A stretch of 64,000 bases of DNA, taken from positions 96,001 to 160,000 of the forward strand of contig CAXXXD010000001.1 in assembly GCA_963663385.2 (NCBI GenBank). The letters run 5' to 3'. Positions within the stretch are counted from its first letter, which is position 1. Each line of letters begins with the position of its first letter. The notes beneath the pieces were generated by a model. It ran no database searches. It was given only the letters and a program-made list of their open reading frames with translations, and was not told where the DNA came from. The position numbers and the translations under genes are program-made. Below, in pieces: positions 1-64,000 of the stretch. This DNA is from Oceanispirochaeta sp. Lineage in GTDB: Bacteria > Spirochaetota > Spirochaetia > DSM-2461.

Positions 1-1
1 G

Positions 2-604
2 GGAAATCCGGATCTGCTGCCCGAAGAGAGCTTTAACTGGGATGCAGGCCTGTACCTTACCCCGCTGACAGGTCTGGAGATTTCGACCGTTTACTTTCAG
101 AGCTATACGGAGAACCTGATCCAGTGGCTGCCCACCGCAGGTGGAACCTGGCGACCCTCCAATATCGGCCGGGCGGAGGGATCAGGCCTGGAGAACAGCC
201 TTTCCTGGCTGATCCCCCTGAAAGAGAAAGATCTTATATTCATGGAGCTTTCCGGAAGCTACAGCTGGATGAATATGATTGATAAAACGGCAGATTCGAT
301 CAATACCGGAAACCGGCTGCCCTACAGGCCTCTTCACAGCGCCTCCGGATCCTGCTCCCTTACCAGAGACAGCCACAGCCTGACGTTCAGCGGCCGTTAT
401 ATGGGACAGCGCTTTACCAATATGGCCAATACCAAAGATCTGGATCCGGTTCTTACCTTTGATACAGTTCTGAAACTGGTATTTGATTCGGGCTTTTACA
501 GCTCCTTCTCCCTGCTGAATATGGGAGATATCCAGTACATTGACAAACTGGGCTACCCCATCCCCGGACGGGAGTGGTCCCTGAAAGGAGGCTACCGCTT
601 TTGA
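2..604 (+). CDS. TonB-dependent outer-membrane receptor, C-terminal part (BtuB-like; 5' end outside window)
   Basis: Frame open from nt 2: GNPDLLPEESFNWDAG... (typical TBDR GNPxLxPE motif), amphipathic beta strands, ends PGREWSLKGGYRF with C-terminal Phe; tonB nearby. Confidence 0.88.
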   Translation, partial: GNPDLLPEESFNWDAGLYLTPLTGLEISTVYFQSYTENLIQWLPTAGGTWRPSNIGRAEGSGLENSLSWLIPLKEKDLIFMELSGSYSWMNMIDKTADSINTGNRLPYRPLHSASGSCSLTRDSHSLTFSGRYMGQRFTNMANTKDLDPVLTFDTVLKLVFDSGFYSSFSLLNMGDIQYIDKLGYPIPGREWSLKGGYRF

Positions 605-1980
605 AAAGAGTCAGCCCTGTACACACAACATTAGTCCTTTTATCTCTGCTGTTTTTTTCCTGTGAAGAGGAGATAAAAACCGACTATCAGAGCTTTATGG
701 ACAAGGATTACCCTTCGGCTCTCTTGGTTCTGAATGGAGAGGCCGAGACCATCAGCGCCTACAGTGCAGAGGATGACAAGGTATATAAAAACCTGCAGCT
801 GGTGGGGCACAACGGTACAAGCGAAGCCTGGCCGGCTGATATGGTACAGTCCGGGGACAGCCTCTATGTGGTCTGTTCGGGACAGAATTCCATAGAGAAG
901 TATAACGCAGAGACTCTGGATTATGAGGGAGAGATCTACCTGAAAAACGGGTATAACCCCATGACCCTCTGTTTACTGGAAAACGGGACAAAAGCCGCTG
1001 TAGCCGGATATGAATCGGATGAGATTGTTGTGGTGGATCTTGCCGCCATGACCAGGCTCTCCGGCTATATACCGTCCTTTGAGGAAATTGCTCTACCGGC
1101 GGGAAGTCACCGGGAGAGCCGGATATCTGAAAGTGACAAAAATGCTGTAGGAGAGAATCACAGCAGAGGGACAACCGGCCTGGCCGTTTCCGGAACTGTT
1201 CTGTATGCGGGGAATGTCCGTTACGACAGCAGTATCCTCCTGACGGATTCAAACGGAAACCTGATTAGCTACGAAGGCTCTGATGCCAGGGCCGCCGGAT
1301 ATTTCCGGGAAGGGACCCTCAGCGTTTTCCAGCTGGGAGACAACTTTGCCTCCGCCTCCCTTATCCGCGAAATCAACCTGCAGGAACAGTTCGAAACTCT
1401 GGGAGGCACCCCCTACTTCCCCGGTGACGGCCTGAACCCCCAGTCCCTCTTTGTTCTGGAGGGGAAATTGCATATTATCTGCACGGGAACCAACGGCGGT
1501 TCGGCACGAACCTACACCTCCGGCGAATATATCCCGAATGGGTATAGCGAGGGAAATATCGTCCCGGGAACCGATCCGGATGACGGGGTTGTTCTTGTCA
1601 TGGACCTGACAGATCCCCTGAATCCCGGCCTTGAAAAAATCATCTCTATAGGCGGTTCCCCCTCGGGATTCCGGGATTCTGCAGATACGGCGGGAAAAGT
1701 CCTCTACCTGGCGGGAGTGGGCGGAATCCAGTCCTATAACTATGCAGCGGAAACAGTACTCAGAGGATCGGACAATACCATTCTGGCCGGCAGCGATCCT
1801 TCGACGGACTTCTACTCCCATGTTCTCTACAGTTCAGGACGACTCTATGTTTCGGATTACACCCATGACAAACTGAATATTCTGATTGTTTCGGATAACG
1901 GTACGAATTACAGTTATGAACTGGCGGAATCCCATACCATAGGAGATGGACCGGGGGCTTTGACGGTTATGACGCGGTAG
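601..1980 (+). CDS. YncE-like beta-propeller lipoprotein (BtuG-like surface binding protein)
   Basis: TTG start overlaps the receptor stop (TTGA); signal peptide ending LLFFSC (lipobox-like); repeated propeller-blade motifs (LYVVCSGQNSI, LYVSDY, TIGDGPGAL). Confidence 0.7.
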   Translation: MKRVSPVHTTLVLLSLLFFSCEEEIKTDYQSFMDKDYPSALLVLNGEAETISAYSAEDDKVYKNLQLVGHNGTSEAWPADMVQSGDSLYVVCSGQNSIEKYNAETLDYEGEIYLKNGYNPMTLCLLENGTKAAVAGYESDEIVVVDLAAMTRLSGYIPSFEEIALPAGSHRESRISESDKNAVGENHSRGTTGLAVSGTVLYAGNVRYDSSILLTDSNGNLISYEGSDARAAGYFREGTLSVFQLGDNFASASLIREINLQEQFETLGGTPYFPGDGLNPQSLFVLEGKLHIICTGTNGGSARTYTSGEYIPNGYSEGNIVPGTDPDDGVVLVMDLTDPLNPGLEKIISIGGSPSGFRDSADTAGKVLYLAGVGGIQSYNYAAETVLRGSDNTILAGSDPSTDFYSHVLYSSGRLYVSDYTHDKLNILIVSDNGTNYSYELAESHTIGDGPGALTVMTR

Positions 1981-1997
1981 AGAGTTTAAAAACCAAA

Positions 1998-2204
1998 CCT
2001 CCCCTTTCACCTCCTCAGGAGGGGGATAATCTCCTGTGTCCCCTTTTCTCAGGAGGGGAATAGTCCGTTTTGCCTGTTTATACAAAGGAGAAAATGAAAA
2101 CTATGACTCCCCTCCAACCCCACTCAATCTCCCCGGAGGGGAGACGTCAATTCGGTTTCCCTCCCTTGGAGGGATTAAGGGAGGCCGAGGGGTTGGGGGA
2201 GGTC
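1998..2204. repeat. GC-rich palindromic, REP-like intergenic element with nested hairpins
   Basis: CCTCCT-C-AGGAGG and CCCCTTTTCTCAGGAGGGG hairpins; outer stem 2105-2121/2189-2204 enclosing TCTCCCCGGAGGGGAGA and CCCTCCCTTGGAGGG; lies between convergent genes. Confidence 0.6.
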
Positions 2205-2226
2205 TGGATTAGGTGAGGATTAGCCC

Positions 2227-2964
2227 TTAAATCAACCGGAAAGAAAAAGTCTTCCAGACCTGGACAGATTCTTCCCTCCGGGGGAAACGCCACCCTTTTT
2301 TCACCGTATTGAGAACAGCTTTATCCAGGAGCTCATGACCGGAACTCTTTTCAAGGATAAGGGATTCCACTTTCCCCTTTTTGTTTATCACGAAAGAAAC
2401 GGTAACATCCCCTTCCCACTCCATCCGCTTTGCCTGAGAGGGGTAGGAGGGAGGAGGCATTTGAGCCCTGCCGGAAAAATCCAGGGAATCCAGCTTCTGA
2501 CCTGTAAACCCGGCAGACTCGACAGGTTCGTATTCCTGTGAGACAAATTCTTCTCCCTGTCGGGTAGGGTCGATTCCGGACTCTGCAAACCCGTCGTTCT
2601 GCAGAACAGGTGCATTTTCAGCCATAACCGGTTCGCGTCCCTGTTCATCAGCTTTGATTTCGTCTACAACAGGACCTCTATCTGATTCGACAGGTTTGTC
2701 ATTCTGCGGGGCGGTCTCCACTTTCTGTATGGCCGGTACCGGAATCTGTGGCGCCGGGAGGTCTTCACTGATCCTCTCCGGCCCGATTGTTTCTGGTTCC
2801 CCTATAACCGGAGGGGCCGCAAGAGAAACTGAGAGAACCGGCAGGGACTCAACTGCTTCCAGAAAGGAAAACTTCAAATTCCTGTCCAGAACGAACAGGG
2901 CAATGCTGTGGAGGAGAACGGAGAGTATAAGGGCATTTTTAAAGATTTTATTCCGGGTATGCAA
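2227..2964 (-). CDS. tonB: Energy transducer TonB
   Basis: N-terminal TM with SxLLH, Pro/Glu-rich linker, C-terminal YPxxAxRxxWEGxVxVxFxI...SSG..LLD.A TonB_C domain. Confidence 0.9.
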   Translation of the reverse strand: MHTRNKIFKNALILSVLLHSIALFVLDRNLKFSFLEAVESLPVLSVSLAAPPVIGEPETIGPERISEDLPAPQIPVPAIQKVETAPQNDKPVESDRGPVVDEIKADEQGREPVMAENAPVLQNDGFAESGIDPTRQGEEFVSQEYEPVESAGFTGQKLDSLDFSGRAQMPPPSYPSQAKRMEWEGDVTVSFVINKKGKVESLILEKSSGHELLDKAVLNTVKKGWRFPRREESVQVWKTFSFRLI

Positions 2965-3085
2965 AAAATTATCCTGTCAATAAGTTCCTTAGTATAAACG
3001 GTTAAACCTTTTCCTCCAATAGAAGAGCCTTTGATCTTCCGGAAATCCCCTTGAAAAAAACAGATTTTTACCCTGTAATGTTTCT

Positions 3086-3724
3086 ATGAAGAGACGTCCT
3101 TTCTTTTTCCTGTTTATTCTATTCTGCCTGATTCAGCCGCTGACCGCCCATCCCCATATGATGCTCACCAGCCGCTGTGCCCTTCACTTTGAAAACGACC
3201 TTATCAAGGGGATTAAACTGGAATGGGAATTCGATAAGTTCTTCAGTGCGGATATCCGTTTCTCTTTTGATGCTGATAAAAACGGGACTTACGATAAAGA
3301 CGAAACAAATGAAGTGTACAAGTTCGCCTTCAGCAATCTGGAAAAATACAATTACTTTACCTTTTTCCGTGAAAAGGATCACCGTTTTACTCCGGACAGG
3401 GTTGAGGATTTCAGTGTCTGGAATATAGACGATGAAACAGTAGCCTACAGCTTCTACATTCCCCTGAACAACTTTACAGGAAATGAATTGAATATTGCCG
3501 TTTATGACTACAGCTTTTTCTGCAATGTCAGCTATGACGAGAAAAATCCCGTTGTCCTGGACATGACCGGCTGCACGGTTAGCCCGGAGTTCAAACTGGC
3601 CGAGAACAGGGACTACCCCGTTTATTACGATCCCTTTGCCCCGGCATCGGATCTTTCTCTCCATGACAAGTGGCGTCCCGGACTGGAGACATTCTACCCG
3701 ACGGAGATTCAGATTGAATTCTGA
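3086..3724 (+). CDS. DUF1007-family periplasmic metal-binding protein
   Basis: Signal peptide followed by AHPH motif, W-x-FD motif; paired with downstream Ni/Co transporter. Confidence 0.75.
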   Translation: MKRRPFFFLFILFCLIQPLTAHPHMMLTSRCALHFENDLIKGIKLEWEFDKFFSADIRFSFDADKNGTYDKDETNEVYKFAFSNLEKYNYFTFFREKDHRFTPDRVEDFSVWNIDDETVAYSFYIPLNNFTGNELNIAVYDYSFFCNVSYDEKNPVVLDMTGCTVSPEFKLAENRDYPVYYDPFAPASDLSLHDKWRPGLETFYPTEIQIEF

Positions 3725-4604
3725 TCTGTATAGAAAGCTGATCCTTATCGGCTTTATCATTCTGCTCCCCGGACTGTACATCGGAGCCAATCCTTTTCTG
3801 GGTTCTGCCGAAGAGCCGGCGGCACAGGCAGCCAGCTCCGGTCCCACACCGGAAGGACTGGCTGAAAAACAGCTGGACTTGAGGAACCGGATGGGCGACA
3901 TCCTGATATCCCTTAAAGAGGGACACTCTACCCGTTTGCTGATGGTATTGTACGCACTCTCCTTTCTTTACGGAGGGCTTCATGCTTCCGGTCCGGGGCA
4001 CAGGAAAACCATAGTATTCTCCCTTTTTCTCAGCCGGGAGGCAAGAATATGGGAACCCCTGGGATTCGGTTTTCTTCTGGCCCTGCTCCATGGAGGAAGC
4101 GCGGTTCTGCTGATCCTTTTCTATAAGTCTACAGCAGGTCCCCTGCTTTCCCGGAATCTCAATGCGGCCACACTGCAGATGGAGGGCTGGGCTTATACAC
4201 TCCTTCTGGCACTCTCCCTCTTCCTGCTGGCAGGAGCGGTCCGTCATGCCGTAAAGGGACACAGTCACAGGGAGTCAGAAAAACGCTCTCTGATGGCTAT
4301 TGCCCTTACAGGATTTTTCCCCTGTCCGGGAGCAATTATGATTCTGATTTTCACCCTGACCCAGGATCTTCTGGGCATGGGAGTAACAACAGTCCTTATC
4401 ATGTCCGCCGGGATGGCCCTCCCCATCAGCCTGGCCGGCTACCTGGCGTACTTCGGGAAAAAAGGTGTTTTTACGGCGTTAAAAAACAGGGAAAAACTAC
4501 TGCATAAGACTGCTACCGGAATGGAAATGGCCGGATACTCTTTCCTGCTGGTTTTTTCATTTGTAATGGCTCTTCCCTTTTTAAGAGGGATGATACAGGT
4601 TTAA
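3714..4604 (+). CDS. Nickel/cobalt transporter (RcnA/NiCoT-like)
   Basis: YGGLHASGPGHRK and FFPCPGA motifs, multiple TM helices; start probably TTG 3714 (ORF track starts 3636). Confidence 0.8.
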   Translation: MNSDLYRKLILIGFIILLPGLYIGANPFLGSAEEPAAQAASSGPTPEGLAEKQLDLRNRMGDILISLKEGHSTRLLMVLYALSFLYGGLHASGPGHRKTIVFSLFLSREARIWEPLGFGFLLALLHGGSAVLLILFYKSTAGPLLSRNLNAATLQMEGWAYTLLLALSLFLLAGAVRHAVKGHSHRESEKRSLMAIALTGFFPCPGAIMILIFTLTQDLLGMGVTTVLIMSAGMALPISLAGYLAYFGKKGVFTALKNREKLLHKTATGMEMAGYSFLLVFSFVMALPFLRGMIQV

Positions 4605-5932
4605 TCAAAAACCTCTTCTTCCCTTTTCTCTTCCCGTTCCTCCAGAACAAGATCGTATAGGGTGTGTTCCTGGTTCACCAGGAATCCGATGACCGCTGCA
4701 AGTCCGGCTGGAAGGCTGTAATACATCCCGAAAAGTTCAATGGTAATAATAGCTGCCGCTATGGGTGTATTCATAATGCTGGAAAAATAACCGGCGAATC
4801 CTGCTGCCAGAAGGGCGAAGTACTCAACCGAACCGAAGGGGATGGCAAAGATCTCCGCAAAACCCGCTCCCAGGAGCAGCCCCATCAGAATAGCCGGCCC
4901 CGCAAACCCGGCGCTCATCCCCGAACCGACCGTAAAGATATTCCCCATCCCTTTTAAAATAAACATAACAAAAAGGATCTGCAGAATAGCCGTGGAATGG
5001 GGCAGGTTCCCGTACAGGGGAACCCGGGCTCCCGAAAGGATGGCCGTAAACAGATCCTTACTTGTCCCCATAAGAGCGGGATTGACAAAAACAACCAGGG
5101 AAGCGACCAGAGACCCTGTCATCATATAAAAGGTCCGTCTGCAACGGGAGGTTTTATGATTCCGCCTGAACAGGCGGGATATCCCCGAATAGGAGAGTAT
5201 AAAGACTTTTCCGATAAACCCTGCGGCAAATGTTACAACCAGAAGGATCAGCAGCAGGTCCACATCCATGATGCCGTGAACTTCCGGGAATTTGATTATG
5301 GGGTCCAGCCCCAGGTGCCGGGCGAAAAAAACACTTGAAGTACTGGCCAGAATAGCCGGAAACATCTGCTTGTAGCGCATATTGGTTTTATGAATGATCT
5401 CAACCGCAAAGATTCCTCCCCCGATGGGACTGTGAACCAGGGCTCCCACAGCCGCAGCCATGCCGCAGATGGGAAAGACATGCTTCAATGACTCGGGGAG
5501 AATCCGTTTTGTCAGGATCCTGCCGATAAAGGACATGACACCGGCGCTCATACGGCCGGCAGGTCCCAATCCTCCGCCGCTGCCGAACATCCCCAGGGTA
5601 ATCAGTGCTGCAAAGAACTTAAACACAGTCTCCCGGAAGGAGAGGTAGCCGTCCCCCCTCCGGATACACTCAAGGTAGGAGGGGATTCCCTCTCCCATAG
5701 CTCCGGGAACCAGATTATACACAATCAGCCCCACAGGAACAGTACCCAGAACAGGCCAGAGAAAGAGAGGCACCTTCCTGAACGATAGAAGAATGGCATT
5801 CAGATTATCAACCAGGCTGAACAGCCCATGAATACACAGATTCCCCACAGCCCCCGCCAGAACGGCAATAAAGGACCATTGAATGAGATACATCAGGGAG
5901 ATCCGGTCTTCTCTATTGTATAGGTTCAGCAC
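4601..5932 (-). CDS. ClC-family anion channel/transporter with atypical signature residues
   Basis: ClC architecture: GEGIP, GGLGP, CGMAAAVGALVHSPIGGGIFAVE, GMSAGFAGP, NTPIAAAIITIE. Confidence 0.85.
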   Translation of the reverse strand: MLNLYNREDRISLMYLIQWSFIAVLAGAVGNLCIHGLFSLVDNLNAILLSFRKVPLFLWPVLGTVPVGLIVYNLVPGAMGEGIPSYLECIRRGDGYLSFRETVFKFFAALITLGMFGSGGGLGPAGRMSAGVMSFIGRILTKRILPESLKHVFPICGMAAAVGALVHSPIGGGIFAVEIIHKTNMRYKQMFPAILASTSSVFFARHLGLDPIIKFPEVHGIMDVDLLLILLVVTFAAGFIGKVFILSYSGISRLFRRNHKTSRCRRTFYMMTGSLVASLVVFVNPALMGTSKDLFTAILSGARVPLYGNLPHSTAILQILFVMFILKGMGNIFTVGSGMSAGFAGPAILMGLLLGAGFAEIFAIPFGSVEYFALLAAGFAGYFSSIMNTPIAAAIITIELFGMYYSLPAGLAAVIGFLVNQEHTLYDLVLEEREEKREEEVFD

Positions 5933-6064
5933 AAGAGAAATTGTACTTGGAACAAAAGGAATAAGCCAGCAGGTTTTTTTATTTCATAATGCTCGCTGAG
6001 AAATTATATCGGAGGATTCGAAAAATCAAATCCCTCTGCCCTATAATTAAACAGGAGGAAACCT

Positions 6065-6877
6065 ATGGAATCCAGCGAAATCATTATTGAAACAGTAAAT
6101 ACCGACAACCTTATCCCCTACTGCTCCTGCCTGGAGGAGTGGTCTCCTGAGATAAAGGAAGCGGGAGATCTGAAATACCGCTGGTATGAGCAGATGAAGG
6201 AAAAGGGATTGGGTGTTCTGATTGCGAAAAACCCACGGAATGAACACGTCGGGATGATTCAGTATCTGCCGTCGGAATACACCAATGTACAGGCTGATAA
6301 TACCTATCACATTTTCTGTACCTGGGTACATGCCTATAAAGGGAAAGGAGTAGGAGATCAGCGGAACAAAGGCATTGGAAAGGCTCTGTTGGAAGCCGCG
6401 GAAGCGGATATCCTAAGCCGTAATGCCGCAGGCATAACAGCCTGGGGCCTTGGCATACCGGTCTGGATGAAAGCATCCTGGTACAGAAAACAGGGATATG
6501 TAAAAGCCGATAATAACGGGATAGCGCTTCTGATGTGGAAGCCCCTGAAGAGGGATGCCCCCAAACCAGTCTGGCGGAAACCGGCCGAATCCCTGACAGA
6601 TCCGGGGGAGAATGATAAAATCAGGGTTCTGTCCCTGATTAACGGGATTTGCCCCGGCTCCAATATAGGACATGAGAGAATAAGAAAGATTCTCAGTGAT
6701 TTCGGCGGCAGGATAGAATACGAGGTACGGCATACCCGGACATCGGAAGAAATCGAAAAATGGGGCATTATGGACGGGCTTTATATCAACGGAAAAGCTG
6801 TTCCCCTCGGACCTCCGCCAAAAGAGAAGAAATTACGAAGGATCCTGGAGAAAGAAATAAAAAAGATGAAACTCTAA
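6065..6877 (+). CDS. GNAT-family N-acetyltransferase (YoaP-like C-terminal extension)
   Basis: Acetyl-CoA motif QRNKGIGKALL, WYRKQGY; AGGAGG RBS. Confidence 0.8.
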   Translation: MESSEIIIETVNTDNLIPYCSCLEEWSPEIKEAGDLKYRWYEQMKEKGLGVLIAKNPRNEHVGMIQYLPSEYTNVQADNTYHIFCTWVHAYKGKGVGDQRNKGIGKALLEAAEADILSRNAAGITAWGLGIPVWMKASWYRKQGYVKADNNGIALLMWKPLKRDAPKPVWRKPAESLTDPGENDKIRVLSLINGICPGSNIGHERIRKILSDFGGRIEYEVRHTRTSEEIEKWGIMDGLYINGKAVPLGPPPKEKKLRRILEKEIKKMKL

Positions 6878-7185
6878 AAGGTTTCTTCAAGCCTCCGGTC
6901 AAACCGGCTGTATAGTTTACAGCAACCACAGCCATACCGCTCTCTCTGAGGCGGTGCAGAAAGGGATCAAGAATCCGAATCATACTCTTATCACCATGCA
7001 GCCAGGATCCTCCATGTATAAATACAAGCACGGGAGATAACTCTGAATTGTAGCTGCCGTATATTACCGAAGCAGGTTTCAAGGGGTAATAAATATTCAG
7101 CTTATACTCATGATAAGGAAAAACCGTTTTATAGGTAACATCTTCCAGAACGACTCCTTCGGGAGAGTCCAGGGTATCGATTCCT
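6878..7185 (-). pseudogene. Truncated alpha/beta-hydrolase (esterase/lipase) N-terminal fragment
   Basis: Reads ...EDVTYKTV...KLNIYYP...PVLVFIHGGSWLHGDK...VVAVNY; in-frame TAA immediately upstream; no GxSxG half; runs into the convergent GNAT gene. Confidence 0.6.
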
Positions 7186-7254
7186 TATTTATTATTCACT
7201 ATTATATCCTGATTTTTCCAATCTATCCGGACAATTTCCGTATTCCACTCTATA

Positions 7255-8478
7255 ATGGAACACATGAAAACAAGTTCATTTAATACTCAACGTTTTGCAG
7301 TAAGAGAGCTCCTCCCTGTCCTTATGCTGCTTCTCCTTTCCGGTCTGGCGGAACTCAGCCCGGTATACGGCCAGTCGGCGTCCCTGTCTCTGGCCCTGCT
7401 GCCCTTTGAAAATATGAACAGCAACCCGGAACAGGACTACCTTAAAGGGATAATCAGCTCCCTCCTGGAAGAGGATCTGACCAGTTCCGATGCCCTGCAG
7501 ATTGTGGAAAGGGACAGCCTTGAAGAAGTTCTGAAAGAGCAGAAACTCCGGATGACCGGACTGATGGATGACAAAAACGCCCTGGAGGCGGGACGGCTGC
7601 TGGGCGCCTCCTATATGCTCAAAGGGGAATTTGTTTTTCTGGGCCAGGATATTTTTATCAATATTACTTTAATAGAAGTGGAAACCGGCAGGACCCGGGC
7701 CTTCTCCAAACGGGGGTATCAGGAAAACACGGTTCATGCCCTGTCGGAAGAACTGGTTGAACATATGACAGGGAACGCCCTGTATTTTCAGAATCCCGAG
7801 GGAGAAAGGAGCATACTGGCCCTTCTGCAGCAGGAACCGGGAACCGTGGAACTGTTCTCCTACATTGTTGATGCCCGTGTTTATATAGATGAGGAGTTTG
7901 CGGCCTACACAACAGGAGACAGAACAGTTCCCCTTGTTCTGACAGTTGCCCCGGGAAGGCATACGATCCGTCTCCATCTGTCCAAAGATTTCGGAGTAGT
8001 CAAAATGCCTGAAATACTGTTTTCCGACTGGCAGGAGGATTTTGAACTCCTCCCCGGTGAAAAAATCATACTGGAAGATAAAACAGCCCACTTCAATGGT
8101 ATTATCTACGACCTGCAGCAGATAATCCGGGATGAGCTGAAACTGAACCCCAAAGAAGAGTCCCTGCTGACTGCGGAACATTCCGGAAGTTTTGTCGATA
8201 GGGACGGTAAAACAATCGATATCGATTTACAGATAAGATGGGAAAAAACCGAATCCCCCGAACAGGGAGGGAAAGCGACGGTCCTGCTGGTCTATAACGG
8301 AGAGGAACACAATTACGAATACTTCAGTCCCCAGGGGGAAGATCTGGATATCGAGGAGACCGTGGGAAAAGTAAAACTGGATATGGAACTGGAGTGTCGC
8401 AGCGAATGGTACTGGGATCTGGATTATGGAATCTGGCGGACCGATATCTACCAGGGACTGCACAGGGAGGAGTACTGA
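7255..8478 (+). CDS. Exported protein with CsgG/HfaB (TolB-N-like) domain and PEGA-like domain
   Basis: Signal peptide; LALLPFEN...VERDSLEEVLKEQKL...GRLLGA.Y motif; ARVYID..F beta domain. Confidence 0.7.
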   Translation: MEHMKTSSFNTQRFAVRELLPVLMLLLLSGLAELSPVYGQSASLSLALLPFENMNSNPEQDYLKGIISSLLEEDLTSSDALQIVERDSLEEVLKEQKLRMTGLMDDKNALEAGRLLGASYMLKGEFVFLGQDIFINITLIEVETGRTRAFSKRGYQENTVHALSEELVEHMTGNALYFQNPEGERSILALLQQEPGTVELFSYIVDARVYIDEEFAAYTTGDRTVPLVLTVAPGRHTIRLHLSKDFGVVKMPEILFSDWQEDFELLPGEKIILEDKTAHFNGIIYDLQQIIRDELKLNPKEESLLTAEHSGSFVDRDGKTIDIDLQIRWEKTESPEQGGKATVLLVYNGEEHNYEYFSPQGEDLDIEETVGKVKLDMELECRSEWYWDLDYGIWRTDIYQGLHREEY

Positions 8479-8481
8479 ACT

Positions 8482-9324
8482 CTACTCCTGATGAATCCGG
8501 GACAGGCTCTTCCGGTACTCTCCGGGTGGCATACCGTACTGTTTGGAGAACAGTTTATAAAAGTAGTTCAGATTCCCGTATCCCAGAGAGAGGGCTATAT
8601 CGAGAACGGGGGTATTGGAATGCTCCAGCAGCAGACAGGCCCGTTTCAGTTTCTGGTCATTCAGCCAGCTGGAAGGGGTGGTCTGCAGATAGCGCTTGAA
8701 ACTGCGGGCCAGATGCTCGGGAGAACGCTTGCAGATTCCGGCCATCTCCTTTGTCGTCAAACCGCTGTCCAGCCGTTCCCGGGATTCCTCCAGAAGAGAC
8801 TCAAGCCATCCGGGAAGGGTGTGTACTGTATGCTTTTCCTGCGGTTCGGAGAGATCGGCAATAAGGGTTGTCAGGACTTTCTGAAGCAGAAGATCCCCGT
8901 AGGGAGTTTTCTGATAGAGAAAAAGCTCGTCCAGACCGTTCATCAACCGGGCCCGTTTGCTGGGAGGAACATTAAGATTCAATCCCCCGCCGGGAGCAAG
9001 GTTTCTGTAGGCATTCCCCAGTTCCGGCTGGGACAGAAATGCGTCCCAGTCTTCCACAGGAAGGATCAGATTGTAAAACCCGAAAACCCGGCCGTATAAA
9101 CGGTGATACTCCTCCTCTCCCACTGAGAAGAAATCTCCGGTTTTGGCCGGGTGCTCTCCATCGTCCAGAACATGGGTCAGGGATCCCTCAAAAAGATAAT
9201 AAAATTCAAAGACCCTATTATGCCTGTGACGGGGAAAAGACCAGCCGTTGTGGGTTCTTATCCTGTGAAGGATATACCGGAAGGGACGAATATCCTCTAA
9301 CTGTACAGTGACAACTTTGTCCAT
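8482..9324 (-). CDS. AraC-family transcriptional regulator (ChbR-like)
   Basis: N-terminal cupin (HRH..FE), C-terminal double HTH (SPEHLARSFK...GYGNLNYFYKLF...PGEYRK); divergent from GH1. Confidence 0.9.
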   Translation of the reverse strand: MDKVVTVQLEDIRPFRYILHRIRTHNGWSFPRHRHNRVFEFYYLFEGSLTHVLDDGEHPAKTGDFFSVGEEEYHRLYGRVFGFYNLILPVEDWDAFLSQPELGNAYRNLAPGGGLNLNVPPSKRARLMNGLDELFLYQKTPYGDLLLQKVLTTLIADLSEPQEKHTVHTLPGWLESLLEESRERLDSGLTTKEMAGICKRSPEHLARSFKRYLQTTPSSWLNDQKLKRACLLLEHSNTPVLDIALSLGYGNLNYFYKLFSKQYGMPPGEYRKSLSRIHQE

Positions 9325-9471
9325 AAGGTTATTATCATCTAAAACATCAAATAATTACAACAAAATATCATTCAACTTGAAGAGGAAATCAAATAGAAAG
9401 TGATTTAATACAAACATAGAATAAACAGCATGCTGAAACAGACAGATAATATTCCCGAAAAGGAGCGCATA

Positions 9472-10818
9472 ATGGAACAGAAATACCTTTACCCTTCAGA
9501 TTTTATCTGGGGAGCCGCTACAGCATCCTACCAGATAGAGGGAGCCTATAACGAAGACGGGAGGGGAATGTCCACCTGGGATACCTTTTCCAGAGAACCG
9601 GGCAGAGTTCTGAACGGCGATACCGGAGACATAGCCTGCGACCATTATCACCGTACAAAAGAAGATATTGCCCTGATGAAAGAGATGGGATTGAAAAACT
9701 ACCGTTTTTCCATTGCCTGGCCCCGGATCATGCCTACCGGCGAAGGCGAAGTTAACCAGAAAGGACTGGACTTCTACAGCCGGCTTGTGGACGATCTTCT
9801 GGAGGCGGGGATCGAACCGCTTATCACCCTGTTTCACTGGGATCTGCCTCAGGCCCTGCAGGATAAATACGGAGGGTGGAAAAGCAAGGAAGTCAGCCGT
9901 CTTTTTGCAGAGTACGCAGACGTGGTTACAAAAGCCCTGGGAGACCGGGTAAAACGCTGGGCCACCATTAACGAAATAATGTGCTTTACAATCCTGGCCC
10001 ACGAGGCGGATGTCCATGCCCCGGGAGGAAAGGAACCTAAAGCCGTCACCAATCAGACCGTGCACAATGCCCTTCTGGGACACGGGCTGGCGCTGGAGAA
10101 AATCCGGGCGAATGTCCCGGACGCCATAGCCGGGATTGTAGAAAACCTCTCCGCCCCCTGGCCTCTACTGACGGAAGAGCCCTACCTGACAGCGGCCGGA
10201 ACAGCATGGAAGTATAAAAACTCCCAGATACTCTTCCCCCTGATGACAGGCAGATATGACAGAGAGATCTTCGAACGCCAGTTCGGTCCCCTTCCCGAAT
10301 ACACGGAGGAAGAGATGAAAAAAATCGGCGCTCCCATCGATTATATAGGGTATAACTTCTACTTCGGGACCCCCGTCCGGGCTGATGATAATGTAAAAGG
10401 CTATAGGGATATTGAAATGCCCGCAGCCTTTCCACGGACTGCTATGGGATGGGAGATCAACCCGGAAGCCCTCTACTGGTCTCTCCGGTATACAAAAGAG
10501 TATTTTGGAGACATTCCCGTTTATATTACCGAAAACGGGATGGCCGCCGATGACAAAGTGGAAGAAGACGGTTCCGTCCAGGATATAGACCGGATCAGCT
10601 ACCTGCGCTCCCACCTTAAATCCATGCACCGGGCCATTGAGGAGGGGATAAACCTGAAAGGCTACTATGTCTGGTCCCTTATGGACAACTTCGAGTGGGC
10701 TCTGGGTTACTCAAAACGCTTCGGCGTTGTCCGGGTTAACTACGAGACCCAGGAAAGAACTGTTAAAGAGTCGGGCAGGTATTACAGCCGGGTAATGGCG
10801 GCTAACCGGGTTTTATAG
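9472..10818 (+). CDS. GH1 beta-glucosidase
   Basis: FIWGAATASYQIEG, TINE acid/base, ITENG nucleophile, DNFEW; AAAGGAG RBS before ATG 9472. Confidence 0.95.
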   Translation: MEQKYLYPSDFIWGAATASYQIEGAYNEDGRGMSTWDTFSREPGRVLNGDTGDIACDHYHRTKEDIALMKEMGLKNYRFSIAWPRIMPTGEGEVNQKGLDFYSRLVDDLLEAGIEPLITLFHWDLPQALQDKYGGWKSKEVSRLFAEYADVVTKALGDRVKRWATINEIMCFTILAHEADVHAPGGKEPKAVTNQTVHNALLGHGLALEKIRANVPDAIAGIVENLSAPWPLLTEEPYLTAAGTAWKYKNSQILFPLMTGRYDREIFERQFGPLPEYTEEEMKKIGAPIDYIGYNFYFGTPVRADDNVKGYRDIEMPAAFPRTAMGWEINPEALYWSLRYTKEYFGDIPVYITENGMAADDKVEEDGSVQDIDRISYLRSHLKSMHRAIEEGINLKGYYVWSLMDNFEWALGYSKRFGVVRVNYETQERTVKESGRYYSRVMAANRVL

Positions 10819-10850
10819 AGCAAACCTTCACTTGTATTCAGACTGAACGA

Positions 10851-10887
10851 AAAGGCTGTTTCCCGAAACGGAAGCGGTCTTTTTTTT
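10851..10887 (+). terminator. Rho-independent terminator after GH1
   Basis: AAAGGCTGTTTCC...GGAAGCGGTCTTT stem followed by a T-tract. Confidence 0.75.
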
Positions 10888-10988
10888 ATTTATAGAAGAA
10901 TTAGTTTGACGTGTTTCAACATTAATGATAAATTCGCCTTACCATCTTACTAAGTTAAACTAAGCATGTTAATCAAGGCGGTTCAGAA

Positions 10989-12170
10989 GTGAAATCATCC
11001 AGGAATTCAAAAGAACAGAGACGGGATAACGCATTCAATGTTCTGAATATTATTCGCAACAATAAGCAGGGAGTTACCCGGAAACAGATTACGGAAAAAA
11101 CCGGACTCAGCTATCCGTCTGTAAACGATATAGTGAATTACCTTGACAGCTTCGGTTTCCTGGAAACGTTCGAAGGAGAGGGAGACAGCCGGAAGAAAGT
11201 TCCCTGCTACAGATTCTCCGGAGGAAACTACCGGGTCCTGGGATTGAGTATCATCCCCCGAAAGATCATTGGCGTCTGCTGCGATCTGAAAGGGAATATC
11301 CTCAACCGCTTTGAAGAACACTATGATGAGATTCAGGACAGGTTCCCGGAAACAGTTCTTGCCCGCTTCAGGAAGATCAAGACTGATATGGAAAAAGCAG
11401 ATACAGAAGTTCTCGGCCTGGGGATAGGTGCCCCGGGTCTCCTGAACCCGAAGGAAGGCATAATCCGCTATGCGGCCCAGTTCCATGAACTGGAAGGTCT
11501 GAACCTGAAGGAGACCTTTTCAAAAGGGCTGAACCTTCCGGTATTCCTGGAACACAACCCCAATCTGAGCGCCTTTGCAGAAAAGCGAATCGGTGCGGCA
11601 CAGGATCTATCGGATTTCCTGTATGTCATACTGGACTCCGGAATTGGAGGCTGCCTTTTTCACGGCAACAGACTATTCCGGGGCAGCTCTCCTTTTCTGG
11701 GGGAACTGGGACACTCATCCGTACACTATGATGGTCCTCTCTGCCAGTGCGGAAACCATGGCTGCCTGGAATTATATGCCGGTTATGATGTGTTGAACAA
11801 GAAAATGGCAGCCTGTTCAAATAGGGATGAGAGTGAAAGGATCCTGGAAGAAGTGTCCAGTTATATCGGATCCTCGATCAGCAATCTGGTCAGTTTTCTG
11901 GGAATCTGCAATATCATATTCTGCGGAAAATCCATAAGGGAATACCCCGAACTCTTCTATAAAACAAGACAGGTTCTTCTGACCAGGACCCTGCCGGTTT
12001 TTGAACCGGATTTTAATATCAAACAAACGTCTCTGGAGCATGATGCCTCCCCCCTGGGGGCAGCCCTGTGGATGGGTGAGATTGCCCTTTCAAATTTGAG
12101 TTCCCAGTTCTTCCCGATGGCGCCGGATCTGGATTTGAAACTGGACGGAGTTATGAAATCAAGTATGTAG
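10989..12170 (+). CDS. ROK-family transcriptional regulator
   Basis: N-terminal HTH (TRKQITEKTGLSYPSV), GIGAPG, GELGH...CQCGNHGCLE Zn motif. Confidence 0.9.
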   Translation: MKSSRNSKEQRRDNAFNVLNIIRNNKQGVTRKQITEKTGLSYPSVNDIVNYLDSFGFLETFEGEGDSRKKVPCYRFSGGNYRVLGLSIIPRKIIGVCCDLKGNILNRFEEHYDEIQDRFPETVLARFRKIKTDMEKADTEVLGLGIGAPGLLNPKEGIIRYAAQFHELEGLNLKETFSKGLNLPVFLEHNPNLSAFAEKRIGAAQDLSDFLYVILDSGIGGCLFHGNRLFRGSSPFLGELGHSSVHYDGPLCQCGNHGCLELYAGYDVLNKKMAACSNRDESERILEEVSSYIGSSISNLVSFLGICNIIFCGKSIREYPELFYKTRQVLLTRTLPVFEPDFNIKQTSLEHDASPLGAALWMGEIALSNLSSQFFPMAPDLDLKLDGVMKSSM

Positions 12171-12219
12171 AAAGGTTCCCGGTAAAGGGGAATCGTAAGG
12201 TTACATAAAGGAGTTATTT

Positions 12220-13563
12220 ATGAAAAAGATCACATGTATGAAACGCATCCTCGCTGCCAGTCTGATGAGCATCGGATTGTGTGCCCCTGTTTTTGCGGAG
12301 GGACAGAAGGAAAAGGCTGAAACGTCCGGCAGTCTGGAGATTTTCGCCTTTGCCGGCCCTATAAAGGAAGCATTCTGGCAGGAAGCCATAGCAGAATATA
12401 ACAGCCGTTACCCCGATGTGGAGGTATCTCTTACCGCCGGCCCCAAAATCAACGATCAGGTCCGGATCAATATTGCCGCCGGGAATGCACCCGATATCTA
12501 TTTCAGTGCGGGAGCCGGTAAGATTACCATCCCCCAGATGGTTGCGGAAGACCTGATCCTCCCTCTGGATGATCTGCTGAATGGGCCGGACTGGAATGAT
12601 AAGGGGACTCTGAAGGATTCCCTTATCAACGGAAGGGTTCAGAAGATTGACGGGACCACATACGGAATAGAAGTTCCCTTTCATCTGGTCGGATTTTTCT
12701 ATCATGAACCGACCTTTGCAGAGAACGGATGGAAAGTTCCGGAAAACTTTGATGACTTCCGCCGGATAGCACCTGAAATCCAGGCGAAGGGAATATCTCC
12801 CATGGTTACCACCGGTGTTTATCCCTACTATTTTGAAGAGTTTGTCATGCGCGGCGCCGTTGCCGCTGCCGGTGGCAAGCAGGCTCTTCTGGACTGGGCA
12901 AACCTGAAACCCGGCTTTTTTACATCTCCCGCTTTCAAACGTGTGGTTGAAAAGTATGAATGGACCATATCCCAGGGGTATCAGATGCCGGAAAGCGCCG
13001 GTCTGAACCACACAGCCAGCCAGACGGAGTGGGTTCACAGCAAAGCAGCCCTCATTCCCTGCGGGACCTGGATTGAGAGTGAAATGAAAAACGACTTCCC
13101 CGAAGGATTCACCGAAGGGATCCGCTTTCTGCCCTCCTTCTTTATCGACAATAATCAGGACATGATCGTGACCCCTTATGGGAATGCTCCTGTAACAGTA
13201 CTCAAAGGTGACGGCGAAGAGAATGCGAAAAACTTTATCCGGGCCCTCTATGCCCCCAGGGTTATGGCGAAACTGACAGAGATTACCAATATCCTCAGCA
13301 ATGTTCCGGAAGCCAACTCAATCTCTCAGAAAAGCCCTGCCATCAGCAGTGCGGTGGACTGGTATGAAAATGCCCGGAGTATTAACTGGCCCGTTGGCGG
13401 TTATGCCACTCAGGATATTACCAAAACGCTCCAGGGCAACCTGCAGAGCCTGATGAGCGGAAAGATTACAGCTGATGAACTCTGCAGCAATATGGAAACT
13501 GCCGCAGAAAAAGTCCGCAGCGACAAAAACATTTCCTATTTCGACGCTTACATCCCCGAATAA
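12220..13563 (+). CDS. Carbohydrate ABC transporter substrate-binding protein (NgcE-like)
   Basis: Signal peptide ...VFAEGQKE; PDI motif, CGTWIESEM; precedes two permeases. Confidence 0.85.
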   Translation: MKKITCMKRILAASLMSIGLCAPVFAEGQKEKAETSGSLEIFAFAGPIKEAFWQEAIAEYNSRYPDVEVSLTAGPKINDQVRINIAAGNAPDIYFSAGAGKITIPQMVAEDLILPLDDLLNGPDWNDKGTLKDSLINGRVQKIDGTTYGIEVPFHLVGFFYHEPTFAENGWKVPENFDDFRRIAPEIQAKGISPMVTTGVYPYYFEEFVMRGAVAAAGGKQALLDWANLKPGFFTSPAFKRVVEKYEWTISQGYQMPESAGLNHTASQTEWVHSKAALIPCGTWIESEMKNDFPEGFTEGIRFLPSFFIDNNQDMIVTPYGNAPVTVLKGDGEENAKNFIRALYAPRVMAKLTEITNILSNVPEANSISQKSPAISSAVDWYENARSINWPVGGYATQDITKTLQGNLQSLMSGKITADELCSNMETAAEKVRSDKNISYFDAYIPE

Positions 13564-13645
13564 CAAGCTTTTTTTCAAACGGGGCCATTACAGATAAGAC
13601 TTCTGCCGTGGCCCCTGATTTCAAAACACCCCCGGAGGTACTCAT

Positions 13646-14569
13646 ATGTCCCGACCATCCCTTATCAGCGGAAAAGGACGGACCAATCCCGAATTCCTGA
13701 TATTTGTCATTGCCGGTATGGCCCCGGCTGTCATTCTATCCTTCTGGCTGCATATCTATCCCGTATTTCAGGGTCTGTTTATCAGCCTTTTCAGGTGGAG
13801 CGGATTGTCCCCTAAAAAGACTTTCGCCGGTCTTGGTAATTACAGCGCAATTTTTTCTGATCCCATTGTATGGACCGCACTGGGCCATGACCTTTATCTC
13901 GTATTTTTCAAAAGCCTTTTTACTATCAGTTTGGCTCTTTTCTTCTCGGTGCTGCTCTTTTTCTCATCCAAAAGAAGACAGAAACTCTACCAGGGTATCT
14001 TTTTCTTTCCCAATATCCTTTCGGTTGCCATCGTCGGCATCATCTTTACCTTTGTCTATAATCCATCCATTGGAATTTTAAATACCCTGCTGAATCAGAT
14101 CGGTCTTTCCCAGCTGGCCAGACCCTGGCTGGGAGATCCGGGAGCAGCCCTGAACGCCGTACTCTTCCCCTCCATCTGGGCTGCCGTAGGCTACCAGATG
14201 CTTCTGATAAGCGCCGGAATGGCATCACTGCCTTCAGTCTATTTTGAAGTCGGTCTTCTGGAGGGAGCGTCCCGGTTTCAGGAATTCATTTATATAATTT
14301 TCCCCCTTCTGAGGAATATCCTCAAAACATGCCTTTCCCTTCTTGTAATCAATACCCTGAACGAATCCTTTATTTTTATCAGGGTCATGACAAACGGAGG
14401 ACCGAATCATGCCACGGAGGTTCTGGGAACCTATATGTATTACCAGGCCTTCCAGAACTTCAAATTCGGTTATGGAACGACCGTGGCGGTAGTGAACTTT
14501 CTGGTCGCCATGGCCCTGACAGTCCTCGTTACAAAATTACTGAAAAAGGAGGGCCTGGAATATGCCTGA
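13646..14569 (+). CDS. Carbohydrate ABC permease (CUT1)
   Basis: TM helices, EAA-like loop, MTNGGPNHATEV motif. Confidence 0.9.
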   Translation: MSRPSLISGKGRTNPEFLIFVIAGMAPAVILSFWLHIYPVFQGLFISLFRWSGLSPKKTFAGLGNYSAIFSDPIVWTALGHDLYLVFFKSLFTISLALFFSVLLFFSSKRRQKLYQGIFFFPNILSVAIVGIIFTFVYNPSIGILNTLLNQIGLSQLARPWLGDPGAALNAVLFPSIWAAVGYQMLLISAGMASLPSVYFEVGLLEGASRFQEFIYIIFPLLRNILKTCLSLLVINTLNESFIFIRVMTNGGPNHATEVLGTYMYYQAFQNFKFGYGTTVAVVNFLVAMALTVLVTKLLKKEGLEYA

Positions 14570-15404
14570 CAAAAAACGGATTTCCTTTGGCGCAGCTGCC
14601 TCCATGACACTCCTGCTTATATGGACACTGATAATCATCTATCCCATGATCTGGACTTTTCTGGGTTCATTCAAGGACAACATGAGCCTGTATGAAAATC
14701 CCTGGGGCATCCCTTCTGTTTTTCATTTTGAAAACTACAGCAGAGCCTGGGGCGAGGCAAATATCGGACGCTATTTCTTCAACAGCGTTATAGTAACAGT
14801 GATTTCCCTGGGAGCCGGCGTTTTTATTTCCGTTCTGGCAGCCTATATTGTCTGCCGCTTTCCCTTCCGTCCGGTAAAAATCTGTTTCCATATAATGACG
14901 GTATCCATGATGCTGCCGCTGGTACTGACCCTGGTACCCAAGTTCATGATCATTCAGAAAACCGGACTGCTGGACACTCATATAGGTCTTATCCTGATCT
15001 ATGTGGCCGGAGGAATCCCATTCGGGGTCTTTACCATGGAAAGCTACTTCCAGTCCCTGCCGATTGACTTTGAGGAGTCAGCCTACCTGGACGGGGCTTC
15101 ACCACTAAGGACATTCATAAGTATTATTATGCCGGTTACCACATCCGGAACAGTTGTAGTCTCTATCTTCCTTTTCCTGCGGAGCTGGAACGAAGTGTAC
15201 CATGCCATGATCCTTCTGCTTACTGAAAGCAAGTATACCATCCCCCTCGGTATGATCCGCTTGATCGAAGTACAGCAGTATTCAGTCGAATGGGGTCCGA
15301 TCCTGGCGGGAGTTACTATAGCTATCGTTCCGATCATACTGTTCTATATACTATCACAGAAAAAACTGGTCGCAGGACTGACCGAAGGAGGACTTAAAGG
15401 ATGA
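14562..15404 (+). CDS. Carbohydrate ABC permease (CUT1)
   Basis: EESAYLDGAS EAA motif, SWNE. Confidence 0.9.
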   Translation: MPDKKRISFGAAASMTLLLIWTLIIIYPMIWTFLGSFKDNMSLYENPWGIPSVFHFENYSRAWGEANIGRYFFNSVIVTVISLGAGVFISVLAAYIVCRFPFRPVKICFHIMTVSMMLPLVLTLVPKFMIIQKTGLLDTHIGLILIYVAGGIPFGVFTMESYFQSLPIDFEESAYLDGASPLRTFISIIMPVTTSGTVVVSIFLFLRSWNEVYHAMILLLTESKYTIPLGMIRLIEVQQYSVEWGPILAGVTIAIVPIILFYILSQKKLVAGLTEGGLKG

Positions 15405-16870
15405 AAGAACAGAACATACTTTATATACTGACAGATCAACACCGCTGGGACATGCTGGGAGCCTATGGTCACCCTCAGGTAAAAACACCCCATATAGATT
15501 CTCTGGCCAGGGACGGCCTGACCTTTAATCATGCCTTTACCCCCTCTTCTATCTGCGGTCCCGCCCGGACCAGCCTTTTTACCGGGCAGGTCCCCACTAC
15601 ACACGGGGTAGCGCAGAATGCGGAAACCGGACACCTGCAGCATCATAAGGCTGATCCCCTGCCCGAGATCCCGACTCTGGGAGACTATCTGGCTGATTAT
15701 GAAAAGATCTACCTGGGAAAATGGCATATCGCCGAAACCAGACTGCCCTCGGATTACGGCTTCAAGGGCCACAATTTCCCCGGATACGGCTACCCGGGTT
15801 CTGGGGTTCACAAGAATCTGGTATTTGATCAGGGACCGGGAGAGAAAAACCGCTACAGGGACTGGCTGGAGGAAAAAGGGTACCCCATCCCGGAAGTCAG
15901 CGAAAGCTTTATGGGGAATAACCCCAATCTTCAGAAACAGGAACTGAGAGGAAAACTCAGCGGCACAAAGGAACACACCATCCCGGCCTTCCTTTACGAT
16001 GAGGCAAAAAGATACCTGACAAACAGAGATAAATCAAAACCCTTCTTTATGTGGATGAATTTCTGGGGCCCCCACACCCCCTGTACCATCCCCGAACCCT
16101 ACTACTCCATGTACGATCCCCGGGAAATTGCCGAAGACCCCGCCTTCAGGGAATCCTTCGAAAATAAACCTCTTCACCAAAAGCATATATCCTATATGTG
16201 GGGCGTACACGATTTGAACTGGGAGGAGTGGAGCCTTATAATCGCCCGCTACTTCGGATATATTACTTTGATTGACGACTATATCGGCCTTTTACTGGAT
16301 TTTTTGAAAGAAGAAGGCCTCTATGATAACACGACTATTGTGTTTACAGCTGATCACGGGGATGCCATGGGGGCCCACAGACTGATAGAAAAGGGTGAGT
16401 TCATGTACGATGAAACGTACCGGATTCCCATGATCGTCAAATCGCCGCTGATTAGAGAACCCGGATCCGGAAATGACGATTTCGTCTACCTTCATGATCT
16501 GTTTCCCACGGCCCTGGAACTGGCCGGGGAAGATCTGCCCGAACTGGACCAGGCCCGGAGTCTTGTTCCCATACTGAAAGGGGAATCCTCCCGGGCACCC
16601 AGAGAATTTGTCTACGGTCAGTTCACCGGACACTTTACCGACTACAATCAGAGAATGATACGGACAAAAGAGCACAAGCTGGTCTTCAATGCCCCGGAGA
16701 AGGGAGAACTCTACCACCTGACGGAGGACCCCTGCGAAATGATAAATCTTATCCATCACCCCGACTATAAAGGAGTAAAAAAAGATTTGATTAATCAGCT
16801 GCTGAAAGAAATGCGGCAGCTGAAGGATCCCATGACCGAGTGGGTAACCCGGATAAGTCAGTATTATTAA
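15401..16870 (+). CDS. Cys-type (formylglycine-dependent) sulfatase
   Basis: NILYILTDQHR, CGPARTSLFTG (CxPxR), GKWH, ADHGD motifs. Confidence 0.92.
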   Translation: MKEQNILYILTDQHRWDMLGAYGHPQVKTPHIDSLARDGLTFNHAFTPSSICGPARTSLFTGQVPTTHGVAQNAETGHLQHHKADPLPEIPTLGDYLADYEKIYLGKWHIAETRLPSDYGFKGHNFPGYGYPGSGVHKNLVFDQGPGEKNRYRDWLEEKGYPIPEVSESFMGNNPNLQKQELRGKLSGTKEHTIPAFLYDEAKRYLTNRDKSKPFFMWMNFWGPHTPCTIPEPYYSMYDPREIAEDPAFRESFENKPLHQKHISYMWGVHDLNWEEWSLIIARYFGYITLIDDYIGLLLDFLKEEGLYDNTTIVFTADHGDAMGAHRLIEKGEFMYDETYRIPMIVKSPLIREPGSGNDDFVYLHDLFPTALELAGEDLPELDQARSLVPILKGESSRAPREFVYGQFTGHFTDYNQRMIRTKEHKLVFNAPEKGELYHLTEDPCEMINLIHHPDYKGVKKDLINQLLKEMRQLKDPMTEWVTRISQYY

Positions 16871-16893
16871 GCCGCCACAGGGAAGGTTCAGAC

Positions 16894-17976
16894 ATGAAAG
16901 AGAAAACAAGGATACTGGTCGCCGGCTGCGGTGCCATGGGCCGTTCTCACAGCCTGGCTTACAGCAGACTGGAAGAGTTTGAAATTGTCGGGCTCGTCAG
17001 CCGCAATCCGGAAAGCCGGGAGGCTCTCGCCGGGGAACTGAACCTTTCCTGCCCCCTCTACAGTAACTATCAAACAGCGTTAAACGAACAGAGACCTGAC
17101 GCCGTGTCTATTAATACTCTGACCGACAGCCACTACAGCTATGCGAAAGCAGCATTGGAACAGGGATGCCATGTCTTTATGGAAAAGCCGGCGGCAGAAA
17201 CTGTCAGGGAAGCAGAAGATCTGATCCGGCTTGCCCGGAAGAAAAGCCGGGTGCTCCTGATCGGATACATTCTGCAGCATCACCCGGCCTGGCAGGAGTT
17301 TACCAGAGCGGCCCGTAACCTGGGCAGTCCGCTGGTCATGAGAATGAACCTGAACCAGCAATCCAGCGGCAGGGGCTGGGAAAAACACAAAAGCAAACTG
17401 GAAACCCTGTCGCCTCTGGTGGAATGCGGCGTCCATTATGTAGAGATCATGTGCCGCATGACTGGCTCACAGCCTCTCAGGGTCAGTGCGGCAGGAGCAC
17501 GGCTTACCGGGGAGATTCCGGAATCTTCCCATAATTACGGGCATATGCAGATAGAGTTTTCCGACGGTTCCATCGGCTGGTATGAATCAGGCTGGGGTCC
17601 CATGATGAGCCGGAATGCTTTTTTTATCAAGGATGTCTGCGGCCCCGGGGGAAGCGTCAGCCTTATCCCCTCTCCGAATAAAAGGCCCTATGAATCCAGT
17701 TCGCTTGATGATCATACAAGAACAGACTGCCTGGAAATACACAGAAGCAAACTGAACGACTGCGGTGATTTTGCCGGGAAGGACAGGATACACGAATTCA
17801 GTCCGGAAGAGTCTCCGGGGCATGACGGACTTTGCCTGCTTGAGCAGAGATTTTTCCTTAAGGTGATTCAGGAGGGTTTGGACCTCGGGGATCATCATAG
17901 AACCGTTGTCAACAGCCTGAGAATTGTTCTGGCTGCTGAAAAGTCAATCAGAACAGGAGAAACGGTGCCCCTGTAG
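16894..17976 (+). CDS. Gfo/Idh/MocA-family oxidoreductase
   Basis: GCGAMG Rossmann motif, HVFMEKP, CGVHY. Confidence 0.88.
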   Translation: MKEKTRILVAGCGAMGRSHSLAYSRLEEFEIVGLVSRNPESREALAGELNLSCPLYSNYQTALNEQRPDAVSINTLTDSHYSYAKAALEQGCHVFMEKPAAETVREAEDLIRLARKKSRVLLIGYILQHHPAWQEFTRAARNLGSPLVMRMNLNQQSSGRGWEKHKSKLETLSPLVECGVHYVEIMCRMTGSQPLRVSAAGARLTGEIPESSHNYGHMQIEFSDGSIGWYESGWGPMMSRNAFFIKDVCGPGGSVSLIPSPNKRPYESSSLDDHTRTDCLEIHRSKLNDCGDFAGKDRIHEFSPEESPGHDGLCLLEQRFFLKVIQEGLDLGDHHRTVVNSLRIVLAAEKSIRTGETVPL

Positions 17977-18062
17977 TATCCATAGCAGACAATGGCACCG
18001 GGTACAGATATCTCACAGTCACTGAACAGTCAACAGCAGACCAGAAGTTTGACTCATCCTTA

Positions 18063-18668
18063 ATGGGGAACTATTCTTGTATTATGATAAAGAAATTCCT
18101 GTCCGTACTGAAAAAACGCGATTTGAAAATAAGGGATCTCTACAGGATTCAGGGGAAACGGGTTCAGATTGATATCAGGATTTCCAGCTATCAGGATTTT
18201 TTCAGTGACTGGGATTATTCTCCGATTAAAATGAGAGATCTTAACGATGACCTTTTTTCCTATCTTCTGGAATGCAGCATGGAGATTCCCCAGAAATACC
18301 CGCTGGATATCGTCCTTCATATACCTGAAGGAGTTAAAAACGAAAAAAAGGAACTGTCCAACAGAACCAGTTACAGGAACTATCTGCTGTATCGCCACCG
18401 CCTCTGCCTGCGGGAAAGGCAAAACAGCTATATCAGGATGGTGTGGTTCTTTCTATTCGGAGTTCTGTTTATCGGTATTGGATATTTCCTTGAAGGACAC
18501 GAAAGGTTCGCGGTCATAAAAATCCTTAAAGAAGGTTTTTTTATCGGAGGCTGGGTCCTTTTCTGGGAACTCTTTTCTTCGCTGTTCTTCAATATCAGGG
18601 AGTTGGACAAACGCATCTCAATGGTCAATCGACTGGTGAAAGCCGGCCTGGAATTCCATTATCACTGA
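18063..18668 (+). CDS. Hypothetical membrane protein (two C-terminal TM helices)
   Basis: Soluble N-terminus with FSDWDYSP..RDL motif, two hydrophobic helices ending IGGWVLFWE. Confidence 0.65.
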   Translation: MGNYSCIMIKKFLSVLKKRDLKIRDLYRIQGKRVQIDIRISSYQDFFSDWDYSPIKMRDLNDDLFSYLLECSMEIPQKYPLDIVLHIPEGVKNEKKELSNRTSYRNYLLYRHRLCLRERQNSYIRMVWFFLFGVLFIGIGYFLEGHERFAVIKILKEGFFIGGWVLFWELFSSLFFNIRELDKRISMVNRLVKAGLEFHYH

Positions 18669-18827
18669 TTCGGAGCGGGAATCCCATTGTATTCGTAATG
18701 ATAATCAGCTCTGGTTCATCCTCTCAGATGCAGTATTATCTATGCATACCAGCCCCGGAGCCGGGGCGACAGCAGACTGGACAGGAGATATATCGCCGGC
18801 CATAATACCGGGACGAGGAACACCGGA

Positions 18828-20087
18828 ATGAAAAAGATTATTCAGAACACATTACTTGGTTCGGAAATTCAGGATATCCTGATTGAGGGGAGCAGAATTG
18901 CCGCTATAGGCTCCGGACTGGCAGCGGCTCATCCTGATGCAAGGATTATAGACGGCAGCGATACAGCAGTCTTCCCCTCTTTTATCAACGGGCATACACA
19001 CTCTCCCATGACCCTGCTCAGAGGAGCAGGGGACGACCTGGCTCTCAAGGAATGGCTGGAAGACTGCATGTGGCCCCTTGAAGCGCAATTTACAGATGAG
19101 GATTTCTACTGGGGCAACAAAATGGCCCTGATGGAAATGATCCGTACAGGGACCGGTTTTTTTAATGAAATGTACTGGAACCCGCACATTGCGCTGAAAG
19201 CCCTTGAAGGGGTTCCCCTTAAAGCTCGGATAAACTTTCCCGTAATGGACCTGATGGATCCGGATGAAGGAAAGAAGCAGTGGAAAAACTGCGAAGAATT
19301 TTTCAGAAAGACAACTGCACCTCCCGGTGTTCAGCTGGGGACTGTTCTTCACTCGGTCTATACAAACAGCAGGAAATCCCTAGAGTGGATCAGAGATTTC
19401 GCCGCAGAGAGAAACCTTCCCATCCATATTCATATATCTGAAACAGAAAGAGAGGTGAAGGACTGCATGGAAGCCCATGAAGGTCTCAGTCCTGTCGAAT
19501 ACCTCCACAGGCTGGGAGTCCTGTCGGAGCGGACTTTTGCGGCCCATACGGTCCACCTTTCGGATCGGGATTTGGAGATCCTGTCCGATACAGGAGTAAA
19601 TGTAATACATAACCCGGGATCCAATATGAAGCTTTCATCCGGAGTATTTCCCTACAGGGCACTGAAAGACAGAAACATACCGATCCTTCTGGGAACTGAC
19701 GGAGTCGCCTCAAACAATAACCTGGATATGCTGGAAGAGATGAAACTGGCGGCCCTGCTGCAGAAGGTGCATTCCGGGGACCCCACACTGATGACCGCTG
19801 AAGAGATTTTTACGATTGCGACACAGAAGGGCGCGGATCTGTTCGGTACAGGCGGAGGAGTTATTGAGGTTGGCAGGGAGGCGGATCTGATTCTGATGGA
19901 CCTGAAGTCCCCCGCTCTTTTTCCAACCTGGAATCTGATTTCCTCCATGGTTTACAGCGCTTCGGGCAGGGATGTGAAAACCCACATTTCAGCCGGTAAT
20001 GTTCTTATGGAGGACTATAAAATACCCGGCTATGAAGACGCTTTGGAGGGAGCGGCCCGCTGCTTCAACAGATTGAAATCCCTATAA
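18828..20087 (+). CDS. Amidohydrolase, MTA/SAH/5'-deoxyadenosine deaminase-like (MtaD paralogue 1)
   Basis: NGHTH, HIHISET, AHTVHL, GTDGVASNN motifs; next to mtnA/mtnP cluster. Confidence 0.8.
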   Translation: MKKIIQNTLLGSEIQDILIEGSRIAAIGSGLAAAHPDARIIDGSDTAVFPSFINGHTHSPMTLLRGAGDDLALKEWLEDCMWPLEAQFTDEDFYWGNKMALMEMIRTGTGFFNEMYWNPHIALKALEGVPLKARINFPVMDLMDPDEGKKQWKNCEEFFRKTTAPPGVQLGTVLHSVYTNSRKSLEWIRDFAAERNLPIHIHISETEREVKDCMEAHEGLSPVEYLHRLGVLSERTFAAHTVHLSDRDLEILSDTGVNVIHNPGSNMKLSSGVFPYRALKDRNIPILLGTDGVASNNNLDMLEEMKLAALLQKVHSGDPTLMTAEEIFTIATQKGADLFGTGGGVIEVGREADLILMDLKSPALFPTWNLISSMVYSASGRDVKTHISAGNVLMEDYKIPGYEDALEGAARCFNRLKSL

Positions 20088-20116
20088 CTGGAACCGCTTC
20101 AATTAACTTCAATGGT

Positions 20117-20148
20117 TTCCGCCTGCTTCCCGGAGTAAACAGGCGGAA
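20117..20148. terminator. Hairpin between convergent amidohydrolase and aldolase genes
   Basis: TTCCGCCTG...CAGGCGGAA inverted repeat. Confidence 0.55.
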
Positions 20149-20168
20149 CGATTAACGGAGTGTATCGA

Positions 20169-20825
20169 TCATTTCCCCTGGCCGTAATGATTCCTGGCAA
20201 AATCCTGCATGGCGCGAATGTCTTCTTCCGAGATAAGCTTGGGAGTCCCGATAGCTCTGGCCATATAGTAGATCCGTGCGGATTTCTCCACTACAAAGAT
20301 ATTTTTCATGGCACCGGGGAAATCCGCTCCGACCACAACGGTCCCGTGATTGGGAATCATAACGGCATTTCTTTCGCCCAGGCCTTTAACGACATTCTCT
20401 GCCAGTTCGGGCGTTCCGGGCAGAGCATAGTCACAGTTGATAATCTTATCGCCGATGATCTGTACAAAATCTTCACTTATCCCGGGAAGATCTTCGTTGA
20501 GAACTCCGAAAACACTGGAATAGACCGGATGGGTATGAATAACGACATTCACATCCTTTCGGGCATTCATAATTGCAATATGAAAATTGAACTCGATTGA
20601 AGGTTTTCTATGACCGTCAACGACTTCGAAGTCCGAGTTCATTACAACAACATCCTCTTCCTTTATATCCGGGTAGGGCATTCCGCTCGGCTTGATATAA
20701 ATCAGGCCGGTTTCGGGATCTCGTGTACTGAGGTTCCCCCAGGTCCCTACGGTAAGTCCCTGATCAAGCATATTCATACCGGCATCAACAATTTCTTTTT
20801 TCAACGCTCTGGAAATTTTCGGCAT
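20169..20825 (-). CDS. Class II aldolase (FucA-like; probable methylthio-/5-deoxy-ribulose-1-phosphate aldolase)
   Basis: GTWGNLS, KPSG, PSIE, HTH, NHG Zn motifs; divergent from the mtnA operon. Confidence 0.85.
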   Translation of the reverse strand: MPKISRALKKEIVDAGMNMLDQGLTVGTWGNLSTRDPETGLIYIKPSGMPYPDIKEEDVVVMNSDFEVVDGHRKPSIEFNFHIAIMNARKDVNVVIHTHPVYSSVFGVLNEDLPGISEDFVQIIGDKIINCDYALPGTPELAENVVKGLGERNAVMIPNHGTVVVGADFPGAMKNIFVVEKSARIYYMARAIGTPKLISEEDIRAMQDFARNHYGQGK

Positions 20826-20936
20826 TGTATTTCTCCTTGGTCTTTTATATCCAATACATTTATAAGAATTTTATCCTGCCTCTGTAACAGGCAAAGAGAA
20901 CAATTCTTCTCTAAATAGTAATAATACCCTCTTCCC

Positions 20937-20957
20937 TTCCTGTCAACCTGACAGGAA
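20937..20957. promoter_or_regulatory. Perfect 9-bp inverted repeat, candidate GntR operator
   Basis: TTCCTGTCA-ACC-TGACAGGAA in the divergent aldolase/GntR intergenic region. Confidence 0.55.
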
Positions 20958-21015
20958 ACCCATATCTGATTTATCCAACATAAATTAATAAAACCATGAT
21001 TTTAGCAAATATTAT

Positions 21016-21044
21016 TTGACAACACAAACATTCAGTTATAACCT
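21016..21044 (+). promoter_or_regulatory. Putative sigma70 promoter of the gntR-mtnA operon
   Basis: TTGACA-17 nt-TAACCT. Confidence 0.5.
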
Positions 21045-21053
21045 GAGCAATAT

Positions 21054-21863
21054 ATGTCTGAGGAATCAAACGATATTATGCCTAAAATTGCAAATTTGTC
21101 CGACATTTCAAAAACACGAAACAAGGCTCTCAAGAAACTCAAAGGAAGCAAGGGCCAGACTCTCAGCCATATGGCGCGGAAGAGGATTATCGAGTATATC
21201 AAAAAGAATGAGGTCCAGCCCAACGACGCCCTTCCTACTGAAGCTGCCTTTATGAAAATTCTGGATGCCAGCCGGCATACCGTAAGAGAAGCCCTGGTTC
21301 TGATGGAACAGGAAAACCTTATCTACAAGATTCAGGGAAAAGGGACATTCCTGAAAAAACGGCCGATTCATATTGAGAGCGGCCTGGAAAAGCTGGAAAG
21401 CATCACAGAAACGGTAGAAGGATATGATCTGACCCCGGGAACGCAGTGGATCGGCATAGAGATCAAGAATCCTACCGAACAGATGACCGAAGAGCTGAAT
21501 CTGACACCCGGAGAAAAAGTCATAACCTTTAAAAGGGTCAGAACCGCAAACGGGAACCTGGCTTCCTACTGTGTCGATACCATGCCCCTCAGATACTTTG
21601 AGACGATTCCTCATGAGATCAATGAGGAATCGCTCTTCTCCTATCTGGAGAAGAATCTGGGGATTCATATTGAGAGCGCTGTTACCTATCTTGTCCCCAC
21701 TCTCCCCACCGGAGAGATGACTCATGAACTGGGAGTCCCGCAGGATCAGCTCTTTCTTCTGCTTCAGCAAATCCACTTTGACAGCAAAGGAACCCCGATG
21801 ATTTTTTCCAATGATTATTTCCAGCCGGATATTTTTAAATTCAAAGTCAATAGAACACGTTGA
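21054..21863 (+). CDS. GntR-family (HutC/UTRA) transcriptional regulator
   Basis: LPTE...SRHTVREAL...QGKGTF wHTH plus UTRA domain. Confidence 0.92.
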   Translation: MSEESNDIMPKIANLSDISKTRNKALKKLKGSKGQTLSHMARKRIIEYIKKNEVQPNDALPTEAAFMKILDASRHTVREALVLMEQENLIYKIQGKGTFLKKRPIHIESGLEKLESITETVEGYDLTPGTQWIGIEIKNPTEQMTEELNLTPGEKVITFKRVRTANGNLASYCVDTMPLRYFETIPHEINEESLFSYLEKNLGIHIESAVTYLVPTLPTGEMTHELGVPQDQLFLLLQQIHFDSKGTPMIFSNDYFQPDIFKFKVNRTR

Positions 21864-21869
21864 GAGGTA

Positions 21870-22931
21870 GTGATGAGCAAAATTATTTCGATGAAGTATG
21901 AAGAGGGCGTTTTAAAACTGATAGATCAGAGAAAACTCCCCGCAGAGTATGTCTATTTTGAGTGCAGGACTTATACGGAGGTTGAGTTTGCCATCAAGGA
22001 TATGGTTGTAAGGGGGGCTCCTGCCATCGGTGCGACCGCAGCCTACGGCGCACTTCTTGCTGCCCGTCAGTTTATCACCGATTATCCTGAGGATCGTTCC
22101 CGCTTTCTTTCAGAAATGGATAAGGCCCTCGATTTTCTGAATAACTCCAGACCCACAGCCGTCAACCTGATGTGGGCCGTAAAGAAAATGAAAGACTGCC
22201 TTGCCGCCAATGCGCAGGACCCGGATTCCCTTCTCATGGAAAAGATTCAGAGTCTTGCAGACAGCATCTTTGAGGAAGACAGGGAACTATGCATCAGCAT
22301 GGGACGACACGGTAACACGGTAATCCCCGAAGGAGCGACAATCCTGACCCACTGCAATACGGGGGCCCTGGCAGCGGCAGGACCCGGTACGGCTCTGGCA
22401 GTTGTACGGGAAGCCCACAATACGGGTAAGGGGATTTTCGTTTATGCTGATGAAACCCGTCCCAGAATCCAGGGCGGCCGTCTGACCGCCTGGGAACTGA
22501 TGCAGGAAAAGATCCCCTCCAAACTGATTGTGGACAGCACGGCGGCCACACTTATCCGCGACGGAAAAATCGATGTTATCCTTGTGGGTGCCGACCGGAT
22601 CGCCAACAATGGAGACGCCGCCAACAAGATCGGGACCTTTATGCTCTCGGTTCTGGCAAAAACCTATAATGTCCCCTTTTATATTGTAGCTCCGGTTACA
22701 ACCATTGATTTTGAGATGGAAAGCGGAGATGAAATTGAAATCGAAGAAAGGGATGCCTCGGAAATTACCCATATCAACGGGGTACAGATTGCTCCGGAAG
22801 GGATGGAAGTATACAATCCGGCCTTCGATGTAACACCCCATGAAAATATCACCGGTATTGTTACAGACCGGGGAATCATCTATCCGCCCTTCAAGGAGGG
22901 GATTGCAGACCTTAAGGAGTCTATAAAGTGA
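21870..22931 (+). CDS. mtnA: S-methyl-5-thioribose-1-phosphate isomerase
   Basis: DQRKLP, VRGAPAIG, SRPTAVNL, THCNTG, ETRP, GDAANKIGT, NPAFDVTP. Confidence 0.95.
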   Translation: MMSKIISMKYEEGVLKLIDQRKLPAEYVYFECRTYTEVEFAIKDMVVRGAPAIGATAAYGALLAARQFITDYPEDRSRFLSEMDKALDFLNNSRPTAVNLMWAVKKMKDCLAANAQDPDSLLMEKIQSLADSIFEEDRELCISMGRHGNTVIPEGATILTHCNTGALAAAGPGTALAVVREAHNTGKGIFVYADETRPRIQGGRLTAWELMQEKIPSKLIVDSTAATLIRDGKIDVILVGADRIANNGDAANKIGTFMLSVLAKTYNVPFYIVAPVTTIDFEMESGDEIEIEERDASEITHINGVQIAPEGMEVYNPAFDVTPHENITGIVTDRGIIYPPFKEGIADLKESIK

Positions 22932-24682
22932 GTTCTGCAGCCAATGCTATAGAAATCAGAGACCTTTCTTTCCGCTATAAAAGCGAAACCAGCGAAAAGA
23001 ATCCGCTTGCCCTGGATAATATCAACCTTGATATAAAGAAGGGCGAGTTCGTAGTCATTATGGGGCCAAGCGGCGCGGGAAAGTCCACCCTGGCCAACTG
23101 TCTCAACGGCCTTATCCCCCATTTTCAGCGCGGAGAGTATGAGGGCGAAGTAAAAGTCGATGAACTGATTGTTAAAAATGAGAAAGTCGGCCGCATGTCC
23201 AAAGAGATCGGCCTTGTTTTTCAGGACTTTGAAGCCCAGCTTTTTTCTACCAACACCATGCTGGAGCTGGCCTTCGGACCGGAAAACTTCGGAGTCCCCA
23301 GAGAGGAGATTCACAGACGGATTCTGGATGTCCTGAAAACAGTACAGCTTGAAGGGTTTGAGGAACGTCAGCCCTCCACCTTGTCGGGGGGACAGAAACA
23401 GCGACTGGCCATCGGATCCATACTGGCCACGGAACCCGAAATCATCTGTATGGATGAGCCCACTACCGACCTGGATCCTGTGGGGAAAATGGGAATCTTC
23501 AAGATTGCCCGGCACCTGCACTCCAAAAGTGAGTTCACCCTGCTGATTATTGAACACGAAACAGAAGAGGCTCTTCATGCGGACAGACTTATTCTGATGG
23601 AAAACGGTATCGTTCTCAAAGACGGCAGGCCCCGGGATATTCTGAAGGAAGTCGCCCTGACCGACAGAATCGGAATCCAGTCCCTTCAGGTGCCCAAGTT
23701 CTTCAAGGATCATCTGAAAGCTGAAACAGCCACTCTCCCCATGACTCCGGAGGAGGGATACGAAGCTTTTAACAAACTGGGAATTTCCATAGATGAGGAA
23801 GCTTATAACACAATCCTTAAAGCAGATGAAACCCGGGAGGCATCCTACGGTGAAGTTCTTATCGATGTCAAAGATCTGGTACATGTCTATCCCAACGGGA
23901 ACAAAGCGCTCAGGGGAGTCAGCATCCAGGTCCGGAAGGGAGAGTTCCTGGCTGTATTAGGGCATAACGGCAGCGGCAAGACCACCATGGTCAAACATTT
24001 CAACGGATTACTGTCTCCCAGTGAAGGGGACATCATCGTAAGAGACAAGAATACGAAGGAATCATCCATATTTGAAATCGGCAAAACGGTAGGTTATGTA
24101 TTCCAGAATCCCGATCATCAGATTTTCTCCGATACAGTATTCGAAGAGGTATCCTTCAGCCCCAAACTGAGAGGCTGCAGCAAAGAAGAGATCAGAGAAC
24201 GGGTAACGGAAGCCCTTAAAGCCGTTGGAATGGAGGGAACCGAAGAGGAAGATCCCTTCTCCATGACCAAAGGACAGAGACAGCGGATCGCGGTTGCCTC
24301 GGTACTGTCTGCCAAACCGGAAGTCATTATTCTGGATGAACCCACAACCGGACTGGATTACAAGGAACAGCGCCAGATGATGGAGCTTATCCGGAATCTG
24401 AACCAGAAGGGACACACCATTATCATGATTACCCATACCATGTGGGTCGTTGCCGAATACGCCCATAAAGTCGCTGTGGTTAAGGACGGTGAAATGAGTA
24501 TGTACGGCAGAACAAGAGATGTCTTCAAGGATGAGGACACCCTGATGGAATCCTATCTGAAAACCCCGCATATTGTTAATTTAAGCAACAAATTAGGCAA
24601 GACCGTTCTCTCTGTAGATGAGATGAAAAGCTGTGTAAACGCAGCCGCCGAAAAGACGGTGTCCGCAGGAATAGGAGAATAA
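22928..24682 (+). CDS. ECF transporter duplicated ATPase (A-A')
   Basis: Two NBDs (GPSGAGKS/LSGGQKQ/MDEP and GHNGSGKT/MTKGQRQ/LDEP), VFQNPDHQ. Confidence 0.92.
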   Translation: MSSAANAIEIRDLSFRYKSETSEKNPLALDNINLDIKKGEFVVIMGPSGAGKSTLANCLNGLIPHFQRGEYEGEVKVDELIVKNEKVGRMSKEIGLVFQDFEAQLFSTNTMLELAFGPENFGVPREEIHRRILDVLKTVQLEGFEERQPSTLSGGQKQRLAIGSILATEPEIICMDEPTTDLDPVGKMGIFKIARHLHSKSEFTLLIIEHETEEALHADRLILMENGIVLKDGRPRDILKEVALTDRIGIQSLQVPKFFKDHLKAETATLPMTPEEGYEAFNKLGISIDEEAYNTILKADETREASYGEVLIDVKDLVHVYPNGNKALRGVSIQVRKGEFLAVLGHNGSGKTTMVKHFNGLLSPSEGDIIVRDKNTKESSIFEIGKTVGYVFQNPDHQIFSDTVFEEVSFSPKLRGCSKEEIRERVTEALKAVGMEGTEEEDPFSMTKGQRQRIAVASVLSAKPEVIILDEPTTGLDYKEQRQMMELIRNLNQKGHTIIMITHTMWVVAEYAHKVAVVKDGEMSMYGRTRDVFKDEDTLMESYLKTPHIVNLSNKLGKTVLSVDEMKSCVNAAAEKTVSAGIGE

Positions 24683-24686
24683 AGTT

Positions 24687-25481
24687 ATGGATATGTTTTT
24701 ATACCTCGACAAGGATACCTTTCTGCACCGTCTTGATCCGAGAACAAAGATGTTTGTCATGCTCTGCTCTTTTATCATCGCCCTCAGCTTCACATCACTC
24801 TATGTTCTGGCTGGACTCTCGATAGTTATCATTGCCTATGGGATGGCAGGACGGGTTCTGAGCAATCTGAAACGCATCTGGTTCATACTTGTTATGATAT
24901 TTCTGTTTTCAATTGTCCTCTGGTCGCTTACCTTCGGCGGCCCGACAAAACTCTGGGGCCCCATTTCCCTGGAAGGGCTGGAGTACGGAATTATGACGGG
25001 AATCCGTTTCGATATCATGATCGTATCGGGGATGATCTTTCTCAGTGCGTCCAAGATTGAAGAGATATCCCTGGGACTTGTAAAGCTGAAACTGCCCTAC
25101 CGCGGCGCCTTTGCGTTTTCCACCGCCATCCGCCTGGTCCCCATGATCGTTGCGACCAGCTACACCATTGCGGAAGCCCAGAAATCCCGGGGGCTGGATC
25201 TTGAATCGGGAAACTTTTTTCAGAGGGCCAGAAAATTTGTTCCCCTTCTGGTTCCCACACTGATTTCGGTAATCCGGGGTACAAATGTGTTTGCCATGGC
25301 ACTGGAATCCAAAGGCTTTGGCTATTCAGAAAAAAGAACCAACTATATGGATATCCATTTTAAAAAAAGTGATGGCATGGTATTCACAATATCATTTATT
25401 CTAACAGCAGGAATGATTGTCGCCCATATCATGGGACTTGATGACACTCTGTATTCATGGATCAAAAGTCTCCGGATCTAG
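24687..25481 (+). CDS. ECF transporter T component (EcfT/CbiQ family)
   Basis: LHRLDPRTK, AQKSRG, ALESKG motifs. Confidence 0.92.
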   Translation: MDMFLYLDKDTFLHRLDPRTKMFVMLCSFIIALSFTSLYVLAGLSIVIIAYGMAGRVLSNLKRIWFILVMIFLFSIVLWSLTFGGPTKLWGPISLEGLEYGIMTGIRFDIMIVSGMIFLSASKIEEISLGLVKLKLPYRGAFAFSTAIRLVPMIVATSYTIAEAQKSRGLDLESGNFFQRARKFVPLLVPTLISVIRGTNVFAMALESKGFGYSEKRTNYMDIHFKKSDGMVFTISFILTAGMIVAHIMGLDDTLYSWIKSLRI

Positions 25482-25544
25482 TCCGGATTCTTTCTGATAG
25501 ATAAAGACTTTGATAATCAGATAAATATCTGAGGAGGAAAGAAA

Positions 25545-26345
25545 GTGAAAGACGTTTTCAAGATGTGGAAAGAGACAAAAATGGTTGTTCTCGTCGCCCT
25601 TTGTGCGGGTATCTACGCAGCGGTACTGATTCCTTTTAAGGGATTTGTAATCATCCCCGGTTTTACAGAGTTCAGACCCGCCAGCGGCCTTCCCATTATG
25701 ATGGGACTTCTCTTCGGCCCCGCAGGAGCATGGGGAGCGGCTATCGGTAACCTGATCGGAGACTTTTTCGGCTCCCTGGGAATCGGCAGTACATTCGGTT
25801 TTGTCGGAAACTTTCTGTTTGCCTATGTCCCCTACAAAGTATGGAGAAACCTGGGAATCATGAAAGAGGATGAACTGGAACCCAGCCTCAAGTCAGGAAA
25901 ACAGATCGGAGCTTTTGTACTGGTTTCTTTCCTCGGAGCGGCAGCCTGTGCCCTCTTTATAGCCTGGGGTCTGGACCTCCTTCAGATGGTTCCCTTTGCC
26001 GCGCTGGGAACAATCATTACAGCCAACAACTTTATCCCTTCCGTCGTTCTTGGTATCCCTCTTACTCTGGTTCTCTATCCCAGAATCAAGAAGTGGCACC
26101 TTCTCTGGACGGATATCATGGCTGAAGAAGATATTCCCGTAATCAATGCCAAATCAAGAATTTCCGGGATCCTTATGACCATCTTTACAGTCGGCGGAAT
26201 TGTGGGCGGTCTGTTTTTCGCTCTCGGAGGCGGACAGGAAATGTTTGCAGCCGGTTTTGGCGCAGGCGGTGCAGGAAACATCGGCGTAGCCGTTATAGCC
26301 GGTATCGGTTCAATCGGTATCCTCATTGCAGGTATTATCGAATAA
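25545..26345 (+). CDS. ECF transporter S component (QueT/MtsT-like)
   Basis: Highly hydrophobic; EFRPA..LP..MGLLFGPAGAWGAAIGNLIGD motif; GAGGAGG RBS. Confidence 0.8.
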   Translation: MKDVFKMWKETKMVVLVALCAGIYAAVLIPFKGFVIIPGFTEFRPASGLPIMMGLLFGPAGAWGAAIGNLIGDFFGSLGIGSTFGFVGNFLFAYVPYKVWRNLGIMKEDELEPSLKSGKQIGAFVLVSFLGAAACALFIAWGLDLLQMVPFAALGTIITANNFIPSVVLGIPLTLVLYPRIKKWHLLWTDIMAEEDIPVINAKSRISGILMTIFTVGGIVGGLFFALGGGQEMFAAGFGAGGAGNIGVAVIAGIGSIGILIAGIIE

Positions 26346-26450
26346 TCTGTTTACCAGCAGACTCCCGGGCAGTCCGGGGGGCTGTTATTTATTTTTCAGG
26401 CTGGTCGCAAGCGGAGCTTGCTTCCCGCCTATGCAACCTAGGAGACTCCA

Positions 26451-27638
26451 TTGAAAAAAGATGATTTTAAATTCGACACCCTTTCCATACATGCCGGAGG
26501 TAAGCACAGGAATCCCGAAAACGCTCTCAATCCTCCGATTTTTCAGACATCCACCTTTGTATTCGAAAGTACGGACCATGTGGATGATGTTATGTCCTTC
26601 AAGAGCGATGACTATGTTTACACAAGGGGAAACAACCCGACATTGAGGCTCCTGGAACAGAGAATGGCCGTTCTGGAAAACGGCAGCTCCGCAGTTGCCT
26701 TTGCTTCGGGGATGGCGGCTATCAGCTCCGTTCTCTTCTCTCTCACAAAACCCGGTGATAATATTCTGGTTCACAAGACTCTCTACGGTTCGTCCTACAA
26801 TGTGGTGACCTCACTGCTTCCCAAATACAATGTTACCAGCCGGATCCACGATCTGTCCAATACAGAAAATCTGGGAGATGCCGTTGATGAGAACACAAAA
26901 GTTATCTATTTTGAAACCCCCAGCAATCCCAATCTTTCCATTATTGATATTGAAAAAATCACCTCCTTTGCCAAAGGAAGAGGTATAAAAGTCGTTATAG
27001 ATAATACATTTGCCACCCCCTACTTTCAGCGGCCCCTGGAAATGGGCGTCGATGTGGTGGTTCACTCGGCTACAAAGTACATCTGCGGCCACGGCGATGT
27101 GGTAGCCGGCATTGCGGTTGCCAGGGATGATAAATACATTCAGACTCTGAAGTTCGATTATATGTGCGAGTTCGGCGGCGTCATGAGCCCCTTCAACGCC
27201 TGGCTCCTCCTGAGAGGCCTCAAAACCCTGGGAGTCAGAATGAGACAGCACGAACAGAATGCCATGGCAATAGCCCGCTACCTGGAAAAACATCCCAAGG
27301 TTACCTCCGTTCTGTATCCGGGACTGGAGTCTTTCCCGGGTCACAAAGTAGCCGCCAGGCAGATGAGCGGGTTCGGCGCCATGATCAGTTTCGAGGTGGA
27401 CGGCGGTCTGGATAAGGCTAAAAAAGTTGTCAACAGCGTCAAACTGGCCCAGCTGGCTGTAAGCCTGGGAGACTGTGAAACCCTGATCGAACTGCCCGCA
27501 GCCATGACCCACAGGGGCTATGATAAAGCCAAACTGGCGGAATTCGGCCTGACAGAGAGTATGGTCAGGATCTCTGCCGGACTGGAAGACGTGGAAGATC
27601 TCATCAAAGATATCGATCAGGCCCTGGCGCAGATCTGA
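26451..27638 (+). CDS. PLP-dependent Cys/Met gamma-lyase family enzyme (methionine gamma-lyase-like)
   Basis: PPIFQTSTF, YTRGNNPT, FASGMAA, ETPSNP, DNTF, SATKYICGHGD, AVSLG. Confidence 0.88.
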   Translation: MKKDDFKFDTLSIHAGGKHRNPENALNPPIFQTSTFVFESTDHVDDVMSFKSDDYVYTRGNNPTLRLLEQRMAVLENGSSAVAFASGMAAISSVLFSLTKPGDNILVHKTLYGSSYNVVTSLLPKYNVTSRIHDLSNTENLGDAVDENTKVIYFETPSNPNLSIIDIEKITSFAKGRGIKVVIDNTFATPYFQRPLEMGVDVVVHSATKYICGHGDVVAGIAVARDDKYIQTLKFDYMCEFGGVMSPFNAWLLLRGLKTLGVRMRQHEQNAMAIARYLEKHPKVTSVLYPGLESFPGHKVAARQMSGFGAMISFEVDGGLDKAKKVVNSVKLAQLAVSLGDCETLIELPAAMTHRGYDKAKLAEFGLTESMVRISAGLEDVEDLIKDIDQALAQI

Positions 27639-27732
27639 CAAACAGATATTCATCCGGTACGGCAGTATCCCGTTCCGGATACCCCCCGCTGCAGTCAACC
27701 GGCGGCAGTATTGATCACCATGGAGGAATATA

Positions 27733-29031
27733 GTGAAAATTCTGATACAGGGAGGACAAATCCTGACAATGGCTCAGGATGAACCCGAAATACTACAGAC
27801 GGATATCGGTATCGACAACGACAGGATTGCCTTTATCGGCGCTCCTTCAGCCGGATTCAAAGCAGACAAAACAATAGATGCCTCGGACACCCTGATAATG
27901 CCCGGTCTCGTAAATGCCCATACGCATATATCCATGTCCCTTCTGCGCAGCTACGCCGATGATCTTCCCTTCTGGGAATGGCTCTTTGAAAGAATTATGC
28001 CCGTTGAAGAGAACATGACCTCCGAATTTGCCTACAACGGGGCCCGTCTGAGCCTGATTGAGATGATAAAGAGCGGAACCACCACCTTTGCTGACATGTA
28101 TTTTTTTATGGACAGGGTCGCCCAGGCGGTGGAAGAGAGCGGTGTCAGAGCCAATCTGTCGCGGGGCGCGACTTTCATCAATGGCGACAGCGACCTGGAT
28201 AAACTGGATGAATCCGAAGAGTTTTTTACTAAGTGGAACGGCAGAGCCGATGGCCGTATTAAAGTGGATATTGCCCCGCACGCCCCCTATACCTGCCCTC
28301 CCAAATACATAAAACTCTGCGGAGAACTGGCCCGGAAGCTGGGAACCAACATTCATATCCACCTGTCCGAAAGCCGCAAGGAGGTTGAGGACAGCAGAAA
28401 GGAACACGGGAAATCGCCCATTCAGCATGTGCATGATCTGGGACTTTTTGATTCCCGTACCTATGCGGCCCACTGTGTCCATATTTCCGAAGACGATATA
28501 AAAATCATGGCGGAAAAGGGTGTTACAGCAGTAAACAATCCCACAAGCAACTTCAAACTGGCCAATGGATTCGCCCCTGTGACAAAACTCCTTGAAGCAG
28601 GTGTGAATGTGGCTCTCGGAACAGACGGTCCCGGCTGCAATAACAACACCAATATGTTTGAAGAGATTAACCTGGCGGCTCTGGCCAACAAGGCTGTCGA
28701 GGAAAATCCAACAGTAGTTCCGGCTTATACAGCTCTTAAAATGGCCACTGTTAACGGAGCGAAGGCTTTAGGACTGGAGGATGAAATCGGTACTCTGGAA
28801 AAGGGAAAGAAAGCCGATATGATACTGATTGACCTGAAAAAGGCTCATTTCTATCCCCGGTATAACCTGATATCCTCCCTGGTTTATTCTGCACAGGGAT
28901 CAGATGTAAAAACGGTACTCTGTAACGGCAGGATTCTTATGGAAGATTACAAACTGCTTACTCTGGATGAAGAAACAGTATTCAGGGAAGCAGAAATATC
29001 AGCCCGTAAAATGACAGGAGAGATGGCATGA
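27733..29031 (+). CDS. mtaD: 5-methylthioadenosine/S-adenosylhomocysteine deaminase (MtaD paralogue 2)
   Basis: NAHTH, APHAPYT, HIHLSES, AHCVH, GTDG motifs; in operon with mtnA and mtnP. Confidence 0.85.
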   Translation: MKILIQGGQILTMAQDEPEILQTDIGIDNDRIAFIGAPSAGFKADKTIDASDTLIMPGLVNAHTHISMSLLRSYADDLPFWEWLFERIMPVEENMTSEFAYNGARLSLIEMIKSGTTTFADMYFFMDRVAQAVEESGVRANLSRGATFINGDSDLDKLDESEEFFTKWNGRADGRIKVDIAPHAPYTCPPKYIKLCGELARKLGTNIHIHLSESRKEVEDSRKEHGKSPIQHVHDLGLFDSRTYAAHCVHISEDDIKIMAEKGVTAVNNPTSNFKLANGFAPVTKLLEAGVNVALGTDGPGCNNNTNMFEEINLAALANKAVEENPTVVPAYTALKMATVNGAKALGLEDEIGTLEKGKKADMILIDLKKAHFYPRYNLISSLVYSAQGSDVKTVLCNGRILMEDYKLLTLDEETVFREAEISARKMTGEMA

Positions 29032-29795
29032 GAAAAGCAATAATCGGCGGAACCGGAGTTTATGATACCCCGGGAATGACCCGCACAGAAACAGTTAATA
29101 CCAAATACGGTAATGTTGAGGTGGATATTGTAAAATGGGAGAATGAGGAAATTGTCTTTCTGGCAAGACACGGAAAAGGCCATTCGGTCCCCCCCCATCT
29201 GATCAACTACAGAGCCAATATGATGGCGCTCAAACAGCTGGATGTCAGTCATATCTATGCAACCTGTGCCGTAGGTTCCTGCAACAGAAACTATGCCCCC
29301 GGAGATACTGTGATTATCAGAGATTTTCTGGATTTCACCAAAATCCGCCCGGTAACGTTTTTTGACGGAGAAGAAGGTGTCAAGCATACCGATATGTCAG
29401 ATCCCTACTGTAAAAACCTGAGGGCCCTATACAGCAGGGAGGCCGCTAAAGAGGGCATTGAGATCAAGGGGGATGCCGTATACGTCTGCACCGAAGGACC
29501 CCGGTTTGAAACAGCCGCCGAAATCAGAATGTATGAAAAGATGGGCGGGGATGTTGTGGGAATGACCAATGTTCCGGAAGTGCAGCTGGCCAAGGAGCTG
29601 GGGATATGCTATGCCGCCGTAGGGCTGATTACAAACTGGTGTACCGGCTTCGTGAGCGATGACATTGTGATCCATGACATTATGGCAACCATGGCAGCCA
29701 ACAAGGATGCCATTACAAAGCTTTTTCTGTCTATTCTCTCAAATGATCCGAAGCGGGATAAATGCAGCTGTCGGAATGCCGTTATGGATATGTAA
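29028..29795 (+). CDS. mtnP: Methylthio-nucleoside phosphorylase, probably S-methyl-5'-thioinosine (6-oxopurine) type
   Basis: IIGGTG, LARHG..H..PPH.INYRAN, EGPRFETAAE, VGMT; ITNW instead of MTAP TDYD. Confidence 0.88.
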   Translation: MRKAIIGGTGVYDTPGMTRTETVNTKYGNVEVDIVKWENEEIVFLARHGKGHSVPPHLINYRANMMALKQLDVSHIYATCAVGSCNRNYAPGDTVIIRDFLDFTKIRPVTFFDGEEGVKHTDMSDPYCKNLRALYSREAAKEGIEIKGDAVYVCTEGPRFETAAEIRMYEKMGGDVVGMTNVPEVQLAKELGICYAAVGLITNWCTGFVSDDIVIHDIMATMAANKDAITKLFLSILSNDPKRDKCSCRNAVMDM

Positions 29796-30044
29796 CACCC
29801 CCCTGAAGATCCCCGGGGCATTCAGATCAACCAGGATCGGTTTCGAATGCTTTGGGGATTGGAATGACTGTTAAGTATTTATCGGAATAACAGAAGATAA
29901 ATACATACAAAAAAAGACATTTAATGTAAATAAATTAGAACAAAATCTTCTTATTCATGAATATTTATGTATAATATTGATGATATAGTCATTTTTGAGA
30001 TTATTGCGATAATCGATTATACTAACTGGTAAGGAGATTTATCC

Positions 30045-31235
30045 ATGAGCAGAGAACTCATCCGTCATCTATCAAGTGAACTGGCGGCCCTTCATGAACA
30101 GGGTCTGTATAAATCCGAACGGATTATCACAACGCCTCAGCAGGCGGATATTAAAGTAAAAGACGGCGGAGAAGTCCTGAACTTCTGCGCGAATAACTAC
30201 CTGGGGCTGTCGAATAATCCCGAGTTGATAAAAGCGGCCCAGAAGTCATTGGAAGAGTACGGCTACGGCCTGTCCTCTGTTCGGTTTATTTGCGGAACCC
30301 AGACCATCCATAAGGAACTGGAAGCCAGGATCAGCTCTTTTCTGGGAACGGAGGATACCATACTCTACTCCTCCTGCTTCGATGCCAACGGCGGTCTGTT
30401 TGAAACCCTGCTGGGTCCGGAAGACGCCATAATCAGCGATGCCCTTAACCATGCCAGTATCATCGACGGCGTCAGGCTCTGTAAAGCCCGGCGTTTCCGC
30501 TACGCCAATAACGATATGACCGAACTGGAAACCAGACTGAAAGAAGCCCGTACAGCCCGTTTCCGCCTGATTGCCACAGACGGCGTGTTCTCCATGGACG
30601 GCACAATAGCCAACCTGAAAGCCATCTGCGATCTGGCAGACAAATATGACGCCCTGGTTATGGTGGACGACTCTCATGCCGTCGGGTTTATGGGAGAAAC
30701 CGGCGCGGGAACCCCCGAGTTCTGCGGAGTGAAAGACCGGGTGGATATTATCACCGGAACCCTGGGCAAAGCTTTGGGCGGAGCCTCGGGAGGATACACG
30801 TCCGGAAAAAAAGAGATCATCAGCTGGCTCAGACAGCGCTCAAGACCATATCTGTTCTCAAACTCTCTGGCTCCTGTCATGACAGCCACGGCTATCCGCA
30901 CCCTGGAACTGCTCCAGGAATCAAGCGAACAGAGGGACCGGCTGTTCTCTCACACCCGTCTGTTCCGCCGTTCCCTGAAAGAAGCCGGGTTCAATATTGT
31001 GGAAGGAGAACACCCTATCGTTCCCCTGATGCTGGGAGACGCGGCTCTGGCTGTAAAAATGGCGGGGATTCTCCTGAACAAGGGAATCTATGCCATCGGA
31101 TTCTCCTACCCGGTGGTCCCCATGGGAGCCGCCCGTATCCGTTTCCAGATGTCCGCAGGCCATACGGAGGAGCAGGTAAAATATGCCATTGAAAAGATTA
31201 TCGAAACCGGGAAGGATCTGGAGATAATAAAATGA
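30045..31235 (+). CDS. kbl: 2-amino-3-ketobutyrate CoA ligase (glycine C-acetyltransferase)
   Basis: [41 protein letters not shown]. Confidence 0.96.
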
Positions 31236-32257
31236 AAGCACTGTCCAAACTGAAAAAAGAAGAAGGCCTCTGGATGATAGACGCTCCCGAACCGGAGTAC
31301 GGTCCCAATGACCTTCTTATTAAAATCAAGATTACCGCCATTTGCGGTACGGATGTTCACATCTACAACTGGGACCACTGGTCACAGCAGACAATCCCTG
31401 TTCCCATGATTACCGGTCATGAGTTTGTGGGAACCGTTGAAGCCATGGGAAGCGAAGTGGCCGGATTCAAAATCGGCGACCGGGTTTCCGGCGAAGGCCA
31501 TATTACCTGCGGTCACTGCCGGAACTGCCGGGCCGGAAAGCGGCACCTCTGCCGTAATACGGAAGGAATCGGGGTAAACAGACAGGGCTGCTTTGCGGAG
31601 TACCTGGTTATGCCCGCCTACAATGCCTTCAAGCTGGATGATTTTATCTCCGACGAAACAGCGGCCATTTTTGATCCCTTCGGCAACGCCGTTCATACGG
31701 CCCTCTCCTTTGACCTTGTGGGAGAGGATGTGCTGATCACCGGAGCCGGTCCCATCGGGATAATGGCGGCATCCGTTGCCAGACATGCCGGAGCCCGTTA
31801 TGTCATTATTACGGACGTAAATGAATACCGTCTGAACCTGGCCCGTCAGATGGGCGCTACCCGGGCTGTCAACATACAGACAGACAAACTGGAAGATGTA
31901 ATGAGCGAGCTTCATATGCTGGAAGGTTTTGATGTGGGACTGGAAATGTCCGGGAATGTCCGGGCTCAGCATCAGATGTTCAGGATGATGAATAACGGCG
32001 GACGTGTAGCCCTGCTGGGGATCCCCCCGGGGGAATCACCGGTTGACTGGAACCAGATTATCTTCAAGGGGCTCCAGCTGAAAGGGATCTACGGCCGGGA
32101 GATGTTTGAAACCTGGTACAAGATGGCCGCCATGATCCGCTCGGGTCTGGATATCAGCCGGATTATTACCCACCGCATGTCTGTGGATGAATTCAAGAAA
32201 GGATTCGACATTATGCGTTCAGGTCAGTCCGGAAAGGTCCTGTTGTACTGGGAGTAA
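31232..32257 (+). CDS. tdh: L-threonine 3-dehydrogenase
   Basis: [39 protein letters not shown]. Confidence 0.96.
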
Positions 32258-32354
32258 AGGGTTCACAGGAAAAGAGGAGCCTTATCCATCAGAAGAATTC
32301 CTTACACCGCGGGGGGTGCTGGAAAGCACTACCTGCGGCGCCCCCTAGTATCCA

Positions 32355-33389
32355 TCAGGAATTAAAAGCGGCAGATAACCGTGTCCTGTATGTATCCAGA
32401 ATCACGGCCAAAATAATAATCACCCCTGTTACGATCTGCCTTGCGAAATCACCCATTCCAATCAGAAGCAGTCCGTTATTCAGAACCCCCATTATGGAAG
32501 CGCCCAGAAAGGTTCCTACAAGAGATCCCTTTCCCCCGCTCATACTTGTGCCGCCGATAACAACAGCGGCAATGGCATTCAGCTCAAAACCGACTCCCAG
32601 AATGGGACTGGCTATGCTCATACGCAGCATATACATTATCGTCGCAACCCCGACGGTTCCGCCGCAGATGGTATAAGCCATGACTTTATAGAGTTTTACA
32701 TTATGGCCGGACAGACGGACAGACTCTTCATTGTTTCCGATGGCAAAGATCATTCGGCCGAAAACTGTCCGTTTAAGAATAACCGACCCCAATACCACCA
32801 GAATCAGCGCAATCAGAAAGATGGCCGGAAGAACCCCGAAATAGGTGGTAGTTCCGAAATCATTAAACATTTTCGGAAAATTGAAAATGGTTTTGGAGTG
32901 GCTGATCTGAAGGGCCAGACCTCTGGCAATATTCAGCATCCCCAGGGTCACGATAAAAGAGTGGATTTTCCAGGTCTCTGATATAATTCCATTTAAAAAA
33001 CCGATTATCATACCCGAGAGGATACTCAGCATTACGGCCAGAACAATGGCAGCCCCGAATGACAGGGAAGGTGATATCAGGATCTTGCCTGCAATAATGG
33101 AACAGAGAGCCAGTACGGATCCTACAGACAGATCGATTCCTCCCAGCAGTATAACAAATGTCATTCCTACTGCTATAACAGTATTGATACTGATCTGGGT
33201 GAATATATTTGCAACATTTATCAGAGAAAAAAAGCGGGGAGCTCCGATGCTGAATGCGACAACAAGCCCCAGCAGAATAATTCCGATTCCGACTTCCTTC
33301 AGAAAAATATTCAGAAGCGATCGCATGGGGGAATTGTTTTTTCTCCCGGGATCCACGCTGATTTCATTACCTACATTTCCATTACTCAT
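32355..33389 (-). CDS. Monosaccharide ABC permease (RbsC family)
   Basis: GGIDLSVG, TLGMLNIARG, GNNEESVRLSG, ELNAIAAVVIGGTS. Confidence 0.93.
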   Translation of the reverse strand: MSNGNVGNEISVDPGRKNNSPMRSLLNIFLKEVGIGIILLGLVVAFSIGAPRFFSLINVANIFTQISINTVIAVGMTFVILLGGIDLSVGSVLALCSIIAGKILISPSLSFGAAIVLAVMLSILSGMIIGFLNGIISETWKIHSFIVTLGMLNIARGLALQISHSKTIFNFPKMFNDFGTTTYFGVLPAIFLIALILVVLGSVILKRTVFGRMIFAIGNNEESVRLSGHNVKLYKVMAYTICGGTVGVATIMYMLRMSIASPILGVGFELNAIAAVVIGGTSMSGGKGSLVGTFLGASIMGVLNNGLLLIGMGDFARQIVTGVIIILAVILDTYRTRLSAAFNS

Positions 33390-34890
33390 TCAGATATTCC
33401 TTATAGGAAAGATTCAGTATTGTTTCCGGATCAAACTGATCCCGTTTTACTTCTCCTGTTATTTTGCCGTCTGAAAAAACAAGGATTCTGTGACAGATCC
33501 CCATAAGCTCCGGCAGATCGGAGGAAACCATAATGATGCCTCGCCCCATGGCAGCCAGCTTCCATAACAGCAGGTATATTTCGTATTTCGCCCCCACATC
33601 TATACCACGTGTGGGTTCATCAAAAATAAAAACATCAGAATTCCTGTAAAGCCACTTCCCGATGAGGATCTTCTGCTGATTCCCGCCGGACAGGTAAAGA
33701 GTTTTCTGATCGATACCGGGAGTTTTTATATTCATCTCCCGAATCTGTTTTTCTGTAACTTCTTCCTCCATAGACCGGTTAAGAAAACCTTTGCAGGAGA
33801 CATCTTTCAGATTCGTGATCGTTGTATTATCCACGCAGCTCATTTCAAGAATGAGCCCTTGTGTTTTCCGGTCTTCCGTCAGCAGACACAGCCCGCTGTC
33901 AACGGCATCCTTCGGGCATCTGATATTCAGCTTTTTCCCATCCAGGAAAATCTCGCCGGCTTCTTTTGCATCCGCCCCGAACAGGGCTCTCACTGTTTCC
34001 GTCCGGCCCGACCCCACCAGCCCGGCAATCCCCAGTATTTCGCTTTTTTTAAGCTCAAAGGATTTTGGATGGGGAGAGCCCTTGTAAACAAGGTCCCTTA
34101 CTGTTAGAAGAGGGGCTGAAGGAACTACGGAATCATCAAACGGATACTCCGACTCCATAGTCCTCCCTACCATCATTTTTACAATGGAAGGGATATCGAG
34201 TTCGGAAGCCTCATCGGTGCCTACCACCTGGCCATTCCTGAGAACCGTAACCCTGTCGCCAATCTGAAAAATTTCATTTAAACGATGAGAGATATAGATA
34301 ATTGTCACTCCATCGGCTTTAAGTTTTCTCAGCAGTCCGAACAGGTTATCAATCTCATCGGGCATCAAGGTTGCCGTTGGTTCATCCAGGATAAGGATCC
34401 GGCTTTCTCCCGACAGGGCTTTGGCAATTTCAACAAGCTGCATCTGTGCAACCCCGAGATTCTCAACCAATGTTCCGGGAGACAGTTTTTCCAGACCGAC
34501 CCTTTTCATAATGGCTTCGGCATCTCTATATAAACGGTTGAAATCCACAAGACCGCCTTTTCCCGGCAGTTTTTCAAAAAAGATGTTTTCTGCTACCGAC
34601 AGATAGGGCAGCAGATTAAACTCCTGATATACAACCCGTATACCCTGATTGATTGCTGCAAGCGGATTTTGCGGACAATACGGCTGTCCGGCAAAAATCA
34701 TGTTCCCTCCTGTGGGTGAATAAACACCGCACAGGGTCTTTACCAGTGAGGACTTCCCCGCCCCGTTTTCACCTAAAAGAATATGTACCTCTCCTTCCTT
34801 AACGGCAAGATTTACTTCATCAAGGGCTTTTACACCGGGAAAAGAGAGGGTGATATTATTAAATTCAATTATATTTCCAATGGATCCCAT
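33382..34890 (-). CDS. Monosaccharide ABC ATP-binding protein (RbsA/MglA family)
   Basis: GENGAGKS, LDEPT, second NBD EDRK...LSGGNQQK...DEPTRGIDVGAK. Confidence 0.95.
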   Translation of the reverse strand: MGSIGNIIEFNNITLSFPGVKALDEVNLAVKEGEVHILLGENGAGKSSLVKTLCGVYSPTGGNMIFAGQPYCPQNPLAAINQGIRVVYQEFNLLPYLSVAENIFFEKLPGKGGLVDFNRLYRDAEAIMKRVGLEKLSPGTLVENLGVAQMQLVEIAKALSGESRILILDEPTATLMPDEIDNLFGLLRKLKADGVTIIYISHRLNEIFQIGDRVTVLRNGQVVGTDEASELDIPSIVKMMVGRTMESEYPFDDSVVPSAPLLTVRDLVYKGSPHPKSFELKKSEILGIAGLVGSGRTETVRALFGADAKEAGEIFLDGKKLNIRCPKDAVDSGLCLLTEDRKTQGLILEMSCVDNTTITNLKDVSCKGFLNRSMEEEVTEKQIREMNIKTPGIDQKTLYLSGGNQQKILIGKWLYRNSDVFIFDEPTRGIDVGAKYEIYLLLWKLAAMGRGIIMVSSDLPELMGICHRILVFSDGKITGEVKRDQFDPETILNLSYKEYLNE

Positions 34891-34952
34891 TAGAACTCCT
34901 TAGAAAGAACGGGAGGAAGCATACCTTCCTCCCTCTTCTGATACTGTTCGAT

Positions 34953-35906
34953 TTATTTAAAGAAATCCTTATCCGCAAGGATGAGAGGAGACTGAACCCA
35001 GCCGAGGTTCTCCCTTTCTCCGGCAATGATTTCAAATCCTGCATTAAAAGCAAGGACTGCCATTTCGGTGCCATCCATATGAACGGTAGCCAGCATTTTG
35101 TCATTAAGAATTAGATCCTTAACAGCCGGGATATTATCAAACCCTACAACCTGAACATCGCTGCGCCCTGCAGCTTCAAGAGCACGGACAACACCGAGAG
35201 CCATTGAGTCGTTGGCACACATAACCCCCTGAACATCCGGGTGTTTGGTCAGCAGATTTGTCATCAGGGTATTGGCTTCTTCCGCTTCCCAGTGTGCTGT
35301 ATTGGAGGCCAGGAGTTCCAGGCCGTGGGTTTCGATGGATTTCATAAATCCGTTTTTTCTCTGTTTGGCATTATCCGCCCCGGGATTCCCTTCGAGAATG
35401 AATACCTTACCGCCTTCTCCGATTGTTTCGCCCAGATAATTACCGACCATTTCGGCTCCGTCTGTATTATCGGGTCCGACGAACAGAAACTCTTCAGGAA
35501 GGCCGGCCGCCTTCAGTGCATCCTTGTCCAGGGTTACATCAAAATTGATAACCGTAACGCCTGCATCGATAGCCCTTTTAACAGGAGCGACCATACCGGC
35601 TGAGTCGGCAGGAGCCAGAACGATCAGATCAACACCCTGAGTAATCAGACTGTCTACAGCATTTACCTGTGTATCAAAGTCCGTTTCGGAATTCATCCCC
35701 ATTGTTATCAGTTTGAAAGAACCGTCCTCTTCAGCATAAGCTTTTGCGCCTTCATCCATAGCCATAAAAAATTCATTAGCCAGTGATTTCATAATCAGAC
35801 CGACGACCGGTCTGTCATCCTCCTTTTCCTGTTCTCCATTGGCAAAAACAGAAACGGGCATCAGAATTGCGAGTCCCACCAGAACAGCCAAAATTTGTTT
35901 CTTCAT
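34953..35906 (-). CDS. Monosaccharide ABC substrate-binding protein (RbsB-like)
   Basis: Signal peptide ...VFANGEQE; KSLANEFF, ANDSMALG, VGFD; AAGGAG RBS before ATG 35906. Confidence 0.92.
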   Translation of the reverse strand: MKKQILAVLVGLAILMPVSVFANGEQEKEDDRPVVGLIMKSLANEFFMAMDEGAKAYAEEDGSFKLITMGMNSETDFDTQVNAVDSLITQGVDLIVLAPADSAGMVAPVKRAIDAGVTVINFDVTLDKDALKAAGLPEEFLFVGPDNTDGAEMVGNYLGETIGEGGKVFILEGNPGADNAKQRKNGFMKSIETHGLELLASNTAHWEAEEANTLMTNLLTKHPDVQGVMCANDSMALGVVRALEAAGRSDVQVVGFDNIPAVKDLILNDKMLATVHMDGTEMAVLAFNAGFEIIAGERENLGWVQSPLILADKDFFK

Positions 35907-35952
35907 TAGATACTCCTTAATTTTCTCATACAGAGATGTATACCCGCTATAT

Positions 35953-35968
35953 TGCAAACCTTATGCCA
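35953..35968 (-). promoter_or_regulatory. Sigma54 (-24/-12) promoter of the monosaccharide ABC operon
   Basis: Minus strand TGGCATAAGGTTTGCA = GG-N10-GC, ~47 nt upstream of the SBP start; sigma54 activator gene just upstream. Confidence 0.85.
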
Positions 35969-36051
35969 ATACAGAAATATAAGTTCAAAACAGCCTATAA
36001 CAGGGAAAGAGCATAAACCGGAAAAAGATACCGGTCCGCCAGATCTGCAAT

Positions 36052-36091
36052 ATGGACAAACTGTTCAAAACAGATGTCCAGAATATGAACA
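36052..36091. promoter_or_regulatory. Candidate upstream activating sequences for the NtrC-type regulator
   Basis: TGTCCA-N5-TGAACA (36075-36091) plus TGGACA/TGTTCA half-sites, ~85-125 bp upstream of the -24 box. Confidence 0.5.
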
Positions 36092-36096
36092 CACTT

Positions 36097-37917
36097 TCAG
36101 GCTACGGGAATCTTCAGCTCGAAGCGGCAACCGTCCTCAAACTGATTATCCAGGGAAATACTGCCGCCGTAACGATTCAGGATATTATAACAGAGAGACA
36201 GTCCCAACCCGTAATTCTGGTTTGTATTTTTTGAAGATTTGAAAGGAAGAAAAACATCCGTCGAATCGTCAAAGGGGACACCGGGTCCGTTGTCTTCAAA
36301 AAGGATAGAGGCATACTCCCGCCCCTCTTCCCGGCTGATGGAAATAGCGATGACACCGCCTTCCGACAGGACTTCAAAAGAGTTTTTAAACAGATTCAGA
36401 ATAACCTGCTTGAATTCGTTTCTGTTAAAAAGGACCTGAACAGGAACCTCCGAATCCTCCCGGATATGGATTTCAATGTGCTTCTGCTTTCCATTGAACC
36501 GGATCAGGTTCATAAGCTCACGGATTTCATCACTTAAAATAATCAGCTCTTTATTCTCTTTCTGGTTATTGGAAAAGGTGATCAGATTCCCTATGACCTG
36601 TGAGATATAATTGATCTGTTCAAAGAGATAATCAAACACCGCCTCCCGTTCATCCGGCTTTACCTTATTCATCCGGAAGCTCTCAAGATAATTGGAAATC
36701 ACTCCCAGGGGATTATTAATCTCATGAGCCACTCCCGCAGACAGGAGTCCCAGGGACGCCAGTTTCTCCGACAGAATGACCTGATCCCGTAACCGCTCCC
36801 GCTCGGTGATATCTTCAATAATAAAGAGGTTTCCAATCAGTAATGCCCCCTCGTAAATGGGGTATAGAACAATATTGGCCATATACATCCCCTTTCCTGT
36901 CTGAAGGGGAATATTGAACATGGAACGGATTTCGCCGGATGCAGCGGTTTCCTCCAGCAGTTCCGCCGGAACAGGGCTTCCCCCGAAAAGACTTTCGACT
37001 GTCAATTCGGTAAGACTGGTATTATCATCCAGGCAGAAGAACTCCCTGGCGCTGGCATTAACCGTTTTAATCCTGTGATCCGTTCCCAGTACAATCAGGC
37101 TGATGGGAAGCTGTTTAAGGATCACTTCGTTGTACTTGAAGAGATTGCCGAATTCGAGGGTGTGATCCTGTTGATCCTCCAGAGAGGAAAACTGTGTATA
37201 GGCCATTTTGATTAGGCTTATTTTATCCAGATCCTTTACATTTTCGGATAAAAGCAGCTTCCCCTTCCGGATAATGCTTACCCGATCGGCAATCATATAG
37301 AGATCGTCAATCCTGTGGGTAATAAAAAGGATGGCACACCCGGATTTTTTCAGGGCATTAAGGGCTTTGATTACCTTTTCCAGACCGTCGGCAGAAAGCT
37401 TTTCCAGGGCTTCATCCAGGATCAGAACCCTGGGAGGAGTGTACAGATTTTTTACAATACTGAGAAAGGCTTTTTCCGACAGGGGCAGATTCGAGACAGA
37501 ATCCCGGGGATTCAGATCAAACCCGTTCTCTTTTAGAAACATCGCGGTGAGGACGTCGACTTTTTTCTGACTGAATCCCCCGAAGCGGGATTGGAACCTT
37601 TTTTTATTGGCAATGAAGAGGTTTTCAGAAACCGTAAGGGCATCATTCAGCCGGATTTTCTGAAAAACCATTCTGATACCGGCATCTATTGTCTCCTTAT
37701 AAGACATTCTGGCATAAGGTTTATTCTGATAAAATACCGCTCCTTCATCGGGAGAGATCAGGTTGGCGACCATTTTGGCCAGGGAGGATTTTCCTGCACC
37801 GTGTTCCCCGACAATGGCATGGATCTCCCCCTCATGAATAGAAAGGTTAATACCGTCCAGAGCCTTGATACTCCCGTAACAGAGGGATACGTCACGCATT
37901 TCAAGGATACACTTCAT
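36097..37917 (-). CDS. Fusion protein: ABC ATPase (RbsA/MglA N-half-like) - PAS - histidine kinase (HisKA + HATPase_c), no TM segments
   Basis: GEHGAGKS Walker A, VFQ Q-loop, ILDE Walker B, ITHR switch; PAS ending EDITE; H-box AHEINNPL; N-box QVILNLFKNS; DNGPG and GLGL G-boxes; ATG 37917 immediately after the RR stop. Confidence 0.9.
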   Translation of the reverse strand: MKCILEMRDVSLCYGSIKALDGINLSIHEGEIHAIVGEHGAGKSSLAKMVANLISPDEGAVFYQNKPYARMSYKETIDAGIRMVFQKIRLNDALTVSENLFIANKKRFQSRFGGFSQKKVDVLTAMFLKENGFDLNPRDSVSNLPLSEKAFLSIVKNLYTPPRVLILDEALEKLSADGLEKVIKALNALKKSGCAILFITHRIDDLYMIADRVSIIRKGKLLLSENVKDLDKISLIKMAYTQFSSLEDQQDHTLEFGNLFKYNEVILKQLPISLIVLGTDHRIKTVNASAREFFCLDDNTSLTELTVESLFGGSPVPAELLEETAASGEIRSMFNIPLQTGKGMYMANIVLYPIYEGALLIGNLFIIEDITERERLRDQVILSEKLASLGLLSAGVAHEINNPLGVISNYLESFRMNKVKPDEREAVFDYLFEQINYISQVIGNLITFSNNQKENKELIILSDEIRELMNLIRFNGKQKHIEIHIREDSEVPVQVLFNRNEFKQVILNLFKNSFEVLSEGGVIAISISREEGREYASILFEDNGPGVPFDDSTDVFLPFKSSKNTNQNYGLGLSLCYNILNRYGGSISLDNQFEDGCRFELKIPVA

Positions 37918-37918
37918 A

Positions 37919-39235
37919 TCAGTCGCCAAGTCCGGCAATATCATACTTTTTCATCCTGCTGTACAGGGTCGTTCGGCTGATATTCAGGGATTCGGCAACC
38001 TTCTTCTTGTTGAAATTTGCCTTTAAGAGCTCCCGCAGGATTGTCTCCTTCTCTGAGCGTTCCAGGGGTGTTTCATCCCGCCCCTCTTCTTCAATCACTT
38101 TTTGAAACTTCGTGGGAAGGCATTCTATTCCGATCGTGCCGTTTGACGATATGGCTGAGGCATAGTTCATTGTGTTCTTCAACTCCCTGATATTGCCGGG
38201 CCAGGAATACCGTAAAAAGAGTTCAAGCACCTCATCCTTCAATACACAGGACGCCGTTCCATTCTCCATGGCGTACTCGTCCATAAAATGTTCAGCCAGA
38301 AGCGGGATATCGGTAATCCTTTTCTTGAGAGGAGGGACTGTCAGGATGGCCGCATTCAAGCGGTAGTAAAGGTCCTCCCGGAATCGCCCGAGAGCAATAA
38401 GATCTTCCAGTTTTTTATTTGTAGCTGAAATGAGTTTCACATCGACCTTGATCAGGTCCTTACCGCCCAGGCGATACAGCTCCCTGTTCTGAAGAACCCG
38501 GAGAACTTTGGCCTGCACTTCCATGGACATATCCCCGATTTCATCCAGAAAGAGGGTCCCGCCGCTGGCTCTTTCAAAAACACCTTTATAACTTGCATGG
38601 GCTCCCGTATAAGCGCCCTTTTCATGGCCGAACAGTTCATTATCCAGAAGGTTGTCGGGAAACGCCGCACAATTCACTTTTATAAAAGGCTTATCGGCCC
38701 GGTTCCCGCTGGAAAAAATGAAATCCGCAAACAGCTCCTTTCCTGTTCCGTTTTCACCATACAGCAGAATGGGAAGATTCCCCGAAGCCAGTTTGAGTAT
38801 TGTTGCCTTCAACTCCTCAACACCCGTATCCCGGCTTACAATCCGGGAATCCGGAAAACAGTCAGGCTGTCCGGCACTGTCGATGACGTTGGCAATTTTC
38901 TCATAGAGGATTTTGTATTTCACAGGCTTAAGAAGATAATCGACCGCTCCATACTTCATGGATTCAACTGCGGTTTCTATAGTGCCGAACCCGGTCAGCA
39001 TAATAACCGGTACGGCAGGATACTCCTTTTTCAGCATTTTCAATACTGACAGACCGGATTCTGATCCCAGTTTCATATCCAGCAGAATCACAGAGATTCC
39101 TCCCTGACTCAGTACGGGAAGAGCATCCGCACTGCTCAGGGCATAGAGGATTTCAAGAGTCTCATCCCCCAGCATACGGGAAAGGCTCATACAGAATTGT
39201 TCATTATCATCAATTATCAGAATACTGTGTTGCAT
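37919..39235 (-). CDS. Sigma54-dependent response regulator (NtrC family)
   Basis: REC (IIDD, LLDMKL, KP), AAA+ GENGTGKE, ELFGHEKGAYTGA, LFLDEIG, WPGNIRELKN, Fis HTH. Confidence 0.95.
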   Translation of the reverse strand: MQHSILIIDDNEQFCMSLSRMLGDETLEILYALSSADALPVLSQGGISVILLDMKLGSESGLSVLKMLKKEYPAVPVIMLTGFGTIETAVESMKYGAVDYLLKPVKYKILYEKIANVIDSAGQPDCFPDSRIVSRDTGVEELKATILKLASGNLPILLYGENGTGKELFADFIFSSGNRADKPFIKVNCAAFPDNLLDNELFGHEKGAYTGAHASYKGVFERASGGTLFLDEIGDMSMEVQAKVLRVLQNRELYRLGGKDLIKVDVKLISATNKKLEDLIALGRFREDLYYRLNAAILTVPPLKKRITDIPLLAEHFMDEYAMENGTASCVLKDEVLELFLRYSWPGNIRELKNTMNYASAISSNGTIGIECLPTKFQKVIEEEGRDETPLERSEKETILRELLKANFNKKKVAESLNISRTTLYSRMKKYDIAGLGD

Positions 39236-39309
39236 CGAAACCTCTTGCAGTATTTCAAAGGGTGCAGGGCGGCTGTTTGAATTGTGAAGGACGCAGACCT
39301 GCGCCCACT

Positions 39310-40185
39310 CTATTTCAGTTCGGAAATAAAAGGGATGGAATCCATTGCCCCCGGCCTGGATACGGTAATGGAAGAGGCCAGAGTCGCCCTCTCCATAGCC
39401 TCCCGCACGGCCATTCCCTCCAACCGGGACGCCAGAAAGTAACCGAAAAACGTATCTCCGGCTGCCGTTGTATCCACAACAGGAGAGTCTACAATGGGAA
39501 CAAATTCCCGCTGTCCGTCCCTGCCGAACCAGGCACCGGCCTTACCGGCGGTCAGAAGGATGCTGAGTCCGGGGAACATCCCTACCAGACGATCCAGAGT
39601 CTCTTCATAGCTGCCCTCTTGTCCGGCCAGATCCGCCCCTTCAATCTCGTTGACCACAAGGAGGTCCAGTTTATCCAGGGGCCAGGTTTTCACATCTTTC
39701 GTATAGGGAGCCGGATTCAGGCAGACTTTCATCCCCTTTCCGTGAGCTTTTTCAATAATGTAGGAGGTTAAATTCACTTCATTCTGAAGAACCAGATAGT
39801 CTCCCTCTTCAAAATACCCGAGAACTTTATCTATATGAGTCTTGTCGTTATTCCGGTTCCCGCCGCCGAACAGAACGATGGAATTCTGCCCTTCATCGGA
39901 TACCTGAATAATGGCCTGTCCGGTCATCCCGTCATACTGCCTTATCAGATCGGTTCTCACATTGTACTTTTTCAGGAGGTCCAGCAGCCATAAACCGTCG
40001 TGTCCGATTGTACCGGCATGCCAGATTTCTGCTCCCGCTTTTGCCAGAGCCACCGACTGGTTGGCCCCTTTGCCTCCGGCATTGGTACTCACGTCCGAGG
40101 CGGAAATTGTTTCACCGGGCTGTACAATATGGGCGACCTTGTAAACAATATCGATATTCAAGGATCCATAATTTAAGATTTTCAT
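39310..40185 (-). CDS. rbsK: Ribokinase (PfkB family)
   Basis: GSLNID, GGKGANQ, LQNE, NPAP, NEIE, DTTAAGDTF. Confidence 0.88.
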   Translation of the reverse strand: MKILNYGSLNIDIVYKVAHIVQPGETISASDVSTNAGGKGANQSVALAKAGAEIWHAGTIGHDGLWLLDLLKKYNVRTDLIRQYDGMTGQAIIQVSDEGQNSIVLFGGGNRNNDKTHIDKVLGYFEEGDYLVLQNEVNLTSYIIEKAHGKGMKVCLNPAPYTKDVKTWPLDKLDLLVVNEIEGADLAGQEGSYEETLDRLVGMFPGLSILLTAGKAGAWFGRDGQREFVPIVDSPVVDTTAAGDTFFGYFLASRLEGMAVREAMERATLASSITVSRPGAMDSIPFISELK

Positions 40186-40223
40186 ATTCTCTCCTGCTTA
40201 AAGGGCCAAGTGGAAAAAGTTCA

Positions 40224-41249
40224 TCAATAAGTGAATTTCCCCAGACTTTCCCTGATTATCAATTCGCTGCCTATAAAGACCTTTTCATAGGGCAGTTTCC
40301 CTTCGGCTGTCATGCGTCTGTTCAGGAGCTGAAAAGCTCTTCTCCCGATCCGGACTTTTGATACTTTAATGGACGCCAGAGGCGGATCGGACATACGGCT
40401 GGAGGGCAGATCGTCAAACCCCACAATGGCCATATCATCAGGCAGAACATATCCTTTTTTTTTCAATGCCTTCATACAGCCGAAGGCGATAATATCGCAC
40501 ACACAGAAAAAGGCCGTCGGCATATCCCGTCCCTCATCCAGACACCTCTCCATATCAAAGGACGCCTTCTCATAGGTGGAATCCACAGAGTAGATCCATT
40601 CATCACGGCAGGACAGGCTGTAATACTTAATCGCTTCCAGAAAACTTTTCTCCCTTAACTTGAAGTTCCGTGTTTCCGCCGAGGATTTCACCAATCCTAT
40701 CTTACGGTGTCCCCTCTTTTTCAGTTCAGCGATAATGGAGTAGACAGCGCCATCATTATCCATATCGACAAAATCAAATGGAAAAACCGGATGACTGGCA
40801 TCGATAAAAACAAGGGGGATTGCCAAAGATTCAAACAGAGGGATATCCGTATCATCCAGTTCTGTAGCCAGTATAACCGCACCTTTGGGACGGGACTCCT
40901 CCAGATCCTTTACTATCTGCACCGGATCAAATCCTGAATAATTCTGGACCTCCAGACTGAACCCGTAATCCCTGGCTTCCTTTTCAAGGCCGTCAATATA
41001 ATCGGAGATAAAGACATTATGATTCCGATTAATGATATGCCCGTGCTTGGCAATCTTTAAAAAACGGATTACACCGCCCGTTTTCCTGCTATTTTCGGAT
41101 ACGGGAATCCGATACCCCATGGCATCTGCTGTTTCAAGCACCAGCTGCCGGGTTTCTTCTCCTATTCCCGGTCTGTTATTGAGTACCAGTGATACGGTTG
41201 AAGGGGAGACTCCTGCCTGTCCGGCCACGTCTCTGATTGTGACACCCAT
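40224..41249 (-). CDS. LacI-family transcriptional regulator
   Basis: TIRDVAGQAGVSPSTVSLVLN HTH, IVGFDD; start probably ATG 41249. Confidence 0.92.
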   Translation of the reverse strand: MGVTIRDVAGQAGVSPSTVSLVLNNRPGIGEETRQLVLETADAMGYRIPVSENSRKTGGVIRFLKIAKHGHIINRNHNVFISDYIDGLEKEARDYGFSLEVQNYSGFDPVQIVKDLEESRPKGAVILATELDDTDIPLFESLAIPLVFIDASHPVFPFDFVDMDNDGAVYSIIAELKKRGHRKIGLVKSSAETRNFKLREKSFLEAIKYYSLSCRDEWIYSVDSTYEKASFDMERCLDEGRDMPTAFFCVCDIIAFGCMKALKKKGYVLPDDMAIVGFDDLPSSRMSDPPLASIKVSKVRIGRRAFQLLNRRMTAEGKLPYEKVFIGSELIIRESLGKFTY

Positions 41250-41303
41250 AGAGAGATAGTACCGCCCCAAATAGGATCTGTCAAATTGTTTTCTAAATTC
41301 CAA

Positions 41304-41325
41304 CTAAACAAACCACTTTGTTTAG
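41304..41325. promoter_or_regulatory. Inverted repeat, candidate operator between the LacI and MFS genes
   Basis: CTAAACAAA-CCAC-TTTGTTTAG perfect 9-bp arms. Confidence 0.45.
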
Positions 41326-41495
41326 AATATATTTAATAAAATAACGGCATGATTCGAAGATCCCTGTTTAAGGTAAAATCTCTGACCATCCGGCCTATGA
41401 TTTTAATGACGACACCCTGGAATATGGTTATAAATATTGGCTCGAACTGGTGAAAGACTGTTTATCATAGTCCGGATTAATCCTAAAATGCAGGC

Positions 41496-42668
41496 ATGAC
41501 AGAAAATCGGGCGCATATTGCAGCCTATACAGTTACCTATCTGTTCCTCTTCTCCACACTGGCGGTTGTCTCCCCATTTTACCCGCTGATTCTGCAGCAC
41601 AAGGGCCTGACCCCTTCCCGGATCGGATACGTGATGGGAAGTTACGAGATGTTCAGCATTGCAGGGTTAATGATTTTAGGGCGGTTATTCGACAGATGGC
41701 AGTCCCCCCGGCGAACCATTACCTTAATAGGCCTGGCCTGTATTACGTTCATCTTTCTGGTTACCCGCACGGGCTCCATCCCTCTTGTAATAATTCTGAC
41801 CCTGGGACTTGGATTCCATGTCAAATCACCCACAGCCCTTATGGATGCGCTGTACGGCCAGACCATGAACGATCCGACCAGATCCTACGGCTGGGTGCGC
41901 AGCTTCGGCAGCCTGGGCTTTATTATCACAGCCCTGACCATCCATTTCACAGGAGCGGTACGGGGCAGCCGGCCGGAATCGGTTTTTCTGGTTTACACTC
42001 TGCTGATAGGGATTGCTTTGATAAGCATGAAATGGCTTCCTGTAAACCAGCTTCATAAAACAAGAGAGGACAAACACCTTTCCTTTCTGGATACCATAGG
42101 GACCTTTCCCTCCATTTTCTGGATCGGCTTAAGCATAGCATTTATGAATTCCGTCGGTCAGTCGGGGCATTACACGTTTTTCTCCCTTCTTTTAAAGAAT
42201 AAATTCAATACACCCGGGGTTGGGGTCTACTGGGCTCTGGGCGCCGTTCTGGAAATTCCCCTCTTCCTGTATTCGGGATACCTGCTTAAAAAGCTGTCTT
42301 TAAAGAGGTTATGGCTGATCGGGCTGAGCGCCGGGATTATCAGAATGCAGGTGTACGCCCTGTCGGAGTCGCTGCTTCCCCTGTTTCTGATCCAGATGCT
42401 GCACAGTTTCTGTTTCGGTATCAACCATCTCTGTATGATGACTCTGATTACACAGACCACCTCCCCTTCCAGCAGAGGACTGGCCATGTCGATTTATACG
42501 GCGATCGGTATGGGATTTGCCCTGTTTACCGGAGGAGTTCTGGGTGGATTTATTCTGAACCACAGCGACTTCCGGCACCTTTTCCAGATCATCTCTCTCT
42601 TCCCTTTTATGGGGGTCTGTATCACTTTGTTTTTCCTGAAGGGGCACCGGGAGATTACTTCGGGGTAG
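41496..42668 (+). CDS. MFS transporter (HcaT/nucleoside-permease-like)
   Basis: ~12 TM helices, YGWVRSFGSLGF, LEIP, HSFCFG motifs. Confidence 0.85.
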   Translation: MTENRAHIAAYTVTYLFLFSTLAVVSPFYPLILQHKGLTPSRIGYVMGSYEMFSIAGLMILGRLFDRWQSPRRTITLIGLACITFIFLVTRTGSIPLVIILTLGLGFHVKSPTALMDALYGQTMNDPTRSYGWVRSFGSLGFIITALTIHFTGAVRGSRPESVFLVYTLLIGIALISMKWLPVNQLHKTREDKHLSFLDTIGTFPSIFWIGLSIAFMNSVGQSGHYTFFSLLLKNKFNTPGVGVYWALGAVLEIPLFLYSGYLLKKLSLKRLWLIGLSAGIIRMQVYALSESLLPLFLIQMLHSFCFGINHLCMMTLITQTTSPSSRGLAMSIYTAIGMGFALFTGGVLGGFILNHSDFRHLFQIISLFPFMGVCITLFFLKGHREITSG

Positions 42669-42719
42669 AATGGGTGTAGCTATCTCAACAAGAAATCAAC
42701 TCCGAACAGGCAAATCCCC

Positions 42720-43625
42720 TTACTCAGTCTTACGACGCCCATATCCGCCGGCATTCCCGCTATACCTTTTTTTAAATTCACTGGGAGAGGTATTCAGATA
42801 TCTGCGGAACAATTTATTGAACTGGGAAAGATTCTCAATACCCACCAGACTTGCCGATTCGGTTACCCTGAGGTTCATCTTCAGATAGGTTCCGGCCAGG
42901 TGCATTTTCCGTTCGTTAACGTAGTCGTTTACCGACCGGTTCATGTTTTTATTGAAAAGACGGTACAGGTTGCGTTTCGATGTATTAATACTCTCTGAGA
43001 TCGAATCTGCGGAAATTTTACCTGCCAGATTCTTATCAATATAATCCAGGGCTTTTTCAAAAAGGTCCCCTGCCAGATATTCATGTTTATTACTAGTCTG
43101 TCCGCAAAATATTTCCAGACAGTGAAAAAGGAAATTTTCCACCGCTTTGATATACCAGAAACTGCTGCAATCCCCTTTATTCCCTGCGTATTCTTCAAAA
43201 AAAAGAAAATAGCCGAACAGCTGCCTCTGATCCGCCACCGTGTTTTTATGCTGCTCCAGAAACTGATCAAGGAGCCTCTCTTCATAGCTTACGGAAGTTC
43301 CATTCTTTTTCACACTGATTTCGAACAGGATATAAAAAAGAGTCATGGTATCATTCCTGCCGATATGGATTTCATGATCCTTTCCGGGTTCGGACAGAAA
43401 AAGATCTCCCCCTTTTAGCCGATGCTCCTCATCTTCGTACAGAAAAACACCTTTTCCGTCCAGAACAATGACCAGCTCAAAACAGTCATGATGGTGCATC
43501 TGATTGGAAATCTTCGAATAATCAAACTCATAATATTCGCCGACCCTCACAGAGACAGCGTATTTATTGAGATTTTTCTCCAGCCGGAGATTCGCAATGG
43601 GGCAGGTATCTGTACTGATATCCAT
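42720..43625 (-). CDS. AraC-family transcriptional regulator
   Basis: Cupin HHHDCFE plus C-terminal double HTH. Confidence 0.88.
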   Translation of the reverse strand: MDISTDTCPIANLRLEKNLNKYAVSVRVGEYYEFDYSKISNQMHHHDCFELVIVLDGKGVFLYEDEEHRLKGGDLFLSEPGKDHEIHIGRNDTMTLFYILFEISVKKNGTSVSYEERLLDQFLEQHKNTVADQRQLFGYFLFFEEYAGNKGDCSSFWYIKAVENFLFHCLEIFCGQTSNKHEYLAGDLFEKALDYIDKNLAGKISADSISESINTSKRNLYRLFNKNMNRSVNDYVNERKMHLAGTYLKMNLRVTESASLVGIENLSQFNKLFRRYLNTSPSEFKKRYSGNAGGYGRRKTE

Positions 43626-43750
43626 CCTTCCAATTTATACCCATTTCCAACAATCTGTTCAATATTTATCAACTCTAACTCAATATTTGCAAACAACAAG
43701 GATCCGTTCCCCATCACAATTATAGCAGGTATGACAGAAGGAGAACGAAC

Positions 43751-44809
43751 ATGAATTCAAAAGAACGAGTCTTGAAAGTATTTAACCATGAAATTCCGGA
43801 TAGAGTCCCCGTCTGGTGCGGCATGTCTCCCGAATTTCTGAACAAAGCGAAAAAACACCTCCGTGTTACCGATGACGAAGATGTCTATATCAGATTCCGG
43901 GATGATTTCAGGCGGGTGTACCCGGTGTATATCGGTCCGGCTGAGAGATCCTGGACAGAAGGATTGAGCGCCGGTGCAACCATGAGAACGCCCTTTAATA
44001 TCGAACGGCACGGGTATGGTTACGGACAGCCCCTGTCCCATCCCCTGAAAGACGCAACCATGGAGGACATTGAGAATTACCCATGGCCGGATCCGGAGTG
44101 GTATTCTGCAAAGAACATCGGAAAAGAGGCGGAAAAATGGAACGGGGAATACGCCGTGCTGGGAGGGGACTGGAGCCCCTTCTGGCATGATGCGATGGAT
44201 CTGTTCGGCATGGAAGAGATGTTTGTAAAAATGTATACGGAACCGGAACTGGTCACGGCCGTATTTGACCATATAGTTGATTATTACCGGGGAGTGAATA
44301 AGATAATTTTCGAGGAAGCTTCCGAATATATTGATATACATTTTATGGGAAATGATCTTGGAAGCCAGAACGGCCCCCTGGTCGGGCTCGACCTCTTCTC
44401 CCGCTACATTGCCCCCAGCTTGAAAAGGCTGTCCGATTTGTCCCACAGTTACGGATTGAAAGTGATGATGCACTGCTGCGGCGGCTACGAACCCTTTATC
44501 CCGTCCATGATCGAACACGGACTGGATGCCCTGCAGGCTCTGCAGCCCGATGCGTCAGGGATGGATCCCGAAAATCTCAAGAAGAAGTACGGAAACAGGG
44601 TAATTCTGAACGGCGGCATTGATTCCCATTATGCCTTGATTGAGGGATCGACGGAATCTGTCTGCCGGGCGACAAAAAAGGCTTTGGAGATTTTCAAACC
44701 CGGGGGAAATTACATTTTATCCCCGAGTCATGACTATCTGCTGGAAGAAACGCCCATTGAAAACGTCCTGACCATGTACGATACCGCTTTTGAATTCGGG
44801 GAATACTGA
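43751..44809 (+). CDS. Uroporphyrinogen decarboxylase / MtaA-like methyltransferase family protein
   Basis: MNSKERV...PDRVP start, DLGSQNG, HCCG, GGID, SPSH motifs. Confidence 0.8.
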   Translation: MNSKERVLKVFNHEIPDRVPVWCGMSPEFLNKAKKHLRVTDDEDVYIRFRDDFRRVYPVYIGPAERSWTEGLSAGATMRTPFNIERHGYGYGQPLSHPLKDATMEDIENYPWPDPEWYSAKNIGKEAEKWNGEYAVLGGDWSPFWHDAMDLFGMEEMFVKMYTEPELVTAVFDHIVDYYRGVNKIIFEEASEYIDIHFMGNDLGSQNGPLVGLDLFSRYIAPSLKRLSDLSHSYGLKVMMHCCGGYEPFIPSMIEHGLDALQALQPDASGMDPENLKKKYGNRVILNGGIDSHYALIEGSTESVCRATKKALEIFKPGGNYILSPSHDYLLEETPIENVLTMYDTAFEFGEY

Positions 44810-44818
44810 TAATGGAAT

Positions 44819-44914
44819 AAATCCCTACTTAATCGACCCCGCAACCATCCCCTTGATAATATGCTTCTGCGCCGAAAGAAAGAAGATAATAATCGGGATC
44901 ATGGCCATCAGAAT
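44819..44914. repeat. 96-bp direct repeat, left copy (displaced 3' end of the permease gene 52930-53787)
   Basis: Identical to 52924-53019 except one synonymous mismatch (44885 G vs 52990 A). Confidence 0.95.
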
Positions 44915-45019
44915 AATAGTACGATCTCAAAAAATCTTTTTTTCCAACTGTAACTATAAATTTTGCAGCCTCTACCAGCTCATGAAACATGCTTTTTATA
45001 AATCCGTGTATAATAACAT

Positions 45020-46825
45020 ATGGTCCATCATAAAATGAGATTTCGTTTTTCTATCAAGAAGAAGCTGATTACCATCTACCTGCTAATCTCGATTCTACCT
45101 ATCGCCTTGATTATTTTTATTGAAACCAAGCTGTTTGTTTCTTCCATGGAAAGGAATATCGCCGATACGATTCGGCTGTCCCTGAATCAAAACAAGAAGA
45201 AGCTTGACGGGCAAATCGACAATATTAATAAGCTTATCTTCACCATGGCGACCGATAAGGAGATTCTGGAAATATCCAGAGAGTATAAGCATGATGGCTA
45301 TTCGGCCCTTCTGGGTAACAAAATGGTCAATATCTTTGTTGAATACGGCCATATCAATAAAAATATGATCAGGGCTATCTCTCTGCTGAATCCTTCGGAT
45401 GAAATAAAAGGGTATGATTTTTATTCGGACAGCTCCCTTTTTGACAGTTCTCTTCTCACAGATGAAACCTTGAGAGGGAAATTCAAGAGGCTGGAGGAGT
45501 GCAAATCAATATGTAATCACCCGGTCAGCTTTTTTATCAATTCCCGTCCAACCAATGTTAAATCCCAGGTCTGCGAGCTGGCCTTTCCTGTTCGAAACTT
45601 GCTTACGAAGGAAGTTCTTTCCATATTGTCCTTATACATTAAAATAGATTTCCTGTTCGATATAATCGCTCTGCCGGATAATACAGGCAATAGAATTAAA
45701 ATCAATGAATTTATTATTGACGGAAAAGGGAACCTGATTGCCGGACCGAATGGAGCCAGTGGGAAACTTGATGAATATTATACCTCTATTCGATTTACCA
45801 AGCTTGTGGAAAAAGGTTTGCATGATACAAATCATTATCTGTCAAGTGCGTTGCCTCTGGAATATTATGATTGGTACATTGTCTATATCGTGGACAGAAA
45901 CAGCTACCTCGCGGAAACTAAAGTGCATGTCTTCTGGAGCTTAGTCCTCTTTTTTATTATATCCGGAATTACTCTGCTGGTTATCTTTTCCTTTTCCAAC
46001 TCAATTGTCGGTTCTCTGAATAAAATTATCAAAGGCATGAAAACAGTCCGTGACGGACGCATCTCCACACTGGTCAATCTTCAATCCCGGGATGAGCTGG
46101 CTCTTGTAGAGGTTGCTTTTAATGAAATGACCAGTAATGTGAGTCAATTGATAAGCCAGATTCAACAACAGGGCGCGGATCTGTATGCCCTGTCCGAAAA
46201 GCAGAGGAAATTTGAATTGAGAGCTTTGGAGGCCCAAATTAATCCACACTTTATTTATAATACTCTTGACTGCATCAATTGGATGGCAATAGAGAATGAT
46301 GAGGATGAGATCAGTTTTATGTTGAAGACTCTGGCTGATATCATGCGGTACAGTACCAGTTCTATCGAAACGACCGTAAAGCTCCAAACGGAGATAGACT
46401 ATCTCCATCAATATCTGGCCCTGCAGAGAGTCCGGTTCAATAATAAATTTGATTATGTGATAAATATCGAGGATCAGTTAAAGGACTTTGATATTTATAA
46501 GCTGCTTCTGCAGCCATTTGTAGAAAACTCTGTTTTGCATGGTCTGAACGGACTGGATCGGACTGGCAAGATAGAGATAGGGATTGAGTTCTCCGAAGGG
46601 GATAGAGTGTATTTTTTTATCCGTGACAACGGAATCGGTATGGATTATTCTATACTTCAACCTATTCTGGATCACCTGGATGATGACAACTCGGAATCGG
46701 GAATCGGTGTCAGGAACGCCTATAATCGGTTAAGAATATATTTCGGAAACCGGTTTCATGATTTTCAGATTCAGTCTGAACCGGGTATCGGGACTTCCGT
46801 CTCATTTTGTATAAGTAAGGAATAG
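45020..46825 (+). CDS. Sensor histidine kinase (YesM/LytS type)
   Basis: 2 TM helices, HAMP, ALEAQINPHFIYNTL, LQPFVENSVLHG, DNGIG; start may be 45035. Confidence 0.93.
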   Translation: MVHHKMRFRFSIKKKLITIYLLISILPIALIIFIETKLFVSSMERNIADTIRLSLNQNKKKLDGQIDNINKLIFTMATDKEILEISREYKHDGYSALLGNKMVNIFVEYGHINKNMIRAISLLNPSDEIKGYDFYSDSSLFDSSLLTDETLRGKFKRLEECKSICNHPVSFFINSRPTNVKSQVCELAFPVRNLLTKEVLSILSLYIKIDFLFDIIALPDNTGNRIKINEFIIDGKGNLIAGPNGASGKLDEYYTSIRFTKLVEKGLHDTNHYLSSALPLEYYDWYIVYIVDRNSYLAETKVHVFWSLVLFFIISGITLLVIFSFSNSIVGSLNKIIKGMKTVRDGRISTLVNLQSRDELALVEVAFNEMTSNVSQLISQIQQQGADLYALSEKQRKFELRALEAQINPHFIYNTLDCINWMAIENDEDEISFMLKTLADIMRYSTSSIETTVKLQTEIDYLHQYLALQRVRFNNKFDYVINIEDQLKDFDIYKLLLQPFVENSVLHGLNGLDRTGKIEIGIEFSEGDRVYFFIRDNGIGMDYSILQPILDHLDDDNSESGIGVRNAYNRLRIYFGNRFHDFQIQSEPGIGTSVSFCISKE

Positions 46826-46828
46826 ACA

Positions 46829-47593
46829 GTGCGCATACTTATTGTTGAGGATGAAGACAGAACCCGTCTCGGATTGAAAAAACTGATTGGAAGCATCGAT
46901 GATTCCTTTCAGGTGATCGGAGCAGCCGGGGACGGTCGGGAAGGTAAGAAGCTGATTGAAGAGCTGAAACCCGATGTGGTTATTACAGATATTAAAATGC
47001 CCTATATGAATGGCATTGAAATGATAGAACATTTCAAAGAGGTCGGGTTTCCCTGCCTTTTCGTTCTTTTGACAGGGCATGCTGACTTTGAATATGCTCA
47101 AAGGGCCATTAAGCTCCATGTAGCGGACTACCTGCTCAAACCCCTGACGAAAAAGGATGTGAAGGATCTGTTGAATCGACTGAAGTTGCAGCTGCAACTG
47201 ACTCCTCAGAAGGATATTCCCCATAAGACTGATCATGCGGAAATTGATGAACATGAAGCATATGAAAGCGAATCCGCAGTCGTCCATTATGTTATAGATA
47301 AAATCAGGAATCAGTATCAGGATTACATCTGTCTGGAATCGTTGGCCTCGGATCTTCGTCTCACTCCGGAATATCTCAGCACGCTTCTCCACAAAGAGTT
47401 GGGACAGACATTCAGTTCCTATTTAAAACAGGTCAGGATAGAAAAAGCCAAAGAGCTGCTAAAGCACGGTTCCCTTCTGGTATCGGAAGTGGCGGAAGCT
47501 GTCGGTTATTCAAACAGTCGGTATTTTTGCCGTGTTTTCAAGAAGGAAACGGGGATGACCGCTTCGGAATTCCTGCATTCGCAGCAATCATAG
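46829..47593 (+). CDS. Response regulator with AraC output domain (YesN type)
   Basis: IVEDE, ITDIKMP, DYLLKP, C-terminal AraC HTH. Confidence 0.93.
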   Translation: MRILIVEDEDRTRLGLKKLIGSIDDSFQVIGAAGDGREGKKLIEELKPDVVITDIKMPYMNGIEMIEHFKEVGFPCLFVLLTGHADFEYAQRAIKLHVADYLLKPLTKKDVKDLLNRLKLQLQLTPQKDIPHKTDHAEIDEHEAYESESAVVHYVIDKIRNQYQDYICLESLASDLRLTPEYLSTLLHKELGQTFSSYLKQVRIEKAKELLKHGSLLVSEVAEAVGYSNSRYFCRVFKKETGMTASEFLHSQQS

Positions 47594-47691
47594 AATTGTG
47601 TACATATCTTAAAAAGATGGAATATCCTGTTATGTAAAGCAATAGTAAGATAATTTCATATTCACGATTCAGTGACAAATGGAGGAACAAA

Positions 47692-48939
47692 ATGATTAGA
47701 AAAAAAGGAATTATCCTGCTTGCATTCGTGACATTTTTTACAGGATTCGGATTTGCAGCGGGAAATCAGGAAAACACGGAAGCCGGTACCGCTGCAGGAC
47801 CGGTGGAAATCTCTCTATGGCACTATTTTACAGGTCCCGATGGTACTGTCTTTGAAAAAGTTATGGATCAATACAACAGTTCTCAGGATTCAATCAAAAT
47901 TAACTATGAGATGATTCCCCGGGATGAACTGTTAAAGCAGTATACAATCGGAGTTGTGGGAGGAAATCTTCCGGATATCGGAATGGTTGACAATCCAGAT
48001 CAGGCTTCTTTTATTGAAATGGGCTTGTATAAAGATATAACGGACCTTGTTAATGAATGGGGTGAGAAAGATCAGTATTTTGACGGTCCCATGCTTTCTG
48101 CAATGCAAAACGACAAAGTATACGGTCTTCCCCATAACAGCAATTGCCTTTCTTTCTGGTATGATGTGGATATTCTTGAGGCAGCAGGTGTTCAGCCCCC
48201 TACGACATGGGACGAATTGGAAAAAGTCTGTGCCGCTGTCGCAACCGATGATATGTATGCTCTGGCGATCAGCGCCGTAAAAAACGAAGAAGGAACGTTT
48301 CAGTATCTTCCCTGGCTTCTTTCTGCAGGAGCCGACATCGAATATCTGGACAGCCCCGAATCAATTACGGCCCTAAGCTACCTGACCGGTCTGATTGAAA
48401 AAGGATATATGAGTCCCGAGGTCATCAACTGGACCCAGGCGGATGCGGAGAAGCAGTTTGCCACAGGCAAAGCCGCCATGATGGTAAACGGCCCCTGGAA
48501 TATCACCGCAGTGAAAACCGATGCCCCCGACAAGAACTGGTCCTGCGTGAAAATCCCCATGAAGGTGCAATACTCTTCCGTTCTGGGAGGAGAAAACTTC
48601 GGCATCATTTCAACGATCGACGATGCAAAACTGGATGCGGCCTGGGACGTATTAAAATACATCTGCGACGATACTTCCGAAGAGTTTAATGTCGCCGGCG
48701 GTAAGTTTTCTCCCCGTTCCGATGTTATGTCCGCAAGCGATCACTGGAAGTCTGATCCCATTCTTGCCGTTTTTGCCGAACAGATGCAATATGCCATGCC
48801 TCGGGGACCCCATCCCAAATGGCCCGAAATCTCCAATGCGATCAGCTTGTCCATGCACGAGGCCTTTACCGGAATGAAATCCCCGGAACAGGCTTGCCGG
48901 GATGCTGCCGAGACAGTAAGAAAAGCCCTCGGGAAATAA
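47692..48939 (+). CDS. Carbohydrate ABC substrate-binding protein
   Basis: Signal peptide ...GFAAGNQE, LPDI, PTTWDEL, AMMVNGPW. Confidence 0.92.
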   Translation: MIRKKGIILLAFVTFFTGFGFAAGNQENTEAGTAAGPVEISLWHYFTGPDGTVFEKVMDQYNSSQDSIKINYEMIPRDELLKQYTIGVVGGNLPDIGMVDNPDQASFIEMGLYKDITDLVNEWGEKDQYFDGPMLSAMQNDKVYGLPHNSNCLSFWYDVDILEAAGVQPPTTWDELEKVCAAVATDDMYALAISAVKNEEGTFQYLPWLLSAGADIEYLDSPESITALSYLTGLIEKGYMSPEVINWTQADAEKQFATGKAAMMVNGPWNITAVKTDAPDKNWSCVKIPMKVQYSSVLGGENFGIISTIDDAKLDAAWDVLKYICDDTSEEFNVAGGKFSPRSDVMSASDHWKSDPILAVFAEQMQYAMPRGPHPKWPEISNAISLSMHEAFTGMKSPEQACRDAAETVRKALGK

Positions 48940-49039
48940 AAAGATAATTTGACAATCCCTCTCCTTCTGTATCAGAGGGAGAGTCAGATTCCCATACTTT
49001 TTTTGGATCTAAAGATCCGTACAATCAAAATGAAACACT

Positions 49040-49933
49040 ATGAATAAAATAAAAATTGGCAATAAATACCACGGATATATATTTGTCCTGCCGGCGGCTC
49101 TCTATATGCTGATACTGATCGGGTATCCCATAATCTATAACATACTCCTCAGTTTTCAGGATGTCGATGTGATGACAATTAAAAACAAGACCAGGGAATG
49201 GGCCGGCCTGCTGAATTATAAGGATCTGATAGACAAGGGCATTATTGGCGTTACCATTTCCAATACATTCCGATACACTATCTGGTGTCTGGTTTTTCAG
49301 TTCTCTTTAGGATTCGCTCTGGCCCTGTTTTTTAATTTAAAGTTTAAAATTTCCGGGCCGGTGAAAGGACTTCTGCTGGTCAACTGGATGATGCCACTGA
49401 TCGTGACGGCTATGGTCTTCAAATTCATGCTAAGCCAGGGTAGCGGTGTTCTGAACGATATCCTCCTGTTTTTCGGGTTTATCCATGAACCCATGGGTTG
49501 GCTGGTTGATCAGAAGCTGGCTATGCACGGTCTTATCCTAGCTAACACATGGGTCGGGATTCCCTTTAATATGATTTTGTTAACCACAGGATTAAGCTCC
49601 ATCCCCGAAGAGATTTACGAGAGTGCATCAATTGACGGGGCGGGGTGGCTGAAAAAGTTCTTTCATATCACTCTGCCTCTGCTAAGACCGGCCATTATGT
49701 CGGTTCTCATACTGGGCTTCATCTACACGTTTAAAGTATTCGACCTGGTGTTTGTCATGACAAACGGCGGTCCGGTAAACGCAACGGAAGTACTGTCGAC
49801 ATACGCCTATAAATTATCTTTTAAGGAGTATAACTTCAGCGAAGGGGCTGCTACCGCCAATATACTGTTCCTGTTTCTTGCCGTAGTCGGTTCGTTTTAT
49901 ATGGGAATGATTAAACAGGATGAGGAACTCTGA
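49040..49933 (+). CDS. Carbohydrate ABC permease
   Basis: YESASIDGA, MTNGGPVNATE. Confidence 0.92.
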   Translation: MNKIKIGNKYHGYIFVLPAALYMLILIGYPIIYNILLSFQDVDVMTIKNKTREWAGLLNYKDLIDKGIIGVTISNTFRYTIWCLVFQFSLGFALALFFNLKFKISGPVKGLLLVNWMMPLIVTAMVFKFMLSQGSGVLNDILLFFGFIHEPMGWLVDQKLAMHGLILANTWVGIPFNMILLTTGLSSIPEEIYESASIDGAGWLKKFFHITLPLLRPAIMSVLILGFIYTFKVFDLVFVMTNGGPVNATEVLSTYAYKLSFKEYNFSEGAATANILFLFLAVVGSFYMGMIKQDEEL

Positions 49934-50774
49934 AATGAAGAAAACATACAAAGACTGTCTGCTTTCGACATTAGCCATACTGCTCTGTCTGGTATTTCTG
50001 TTTCCCATTTACTGGATTATTATCAGCTCACTCAAGACCAATGCGGAGATATTTCAAACGCCCCAGACATTCTGGCCCAGGGTTTTGACTTTCAAGAATT
50101 ATATTGACCAATTGCATTTGGGGGACAACTCCATACTATTCCCCCTCAGGAACAGTTTAATTATCAGCCTCGGCGGAATGGTAACTGCTTTGCTGCTTGG
50201 GATTCCCGCGGCATACGGTCTAGTACGCTTTAAAATGAATATCCATTTGAAAAAATCGATAATCTTCACTTTTCTTGTAACTCAGATGCTTCCCGTATCC
50301 CTTGTGTTGACCCCGTTGTTTCTGTTTTATGCAAAGCTGAAACTGTTAAATACCTTATGGGCACCTATGTTGTCCTGCGCAACCTTGGGCATACCCTTTA
50401 TCGTTCTGATTCTGAGACCCTATTTTCTGACCTTTCCCAAAAGTATTGAAGATTCGGCAAGAATCGACGGTTGTTCTCTGCTGGGCGCTTTTGTAAAGAT
50501 CGTTATCCCGGTTACCTCTCCGGGAATTATCACGGCCGCTTCTTTTTCGTTCATTTTTTCCTGGAATGATCTGATTTACTCCATGACTTTTAATTCGGAT
50601 GCTTCCATGAGGCCTCTGACAGCCGGGGTTTATCATTTCATGTCAAAATACGGGACAGAATGGAACAGAATAATGGCATACGGGATGATCCTGGTCTTCC
50701 CTGTACTGATACTGTTCATTCTCTTGCAGCGCTATGTTGTCAGCGGACTAACTGCCGGCGCTGTAAAGAGCTAA
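49920..50774 (+). CDS. Carbohydrate ABC permease
   Basis: EDSARIDGCS, SWND, GLTAGAVK; start may be 49935. Confidence 0.92.
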   Translation: MRNSEMKKTYKDCLLSTLAILLCLVFLFPIYWIIISSLKTNAEIFQTPQTFWPRVLTFKNYIDQLHLGDNSILFPLRNSLIISLGGMVTALLLGIPAAYGLVRFKMNIHLKKSIIFTFLVTQMLPVSLVLTPLFLFYAKLKLLNTLWAPMLSCATLGIPFIVLILRPYFLTFPKSIEDSARIDGCSLLGAFVKIVIPVTSPGIITAASFSFIFSWNDLIYSMTFNSDASMRPLTAGVYHFMSKYGTEWNRIMAYGMILVFPVLILFILLQRYVVSGLTAGAVKS

Positions 50775-50795
50775 TACAACTTAAGGAGACTTTCT

Positions 50796-52829
50796 ATGGC
50801 TGACATTTATGAAAAAAATAGCTGTTTGTATTTCAAGAGTAAAGGAGAAACCCTTTTTATCGAACCCTGGAACAATGATTCGTTCAGAATCCGTGCTGTC
50901 CTGGGAGATTCATTCAGGACAGATGAAAAGATCCCGCAGGCTCTATTGGAGAAGCAGGATGAAACGGCACCTGTAATAAGAGTGGAACAGGATTATGGAC
51001 TCATTTCCAATGGAAAGCTGGAAGCCAGGATCTTGCGGAATGTTGATAAGGATGAGAAGTCGGATGATCATAACGGACAGATCGTTTTCACAAACCTGCA
51101 AACCGGTAAGGTAATACTGAAAGAGTATCTCTTCCAGACAAAATTTCATGAGACCTCCCGAGAGCTGTTCCAAAGGGAAGAGGGGCTCTTTGAAATTTCC
51201 CAGAGCTTCAAATCAGACAGGACAGAAAAGTTATACGGCATGGGCCAACATCATAACGGGATGCTGAATCAGAAAGGCTGTATGGTGGAAATGAGACAGA
51301 GGAATCGGGATATCACCGTCCCCTTTGTCGTTTCCAGTTACGGCTATGGTATGCTTTGGAATGTACCCGGTACCGGTCGCTTTACATCGTCCATGGAACA
51401 GACCCGCTGGGAGGCTTATGGCGCCTACCAACTTGACTACTGGGTTACAACAGCGGAAACCCCTGCGGCCATACTAATGAATTATATGAAAGCCACGGGA
51501 ACGCCCGGGAAATTCCCCCATTGGGCAACCGGGTTCTGGCAGTGTAAACTCCGTTATCTTAATCAGGATGAGCTTCTTGACGTAGCCAGGGAGTATAAAA
51601 AGAGGGGCTTACCTATTTCTGTAATTGTCATCGACTATTTTCACTGGTCCGCCCAGGGAGATTGGGATTTTGACAAGGAAGCCTGGCCGGATCCCGATGC
51701 CATGATGAAAGAACTTGAGGAGATGGGGATCAAAGTTATGATTTCCGTATGGCCGACCGTATCCACCTATAGCCGGAATTACAATGAGCTAAATGAAAGA
51801 GGCCTTCTGGTTCGGGGGCGAAGCGGTAATCCGGCATTATTCCCCTTTTACGAAGTAGGAAAAGACGGAGACCAGTGGGTTCACTATTATGATGCCATGA
51901 ATAAGGCGGGTCGGGATTTCATTTGGAAGGAAGTGAAAGAAAATTACTACGACAGGGGCATTGATATTTACTGGCTCGATGCCTGCGAACCGGAGTCAAT
52001 ATATGGGAAAACCGAAGAATTCATGTTTGATAACGGACCGGGCATTGCAGTGGCAAACGTTTATCCCCTCCTGCATGAGCAGGGATTTTACGAGAATATG
52101 AAAGAAGCGGGAACAGAAGAAGTCGTCAATCTCTGCCGTTCTGCATGGGCGGGTAGCCAGCGATATGGCGCTGCAGTTTGGAGCGGGGATATTCCTTCGA
52201 CCTTTGGTTCCTTCCGCCGTCAAATACGTTCCGGCCTGAATATGGTTATGAGCGGTATTCCCTGGTGGACCACCGATATAGGGGGATTTACAGGCGGAGA
52301 GATAGATGATCCCGGTTTTCAGGAACTGATAGCCCGATGGTTTGCCTATGGAGCATTCTGTCCGATTTTCAGGCTCCATGGCGTTCGAAAGTCTGAAAAT
52401 AACGCAATGGGCCTGGGATCCGGAGCCGAAAACGAGGTGTGGAGTTTCGGAGAGGAAAACTATGAAATCCTAACTATGTATATGAAACTGAGAGAAGTGA
52501 TGCGTCCCTACATCCAAAAGCAGTTTGATAAGTGTACTCTCGACGGAACCCCGATTATGCGACCTCTGTTATATGACTTCCCCACTGATGAGAACTGTTG
52601 GGAGGTGGATGATCAGTTCATGTTCGGAGGCGATTATCTGATCGCGCCAATCGACAGGAAAGGAATCCGTGACCGGGAGGTTTACTTGCCTGCCGGTGAA
52701 GATTGGATTAATGCCTGGACCGGGGAGAATTTCAAGGGTGGTCGAAGTTATACTGTACCAGCTCCAATAGCAGAGATTCCCTTCTTTGTCAGAAAGGGAG
52801 CATCAAATCCATTGGAAAACCTGGATTAG
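50796..52829 (+). CDS. GH31 glycoside hydrolase (alpha-xylosidase/alpha-glucosidase-like)
   Basis: GFWQCKLRY, IVIDYFHW, WLDACEP nucleophile, VWSGD, WTTDIGGF, FCPIFRLHG. Confidence 0.92.
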   Translation: MADIYEKNSCLYFKSKGETLFIEPWNNDSFRIRAVLGDSFRTDEKIPQALLEKQDETAPVIRVEQDYGLISNGKLEARILRNVDKDEKSDDHNGQIVFTNLQTGKVILKEYLFQTKFHETSRELFQREEGLFEISQSFKSDRTEKLYGMGQHHNGMLNQKGCMVEMRQRNRDITVPFVVSSYGYGMLWNVPGTGRFTSSMEQTRWEAYGAYQLDYWVTTAETPAAILMNYMKATGTPGKFPHWATGFWQCKLRYLNQDELLDVAREYKKRGLPISVIVIDYFHWSAQGDWDFDKEAWPDPDAMMKELEEMGIKVMISVWPTVSTYSRNYNELNERGLLVRGRSGNPALFPFYEVGKDGDQWVHYYDAMNKAGRDFIWKEVKENYYDRGIDIYWLDACEPESIYGKTEEFMFDNGPGIAVANVYPLLHEQGFYENMKEAGTEEVVNLCRSAWAGSQRYGAAVWSGDIPSTFGSFRRQIRSGLNMVMSGIPWWTTDIGGFTGGEIDDPGFQELIARWFAYGAFCPIFRLHGVRKSENNAMGLGSGAENEVWSFGEENYEILTMYMKLREVMRPYIQKQFDKCTLDGTPIMRPLLYDFPTDENCWEVDDQFMFGGDYLIAPIDRKGIRDREVYLPAGEDWINAWTGENFKGGRSYTVPAPIAEIPFFVRKGASNPLENLD

Positions 52830-52923
52830 GAGTAATAATTTAGATTCTTAAAATCTACCCCCTCGGTACTCATGGTACTTATGCTTACTGGGGGGGTAAT
52901 TTATACCCTCTTACAGGTTAGAG

Positions 52924-53019
52924 AAATCCCTACTTAATCGACCCCGCAACCATCCCCTTGATAATATGCTTCTGCGCCGAAAGAAAGAAAATAATAATCG
53001 GGATCATGGCCATCAGAAT
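52924..53019. repeat. 96-bp direct repeat, right copy (functional 3' end of the permease)
   Basis: Matches 44819-44914 at 95/96 positions. Confidence 0.95.
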
Positions 53020-53787
53020 GGCTGTCAGGATCATATCCCACTGCTTGACGAAGGCTCCCGCAAAGTTGGCAACCGCCAGAGGAACGGTCTGTATCCTGTT
53101 CCCCTTTCCCAGAACCAGCAGAGGCAGGAGGTAGTCGTTCCAGATCCAGATCCCGTTTAAAACCAGCACGGTGGCATGAATCGGTTTCAGGATGGGAGAA
53201 ATGATCACATAGAAAGTTTTCATCCGGCTGCAGCCGTCTATCCTGGCCGCCTCTTCCAGCTCAAAAGGGATGCTCTTGATAAACCCGTGATACAGAAAAA
53301 CCGACAGGGACGATCCGAATCCCACATACGCCAGAATCATCCCGGGGTAGGTTCTCAGGAGCTTGATCCCCGTAACCTGATAGATTGTTTTAAACCAGGA
53401 CAGAAGAGGGAACATGACAATCTGAAAGGGGATAACCATGGCTGCCACAAAGATATAGAAAATAACCTGGGAGGTTTTCGTCTTTGTCCGGACCAGAACC
53501 CAGGCAGCCTGAGAGGAGAGCCCGATAATACACAACAGGGAGACCACGGTAATAATAATGGACGCCTTAAAGGAGCTGGGATACTGAATATTCGGATTAG
53601 TCCAGATGGAAACCATATTCTTTCCGATCATAGACCAGTTTTCCGGCAGACTCATGGGAGACTGGGTAATTTCGAAGGAACTCTTTGCCGCATTAATCAG
53701 CACAATCAGAAAAGGAAAGAGAAAGACCAGAAAAAGAAGAGCTGTCAGGATTTCCAGTCCAAGGGGGTGTCTTGCTTTATTCTTCAT
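52930..53787 (-). CDS. Carbohydrate ABC permease (MsmG-like)
   Basis: EEAARIDGCS, WIWNDY, QKHIIKGMVAGSIK. Confidence 0.93.
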   Translation of the reverse strand: MKNKARHPLGLEILTALLFLVFLFPFLIVLINAAKSSFEITQSPMSLPENWSMIGKNMVSIWTNPNIQYPSSFKASIIITVVSLLCIIGLSSQAAWVLVRTKTKTSQVIFYIFVAAMVIPFQIVMFPLLSWFKTIYQVTGIKLLRTYPGMILAYVGFGSSLSVFLYHGFIKSIPFELEEAARIDGCSRMKTFYVIISPILKPIHATVLVLNGIWIWNDYLLPLLVLGKGNRIQTVPLAVANFAGAFVKQWDMILTAILMAMIPIIIFFLSAQKHIIKGMVAGSIK

Positions 53788-54707
53788 TACATTTCCACCT
53801 CTTTCTTTTTATTAATGGAGACCTGAATCAATGAGATGACAATCAGAACAAGAAAGAAAATCACAGCCTGGGCCTGGGCCATGGCCATCTTCAGCGATAC
53901 AAAAGCCGTGTTATAGATATTGAGGGCCAGCAGCTCCGTTCCAAAAAGGGGTTTGCCCATAAACATACTGGACGGCCCCCCCGCTGTAAGGGAGACATTC
54001 ACATCAAACTGCTTAAAGGACTGCACCAGAGTAAGGAACATGGTAATAGTAAAGGCCTGGGCAATCATGGGAATGGTAATATTCCTGATCCGCTCCCACA
54101 GATTGGCTCCGTCGATGCGGGCGGCTTCGTTCAGTTCGGCAGGAACACTTTCCAGAGCAGCCACATAGATCATCATGATATAACCGGCGTACTGCCAGGT
54201 TCCAACGACAATAAGGGCGATTATGGCGGAATTCCTGTTTCCCAGAATCAGGTTATCAGGCAGAGCCCAGGAAGCTAACGCCGGAATGGCCTGCCCCAGA
54301 GCCGGTATGGCGTTATTAAAAATGAACTGCCAGATATATCCCAGAATCAAACCGCCAATCAGATTGGGTATAAAAAAACCCACCCTGTAGAGATTCCGGT
54401 ATTTCAGCTTGCTCGTTACAAGAACAGCCAGGATAAAAGCGGTCATATTGATCGCTATCATATTCAATATGGTATAGATAATAGTCAGTATGAATGAATA
54501 GATGAAGGAGGGATCCTTCAGACTGTCTGAAAAATTCTGAAATCCCACGAACTGCAGGGTTGCGCCTGCCCTTGCGGAGGAACTCCAGTTGGTAAAGGAG
54601 TAGAAGGCACCTATAAAAAAAGGGATTACAATTACCATTAAAAAGGCAAAAAGGATCGGTGCGAGAAAGAGCCAGAAGACAAATTGATTTTCTCTTTTAT
54701 CTGTCAT
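53787..54707 (-). CDS. Carbohydrate ABC permease (MsmF-like)
   Basis: EAARIDGA, WQYAGY, LTAGGP. Confidence 0.93.
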   Translation of the reverse strand: MTDKRENQFVFWLFLAPILFAFLMVIVIPFFIGAFYSFTNWSSSARAGATLQFVGFQNFSDSLKDPSFIYSFILTIIYTILNMIAINMTAFILAVLVTSKLKYRNLYRVGFFIPNLIGGLILGYIWQFIFNNAIPALGQAIPALASWALPDNLILGNRNSAIIALIVVGTWQYAGYIMMIYVAALESVPAELNEAARIDGANLWERIRNITIPMIAQAFTITMFLTLVQSFKQFDVNVSLTAGGPSSMFMGKPLFGTELLALNIYNTAFVSLKMAMAQAQAVIFFLVLIVISLIQVSINKKKEVEM

Positions 54708-54802
54708 GTTTTTTTCCTGAATAAAAAATGGAAGAAAAGGGCGTGCTCCTGTCCCGGGAAGGAGAGAAGCCGCCCTGTCACATCAGGCAAGTCCCGCAGG
54801 GG

Positions 54803-56059
54803 TTACCTTTCCATAAAAGCTTTGGTCATCAGGTCGATATATTCGGCCTTTGAGATATTTCCATTGGCGAACTGATTATAGATAGGCGCCAGAGTCTTGT
54901 CCCTGAACTCTCCTGAGAAGTAGTACTGACTCCAGGAGTAAACCTTACCTGCCGCAGACCATTCCTGAACAGACTTGGAAAGCTGACCGGCAGGGCTCAG
55001 TTTAACATTGGCAAAAGCGGGAATCATTCCGGCTTCGTTAACCATAAAGTTCTGTCCCGCATCGGTAGATACCAGGTCGTTCAGAAACTGTTTGGCCGTT
55101 TCCACATTTTCAGATTCGCTGTTAATAACGTAGAATGAAGGGGCTGCTACAAAAATTCCGTCTGTTGCGGAATGCATGGAACCATGGGGAGCAAAACCCA
55201 TTTTAAAAGTAGCATTGGCCTGGGCCATATTGGGATCGGTCCAGTTACCCTGGTGGAGGAATACGGCTTTTCCTGCGGCAAAAGCGCCTACCTGGGCATC
55301 ATAGTTGCCGGTTGTCAGAACGGATTTGTCCGCATAGTTAAAAAGCAGCTCTACCCAGTCGGCATATTCAGAAAGCCGTTTGGCATCTACCTTTTTAGCC
55401 AGCAGATCATTAACAACAGACAGGTCTCCATAAGCCAGGCCGTTTGAAAGAAGAGAGTTAAAATTATGGTGTGCTGTAACCCAGCCCATCTCGGGTCCGG
55501 CAGCCATGGAAACAACAGAATTCACACCAAGCTCGGCTTTCATGGAATCCAGCTTTTCAAAAGCCGCTTTGTAGGCATTGTAGTTATTAAGGCTAGCGGG
55601 ATCAATTCCGGCCCTGGCCAGCATGTCCGCATTGTAAGCCATTCCCCAGCCTTCTACAGCCACAGGCTGTCCGTAAACTTTACCATCTACCTTAAACGCA
55701 ACAGAGGTTTCCTTAACCCAGGGTTCATCGGACAGATCCAGAATCAGCCCTTCCCATTCTTTATAGTCTTCCAGACCGGCAATAATAAAGATATCGGGCA
55801 TATCTCCTGCGGCATAATCCGCATTGAGCTGCTGTCCCAGGGTGATGGAACTGCTTCCGCCGACAGATTTAATTGTCACTTTATTCCCTGTTGCTTCCGA
55901 CCAGACGGCACCATATGCCTTCAGCTGGCCGTCGATTTCGGGTTTATTCTGCATAAGAGTTACAGAACCGGCTTTTCCTGCGGCTCCCTCCTGAGCACCG
56001 CCGGCAAACGCTGCACCGGCAACCAGAAGGGCAAGAAGAACTGCAATAATTCTTTTCAT
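54803..56059 (-). CDS. Carbohydrate ABC substrate-binding protein (MsmE-like)
   Basis: Signal peptide ...AFAGGAQE, QNKPE, MPDIF, QGNW. Confidence 0.92.
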   Translation of the reverse strand: MKRIIAVLLALLVAGAAFAGGAQEGAAGKAGSVTLMQNKPEIDGQLKAYGAVWSEATGNKVTIKSVGGSSSITLGQQLNADYAAGDMPDIFIIAGLEDYKEWEGLILDLSDEPWVKETSVAFKVDGKVYGQPVAVEGWGMAYNADMLARAGIDPASLNNYNAYKAAFEKLDSMKAELGVNSVVSMAAGPEMGWVTAHHNFNSLLSNGLAYGDLSVVNDLLAKKVDAKRLSEYADWVELLFNYADKSVLTTGNYDAQVGAFAAGKAVFLHQGNWTDPNMAQANATFKMGFAPHGSMHSATDGIFVAAPSFYVINSESENVETAKQFLNDLVSTDAGQNFMVNEAGMIPAFANVKLSPAGQLSKSVQEWSAAGKVYSWSQYYFSGEFRDKTLAPIYNQFANGNISKAEYIDLMTKAFMER

Positions 56060-56090
56060 TTATTTTCCTCCATAGAATCGATGGAAAACT

Positions 56091-56104
56091 TGGTAACGTT
56101 TCCA
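56091..56104. promoter_or_regulatory. LacI-type operator upstream of the SBP gene
   Basis: TGGTAACGTTTCCA, palindromic with central CG; near-copy at 57292-57306. Confidence 0.7.
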
Positions 56105-56265
56105 TTTACTAGTATTATTGAAGCTGAACCACAGAATTGTCAAGCTGTTTTTTTGTTATTCCAACTCGCCTGATGGAATGATTCCAACTCACTCATGAAA
56201 TTTTAATGAATAAATGATTGCTTTTCCATCTTTTTTCCACAAACAGAATATTTGTGTCCGGCCGA

Positions 56266-57237
56266 TCAGCTGTTACGGTCGACAAGCTCGGGTTCAAGAG
56301 TTTTCTGAATAAGGTCTCCCTTCCCGGGCTGTTCTGTACGCTTTATCAATTCAATGATGACTTCTGCGGCTACAGTCCCAAGTACTTTTGAAGACTGACG
56401 AATTGTGCTCAGCTTCATATAGCGGGAGGGAAAGATATCGTCATACCCTATTATGGAGATATCCCGTCCGGATTCCATCCTTGCCTGAATACCGCCGTAT
56501 GCCATGGTATCGGAAAAATAGAAAATTCCGTCCAGCTCGGGATCATTGAGCAGAGTCCGGCTTATCTCATAGGAATCTTCTATGGAATTGATGCAGAGTT
56601 CAGACAGCTGAATCTCCCGGTCCTCTCCGATCCTTTCACGGAACCCCCTGAACCTGTCCAGCTGCTGCTGGGACCGATCGGTTATCCCCATCATCATTAT
56701 TTTCTTACATGAACGGGAAATAAGATAGTCCGCCGCCAGATAGCTGCCTGTTCTGCTGTTAAAGGTTACATAATTTGCCGTATCGTCATGATAGTCTACA
56801 TACAGAAAAGGAACGTGGTGGGCATTGAGAATATCCTGCTCCGCTTCTGTAAGCGGAGGGTCTCCCAGCGTCAGTACTCCGGCCAGTCTCTGTTCAATAA
56901 TATGGTGCATAACACTGTCCTGTCCGTAGTCGGTGTTGAAGATCATTATATTCACGTGATCCTCTTTCAGCCGGCTGTGGATAGACTTGATCAGTTCGAA
57001 GAAAAACTGGTTTTCTACAACAGGCAGAAGTAGACCGACCGTGGCGACTGAGCTGGACCGCCGCACCAGCATACGGGCAGCGCCGTTGGGAACATAGTTA
57101 AGTTCCCGTGCCGCTTCAAGAACTTTTTCACGGGTACTCTCTTTTACATTCACACTATTGTTCAGAACTCTTGAAACTGTTCCAAGACCGACACCAGCCC
57201 GCGCGGCCACTTCTTTTATAGTGACTTTTGTTTTCAT
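56266..57237 (-). CDS. LacI-family transcriptional regulator
   Basis: TIKEVAARAGVGLGTVSRVLN, YVPN..AR, IIGYDD. Confidence 0.93.
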   Translation of the reverse strand: MKTKVTIKEVAARAGVGLGTVSRVLNNSVNVKESTREKVLEAARELNYVPNGAARMLVRRSSSVATVGLLLPVVENQFFFELIKSIHSRLKEDHVNIMIFNTDYGQDSVMHHIIEQRLAGVLTLGDPPLTEAEQDILNAHHVPFLYVDYHDDTANYVTFNSRTGSYLAADYLISRSCKKIMMMGITDRSQQQLDRFRGFRERIGEDREIQLSELCINSIEDSYEISRTLLNDPELDGIFYFSDTMAYGGIQARMESGRDISIIGYDDIFPSRYMKLSTIRQSSKVLGTVAAEVIIELIKRTEQPGKGDLIQKTLEPELVDRNS

Positions 57238-57291
57238 TACCGTTCCTGTTTTTCCCTATTCCTATATTATGTGCCTATTATAGCACACAAA

Positions 57292-57306
57292 TAGATAACG
57301 TTTCCA
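57292..57306. promoter_or_regulatory. LacI-type operator (autoregulation)
   Basis: TAGATAACGTTTCCA shares TAACGTTTCCA with the 56091 site. Confidence 0.6.
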
Positions 57307-57459
57307 TTTTTTATCTCAAATCGAGAAATCCATAGGATTTTCGTATCATGATACAGAAGTTTTTCTTTCTTGATAATCACAAAAGAAAATCCTTTTTTGG
57401 ACTTTTATCCAAGGTCATTGTAAAATTCTAACCAGAGGATTCTTATCCGGGAGGAAAAT

Positions 57460-57822
57460 ATGGACTTCAGAAGCATATGTAAAATTGTTTCAACAGATCA
57501 GATTCCAACGGTAACCCTTGAAGAGGGGGTCCGGGTCAAAGTCATTTCCGGTCATCTGGCCAATATCAGAGGCCCCATGGATGAGGACTCCACCCATACA
57601 GAATACCTCGAAGTCTCACTCCCCCCGGAAGCAGAGTGGCAACATCGGATCCCCGCGGACCATACGGCCTTTCTTCATGTTGTAGAGGGGACTGTCATTA
57701 CGGGAGGAGAAAAACTGATTGAGCAGCAGCTTGGTTTATACAGAGAGGGGGATCATGTGGAGTTTAAAAGCGGTTCAAAAGGAGCCCGCTTCCTTCTGAT
57801 CAGCAGCAGATCTACCAATTAA
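57460..57822 (+). CDS. Pirin C-terminal cupin domain protein (N-terminal metal cupin missing)
   Basis: IPTV...VKVISG...HTAFLHVVEG...ARFLLIS resembles Pirin_C; GGAGG RBS. Confidence 0.65.
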   Translation: MDFRSICKIVSTDQIPTVTLEEGVRVKVISGHLANIRGPMDEDSTHTEYLEVSLPPEAEWQHRIPADHTAFLHVVEGTVITGGEKLIEQQLGLYREGDHVEFKSGSKGARFLLISSRSTN

Positions 57823-57848
57823 AGAGCATCTCAGGGTAAAATACATTA

Positions 57849-59609
57849 ATGAAATTCCGAAAACGCATCCTGTTAATCTACATCTCAATCATTACCGTTT
57901 TTCTTGTAAGCGCGATTTCCATCAGCGGGTCCTACCTGCTTAACATCAGAATAAGACAGATTGAAGCGGAACAGAAAAGAAGCATTCACCTCCTGGAAAA
58001 GACAATAACAGCCTTTCTTCAGGAAGTTGCATACGACCTACAGACAATCAGCCAGAATCCGGCAGTCCAATACCCGGACGCCTCCCGGTTCACCTCTTTT
58101 ATCGGTATCGATGAAGAATCGTTTCAATACAGCTACAGCCCGGAAGAGCTGACAATCATAGAGGTATTCAACCGGTACAGGGAAAACCACCCCCATGTCA
58201 ACTCTGTTTACATGGGTCGCTCGAACGGCTCCTTTGTCCGTTCTCACCCGAGAAGCCGCAATACCCCCTACGATCCGCGGGTACGGCCCTGGTACAAAGC
58301 CGGAGAGTCTGCCCCCGACAGGGTAGTGAGAACAGATGCCTACCCGTCTGTAACAAGCACCGATCTTAATATCGGAACCGTAAAAGGCATGGTGAAAAAT
58401 AATGAGGTCTATGGCGTTATCGGAATAGATGTGACTCTGCAGAACCTGAACGATTTTCTGGATGAGATCTATCTGGGCAATGAGTACGAATCGGAGATTA
58501 TTATATTTGATGGAAACAGCAACATCATAGCCTCAAAGGAGGACCGGTTTCTTAACAATGATTTTGGAAACATTTTCCCCGACATCTACAATTCGATTGA
58601 AGCAGGAAACACTGATGCGATATATACCAGTGAGACTGAGGAATCATCCTACTACTTTATCCGTTCGGAATTCCTGAACTGGTATATTGGTGTTATTACC
58701 CCCCTTAACGAAATCCGTAATCTTACCCGCACCGGAATTTTTAAAATTATGATATGGGAATTGCTGACCATTATGTTAATGGGGTTTATAATTGCTTTTC
58801 TCTCTGACACATATTTAATAAAACGGATTCAGAAACTCCATGACGATGTGATCGCCATGGGGAGTACAAGCCCGGTAATCAAAACAGGTTCAAAAAAGAA
58901 TGAAGATGAAATAACCCTGCTGAGAAACAGCTTTTATCTTTTATTCCGCAACTGGAAAGAATCGGTAAGAATCCTGAAGGAGAACCAGTCCGGAACCATC
59001 TACTGCCTCGGCAACCTTGCAGAGACAAGGGATCCCGAAACAAGCAGTCACATTCTGAGAACACAGCAGTATGTCCGACTGGTTGCCGAATACCTCAGTC
59101 ATAAACCGGAATACAGAAATGTCCTGGACAATGAAATGGTTGAAACCCTTTTTCTGGTCGCCCCTCTTCATGATATCGGCAAAGTCGGGATACAGGACAG
59201 AATACTTCTTAAGCCCGGGAAACTGACGGATGAGGAGTTTTCCGAGATGAAAAAACACACAGTCCTTGGGTATAACGCTCTATCCAACGTAGTTACCGAA
59301 AACAGAAAAAACAATTTCTTTTCAATTGCAGCCGAACTGGCTCTGACCCATCACGAAAGATGGGATGGGACCGGATATCCGTCGGGTCTTGCCGGAAAGG
59401 CGATCCCCCTCAGCGGAAGGATTATGGCCCTGGCCGATATCTATGATGCTCTGACATCCGACAGGGTATACAAAGAAGCTTTTACTCATGAAAAGACGAG
59501 ACAGATCATTCTGCAGGAAAAGGAGCGTCAACTGGACCCGGAAATAGTCGACGCCTTCCTCGCCCTGGAAGGAGAGTTTCAGAAAATTCATAAGACCTAT
59601 AAGGAATAA
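57849..59609 (+). CDS. Membrane Cache-domain HD-GYP phosphodiesterase
   Basis: 2 TM helices, YDPRVRPWY Cache motif, HDIGK, HHERWDGTGYP, ADIYDAL. Confidence 0.9.
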   Translation: MKFRKRILLIYISIITVFLVSAISISGSYLLNIRIRQIEAEQKRSIHLLEKTITAFLQEVAYDLQTISQNPAVQYPDASRFTSFIGIDEESFQYSYSPEELTIIEVFNRYRENHPHVNSVYMGRSNGSFVRSHPRSRNTPYDPRVRPWYKAGESAPDRVVRTDAYPSVTSTDLNIGTVKGMVKNNEVYGVIGIDVTLQNLNDFLDEIYLGNEYESEIIIFDGNSNIIASKEDRFLNNDFGNIFPDIYNSIEAGNTDAIYTSETEESSYYFIRSEFLNWYIGVITPLNEIRNLTRTGIFKIMIWELLTIMLMGFIIAFLSDTYLIKRIQKLHDDVIAMGSTSPVIKTGSKKNEDEITLLRNSFYLLFRNWKESVRILKENQSGTIYCLGNLAETRDPETSSHILRTQQYVRLVAEYLSHKPEYRNVLDNEMVETLFLVAPLHDIGKVGIQDRILLKPGKLTDEEFSEMKKHTVLGYNALSNVVTENRKNNFFSIAAELALTHHERWDGTGYPSGLAGKAIPLSGRIMALADIYDALTSDRVYKEAFTHEKTRQIILQEKERQLDPEIVDAFLALEGEFQKIHKTYKE

Positions 59610-59629
59610 TCAGTTCTTTCCATCCATGA

Positions 59630-60535
59630 ATGAATAACGTCCCTAAGGTGGTGCCAATGTATCGAAAGAAAAACTATCCCCCCTTCCTTGCCTCAGAATT
59701 CCCTACAGGGAACGATCTGTCTCTTTTTCATATTATCCCCGTACCAGTAGGCGAAGGGACCTTCCGGACAGAGAGAGGTCCCTCCGCCATACTGAAGGAG
59801 AGTCAGAAACTGGAGGTTCTGGAGGGGAACAGAATCCCCGCTGAAGCAGGGATTCTGACACACCCTCCGGTCCTTCCGGGGGGACGGATAGAAGATATCC
59901 TGAACCGCGTAGCCGATCAGGTGGAGAACGTATTCAACGAGGAGCGGATCCCCGTACTGCTGGGAGGAGAACACACCGTCAGCACGGCTGCCTTTCTGGC
60001 CATTCTCAGACAGATAGAAAAGGGCTCCGTCAATGTCGGGATTGTCCATATGGGAGCCCATGCTGACCTGAAGGAAAATGAAAACGGGTCCATCTACAGC
60101 CCCGGCTCGGTTATGAAAAGAGCCCTTGACATGGGTTTTCCCGTCTATCAGATGGGAGTAAGAGCAATATCTCCCGGAGAGGCCGATCTGAGAAAGGAGA
60201 GGAATATTCCCTACAGGGATGCAAATGAACTCTGTTCCGGATCAGGTGTCAAAGAGATCACCCTTTCCCCGGATTTTCCCGAATATATCTACCTGGCCAT
60301 TGATGTAAGCGGATTGGATCCTTCGGTTATCCCCGGAGCAGCAAGACCGGAGCCGGGCGGTTTAAAGTGGTATCAGACTCTGAACCTGGTAGAATCTCTT
60401 GCCGAACGATACCGGATTATCGGATTTGATATAACGGGAACAGCCCCTGCCGGGAAAGACAGGATCAGCGCCTATACAGCGGCACGCCTGGCATACAGGA
60501 TTATGGGATCCATATACGCTCATATGACAGAATAG
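59630..60535 (+). CDS. Agmatinase/arginase-family protein with degenerate metal ligands
   Basis: GP.AI, LGGEH, PEPGGL fold motifs; HMGAHAD, DVSGLDP and DITG replace DAHxD, DxD and DxxE. Confidence 0.8.
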   Translation: MNNVPKVVPMYRKKNYPPFLASEFPTGNDLSLFHIIPVPVGEGTFRTERGPSAILKESQKLEVLEGNRIPAEAGILTHPPVLPGGRIEDILNRVADQVENVFNEERIPVLLGGEHTVSTAAFLAILRQIEKGSVNVGIVHMGAHADLKENENGSIYSPGSVMKRALDMGFPVYQMGVRAISPGEADLRKERNIPYRDANELCSGSGVKEITLSPDFPEYIYLAIDVSGLDPSVIPGAARPEPGGLKWYQTLNLVESLAERYRIIGFDITGTAPAGKDRISAYTAARLAYRIMGSIYAHMTE

Positions 60536-60672
60536 ACAGAAATAAATACAACTGGATTCCCAAACGATTTGAGACAGAGGAGCCAATCATTGACTCGCAA
60601 TATAAAAGTTCATATGGTAATGACAGAAAAAGACCGGATAAGATCTGAAATGCAAAGGGAGTATTAAATCCT

Positions 60673-61272
60673 ATGGAAAGAGTTACCTGGAAACCGGGCA
60701 ATATGATATTCCCGGTACCGGCCGTCCTGGTAAGCAGTGGAGAAGAGGAGTCCGAGTACAATCTGATCACAGTGTCCTGGACAGGAACCATCTGCACCAA
60801 TCCTCCCCTCTGCTATATTTCTCTCCGGCCGGAGAGGCTCTCCCACGACATCATCAAAAGAACCGGCGAGTATGTTATTAACCTGACAACAGAAGAACTG
60901 GCGAAAGCCACAGACTGGTGCGGGGTCAAATCCGGCAGAGATTTTAACAAATTCAGGGAAATGCAGCTGACCCCGCTTCCGGCTACAGAGGTAAAAGCTC
61001 CCCTGATAAAGGAAAGTCCCATCAATATTGAATGCCGGGTTCGGGAGATAATGGAACTGGGAAGCCATGATATGTTTCTGTCGGAAGTTGTAGCGGTTAA
61101 CGCAGACAGCCGCTATATAGATCCGGAAACAGGAGCCTTCAATATGCAGAGAGCCGGGCTTATTGCCAGCGCTCATGGAAAATACTGTACACTGTCTCCG
61201 CCCATTGGCCATTTTGGCTACTCCATCAGAAAAAAGAAAAAAAAGACCCGGAGAAAACCGGAAAAGACCTGA
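60673..61272 (+). CDS. Flavin reductase-family protein
   Basis: PVPAVLVS, NLITVSW, CGVKSGRD..KF, ESPINIEC, GSHDMF. Confidence 0.88.
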   Translation: MERVTWKPGNMIFPVPAVLVSSGEEESEYNLITVSWTGTICTNPPLCYISLRPERLSHDIIKRTGEYVINLTTEELAKATDWCGVKSGRDFNKFREMQLTPLPATEVKAPLIKESPINIECRVREIMELGSHDMFLSEVVAVNADSRYIDPETGAFNMQRAGLIASAHGKYCTLSPPIGHFGYSIRKKKKKTRRKPEKT

Positions 61273-61299
61273 AGACTGTTTTTCTGATACAATACCTTT

Positions 61300-61929
61300 A
61301 TGATTTACAAAAAAGAACGTAAAGAGATAGCCTTTACCATGAGGCGCTTATACAGACAGAATCTGACAACCTGCTCAGGGGGAAATATCAGCCTGCGGGT
61401 AGGGAATAACCATATGCTCATAACCCCTTCCGGGCTGGATAAAGGAGAAATCAGTTTCAGACAGATTGCCCTGATGACTCTGGATGGAGAAAACCTGTCG
61501 ATTGGATTGAAACCCAGCATAGAGACGGATATGCACTTGAAGATTCTGCGATCCAGACCGGATGTAAACACAGTTGTTCATGCTCATCCCGTCCATGCCA
61601 GTTTTTTCAGCGCCACAGATTCAACGGTAAGAACAGATCTGCTTGCAGAAGCCCGGTACCTCCTGGAGGAACCGGCATTTGCCCCCTATGCTCTTATGGG
61701 AACAGAAGGACTGGGTGATCGGGTTTCCGCGGCCCTTGAAAAGGATAAGTCCGCTGTCTTTCTGGAGAACCATGGTGTATTAACCGTTGGAAGCAGCCTG
61801 CTCCAGGCATTTGACAGGATGGAAGTCCTCGAAGCCGCTGCTGTTATGACTTTAATGTCCCGGCAGGTTGAGGGAGTATCGGAACTGACAGGTGAACGAC
61901 TTAAGGAAATTGACCGTCTTCACAACTGA
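61300..61929 (+). CDS. Class II aldolase/adducin family protein
   Basis: SGGNIS, ITPSG, KPSIE, HAHP, ENHG. Confidence 0.88.
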   Translation: MIYKKERKEIAFTMRRLYRQNLTTCSGGNISLRVGNNHMLITPSGLDKGEISFRQIALMTLDGENLSIGLKPSIETDMHLKILRSRPDVNTVVHAHPVHASFFSATDSTVRTDLLAEARYLLEEPAFAPYALMGTEGLGDRVSAALEKDKSAVFLENHGVLTVGSSLLQAFDRMEVLEAAAVMTLMSRQVEGVSELTGERLKEIDRLHN

Positions 61930-61935
61930 TCAGAT

Positions 61936-62211
61936 CTACTCCAGGGCCGTACTCTCATCAGTCAGTCCGGAAAGGGACAGTTTCTGTTCCTCAATGACAT
62001 CTTCAGGATTTTCTCGCTCCACCAGGGTAAGGGAGTCATGTCTTAAAAGAACCGTCAAACCGTCAGAGTGGCTCCGGCTCATCCACTGATAGTCCGGACT
62101 TTCTGTCAGATTATCAAAAAAAAGAATCGATATTACCGTTTTCCCGGGAATATCCGGCCAGACAGATGAAATTCCAGGACCGGACAAAAGAAAAAAAAGA
62201 CCAGGAACCAC
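61936..62211 (-). pseudogene. Truncated CsgG/HfaB-domain gene fragment
   Basis: ISILFFDN...LVERENPEDVIEEQKLSLSGLTDESTALE parallels the N-terminal domain of 7255-8478 but stops mid-domain. Confidence 0.55.
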
Positions 62212-62482
62212 GACTTGTCCATACTCTAACTCCCTTTCAAACAGCTCTTACTTCAGAATATGAAGATTTCTTCATAAATAGCAAGCCTAATCTTCACCAT
62301 CCTTTTGAAGCTTACCAAATCTCCAAAAAATCTCCATCATACCAAAGACGAAACAGTTGTATCTTATAAGAGGAACTGAGGAGAAAGAATAGGCAGACAG
62401 GGAGTGACCGCCCGAAGAAGCATACAAACGAGCTGGAATACGACCGGTCTATTATTACTTTAAAACCCAGAGAGGTGATTAC

Positions 62483-64000
62483 ATGAAAAAATACAGAGAA
62501 AATACAAACAGTATCCCCGGGGAGCTTCCTCTTGTCCCCCTTAAAGGCTCAATCCTCTTTCCCGGTGGAAGCAGCACGGTAAGGATCAGCGGGCTCAAAG
62601 AAGATGAGAGTGTTTTTACCAGTAATAGAAACCAGGTTTCAATGGCAGCCGCTATTTCATTAAAAAAGAATTTTGACCTGGCCGAACTGGAGCAGGAGGA
62701 CTTTTTCACAATAGGAACACTGGCTGCAATTGAGTCTACCGAACACAGAAATGGAGAACTCCAGCTGAATATGCGCGGACTGGAAAGGATCCGACTGCAC
62801 AATATATATAAAAAAGATCGTCTTCTTTTCGCCAGTATAGAAATCATGGAAACCATAAATGATCTGGATGAGGAAAGCAGCCGGGTGCTGGCTGATAATA
62901 TTAAGGGACTGGCTAAAGATATTGCCTCCTTTTTTGAGGGAACCAACGAAGCCATACATCAGCTTGAACTGCTTCAAAATCCGCTGTCCCTTATTTACAG
63001 CATTATACCCTACCTGAATATTACACGGTCGGAGAAACAGGAACTCCTGGAAGAAGCGTCCCTGAAAGAGCTGGGCATGAAAGTACTGGATCATATGATC
63101 CGTCAGAAGGAATCCATCAAGATACAGTCTGAAATGGCTAACAAGATGACTGAAAAAACCAGTCGGTCCTACAGGGAAAATGTCCTGAGAGAGCAATTGA
63201 AGGTTATCCAGAATGAACTGCATGAAAACAGCGAGGAAGACGGCCTGAGTCTGAGGGACAGGATTGAGCAGTCTGACATGCCTGAGGATATCCGGAAAAC
63301 CGCATTGAAAGAGCTTGAGAAACTGGAGGACCAGCCTCCGGGGAGTCCTGAGACCAGGATTATACGCAGCTACATTGATCTGCTTCTTGATCTTCCATGG
63401 AAAACCATTGATACGGGAGAAATAGATCTGAATCTCTCCCGCAAGATTCTGGACGATCACCATTACGGACTGGAAAAAGTCAAGAAAAGGATTATTCAAC
63501 ACCTGGCTGTCATGAAACTGAAAAACGAGAAAAAGGGATCCATCCTTCTCCTCGTAGGCCCTCCGGGCACCGGAAAAACCAGCCTGGGGAAAAGCATCGC
63601 AGAATCCCTGAACCGCCCGTATGTGAGGGCCAGCCTGGGAGGAATGCGGGATGAAGCGGAAATACGCGGTCACCGCCGCACCTATGTAGGGGCCCTGCCG
63701 GGCCGTATTATTCAGGGGATGAAGAAAGCGGGGGCCACCAATCCTGTATTTGTTCTGGATGAAATCGATAAACTGATGCAGTCCTACAGCGGAGATCCGG
63801 CGGGGGCGCTCCTGGAAGTACTGGATCCCGAACAGAATAACAGTTTTTCCGACCACTATCTGGAAGTACCCTACGACCTTTCAAATGTGTTTTTTATCGC
63901 GACTGCCAATTCCCTGGAAACCATTCCCGGTCCCCTCAGGGACAGGATGGAGATCATTACCCTGTCCGGCTATACCAATCCCGAAAAACTTCACATAGGG
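62483..64000 (+). CDS. lon: ATP-dependent Lon protease (5' part; runs off the window)
   Basis: GAGAGG RBS, LPLVPL...ILFPG Lon-N, LREQLKVIQ.EL, DHYGLEKVKKRI, GPPGTGKT Walker A, GGMRDEAEIRGHRRTYVGA, LDEIDK. Confidence 0.95.
   Translation, partial: MKKYRENTNSIPGELPLVPLKGSILFPGGSSTVRISGLKEDESVFTSNRNQVSMAAAISLKKNFDLAELEQEDFFTIGTLAAIESTEHRNGELQLNMRGLERIRLHNIYKKDRLLFASIEIMETINDLDEESSRVLADNIKGLAKDIASFFEGTNEAIHQLELLQNPLSLIYSIIPYLNITRSEKQELLEEASLKELGMKVLDHMIRQKESIKIQSEMANKMTEKTSRSYRENVLREQLKVIQNELHENSEEDGLSLRDRIEQSDMPEDIRKTALKELEKLEDQPPGSPETRIIRSYIDLLLDLPWKTIDTGEIDLNLSRKILDDHHYGLEKVKKRIIQHLAVMKLKNEKKGSILLLVGPPGTGKTSLGKSIAESLNRPYVRASLGGMRDEAEIRGHRRTYVGALPGRIIQGMKKAGATNPVFVLDEIDKLMQSYSGDPAGALLEVLDPEQNNSFSDHYLEVPYDLSNVFFIATANSLETIPGPLRDRMEIITLSGYTNPEKLHIG

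Follow-up and report, generated by a model that had tools for sequence, protein, structure and literature searches.

The window analyzed here, a 64,000-nucleotide stretch of a single contig of an Oceanispirochaeta genome, carries between positions 18828 and 29795 ten genes that combine an ECF importer with enzymes which we propose, from their sequence affinities, to handle the 5′-substituted adenosine leftovers of S-adenosylmethionine (SAM) use, namely SAH, MTA and 5′-deoxyadenosine (5′-dAdo). This raises the question of whether such a locus is confined to scavenging these compounds from outside the cell or also clears those that the cell itself generates. We consider it fairly likely that it is a deamination-first DHAP-shunt module serving both uptake and the cell’s own disposal, probably including that of SAH; the gene set appears to have taken over from the usual enzymes that clear the toxic leftovers of SAM.

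Genes were called from bit scores against Pfam and curated NCBIfam/TIGRFAM models, read against the model cut-offs; among the curated models, those for MTAP, methionine gamma-lyase, MtaD and all aldolases scored under their cut-offs. The earlier note had read the locus as gntR-mtnA-ecfAA′-ecfT-S component-gamma-lyase-mtaD-mtnP with a divergent class II aldolase and a second deaminase, and all ten genes were recovered as ORFs in this order at the coordinates given below, all on the forward strand except for the aldolase gene. One congener (G409) has all ten in identical order, with 80–91% amino-acid identity, and the DNA homology to it and to a second congener (G406) extends exactly from 18828 to 29795, with the deaminase gene at 18828 forming its left edge, mtnP its right edge, and differing flanks on either side. 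This gene order and these edges argue that the block is no chance juxtaposition. The cluster is accessory, being carried by two of ten other congeners, and it seems to constitute a self-contained, movable module of about eleven kb.

The importer is encoded by three adjacent genes coding for a fused EcfA-EcfA′ ATPase of 584 aa (22928-24682; TIGR04520, 496 vs 315; two ABC_tran stretches), an EcfT/CbiQ transmembrane coupling component of 264 aa (24687-25481; PF02361, 80.8 bits vs 25) and an S component of 266 aa (25545-26345). It thus has its own A/A′, T and S components, as in dedicated (group I) ECF transporters. The S component belongs to a “long QueT” subfamily: the QueT domain takes up residues 15-178, and a Gly-rich membrane extension of ~85 aa comes after it. 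Among its 2761 homologs, the best 120 are 259-286 aa long and 61-91% identical to it, and an alignment of 18 members displays a mean column identity of 73%. Unsupervised clustering of the ORFs in 86 loci encoding relatives of the S component recovered the ecfAA′ family in 52 (beside the S gene wherever that flank is retained) and EcfT in 50. The most frequent families after these are MtnP (18 loci), MtnA (15), the MtaD-type deaminase (12), the gamma-lyase family (12), class II aldolases (11) and adenosylhomocysteinase (11), the last directly downstream of the S gene (NF004005, 590 bits vs 275). At least one SAM by-product family is present in 34 of the 86 loci, and in 21 of the 41 that are at least 8 kb long; in the other 52 (20 of the 41), no SAM by-product gene lies near the ECF module. 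These neighbors point to a 5′-substituted adenosine (SAH, MTA or 5′-dAdo), rather than a queuosine precursor, as the substrate that the S component would bind, and the adenosylhomocysteinase neighbors together with the gamma-lyase favor the inclusion of SAH, which the pathway drawn in the earlier note left aside, alongside MTA. Given this linkage, the earlier suggestion of an importer for SAM by-product nucleosides is plausible.

Two amidohydrolase-superfamily deaminases are encoded in the module. The closest PDB matches of the MtaD-type protein (27733-29031, 432 aa; PF01979, 278 bits) are the MTA/SAH deaminase 4f0r (E 2e-86) and Tm0936 (E 8e-80), and it scores under all three MtaD/DadD equivalog cut-offs (NF012037, 303 vs 779; NF005557, 394 vs 522; NF004701, 518 vs 609). 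Its Arg144 and Lys157 align with Arg136 and Arg148 of Tm0936, which we take to be the residues holding the homocysteine carboxylate; in the alignment the Tm0936-like Arg is kept only in window-type deaminases (those of the window, G406, G409 and locus L036) and is missing from those of the genus-g154 and Chloroflexi-type clusters. The second paralog (18828-20087, 419 aa; PF01979, 216 bits) is 39% identical to the first, has a Phe at the position of Tm0936 Arg136 and scores lower on the same three models; its best PDB match is likewise 4f0r (E 2e-66), and it is conserved at the same place in G409 with 80% identity. The MtnP-family 5′-methylthio-inosine/adenosine phosphorylase (29028-29795, 255 aa; PF01048 (PNP_UDP_1), 145 bits), whose gene begins 4 nt before mtaD ends, passes the MTI phosphorylase model NF006599 by a margin of only 1.5 bits (224.5 vs 223) and falls under the MTAP cut-off (TIGR01694, 256 vs 274.85), with archaeal MTAPs as its closest PDB matches (E 4e-57). 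MtnA, the 5-methylthioribose-1-P/5-deoxyribose-1-P isomerase (21870-22931; TIGR00512, 444 vs 279), has its stop in a 4-nt overlap with the ecfAA′ start. In whole-genome profile searches, the MtnP and MtnA of the cluster are the only matches to their families, the latter over the TIGR00512 cut-off.

The divergent gene (20169-20825, reverse strand) codes for a class II (metal-dependent) ketose-1-phosphate aldolase of 218 aa that matches PF00596 with 164 bits and passes no curated NCBIfam aldolase model. Among solved structures it is nearest to DrdA (6BTD/6BTG, E 5e-41), the 5-deoxyribulose-1-P aldolase of Bacillus thuringiensis, with the Escherichia coli FucA behind (E 1e-27), and we propose it as the DHAP-releasing step; a second class II aldolase of the window (61300-61929) is unrelated. 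The methionine-gamma-lyase-type PLP enzyme of the Cys/Met family (26451-27638, 395 aa; PF01053, 487 bits) has orthologs of at least 90% identity in the three cluster-holding congeners only, and the congeners devoid of the cluster have paralogs at 39% identity or less.

The enzymes fit the DHAP shunt after deamination that had been suggested earlier. In such a scheme, the ECF transporter, with its fused EcfAA′, EcfT and long QueT-like S component, would import 5′-substituted adenosines, the adenine moiety of which would be converted to hypoxanthine by one or both deaminases. The MtnP/MTI-type phosphorylase would then release hypoxanthine and a 5-substituted ribose-1-phosphate, which MtnA would isomerize to the ribulose-1-phosphate for the aldolase to cleave into DHAP and an aldehyde, while the gamma-lyase-type enzyme might handle the sulfur amino-acid part. 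A route for SAH via the gamma-lyase is proposed, and the removal of homocysteine from S-inosylhomocysteine is conjectural; we know of no enzyme in the proposed scheme that frees this part of the molecule.

The remainder of the genome (98% complete, four contigs) bears on whose nucleosides are consumed. Genome-wide profile searches detected no MtnN, LuxS, AhcY or MtnK, the single weak MtnN-like match being DeoD; likewise, no MtnB or MtnK scored over the cut-off genome-wide, so that the universal methionine salvage pathway is not recognizable. As the earlier note had maintained, no MtnB/C/D/W/K-type protein was found among the window ORFs in a Pfam scan, and the genome search bore this out for MtnB and MtnK. 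The absence of downstream methionine salvage enzymes that characterizes a DHAP shunt hence holds genome-wide for MtnB and MtnK, and within the window for MtnC, MtnD and MtnW. An mtnN-luxS pair is present in nine of ten congeners; in two of them (G402 and G405) it sits between two genes that in this genome (G000) are separated by 66 bp, with no break in the contig, and it is thus cleanly absent from the syntenic site. Across the 38 genomes of the whole family, AhcY and MtnN are both missing in five of the six holders of the S component and in three of the 32 non-holders (71, 73 and 90% complete). The pattern is seen in two genera, and the Fisher test (p = 6e-4) overstates the case, as the holders represent no more than two lineages, with three of the genomes being MAGs of 77-87% completeness. 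With mtnN-luxS lost and neither AhcY nor MtnK present, the module is the only recognizable route by which this genome could remove its own MTA, 5′-dAdo and SAH. As it also holds the sole MtnP and MtnA, it must carry the cell’s own disposal too, and the contention of the earlier note that the locus serves scavenging “rather than housekeeping salvage” is not supported.

The opposing view, that the module purely scavenges external MTA and 5′-dAdo to supply carbon, nitrogen or sulfur, leaving housekeeping disposal to enzymes elsewhere, would account for an energized importer joined to a local repressor, as is typical of catabolic operons, for the accessory nature of the cluster, and for the retention of mtnN-luxS by one of its holders (G406). 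Nevertheless, we regard it as unlikely, because the nearly complete genome offers no other MtnN, MtnP, MtnK, AhcY or LuxS, the mtnN-luxS pair has gone from its site, and most of the family holders are devoid of both AhcY and MtnN. That the S component is instead a genuine QueT for the uptake of a queuosine precursor or some other vitamin, placed in the cluster only incidentally, appears highly improbable: Pfam QueT is its sole family match (PF06177, 67.8 vs 33.7), and both its public relatives and its language-model neighbors are named “QueT transporter family protein”, but it extends ~100 aa beyond the Pfam domain, and a dedicated EcfAA′T always accompanies its subfamily. QueT is typically controlled by a preQ1 riboswitch or linked to queuosine genes; here, the window has neither a preQ1 nor any other riboswitch, with no Rfam family reaching its gathering score, and the recurrent nameable neighbors in the 86 loci, barring regulators and one Pyr_redox_2 family, are all SAM by-product enzymes, with no queuosine gene among them.

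Two further alternatives concern the ends of the pathway. The aldolase and the upstream deaminase could be bystanders to a unit running from gntR to mtnP, with the aldolase being of the fuculose/rhamnulose type and the pathway ending at the ribulose-1-phosphate or an unknown step. Indeed, the aldolase gene runs divergently, its product shares only 39-43% identity with its counterparts in other cluster versions, and two closer paralogs (80% and 70% identity) are encoded on contig C2 in sugar ABC operons under DeoR control, one of which includes a rhamnulokinase-like kinase. The 80% identity also counts against the favored reading, since an ordinary deoxy-sugar phosphate may be what the aldolase cleaves. 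We nonetheless hold this option to be quite unlikely: both genes lie inside the block homologous to G409 and G406, no solved protein is closer to the aldolase than DrdA, and there is no MtnB or MtnK to continue classical salvage. Moreover, the class II aldolases in 11 loci come from differing lineages and gene orders, which argues for a required activity that has been acquired on more than one occasion. It is also rather improbable that the module salvages sulfur and methionine instead of catabolizing its substrates, with the gamma-lyase-family enzyme performing a gamma-replacement that incorporates the thiol freed from the shunt aldehyde, or sulfide, into homocysteine or methionine. Such a role would have a model in the O-acetylhomoserine sulfhydrylase that acts downstream of the Rhodospirillum rubrum shunt; lyases as well as sulfhydrylases occur in the Cys/Met PLP family, the protein stays under the methionine gamma-lyase cut-off (TIGR01328, 491 vs 549.7), and the split MetH of this genome means that homocysteine can be methylated. 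However, its best PDB matches are all bona fide methionine gamma-lyases (E 2e-115 to 2e-104), well before synthases and sulfhydrylases, separate genomic paralogs at 36-39% identity suit the synthase and sulfhydrylase roles, and the cluster has no visible enzyme releasing methanethiol from 2-methylthioethanol.

The closest known forms of the favored deamination-first shunt are the DHAP shunts MtnP-MtnA-Ald2 of R. rubrum and Pfs-MtnK-MtnA-Ald2, with the repressor MtnR, of extraintestinal E. coli, with which it shares a phosphorylase, MtnA, a class II aldolase, a local repressor and the lack of MtnB/C/D. Unlike these, the window features two deaminases predicted to act first, a built-in ECF importer and a gamma-lyase, and its regulator is of the GntR/UTRA rather than the DeoR type. 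Growth of E. coli on exogenous 5′-deoxynucleosides via a locally regulated DHAP shunt has already been reported (PMC10986504, PMC12632272). By the account of the first of these, every E. coli keeps Pfs as the primary detoxifier (PMC10986504), unlike the host of the window, which is devoid of it. The DrdK-DrdI-DrdA system for 5-deoxyribose disposal of B. thuringiensis provides, in DrdA, the best structural match to the window aldolase, although the likeness is only moderate (E 5e-41), and, unlike the Drd systems, the window combines an ECF transporter bearing a QueT-like S component with deaminases and a gamma-lyase and has no kinase. Variants with a phosphorylase (Clostridium phytofermentans) and clusters with a putative sugar transporter that may salvage an exogenous substrate are described in PMC6079011.

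A deaminase followed by a hypoxanthine-releasing phosphorylase has precedents in the MTA deaminase and MTI phosphorylase of Pseudomonas aeruginosa and in DadD and MtiP of Methanocaldococcus jannaschii (PMC6302742). The phosphorylase of the window narrowly passes the MTI model and is translationally coupled to a deaminase; unlike here, the genes of those organisms are not described as forming a single operon that includes a transporter. In P. aeruginosa, the route leads on into classical methionine salvage. In methanogens, SAH is converted to S-inosylhomocysteine, on which an AhcY-like hydrolase then acts. Similarly, SAH removal here would start with an MtaD/DadD-type deaminase in an organism without Pfs, but, since its genome has no AhcY homolog, a novel second step would be required. 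As for the importer, a 2009 comparative-genomics paper reportedly predicted from genome context that MtaT carries MTA. The “MTA family” of TCDB (3.A.1.33) is listed with 6-7 TMS (PMC3654945). MtaT is an ECF-type system, and so is the importer of the window, for which MTA is among the proposed substrates; as against MtaT, the adenosylhomocysteinase neighbors of the S family suggest SAH too.

The GntR + UTRA regulator of the HutC subfamily (21054-21863, 269 aa; PF00392, 47 bits; PF07702, 98 bits) probably keeps the genes repressed as long as no pathway intermediate, its presumed ligand, is present. GntR homologs adjoin the cluster in five related loci, and RpiR or DeoR regulators are found in other versions. 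The intergenic region between the aldolase gene and gntR (20826-21053) is a candidate operator/promoter region: it contains a perfect palindrome, TGTCAACCTGACA (20941-20953), together with blocks conserved in G409. We treat the palindrome as a lead only, as the cluster has no second copy of it and the G409 version is imperfect. Finally, a terminator-like hairpin with a T-run (26362-26386, forward strand; a consensus match only) between the S gene and the gamma-lyase gene could be an attenuation point or an operon boundary.

We found the cluster to hold ten genes between window positions 18828 and 29795, and the gene list that the earlier note had read from the sequence agrees exactly with our ORF listing and profile searches. 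An amidohydrolase (18828-20087, +; PF01979, 216 bits) is followed by a class II aldolase on the opposite strand (20169-20825, -; PF00596, 164 bits), a GntR + UTRA regulator (21054-21863, +; PF00392, 47; PF07702, 98) and MtnA (21870-22931, +; TIGR00512, 444 against a cut-off of 279), whose gene overlaps by 4 nt that of a fused EcfA-EcfA′ (22928-24682, +; TIGR04520, 496 against a cut-off of 315). Next come EcfT (24687-25481, +; PF02361, 80.8) and an S component of 266 aa (25545-26345, +), the sole match of which is the Pfam QueT family (67.8 against 33.7, residues 15-178). The remainder comprises a Cys/Met PLP enzyme (26451-27638, +; TIGR01328 methionine gamma-lyase, 491, below the cut-off of 549.7) and a second amidohydrolase of the MtaD type (27733-29031, +; PF01979, 278), with a 4-nt overlap between the gene of the latter and that of the terminal PNP_UDP_1 phosphorylase, MtnP (29028-29795, +). 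This last enzyme exceeds the cut-off of NF006599 (MTI phosphorylase) by 1.5 bits (224.5 against 223) and misses that of TIGR01694 (MTAP; 256 against 274.85).

The block is an accessory module placed at varying genomic sites, because the limits of homology to related genomes are those of the cluster and the flanks differ. On searching the DNA of 10 other genomes of the genus with window 14000-33400, we obtained long matches in two, G409 and G406: the G409 match runs from 18828 to 29795, exactly the limits of the cluster, with the ten genes in identical order and 80-91% identical in amino acids, and that in G406 shows the same limits over two contigs. Upstream of the cluster lie sulfatase, oxidoreductase and sugar ABC genes, and the 4.8 kb on this side had no counterpart in the congeners. 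Downstream are kbl and tdh, a threonine degradation pair (30045-32257), which we considered as a part of the cluster and rejected: both exceed the equivalog cut-offs for glycine C-acetyltransferase and threonine dehydrogenase, and they are located elsewhere in all ten congeners. The distribution is patchy: 2 members of a phylum-wide sample of 401 genomes, and 6 of 61 relatives, have the S component, with the window's own genome counted in both. Directly upstream of the cluster is an ORF of 201 aa (18063-18668, +) that belongs to no Pfam or NCBIfam family and has no counterpart beside the G409 cluster.

The S component belongs to a large and well-conserved subfamily. Among its 2761 matches, the best 120 are 259-286 aa long and 61-91% identical, and an 18-member alignment has a mean column identity of 73%. 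The matches with public names are from Clostridia, Synergistota, Spirochaetota and Halanaerobium, and all of these bear the name "QueT transporter family". We collected 86 loci encoding relatives of this protein (4 from species genomes, 80 from metagenomes and 2 from the same spirochaete family) and clustered their ORFs blind to annotation. After S, EcfAA′ and EcfT, the commonest neighbors are six enzyme families, namely MtnP (18 of the 86 loci), MtnA (15), an MtaD-type deaminase (12), the gamma-lyase (12), the class II aldolase (11) and an adenosylhomocysteinase (11; NF004005, ~590 bits vs 275) encoded directly downstream of S; next in frequency are regulators of the GntR and RpiR types, each in 5 loci. 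These counts are inflated by near-duplicate loci (e.g., L027, L028 and L029), although the gene orders do vary between lineages. Of the 86 loci, 34 carry a member of one or more of the six enzyme families, as do 21 of the 41 that span at least 8 kb; in the remaining ones the ECF module stands by itself or the sequence is too short to judge. The adenosylhomocysteinase contexts (11 loci) and those with MtnP, MtnA, the deaminase, the lyase or the aldolase (23 loci) show zero overlap.

Setting aside the regulators and one Pyr_redox_2 family, the nameable neighbors act on 5′-substituted adenosines, the adenosylhomocysteinase on S-adenosylhomocysteine (SAH) only, and no queuosine genes are among the nameable recurrent neighbor families of the 86 loci. 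Hence, we infer that the ECF system would be an importer of SAH, methylthioadenosine (MTA) and/or 5′-deoxyadenosine (5′-dAdo). A predicted "Methylthioadenosine (MTA) family" of ECF systems, whose S component is MtaT, figures in TCDB (PMC3654945). Beyond that listing, the literature that we covered, which leaves out most subscription journals, held no ECF system for these three nucleosides, and for "QueT" in connection with S-adenosylhomocysteine it gave only unrelated medical papers. Several details of these neighborhoods may be recorded. The 11 loci with an adenosylhomocysteinase directly downstream of a long-QueT S component are the metagenomic L059, L062, L066, L067, L069, L079, L083, L084, L087, L098 and L105, and in several of these a thioredoxin-reductase-like Pyr_redox_2 gene comes next. 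A cytosine/purine permease, a LysE exporter and a luciferase-like monooxygenase are encoded upstream in L059, L066 and L102. Two other cluster versions have a gene for a Zn-dependent alcohol dehydrogenase between mtnA and the aldolase or regulator gene (L036, 4545-5519; L054, 1247-2200); its product would fit a reduction of the shunt aldehyde, and the gene is absent from the window's cluster.

SAH, MTA and 5′-deoxyadenosine are inhibitors of the enzymes that produce them, and a route for their removal is therefore needed in every cell. Against this background, profile searches of the window's own genome (5.3 Mb in 4 contigs, 98% complete) recovered one MtnP and one MtnA, and none of MtnK, AhcY, LuxS or MtnN, the sole weak match to the last being DeoD. 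There was likewise no MtnB over the cut-off. Among the ten congeners, MtnN and LuxS each exceed the cut-off in nine, with luxS beside mtnN, and AhcY in none; the one without both is G409, a cluster holder. The genes that flank mtnN-luxS in two congeners (G402 and G405) have orthologs 66 bp apart on contig C2 of the window's genome (1155147/1155080), and thus the pair is truly absent rather than lost in an assembly gap. Methionine synthesis in this genome has a split MetH and no MetE; the former is encoded by adjacent ORFs (C2:831105-834457), one for a homocysteine-binding part of 310 aa and one for the remaining 858 aa. A second, different MtnA (~403 bits) is encoded in G409 (C96:19074-20054) and in G410 (C74:6447-7427), which is without the ECF cluster, and may point to a further pathway in the genus that uses MtnA.

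We extended this comparison to the whole family of 38 genomes and two genomes outside it. The six holders of the S component, three from this genus (the window's genome, G406 and G409) and three from a second genus (G432, G435 and G436), have no AhcY and a single MtnN, in G406, leaving five with neither enzyme; the 32 non-holders include 29 with AhcY and/or MtnN and three with neither (completeness 71, 73 and 90%). Fisher's test on this contrast gives p = 6e-4; since the holders form just two lineages and three of them are 77-87% complete MAGs, we read the contrast as a pair of agreeing cases rather than in statistical terms. Both genomes outside the family, G458 of the Anaerolineae with a cluster devoid of the gamma-lyase and G459 with the ECF module alone, possess AhcY. 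The earlier note had taken the importer and the local regulator to point to scavenging of external by-products rather than housekeeping. Our results do not support this: the genome is devoid of MtnN, LuxS, AhcY and MtnK, and five of the six holders are without AhcY and MtnN.

We propose that the nucleosides would be supplied both externally via the ECF system and by the cell's own use of SAM, whereupon they would be deaminated, phosphorolyzed to hypoxanthine and a 5-substituted ribose-1-P, isomerized by MtnA and cleaved by the aldolase to DHAP and an aldehyde. PMC6302742 describes routes in P. aeruginosa and M. jannaschii in which deamination likewise comes ahead of phosphorolysis. As SAH needs removal and the genome has neither AhcY nor Pfs (MtnN), the simplest guess would send SAH along this path as well, in which case the gamma-lyase would clear its homocysteine-derived part. 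SAH would then be deaminated to S-inosylhomocysteine (SIH), phosphorolyzed by an MtnP-type enzyme, isomerized by MtnA and split by the class II aldolase into DHAP and S-(2-oxoethyl)homocysteine, from which the gamma-lyase could release 2-oxobutyrate, ammonia and a C2 thiol. In another order of steps, the lyase might act first, on SAH or SIH. Within literature that leaves out most subscription journals, we found no demonstrated step of this gamma-lyase branch, and S-inosylhomocysteine turned up in one unrelated review. It is a tentative and rather doubtful possibility that the module constitutes a third route of SAH disposal, independent of both AhcY and Pfs/LuxS. The transporter family as a whole might import SAH and, depending on the lineage, feed either this proposed route or a plain adenosylhomocysteinase.

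The individual enzymes bear on these proposals to differing degrees. For both deaminases, the nearest relatives are the MTA/SAH deaminase 4f0r of Chromobacterium and Tm0936, and in the alignment Tm0936 His55, His57, Trp75, Glu84 and Arg136 fall at the expected positions. The deaminase starting at 27733 has Arg144 and Lys157 aligned with Tm0936 Arg136 and Arg148, which presumably grip the homocysteine carboxylate of S-inosylhomocysteine, and the paralog starting at 18828 has a Phe at the position of Arg136. This weakly suggests that the two may share out the substrates between themselves, weakly because the Arg is absent from the deaminases of other cluster types. For use as a marker of SAH utilization we discarded the motif as not general, it being confined to window-type deaminases. 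The closest relatives of the PLP enzyme are genuine methionine gamma-lyases (E 2e-115), and its ortholog is confined to the three cluster-holding congeners. The phosphorylase is closest to archaeal MTAPs (E 4e-57), with the P. aeruginosa entry 3ozb at 7e-43.

The nearest solved relative of the aldolase is 6BTD/6BTG (E 5e-41), followed by FucA of S. pneumoniae (1e-37) and of E. coli (~1e-27); according to PMC6079011, the entries 6BTD/6BTG represent DrdA, the aldolase of B. thuringiensis that acts on 5-deoxyribulose-1-P. With the aldolases of other cluster versions the window's protein shares no more than 39-43% identity, whereas the other cluster genes reach 61-76%; two paralogs encoded on contig C2 of the same genome are 80% and 70% identical to it. 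The aldolase thus seems to have been recruited locally, which supports a need of the pathway for such an activity and at the same time makes its substrate range unreadable from sequence. The two paralogs (L113, C2:727000-746500; ORFs 13956-14612, 80%, and 6942-7604, 70%) each follow a divergent DeoR regulator as the first gene of a sugar ABC transporter operon, one of which ends in a rhamnulokinase-like kinase. A further class II aldolase in the window (61300-61929, +; PF00596, 160 bits) is 31% identical to that of the cluster. No other protein of the genome scores higher against the MtnB model, and its 71 bits stay below the cut-off of 137; its gene lies beside one for a flavin reductase-like protein and one of the arginase family.

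Scans for further control elements of the cluster gave leads only. We rejected control by a riboswitch, as no Rfam family reached its gathering score anywhere in the window. The promoter and terminator scans did not rise above shuffles (19 found vs 15.3 expected, and 18 vs 13.2, respectively), for which reason a terminator-like hairpin between the S and gamma-lyase genes (26362-26386) is a lead only. The same holds for the palindrome TGTCAACCTGACA, a candidate operator, as it occurs once in the cluster, is imperfect in G409 and, with up to two mismatches, has two matches in the window, a total within chance (reached by 30 of 100 shuffles).

According to PMC10986504, virtually every organism recycles SAH by one version or another of the active methyl cycle. 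Our analysis points to two spirochaete lineages without either known SAH entry enzyme, and the module is common to both. The DHAP shunt, its phosphorylase variant, transporter-bearing clusters, growth on exogenous 5′-deoxynucleosides and a local repressor are already known (PMC6079011, PMC10986504 and PMC12632272). New are the constant pairing with a dedicated ECF importer whose family is mis-named, the deaminases and gamma-lyase built into the cluster, the link of the transporter family to adenosylhomocysteinase and the apparent replacement of Pfs/LuxS or AhcY by the module in two lineages. If the module does take over in this manner, the DHAP shunt would grow from two substrates to three, methionine-gamma-lyase would gain a defined partner pathway and the large, widespread and mis-named "QueT" family of ECF S components would acquire a substrate class. 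Many of the related contigs are labeled as coming from anoxic sediment- or sludge-type samples; if the proposal is true, SAH and related nucleosides would be traded among microbes in such sediments and sludges.

Elsewhere in the window, a 615-aa protein (36097-37944, -) displays an unusual combination of an ABC-transporter ATPase with HisKA and HATPase_c histidine-kinase domains, and its gene adjoins those for a sigma-54-dependent response regulator (37919-39235) and a sugar ABC transporter.

Follow-up and report, generated by a model that had tools for sequence, protein, structure and literature searches.

Transporters that act as sensors for histidine kinases are already known; their contact with the kinase relies on membrane helices, on an adaptor or on a symporter fused to it. 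In the BceRS-BceAB systems of Bacillota, a kinase lacking a ligand-binding sensor of its own is found beside the ABC transporter that it induces (PMC6978683, PMC10314905). BceS is an intramembrane kinase that touches BceB via transmembrane helices, whereas the kinase described here is soluble, lacks the two transmembrane helices of the Bce type and carries its own ABC NBD. The neighboring transporter is a CUT2 importer with a BPD_transp_2 permease and not a BceB-type one, and the output is a sigma54 activator, while Bce systems use an OmpR-type regulator. In the PstSCAB-PhoU-PhoR/PhoB system, an ABC importer likewise serves as the sensor for the two-component system that induces it, and is contacted from the cytoplasm, where its ATPase sits (PMC6978683). 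That system, however, needs the adaptor PhoU and the membrane-anchored PhoR, a kinase without a fused NBD.

The SLC5-STAC kinases of the CbrA/CbrB and CrbS/CrbR systems place a transporter-derived domain N-terminal to a PAS-DHp-CA core, and CbrB contains a sigma54 interaction domain (PMC7918813). There the fused part is a whole membrane symporter and not a soluble ABC NBD; in our kinase, the SLC5 symporter and the STAC domain have no Pfam match and no membrane span is present (highest 19-residue hydropathy 1.82; values above 1.8 occur in only 4 of 74 relatives). The PAS-HisKA-HATPase core and the AtoC/NtrC-like regulator resemble AtoS/AtoC- and ThkA-type systems (best NCBIfam model AtoS, residues 261-605; best PDB entry 3A0R), but the kinase scores below all equivalog cut-offs and has the NBD in place of a membrane input. 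The importer shares with RbsABC and NupNOPQ a binding protein, a tandem ATPase with one degenerate site and an RbsC-like permease (PMC11466899, PMC13739795). Those importers are controlled by a LacI-type repressor alone, while here a sigma54 two-component system is predicted, and the proteins fall short of the RbsABC equivalog cut-offs (RbsB 161.6 of 337, RbsA 487 of 745, RbsC 225 of 398). A literature search found no description of an NBD-fused kinase family.

Organization of the locus

The window, the whole 64,000-nucleotide stretch of Oceanispirochaeta sp. DNA that was analysed, contains seven open reading frames between positions 32355 and 41249, all on the minus strand (Table 1). Reading frames and Pfam domains agree with the seven co-oriented genes of the original prediction, as does the tight spacing of regulator and kinase, whose TGA (ending at 37919) and ATG (37917) are separated by the single base 37918. 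A kinase N-terminal extension from the ATG at 37944 was set aside in favor of the 37917 start. The importer genes encode a Peripla_BP_4 protein, a tandem ATPase with one degenerate site and a BPD_transp_2 permease, as expected for CUT2.

Table 1 Genes, domains and candidate regulatory elements of the locus
Feature	Position	Strand	Details
Candidate operator, palindrome CTAAACAAA-N4-TTTGTTTAG	41304..41325		Just upstream of the lacI promoter
Predicted sigma70-type promoter, TTGACA-17-TACTAT	41256..41284	-	10/12 matches; scan overall at chance level
LacI-family regulator, 341 aa	40224..41249	-	Pfam LacI; accessory; limited to the window's orthologous clade
PfkB ribokinase-like sugar kinase, 291 aa	39310..40185	-	Pfam PfkB; accessory
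Sigma54-dependent response regulator, 438 aa	37919..39235	-	Pfam REC-sigma54 AAA+-Fis HTH
Soluble NBD-PAS-histidine kinase, 606 aa, His398	36097..37917	-	Pfam ABC_tran-PAS_4-HisKA-HATPase_c
CUT2 NBD1-derived domain, kinase residues 1-240	37198..37917	-	Walker A GEHGAGKS, Q86, Walker B DE, H201; without LSGGQ and D-loop
PAS domain, kinase residues 270-369	36811..37110	-
Candidate enhancer TGTTCATATTCTGGACA (TGT-N11-ACA)	36075..36091	-	123 nt upstream of the -24 element
Second, imperfect candidate enhancer site	36042..36058	-	33 nt downstream of the first
Predicted sigma54 -24/-12 promoter TGGCATAAGGTTTGCA, TGGCAT-AAGGT-TTGCA, GG-N10-GC	35953..35968	-	47 nt before the binding-protein ATG (35906)
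CUT2 sugar-binding protein, 317 aa, ribose/allose-like fold family	34953..35906	-	Pfam Peripla_BP_4
9-bp stem-loop	34911..34933	-	Between binding-protein and ATPase genes
CUT2 tandem ATPase, 502 aa	33382..34890	-	Pfam tandem ABC_tran; Walker A in NBD1, LSGGNQQ in NBD2
CUT2 permease, RbsC-like, 344 aa	32355..33389	-	Pfam BPD_transp_2; coupling motif GNNEESVRLSG

The kinase carries a CUT2 NBD in the input position

The kinase is built from the NBD, a flexible linker, a helix, and the PAS, DHp and CA domains. The CUT2 NBD occupies the place where the input domain of a kinase normally sits. The boxes of a class I (HisKA) histidine kinase are all present (HEINNP at 398, N508/N512, DNGPG at 542, FLPF at 556 and GLGLS at 570), and the H, N, G1, F and G2 boxes are invariant in 69 aligned members.

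In the phylogenetic tree, the kinase NBDs form a single clade (support 0.996) that groups with CUT2 NBD1 (0.872), separate from NBD2; identity is 30% to the cognate NBD1 and 21% to NBD2. The sequences thus place the origin of the domain in the Walker A-bearing NBD1 of CUT2 sugar ATPases. The window kinase has the Walker A lysine (K43), the Q-loop (Q86), Walker B (D168 and E169) and the H-loop histidine (H201). Across 74 kinase NBDs, K43, Q86 and D168 are invariant and E169 is conserved in 92%, with H201 retained in just 69%. The LSGGQ signature and the D-loop of a canonical hydrolysing NBD are absent from the window kinase, which reads LPLSEK and EALEKLS instead, and LSGG is found in no family member. 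The 74 members retain the hydrophobic Q-loop/ENxF stretch, which forms the permease groove in importers.

The family is linked to CUT2 importers

The kinase has 714 protein matches. All 120 that were listed carry ABC_tran, HisKA and HATPase_c, and the best 150 representatives at 50% identity are mostly full length. The genome itself contains five intact NBD-kinase paralogues. Each of them is next to a different importer that has a promoter of its own, and up to six copies occur per genome. These numbers, together with an identical kinase sequence in the protein collection, refute the view of the fusion as an artefact or an accident in decay, in whose favor the stops or breaks in a few members could be cited.

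A sigma54 activator gene precedes the kinase in 90 of 94 family members. A full CUT2 importer flanks it in 82/94, or in 66/70 where the contig is long enough, compared with 8/52 other kinases of the same genome that lie near a CUT2 ATPase. Three full-length loci have no adjacent CUT2 set (L141, L169, L170). The co-occurrence of kinase, activator and importer across a large family points to a likely role of the kinase in turning on the importer. The linkage persists although the partner importers switch among 23 permease clusters, so conservation concerns not one sugar but the class of transporter that gave rise to the NBD.

In two loci, activator, kinase and CUT2 importer are wired in the same way but the kinase is a membrane protein (L009, a dCache-HAMP-PAS-HK protein, and L014); this marks the NBD out as the module for input, with PAS as a transducer common to both versions. 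The PAS-kinase tree did not recover the membrane-sensor kinases (L009, L014 and L183-L185) as the sister group, and we make no claim that the NBD took over from that sensor by descent.

The family occurs in free-living spirochaetes and in KSB3 filaments; these filaments have been connected with the bulking that sugar triggers in anaerobic reactors (PMC4312070). The full-length kinase was not found in 301 sampled genomes from the phylum of genome G340 (four candidates scored per genome; 4 of the 301 matched the PAS-kinase part only) or in 5 other genomes, and none of the best 5000 plasmid records covers 80% of it. When larger proteins (>1061 aa) were searched for fusions of the NBD, all 26 matches were ABC exporters, which is weak evidence. 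The related-locus search returned mostly ordinary kinases, with 6 of 80 loci being full-length family members. Four Acidobacteria loci that seemed to match end to end consist of a membrane kinase and a separate ABC gene and were dropped.

Probable control of the importer promoter

The regulator has the features of an NtrC-family sigma54 enhancer-binding protein: a receiver with DDN (9-11), LLD (Asp53), T81 and K103, an AAA+ domain with a GAYTGA loop (residues 207-212) and a Fis HTH. The intact phospho-Asp receiver and the variant sigma54-contact loop that had been read from the locus are therefore both present. Tyr at this loop position occurs in 36 of 42 clade A regulators. For the PspF F85Y variant, interaction with sigma54 fragments is described as retained, in a manner different from the wild type (PMC3467059). 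The genome contains rpoN.

The GG-N10-GC promoter that the original prediction placed ahead of the transporter operon is found there, and its position is conserved among relatives. A -24/-12 motif of this strength precedes 79/85 linked importer operons, as against 16/511 unrelated ORFs from these loci and 1/88 regulator genes. With 54 occurrences in the genome where 74 are expected, the strict consensus alone is nothing rare, so the evidence for the promoter is its position and conservation and not the match itself. The TGT-N11-ACA candidate enhancer is clade-specific, being present in 38/41 clade A promoters versus 1/30 in clade B, and paired sites 30-34 nt apart occur in several relatives.

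Kinase and regulator distances correlate at 0.83-0.84, supporting the assignment of the two as a cognate pair. Its target is very probably the sigma54 promoter that lies ahead of the adjoining importer; the predicted control of the operon by its neighboring regulator is well supported by the correlation and by the two promoter-region motifs. Promoter, enhancer and phospho-sites are mapped as candidates from sequence.

How the kinase may read the importer

The kinase probably lacks a sugar sensor of its own and would read the importer itself instead. We lean towards an explanation in which the soluble kinase, through its CUT2 NBD1 input, docks on the neighboring permease, with binding protein and permease serving as the receptor. 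The kinase dimer would insert its NBD(s) into the coupling-helix sites of the permease. Arrival of the sugar-loaded binding protein and binding of ATP would move the NBD, and this movement, relayed by the linker helix, PAS and the coiled coil, would reach His398. The phosphate would then be transferred to Asp53 of the activator, which would bind the TGT-N11-ACA enhancer and open the sigma54 promoter of the importer.

The form of the complex can be proposed only tentatively. It may be a sensing complex that does not transport, or cycles slowly, and has binding protein and permease in common with the pump. A read-out of the actively pumping complex is a somewhat more doubtful alternative; the sensing complex is slightly favored because the NBD has neither signature motif nor D-loop. 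These absences are no less compatible with a nucleotide-gated sensing complex than with true flux sensing, in which sugar passing through the transporter would be the signal. It is also possible, at a similarly tentative level, that the kinase dimer replaces the importer ATPase on the permease dimer, so that opening and closing of the NBDs drives the kinase and binding protein and permease together become a transmembrane receptor. The many partner switches suggest that one module of this kind could be redirected to any CUT2 sugar. The positive feedback loop of the original prediction is an assumption; in a load-per-transporter sensor, more transporters would instead damp the signal.

Several observations count against docking of the NBD on the neighboring transporter, among them the three loci without an adjacent CUT2 set and the partial retention of H201. 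Likeness of the kinase NBD to its own ATPase shows no significant excess over shuffled pairs (p=0.11, 35 representatives), and the partial correlation of NBD and permease distances is not significant (0.10, p=0.16). Pairs with the same permease have NBD identities 3-13 points higher, a difference confounded by one clade. The search for specificity determinants returned 2/237 NBD columns and 3/226 core columns and identified none. The genome holds 43 tandem-ATPase genes, so generic docking would lead to cross-talk. The transporter domain of CbrA, reported as not required for kinase function, advises caution (PMC7918813).

The lack of significant NBD-permease co-evolution is among the points in favor of a rather unlikely alternative, in which PAS senses an intracellular sugar or sugar phosphate, perhaps made by PfkB, and the NBD is a scaffold, localisation tag or dimerisation aid. 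This would amount to ordinary product induction, with the transporter mattering only as supplier. PAS is present in all members, it is the suspected sensor in the CbrA precedent (PMC7918813), and a sugar kinase gene is linked in the window's clade. However, PAS is the least conserved part of the kinase and does not follow transporter type (tested against permease, p=0.72; against binding protein, p=0.16), it is also found in the membrane-sensor version L009, and a PfkB gene is adjacent in only 6/94 loci, whereas the ATP-binding residues of the NBD are invariant family-wide.

Those residues, kept while the motifs of a hydrolysing NBD pair are lost, would also suit a free cytoplasmic ATP/ADP sensor, by which the energy state gates the kinase and starvation leads to sugar import with no transporter contact. 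We regard this as improbable: five paralogues beside different importers would all read one signal, and the linkage is to CUT2 importers only, the class that the NBD came from. Hardly more probable is inhibition by an idle transporter that holds the kinase off via the NBD and lets it go once sugar is transported or the real ATPase displaces it. The anatomy is the same as in the docking explanation and the logic opposite, with more transporter damping the signal. PMC6978683 describes precedents in Pst-PhoU-PhoR and DctA-DcuS, where loss of the transporter gives a constitutive kinase, but nothing here fixes the sign and no evidence is specific to the inhibitory reading.

If docking of the NBD on the permease is correct, the use of an ABC motor domain as input to a soluble kinase would represent a new principle of coupling, one in which the motion of the NBD leads directly to phosphorylation that can be measured. 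The NBD-kinase would help in the study of CUT2 importers, for whose permease no relative was found among solved structures, and could serve as a modular basis for sugar biosensors.

LacI, the ribokinase-like enzyme and the substrate

The original prediction treated all seven genes as one complete module. Its core of kinase, activator and importer is conserved, but lacI-pfkB precede the regulator-kinase pair in just 5/94 loci, and LacI and ribokinase are local add-ons. The PfkB protein is the sole ribokinase-like match in the genome at E<1e-10 and scores 221 bits against ribokinase TIGR02152 (cut-off 299.65). Of the pentose- or ribose-like substrate once proposed, ribose stays plausible from sequence, although the binding protein scores under the AlsB as well as the RbsB cut-off. 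In the window's clade, LacI and the ribokinase-like enzyme probably add a second, intracellular layer for a ribose-like sugar. The sigma70-type promoter would serve lacI and perhaps also pfkB, the regulator and the kinase. TTGACA or TTGACG stands at the same place in L095-L098, where comparable GTTTA half-sites also precede lacI.

The regulator-kinase pair and its neighbourhood

All seven ORFs of the module in the original prediction are present in the window by ORF and Pfam reading. The one-base gap between the regulator stop and the kinase ATG, the GAYTGA loop and receiver residues of the regulator, and the GG-N10-GC motif preceding the importer operon are likewise seen in the sequence. A genome search found rpoN in the same genome.

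Synteny was assessed at 95 loci picked on kinase score alone, yielding 94 distinct kinases. The sample covers 47 of 49 places in genomes of the same taxonomic family, the phylum-sample places minus two fragments, 25 of 27 places in genomes from the phylum to which the KSB3 locus L007 belongs, and matches from further searches. A sigma54 regulator lies immediately 5' of the kinase in 90/94 loci (the misses are three contig ends and one truncated regulator), and a complete CUT2 set of binding protein, ATPase and permease lies within 9 kb of the kinase in 82/94; as the loci stem from related genomes, these counts are not independent. Among the complete sets, 58 are divergent, 20 downstream as in the window, three upstream and one convergent. 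The set is partial in three loci and missing in nine, six of these on short contigs, and is complete in 66 of the 70 untruncated loci. As a baseline, 8 of the 52 other kinases in the genome are equally close to a CUT2 ATPase. Linkage is conserved for the regulator, kinase and importer but not for lacI-pfkB, found 5' of the regulator in five of 94 loci (the window and L095-L098). In L100, pfkB lies 3' of the permease, and L099 has neither gene.

Two loci contain complete modules back to back (L177 with L060, and L160 with L174), the latter combining one clade A and one clade B module. Regulator-kinase pairs without an adjacent CUT2 set occur at L141, L169 and L170; at L141, an apparent LacI-type gene and arabinose catabolic genes follow (by inspection). 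Decay at L103 seems to have affected the module as a whole.

Features of the window and of comparison loci
Sequence	Position	Feature
Window	25545-29795	Met-lyase-like enzyme, amidohydrolase, nucleoside phosphorylase-like genes (by inspection)
Window	30045-32257	kbl-tdh-like pair (aminotransferase class II, Zn dehydrogenase), convergent on permease; downstream in L097 too
Window	41496-48939	MFS transporter, AraC regulator, URO-D-family protein (Pfam), then apparent membrane kinase, response regulator, sugar-binding protein (by inspection)
L001	6957-8777	NBD-kinase/regulator pair, same genome
L002	6158-7996	NBD-kinase/regulator pair, same genome
L003	10055-11863	NBD-kinase/regulator pair, same genome
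L004	11152-12966	NBD-kinase/regulator pair, same genome
L009	452-7990	Sigma54 activator, CUT2 operon, sigma54 motif; dCache-HAMP-PAS kinase
L014	8051-17616	Sigma54 activator, CUT2 operon, sigma54 motif; membrane kinase, own binding protein gene
L103	8962-13568	Truncated regulator (219 aa), no ATPase gene, no sigma54 motif
L143	5695-7615	Linked importer with single-NBD ATPase (265-281 aa), not tandem
L178		As L143

Sigma54 promoters and candidate enhancers

A -24/-12 motif (at least 7/8 scored positions, within -300/+150 of the first gene) precedes 79/85 linked importer operons, with up to four leading genes scanned for eight of them, compared with 16/511 unrelated ORFs and 1/88 regulator genes. 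In the genome of the window it is found at 5/5 linked operons (one with GT for GC) and at 0/38 other tandem-ATPase entries, a control scan in which operons that begin with another gene can escape notice, as happened for one linked operon.

Upstream of this motif, TGT-N11-ACA is present in 42/79 promoters, against 3.7 in shuffles. The candidate enhancer type tracks the kinase-regulator clade: TGT-N11-ACA occurs in 38/41 promoters of clade A, to which the window belongs, and 1/30 of clade B, where G(G/T)G-N10-C(A/C)C is found instead (24/30); eight of the 79 were assigned to neither clade. Tyr in the GAFTGA loop, present in 36/42 clade A regulators, is the norm of that clade and hence not a sign of decay. 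The pair very probably controls the importer through sigma54.

Origin of the kinase NBD

Kinase residues 1-240 resemble the N-terminal half of CUT2 sugar ATPases, with the match stopping at the start of the inter-domain linker of the latter. PAS, HisKA and HATPase domains follow (Pfam), and no membrane span was found in the kinase. The AlphaFold2 model (mean pLDDT 80.2, pTM 0.43) gives the single domains without fixing their relative positions: the NBD is well folded, the linker after it (241-263) is of low confidence, and PAS and a long coiled coil lead to the kinase core. In Foldseek and sequence searches, LptB-like domains match the NBD and PAS/LOV kinases match the remainder; none of the matches listed is a solved structure spanning both parts. 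In a tree built from 35 representative loci and 24 other ABC domains, with FastTree supports and an arbitrarily chosen one of the other ABC domains as root, the kinase NBDs form a single clade (0.996) that groups with CUT2 NBD1 (0.872), separate from NBD2.

In 74 kinase-family NBDs, K43, Q86 and D168 occur without exception, E169 in 92% and H201 in 69%; LSGGQ is absent and the D-loop Pro-Thr is lost. The Walker A Asn, found in 100% of CUT2 ATPases, is His in 95% of kinase NBDs. In CUT2 ATPases, NBD2 supplies the signature and D-loop of the working site; PMC11466899 and PMC13739795 also describe a degenerate second site. Given the retained ATP residues, the lost motifs and their NBD2 origin in CUT2, ATP binding is predicted for the kinase NBD, but it could form a hydrolysing site only by pairing with an ATPase NBD2.

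Possible coupling to the transporter

The original prediction was a positive feedback loop in which sugar flux through the importer would activate the kinase, and thereby the regulator, the sigma54 promoter and further importer expression. Distances between kinases track those between regulators (correlation 0.83-0.84); for NBD against permease the value is 0.20. The pair has switched between 23 permease clusters while remaining with CUT2 importers. Among the 35 representatives, neither the NBD-permease partial correlation (r=0.10, p=0.16) nor the resemblance of the kinase NBD to its cognate NBD1 relative to shuffled pairings (p=0.11) is significant. Pairs sharing a permease have NBD identities 3-13 points higher at matched core identity, a comparison confounded by one clade with fast NBDs.

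The coupling motif is conserved in all permeases compared, which allows NBD docking but does not account for specificity among the 43 tandem-ATPase genes of the genome. We infer a form of transporter-coupled signalling that would include such a docking step. Docking as the activating input of the kinase is favoured slightly; docking with inhibitory logic is improbable. The single-NBD ATPases of L143 and L178 would be useful for telling which NBD the kinase pairs with. The same activator-CUT2 wiring is found at L009 and L014 with a membrane kinase in place of the NBD-kinase. The parallel is one of analogy, as these kinases were not sisters of the NBD-kinases in the tree.

Substrate

The original proposal was a pentose- or ribose-like substrate. 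Apart from the PfkB gene, the genome search gave no ribokinase-like match, and an RbsD gene adjoins lacI in L096. In the binding protein, Met replaces the Gln of the RbsB TIAQ stretch, a ribose contact in RbsB, in 6/6 orthologues checked, and RbsB (138 bits) and AlsB (122) rank behind 4YLE (219) and 5DTE (176) among solved relatives of the binding protein. Ribose or a close aldose is the likely substrate, with about even odds for ribose itself.

Distribution of the family

No description of an ABC NBD-kinase was found in a full-text literature search with few subscription papers, and gene tables of genome papers may list such proteins; the accessible part of PMC4312070 contains neither "ABC" nor "histidine kinase". 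We regard the pair as genuine and conserved, a two-component architecture that seems not to have been described. The kinase is closest, among the named homologues listed, to that of Oceanispirochaeta crateris (61%). The genome encodes five NBD-kinase paralogues. The four pairs outside the window, at L001-L004, have CUT2 importers of their own as neighbours, one of nucleoside BMP type, one arabinose-like and two of other kinds, all different and each with a sigma54 motif.

At E<=1e-30, 714 matches were obtained, with the same Pfam set in all 120 listed; clustering at 50% identity gives many clusters. NBD-kinases occur in 23/38 genomes of the same taxonomic family, 12/301 sampled from the phylum (four candidates scored per genome) and 7/9 of the phylum of L007; a scan of 301 genomes sampled from the G340 phylum found no full-length member. 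Single records named Desulfomarina and Bacteroidia, both on short contigs, are putative members. One variant (protein P0222, 851 aa) has two HisKA matches. The ESM Atlas contains the family as automatically named clusters. It also holds ABC_tran-GAF-HisKA-HATPase clusters of 826-852 aa, mostly Actinomycetota (score 0.83), possibly an independent NBD-kinase fusion and at this stage a lead.
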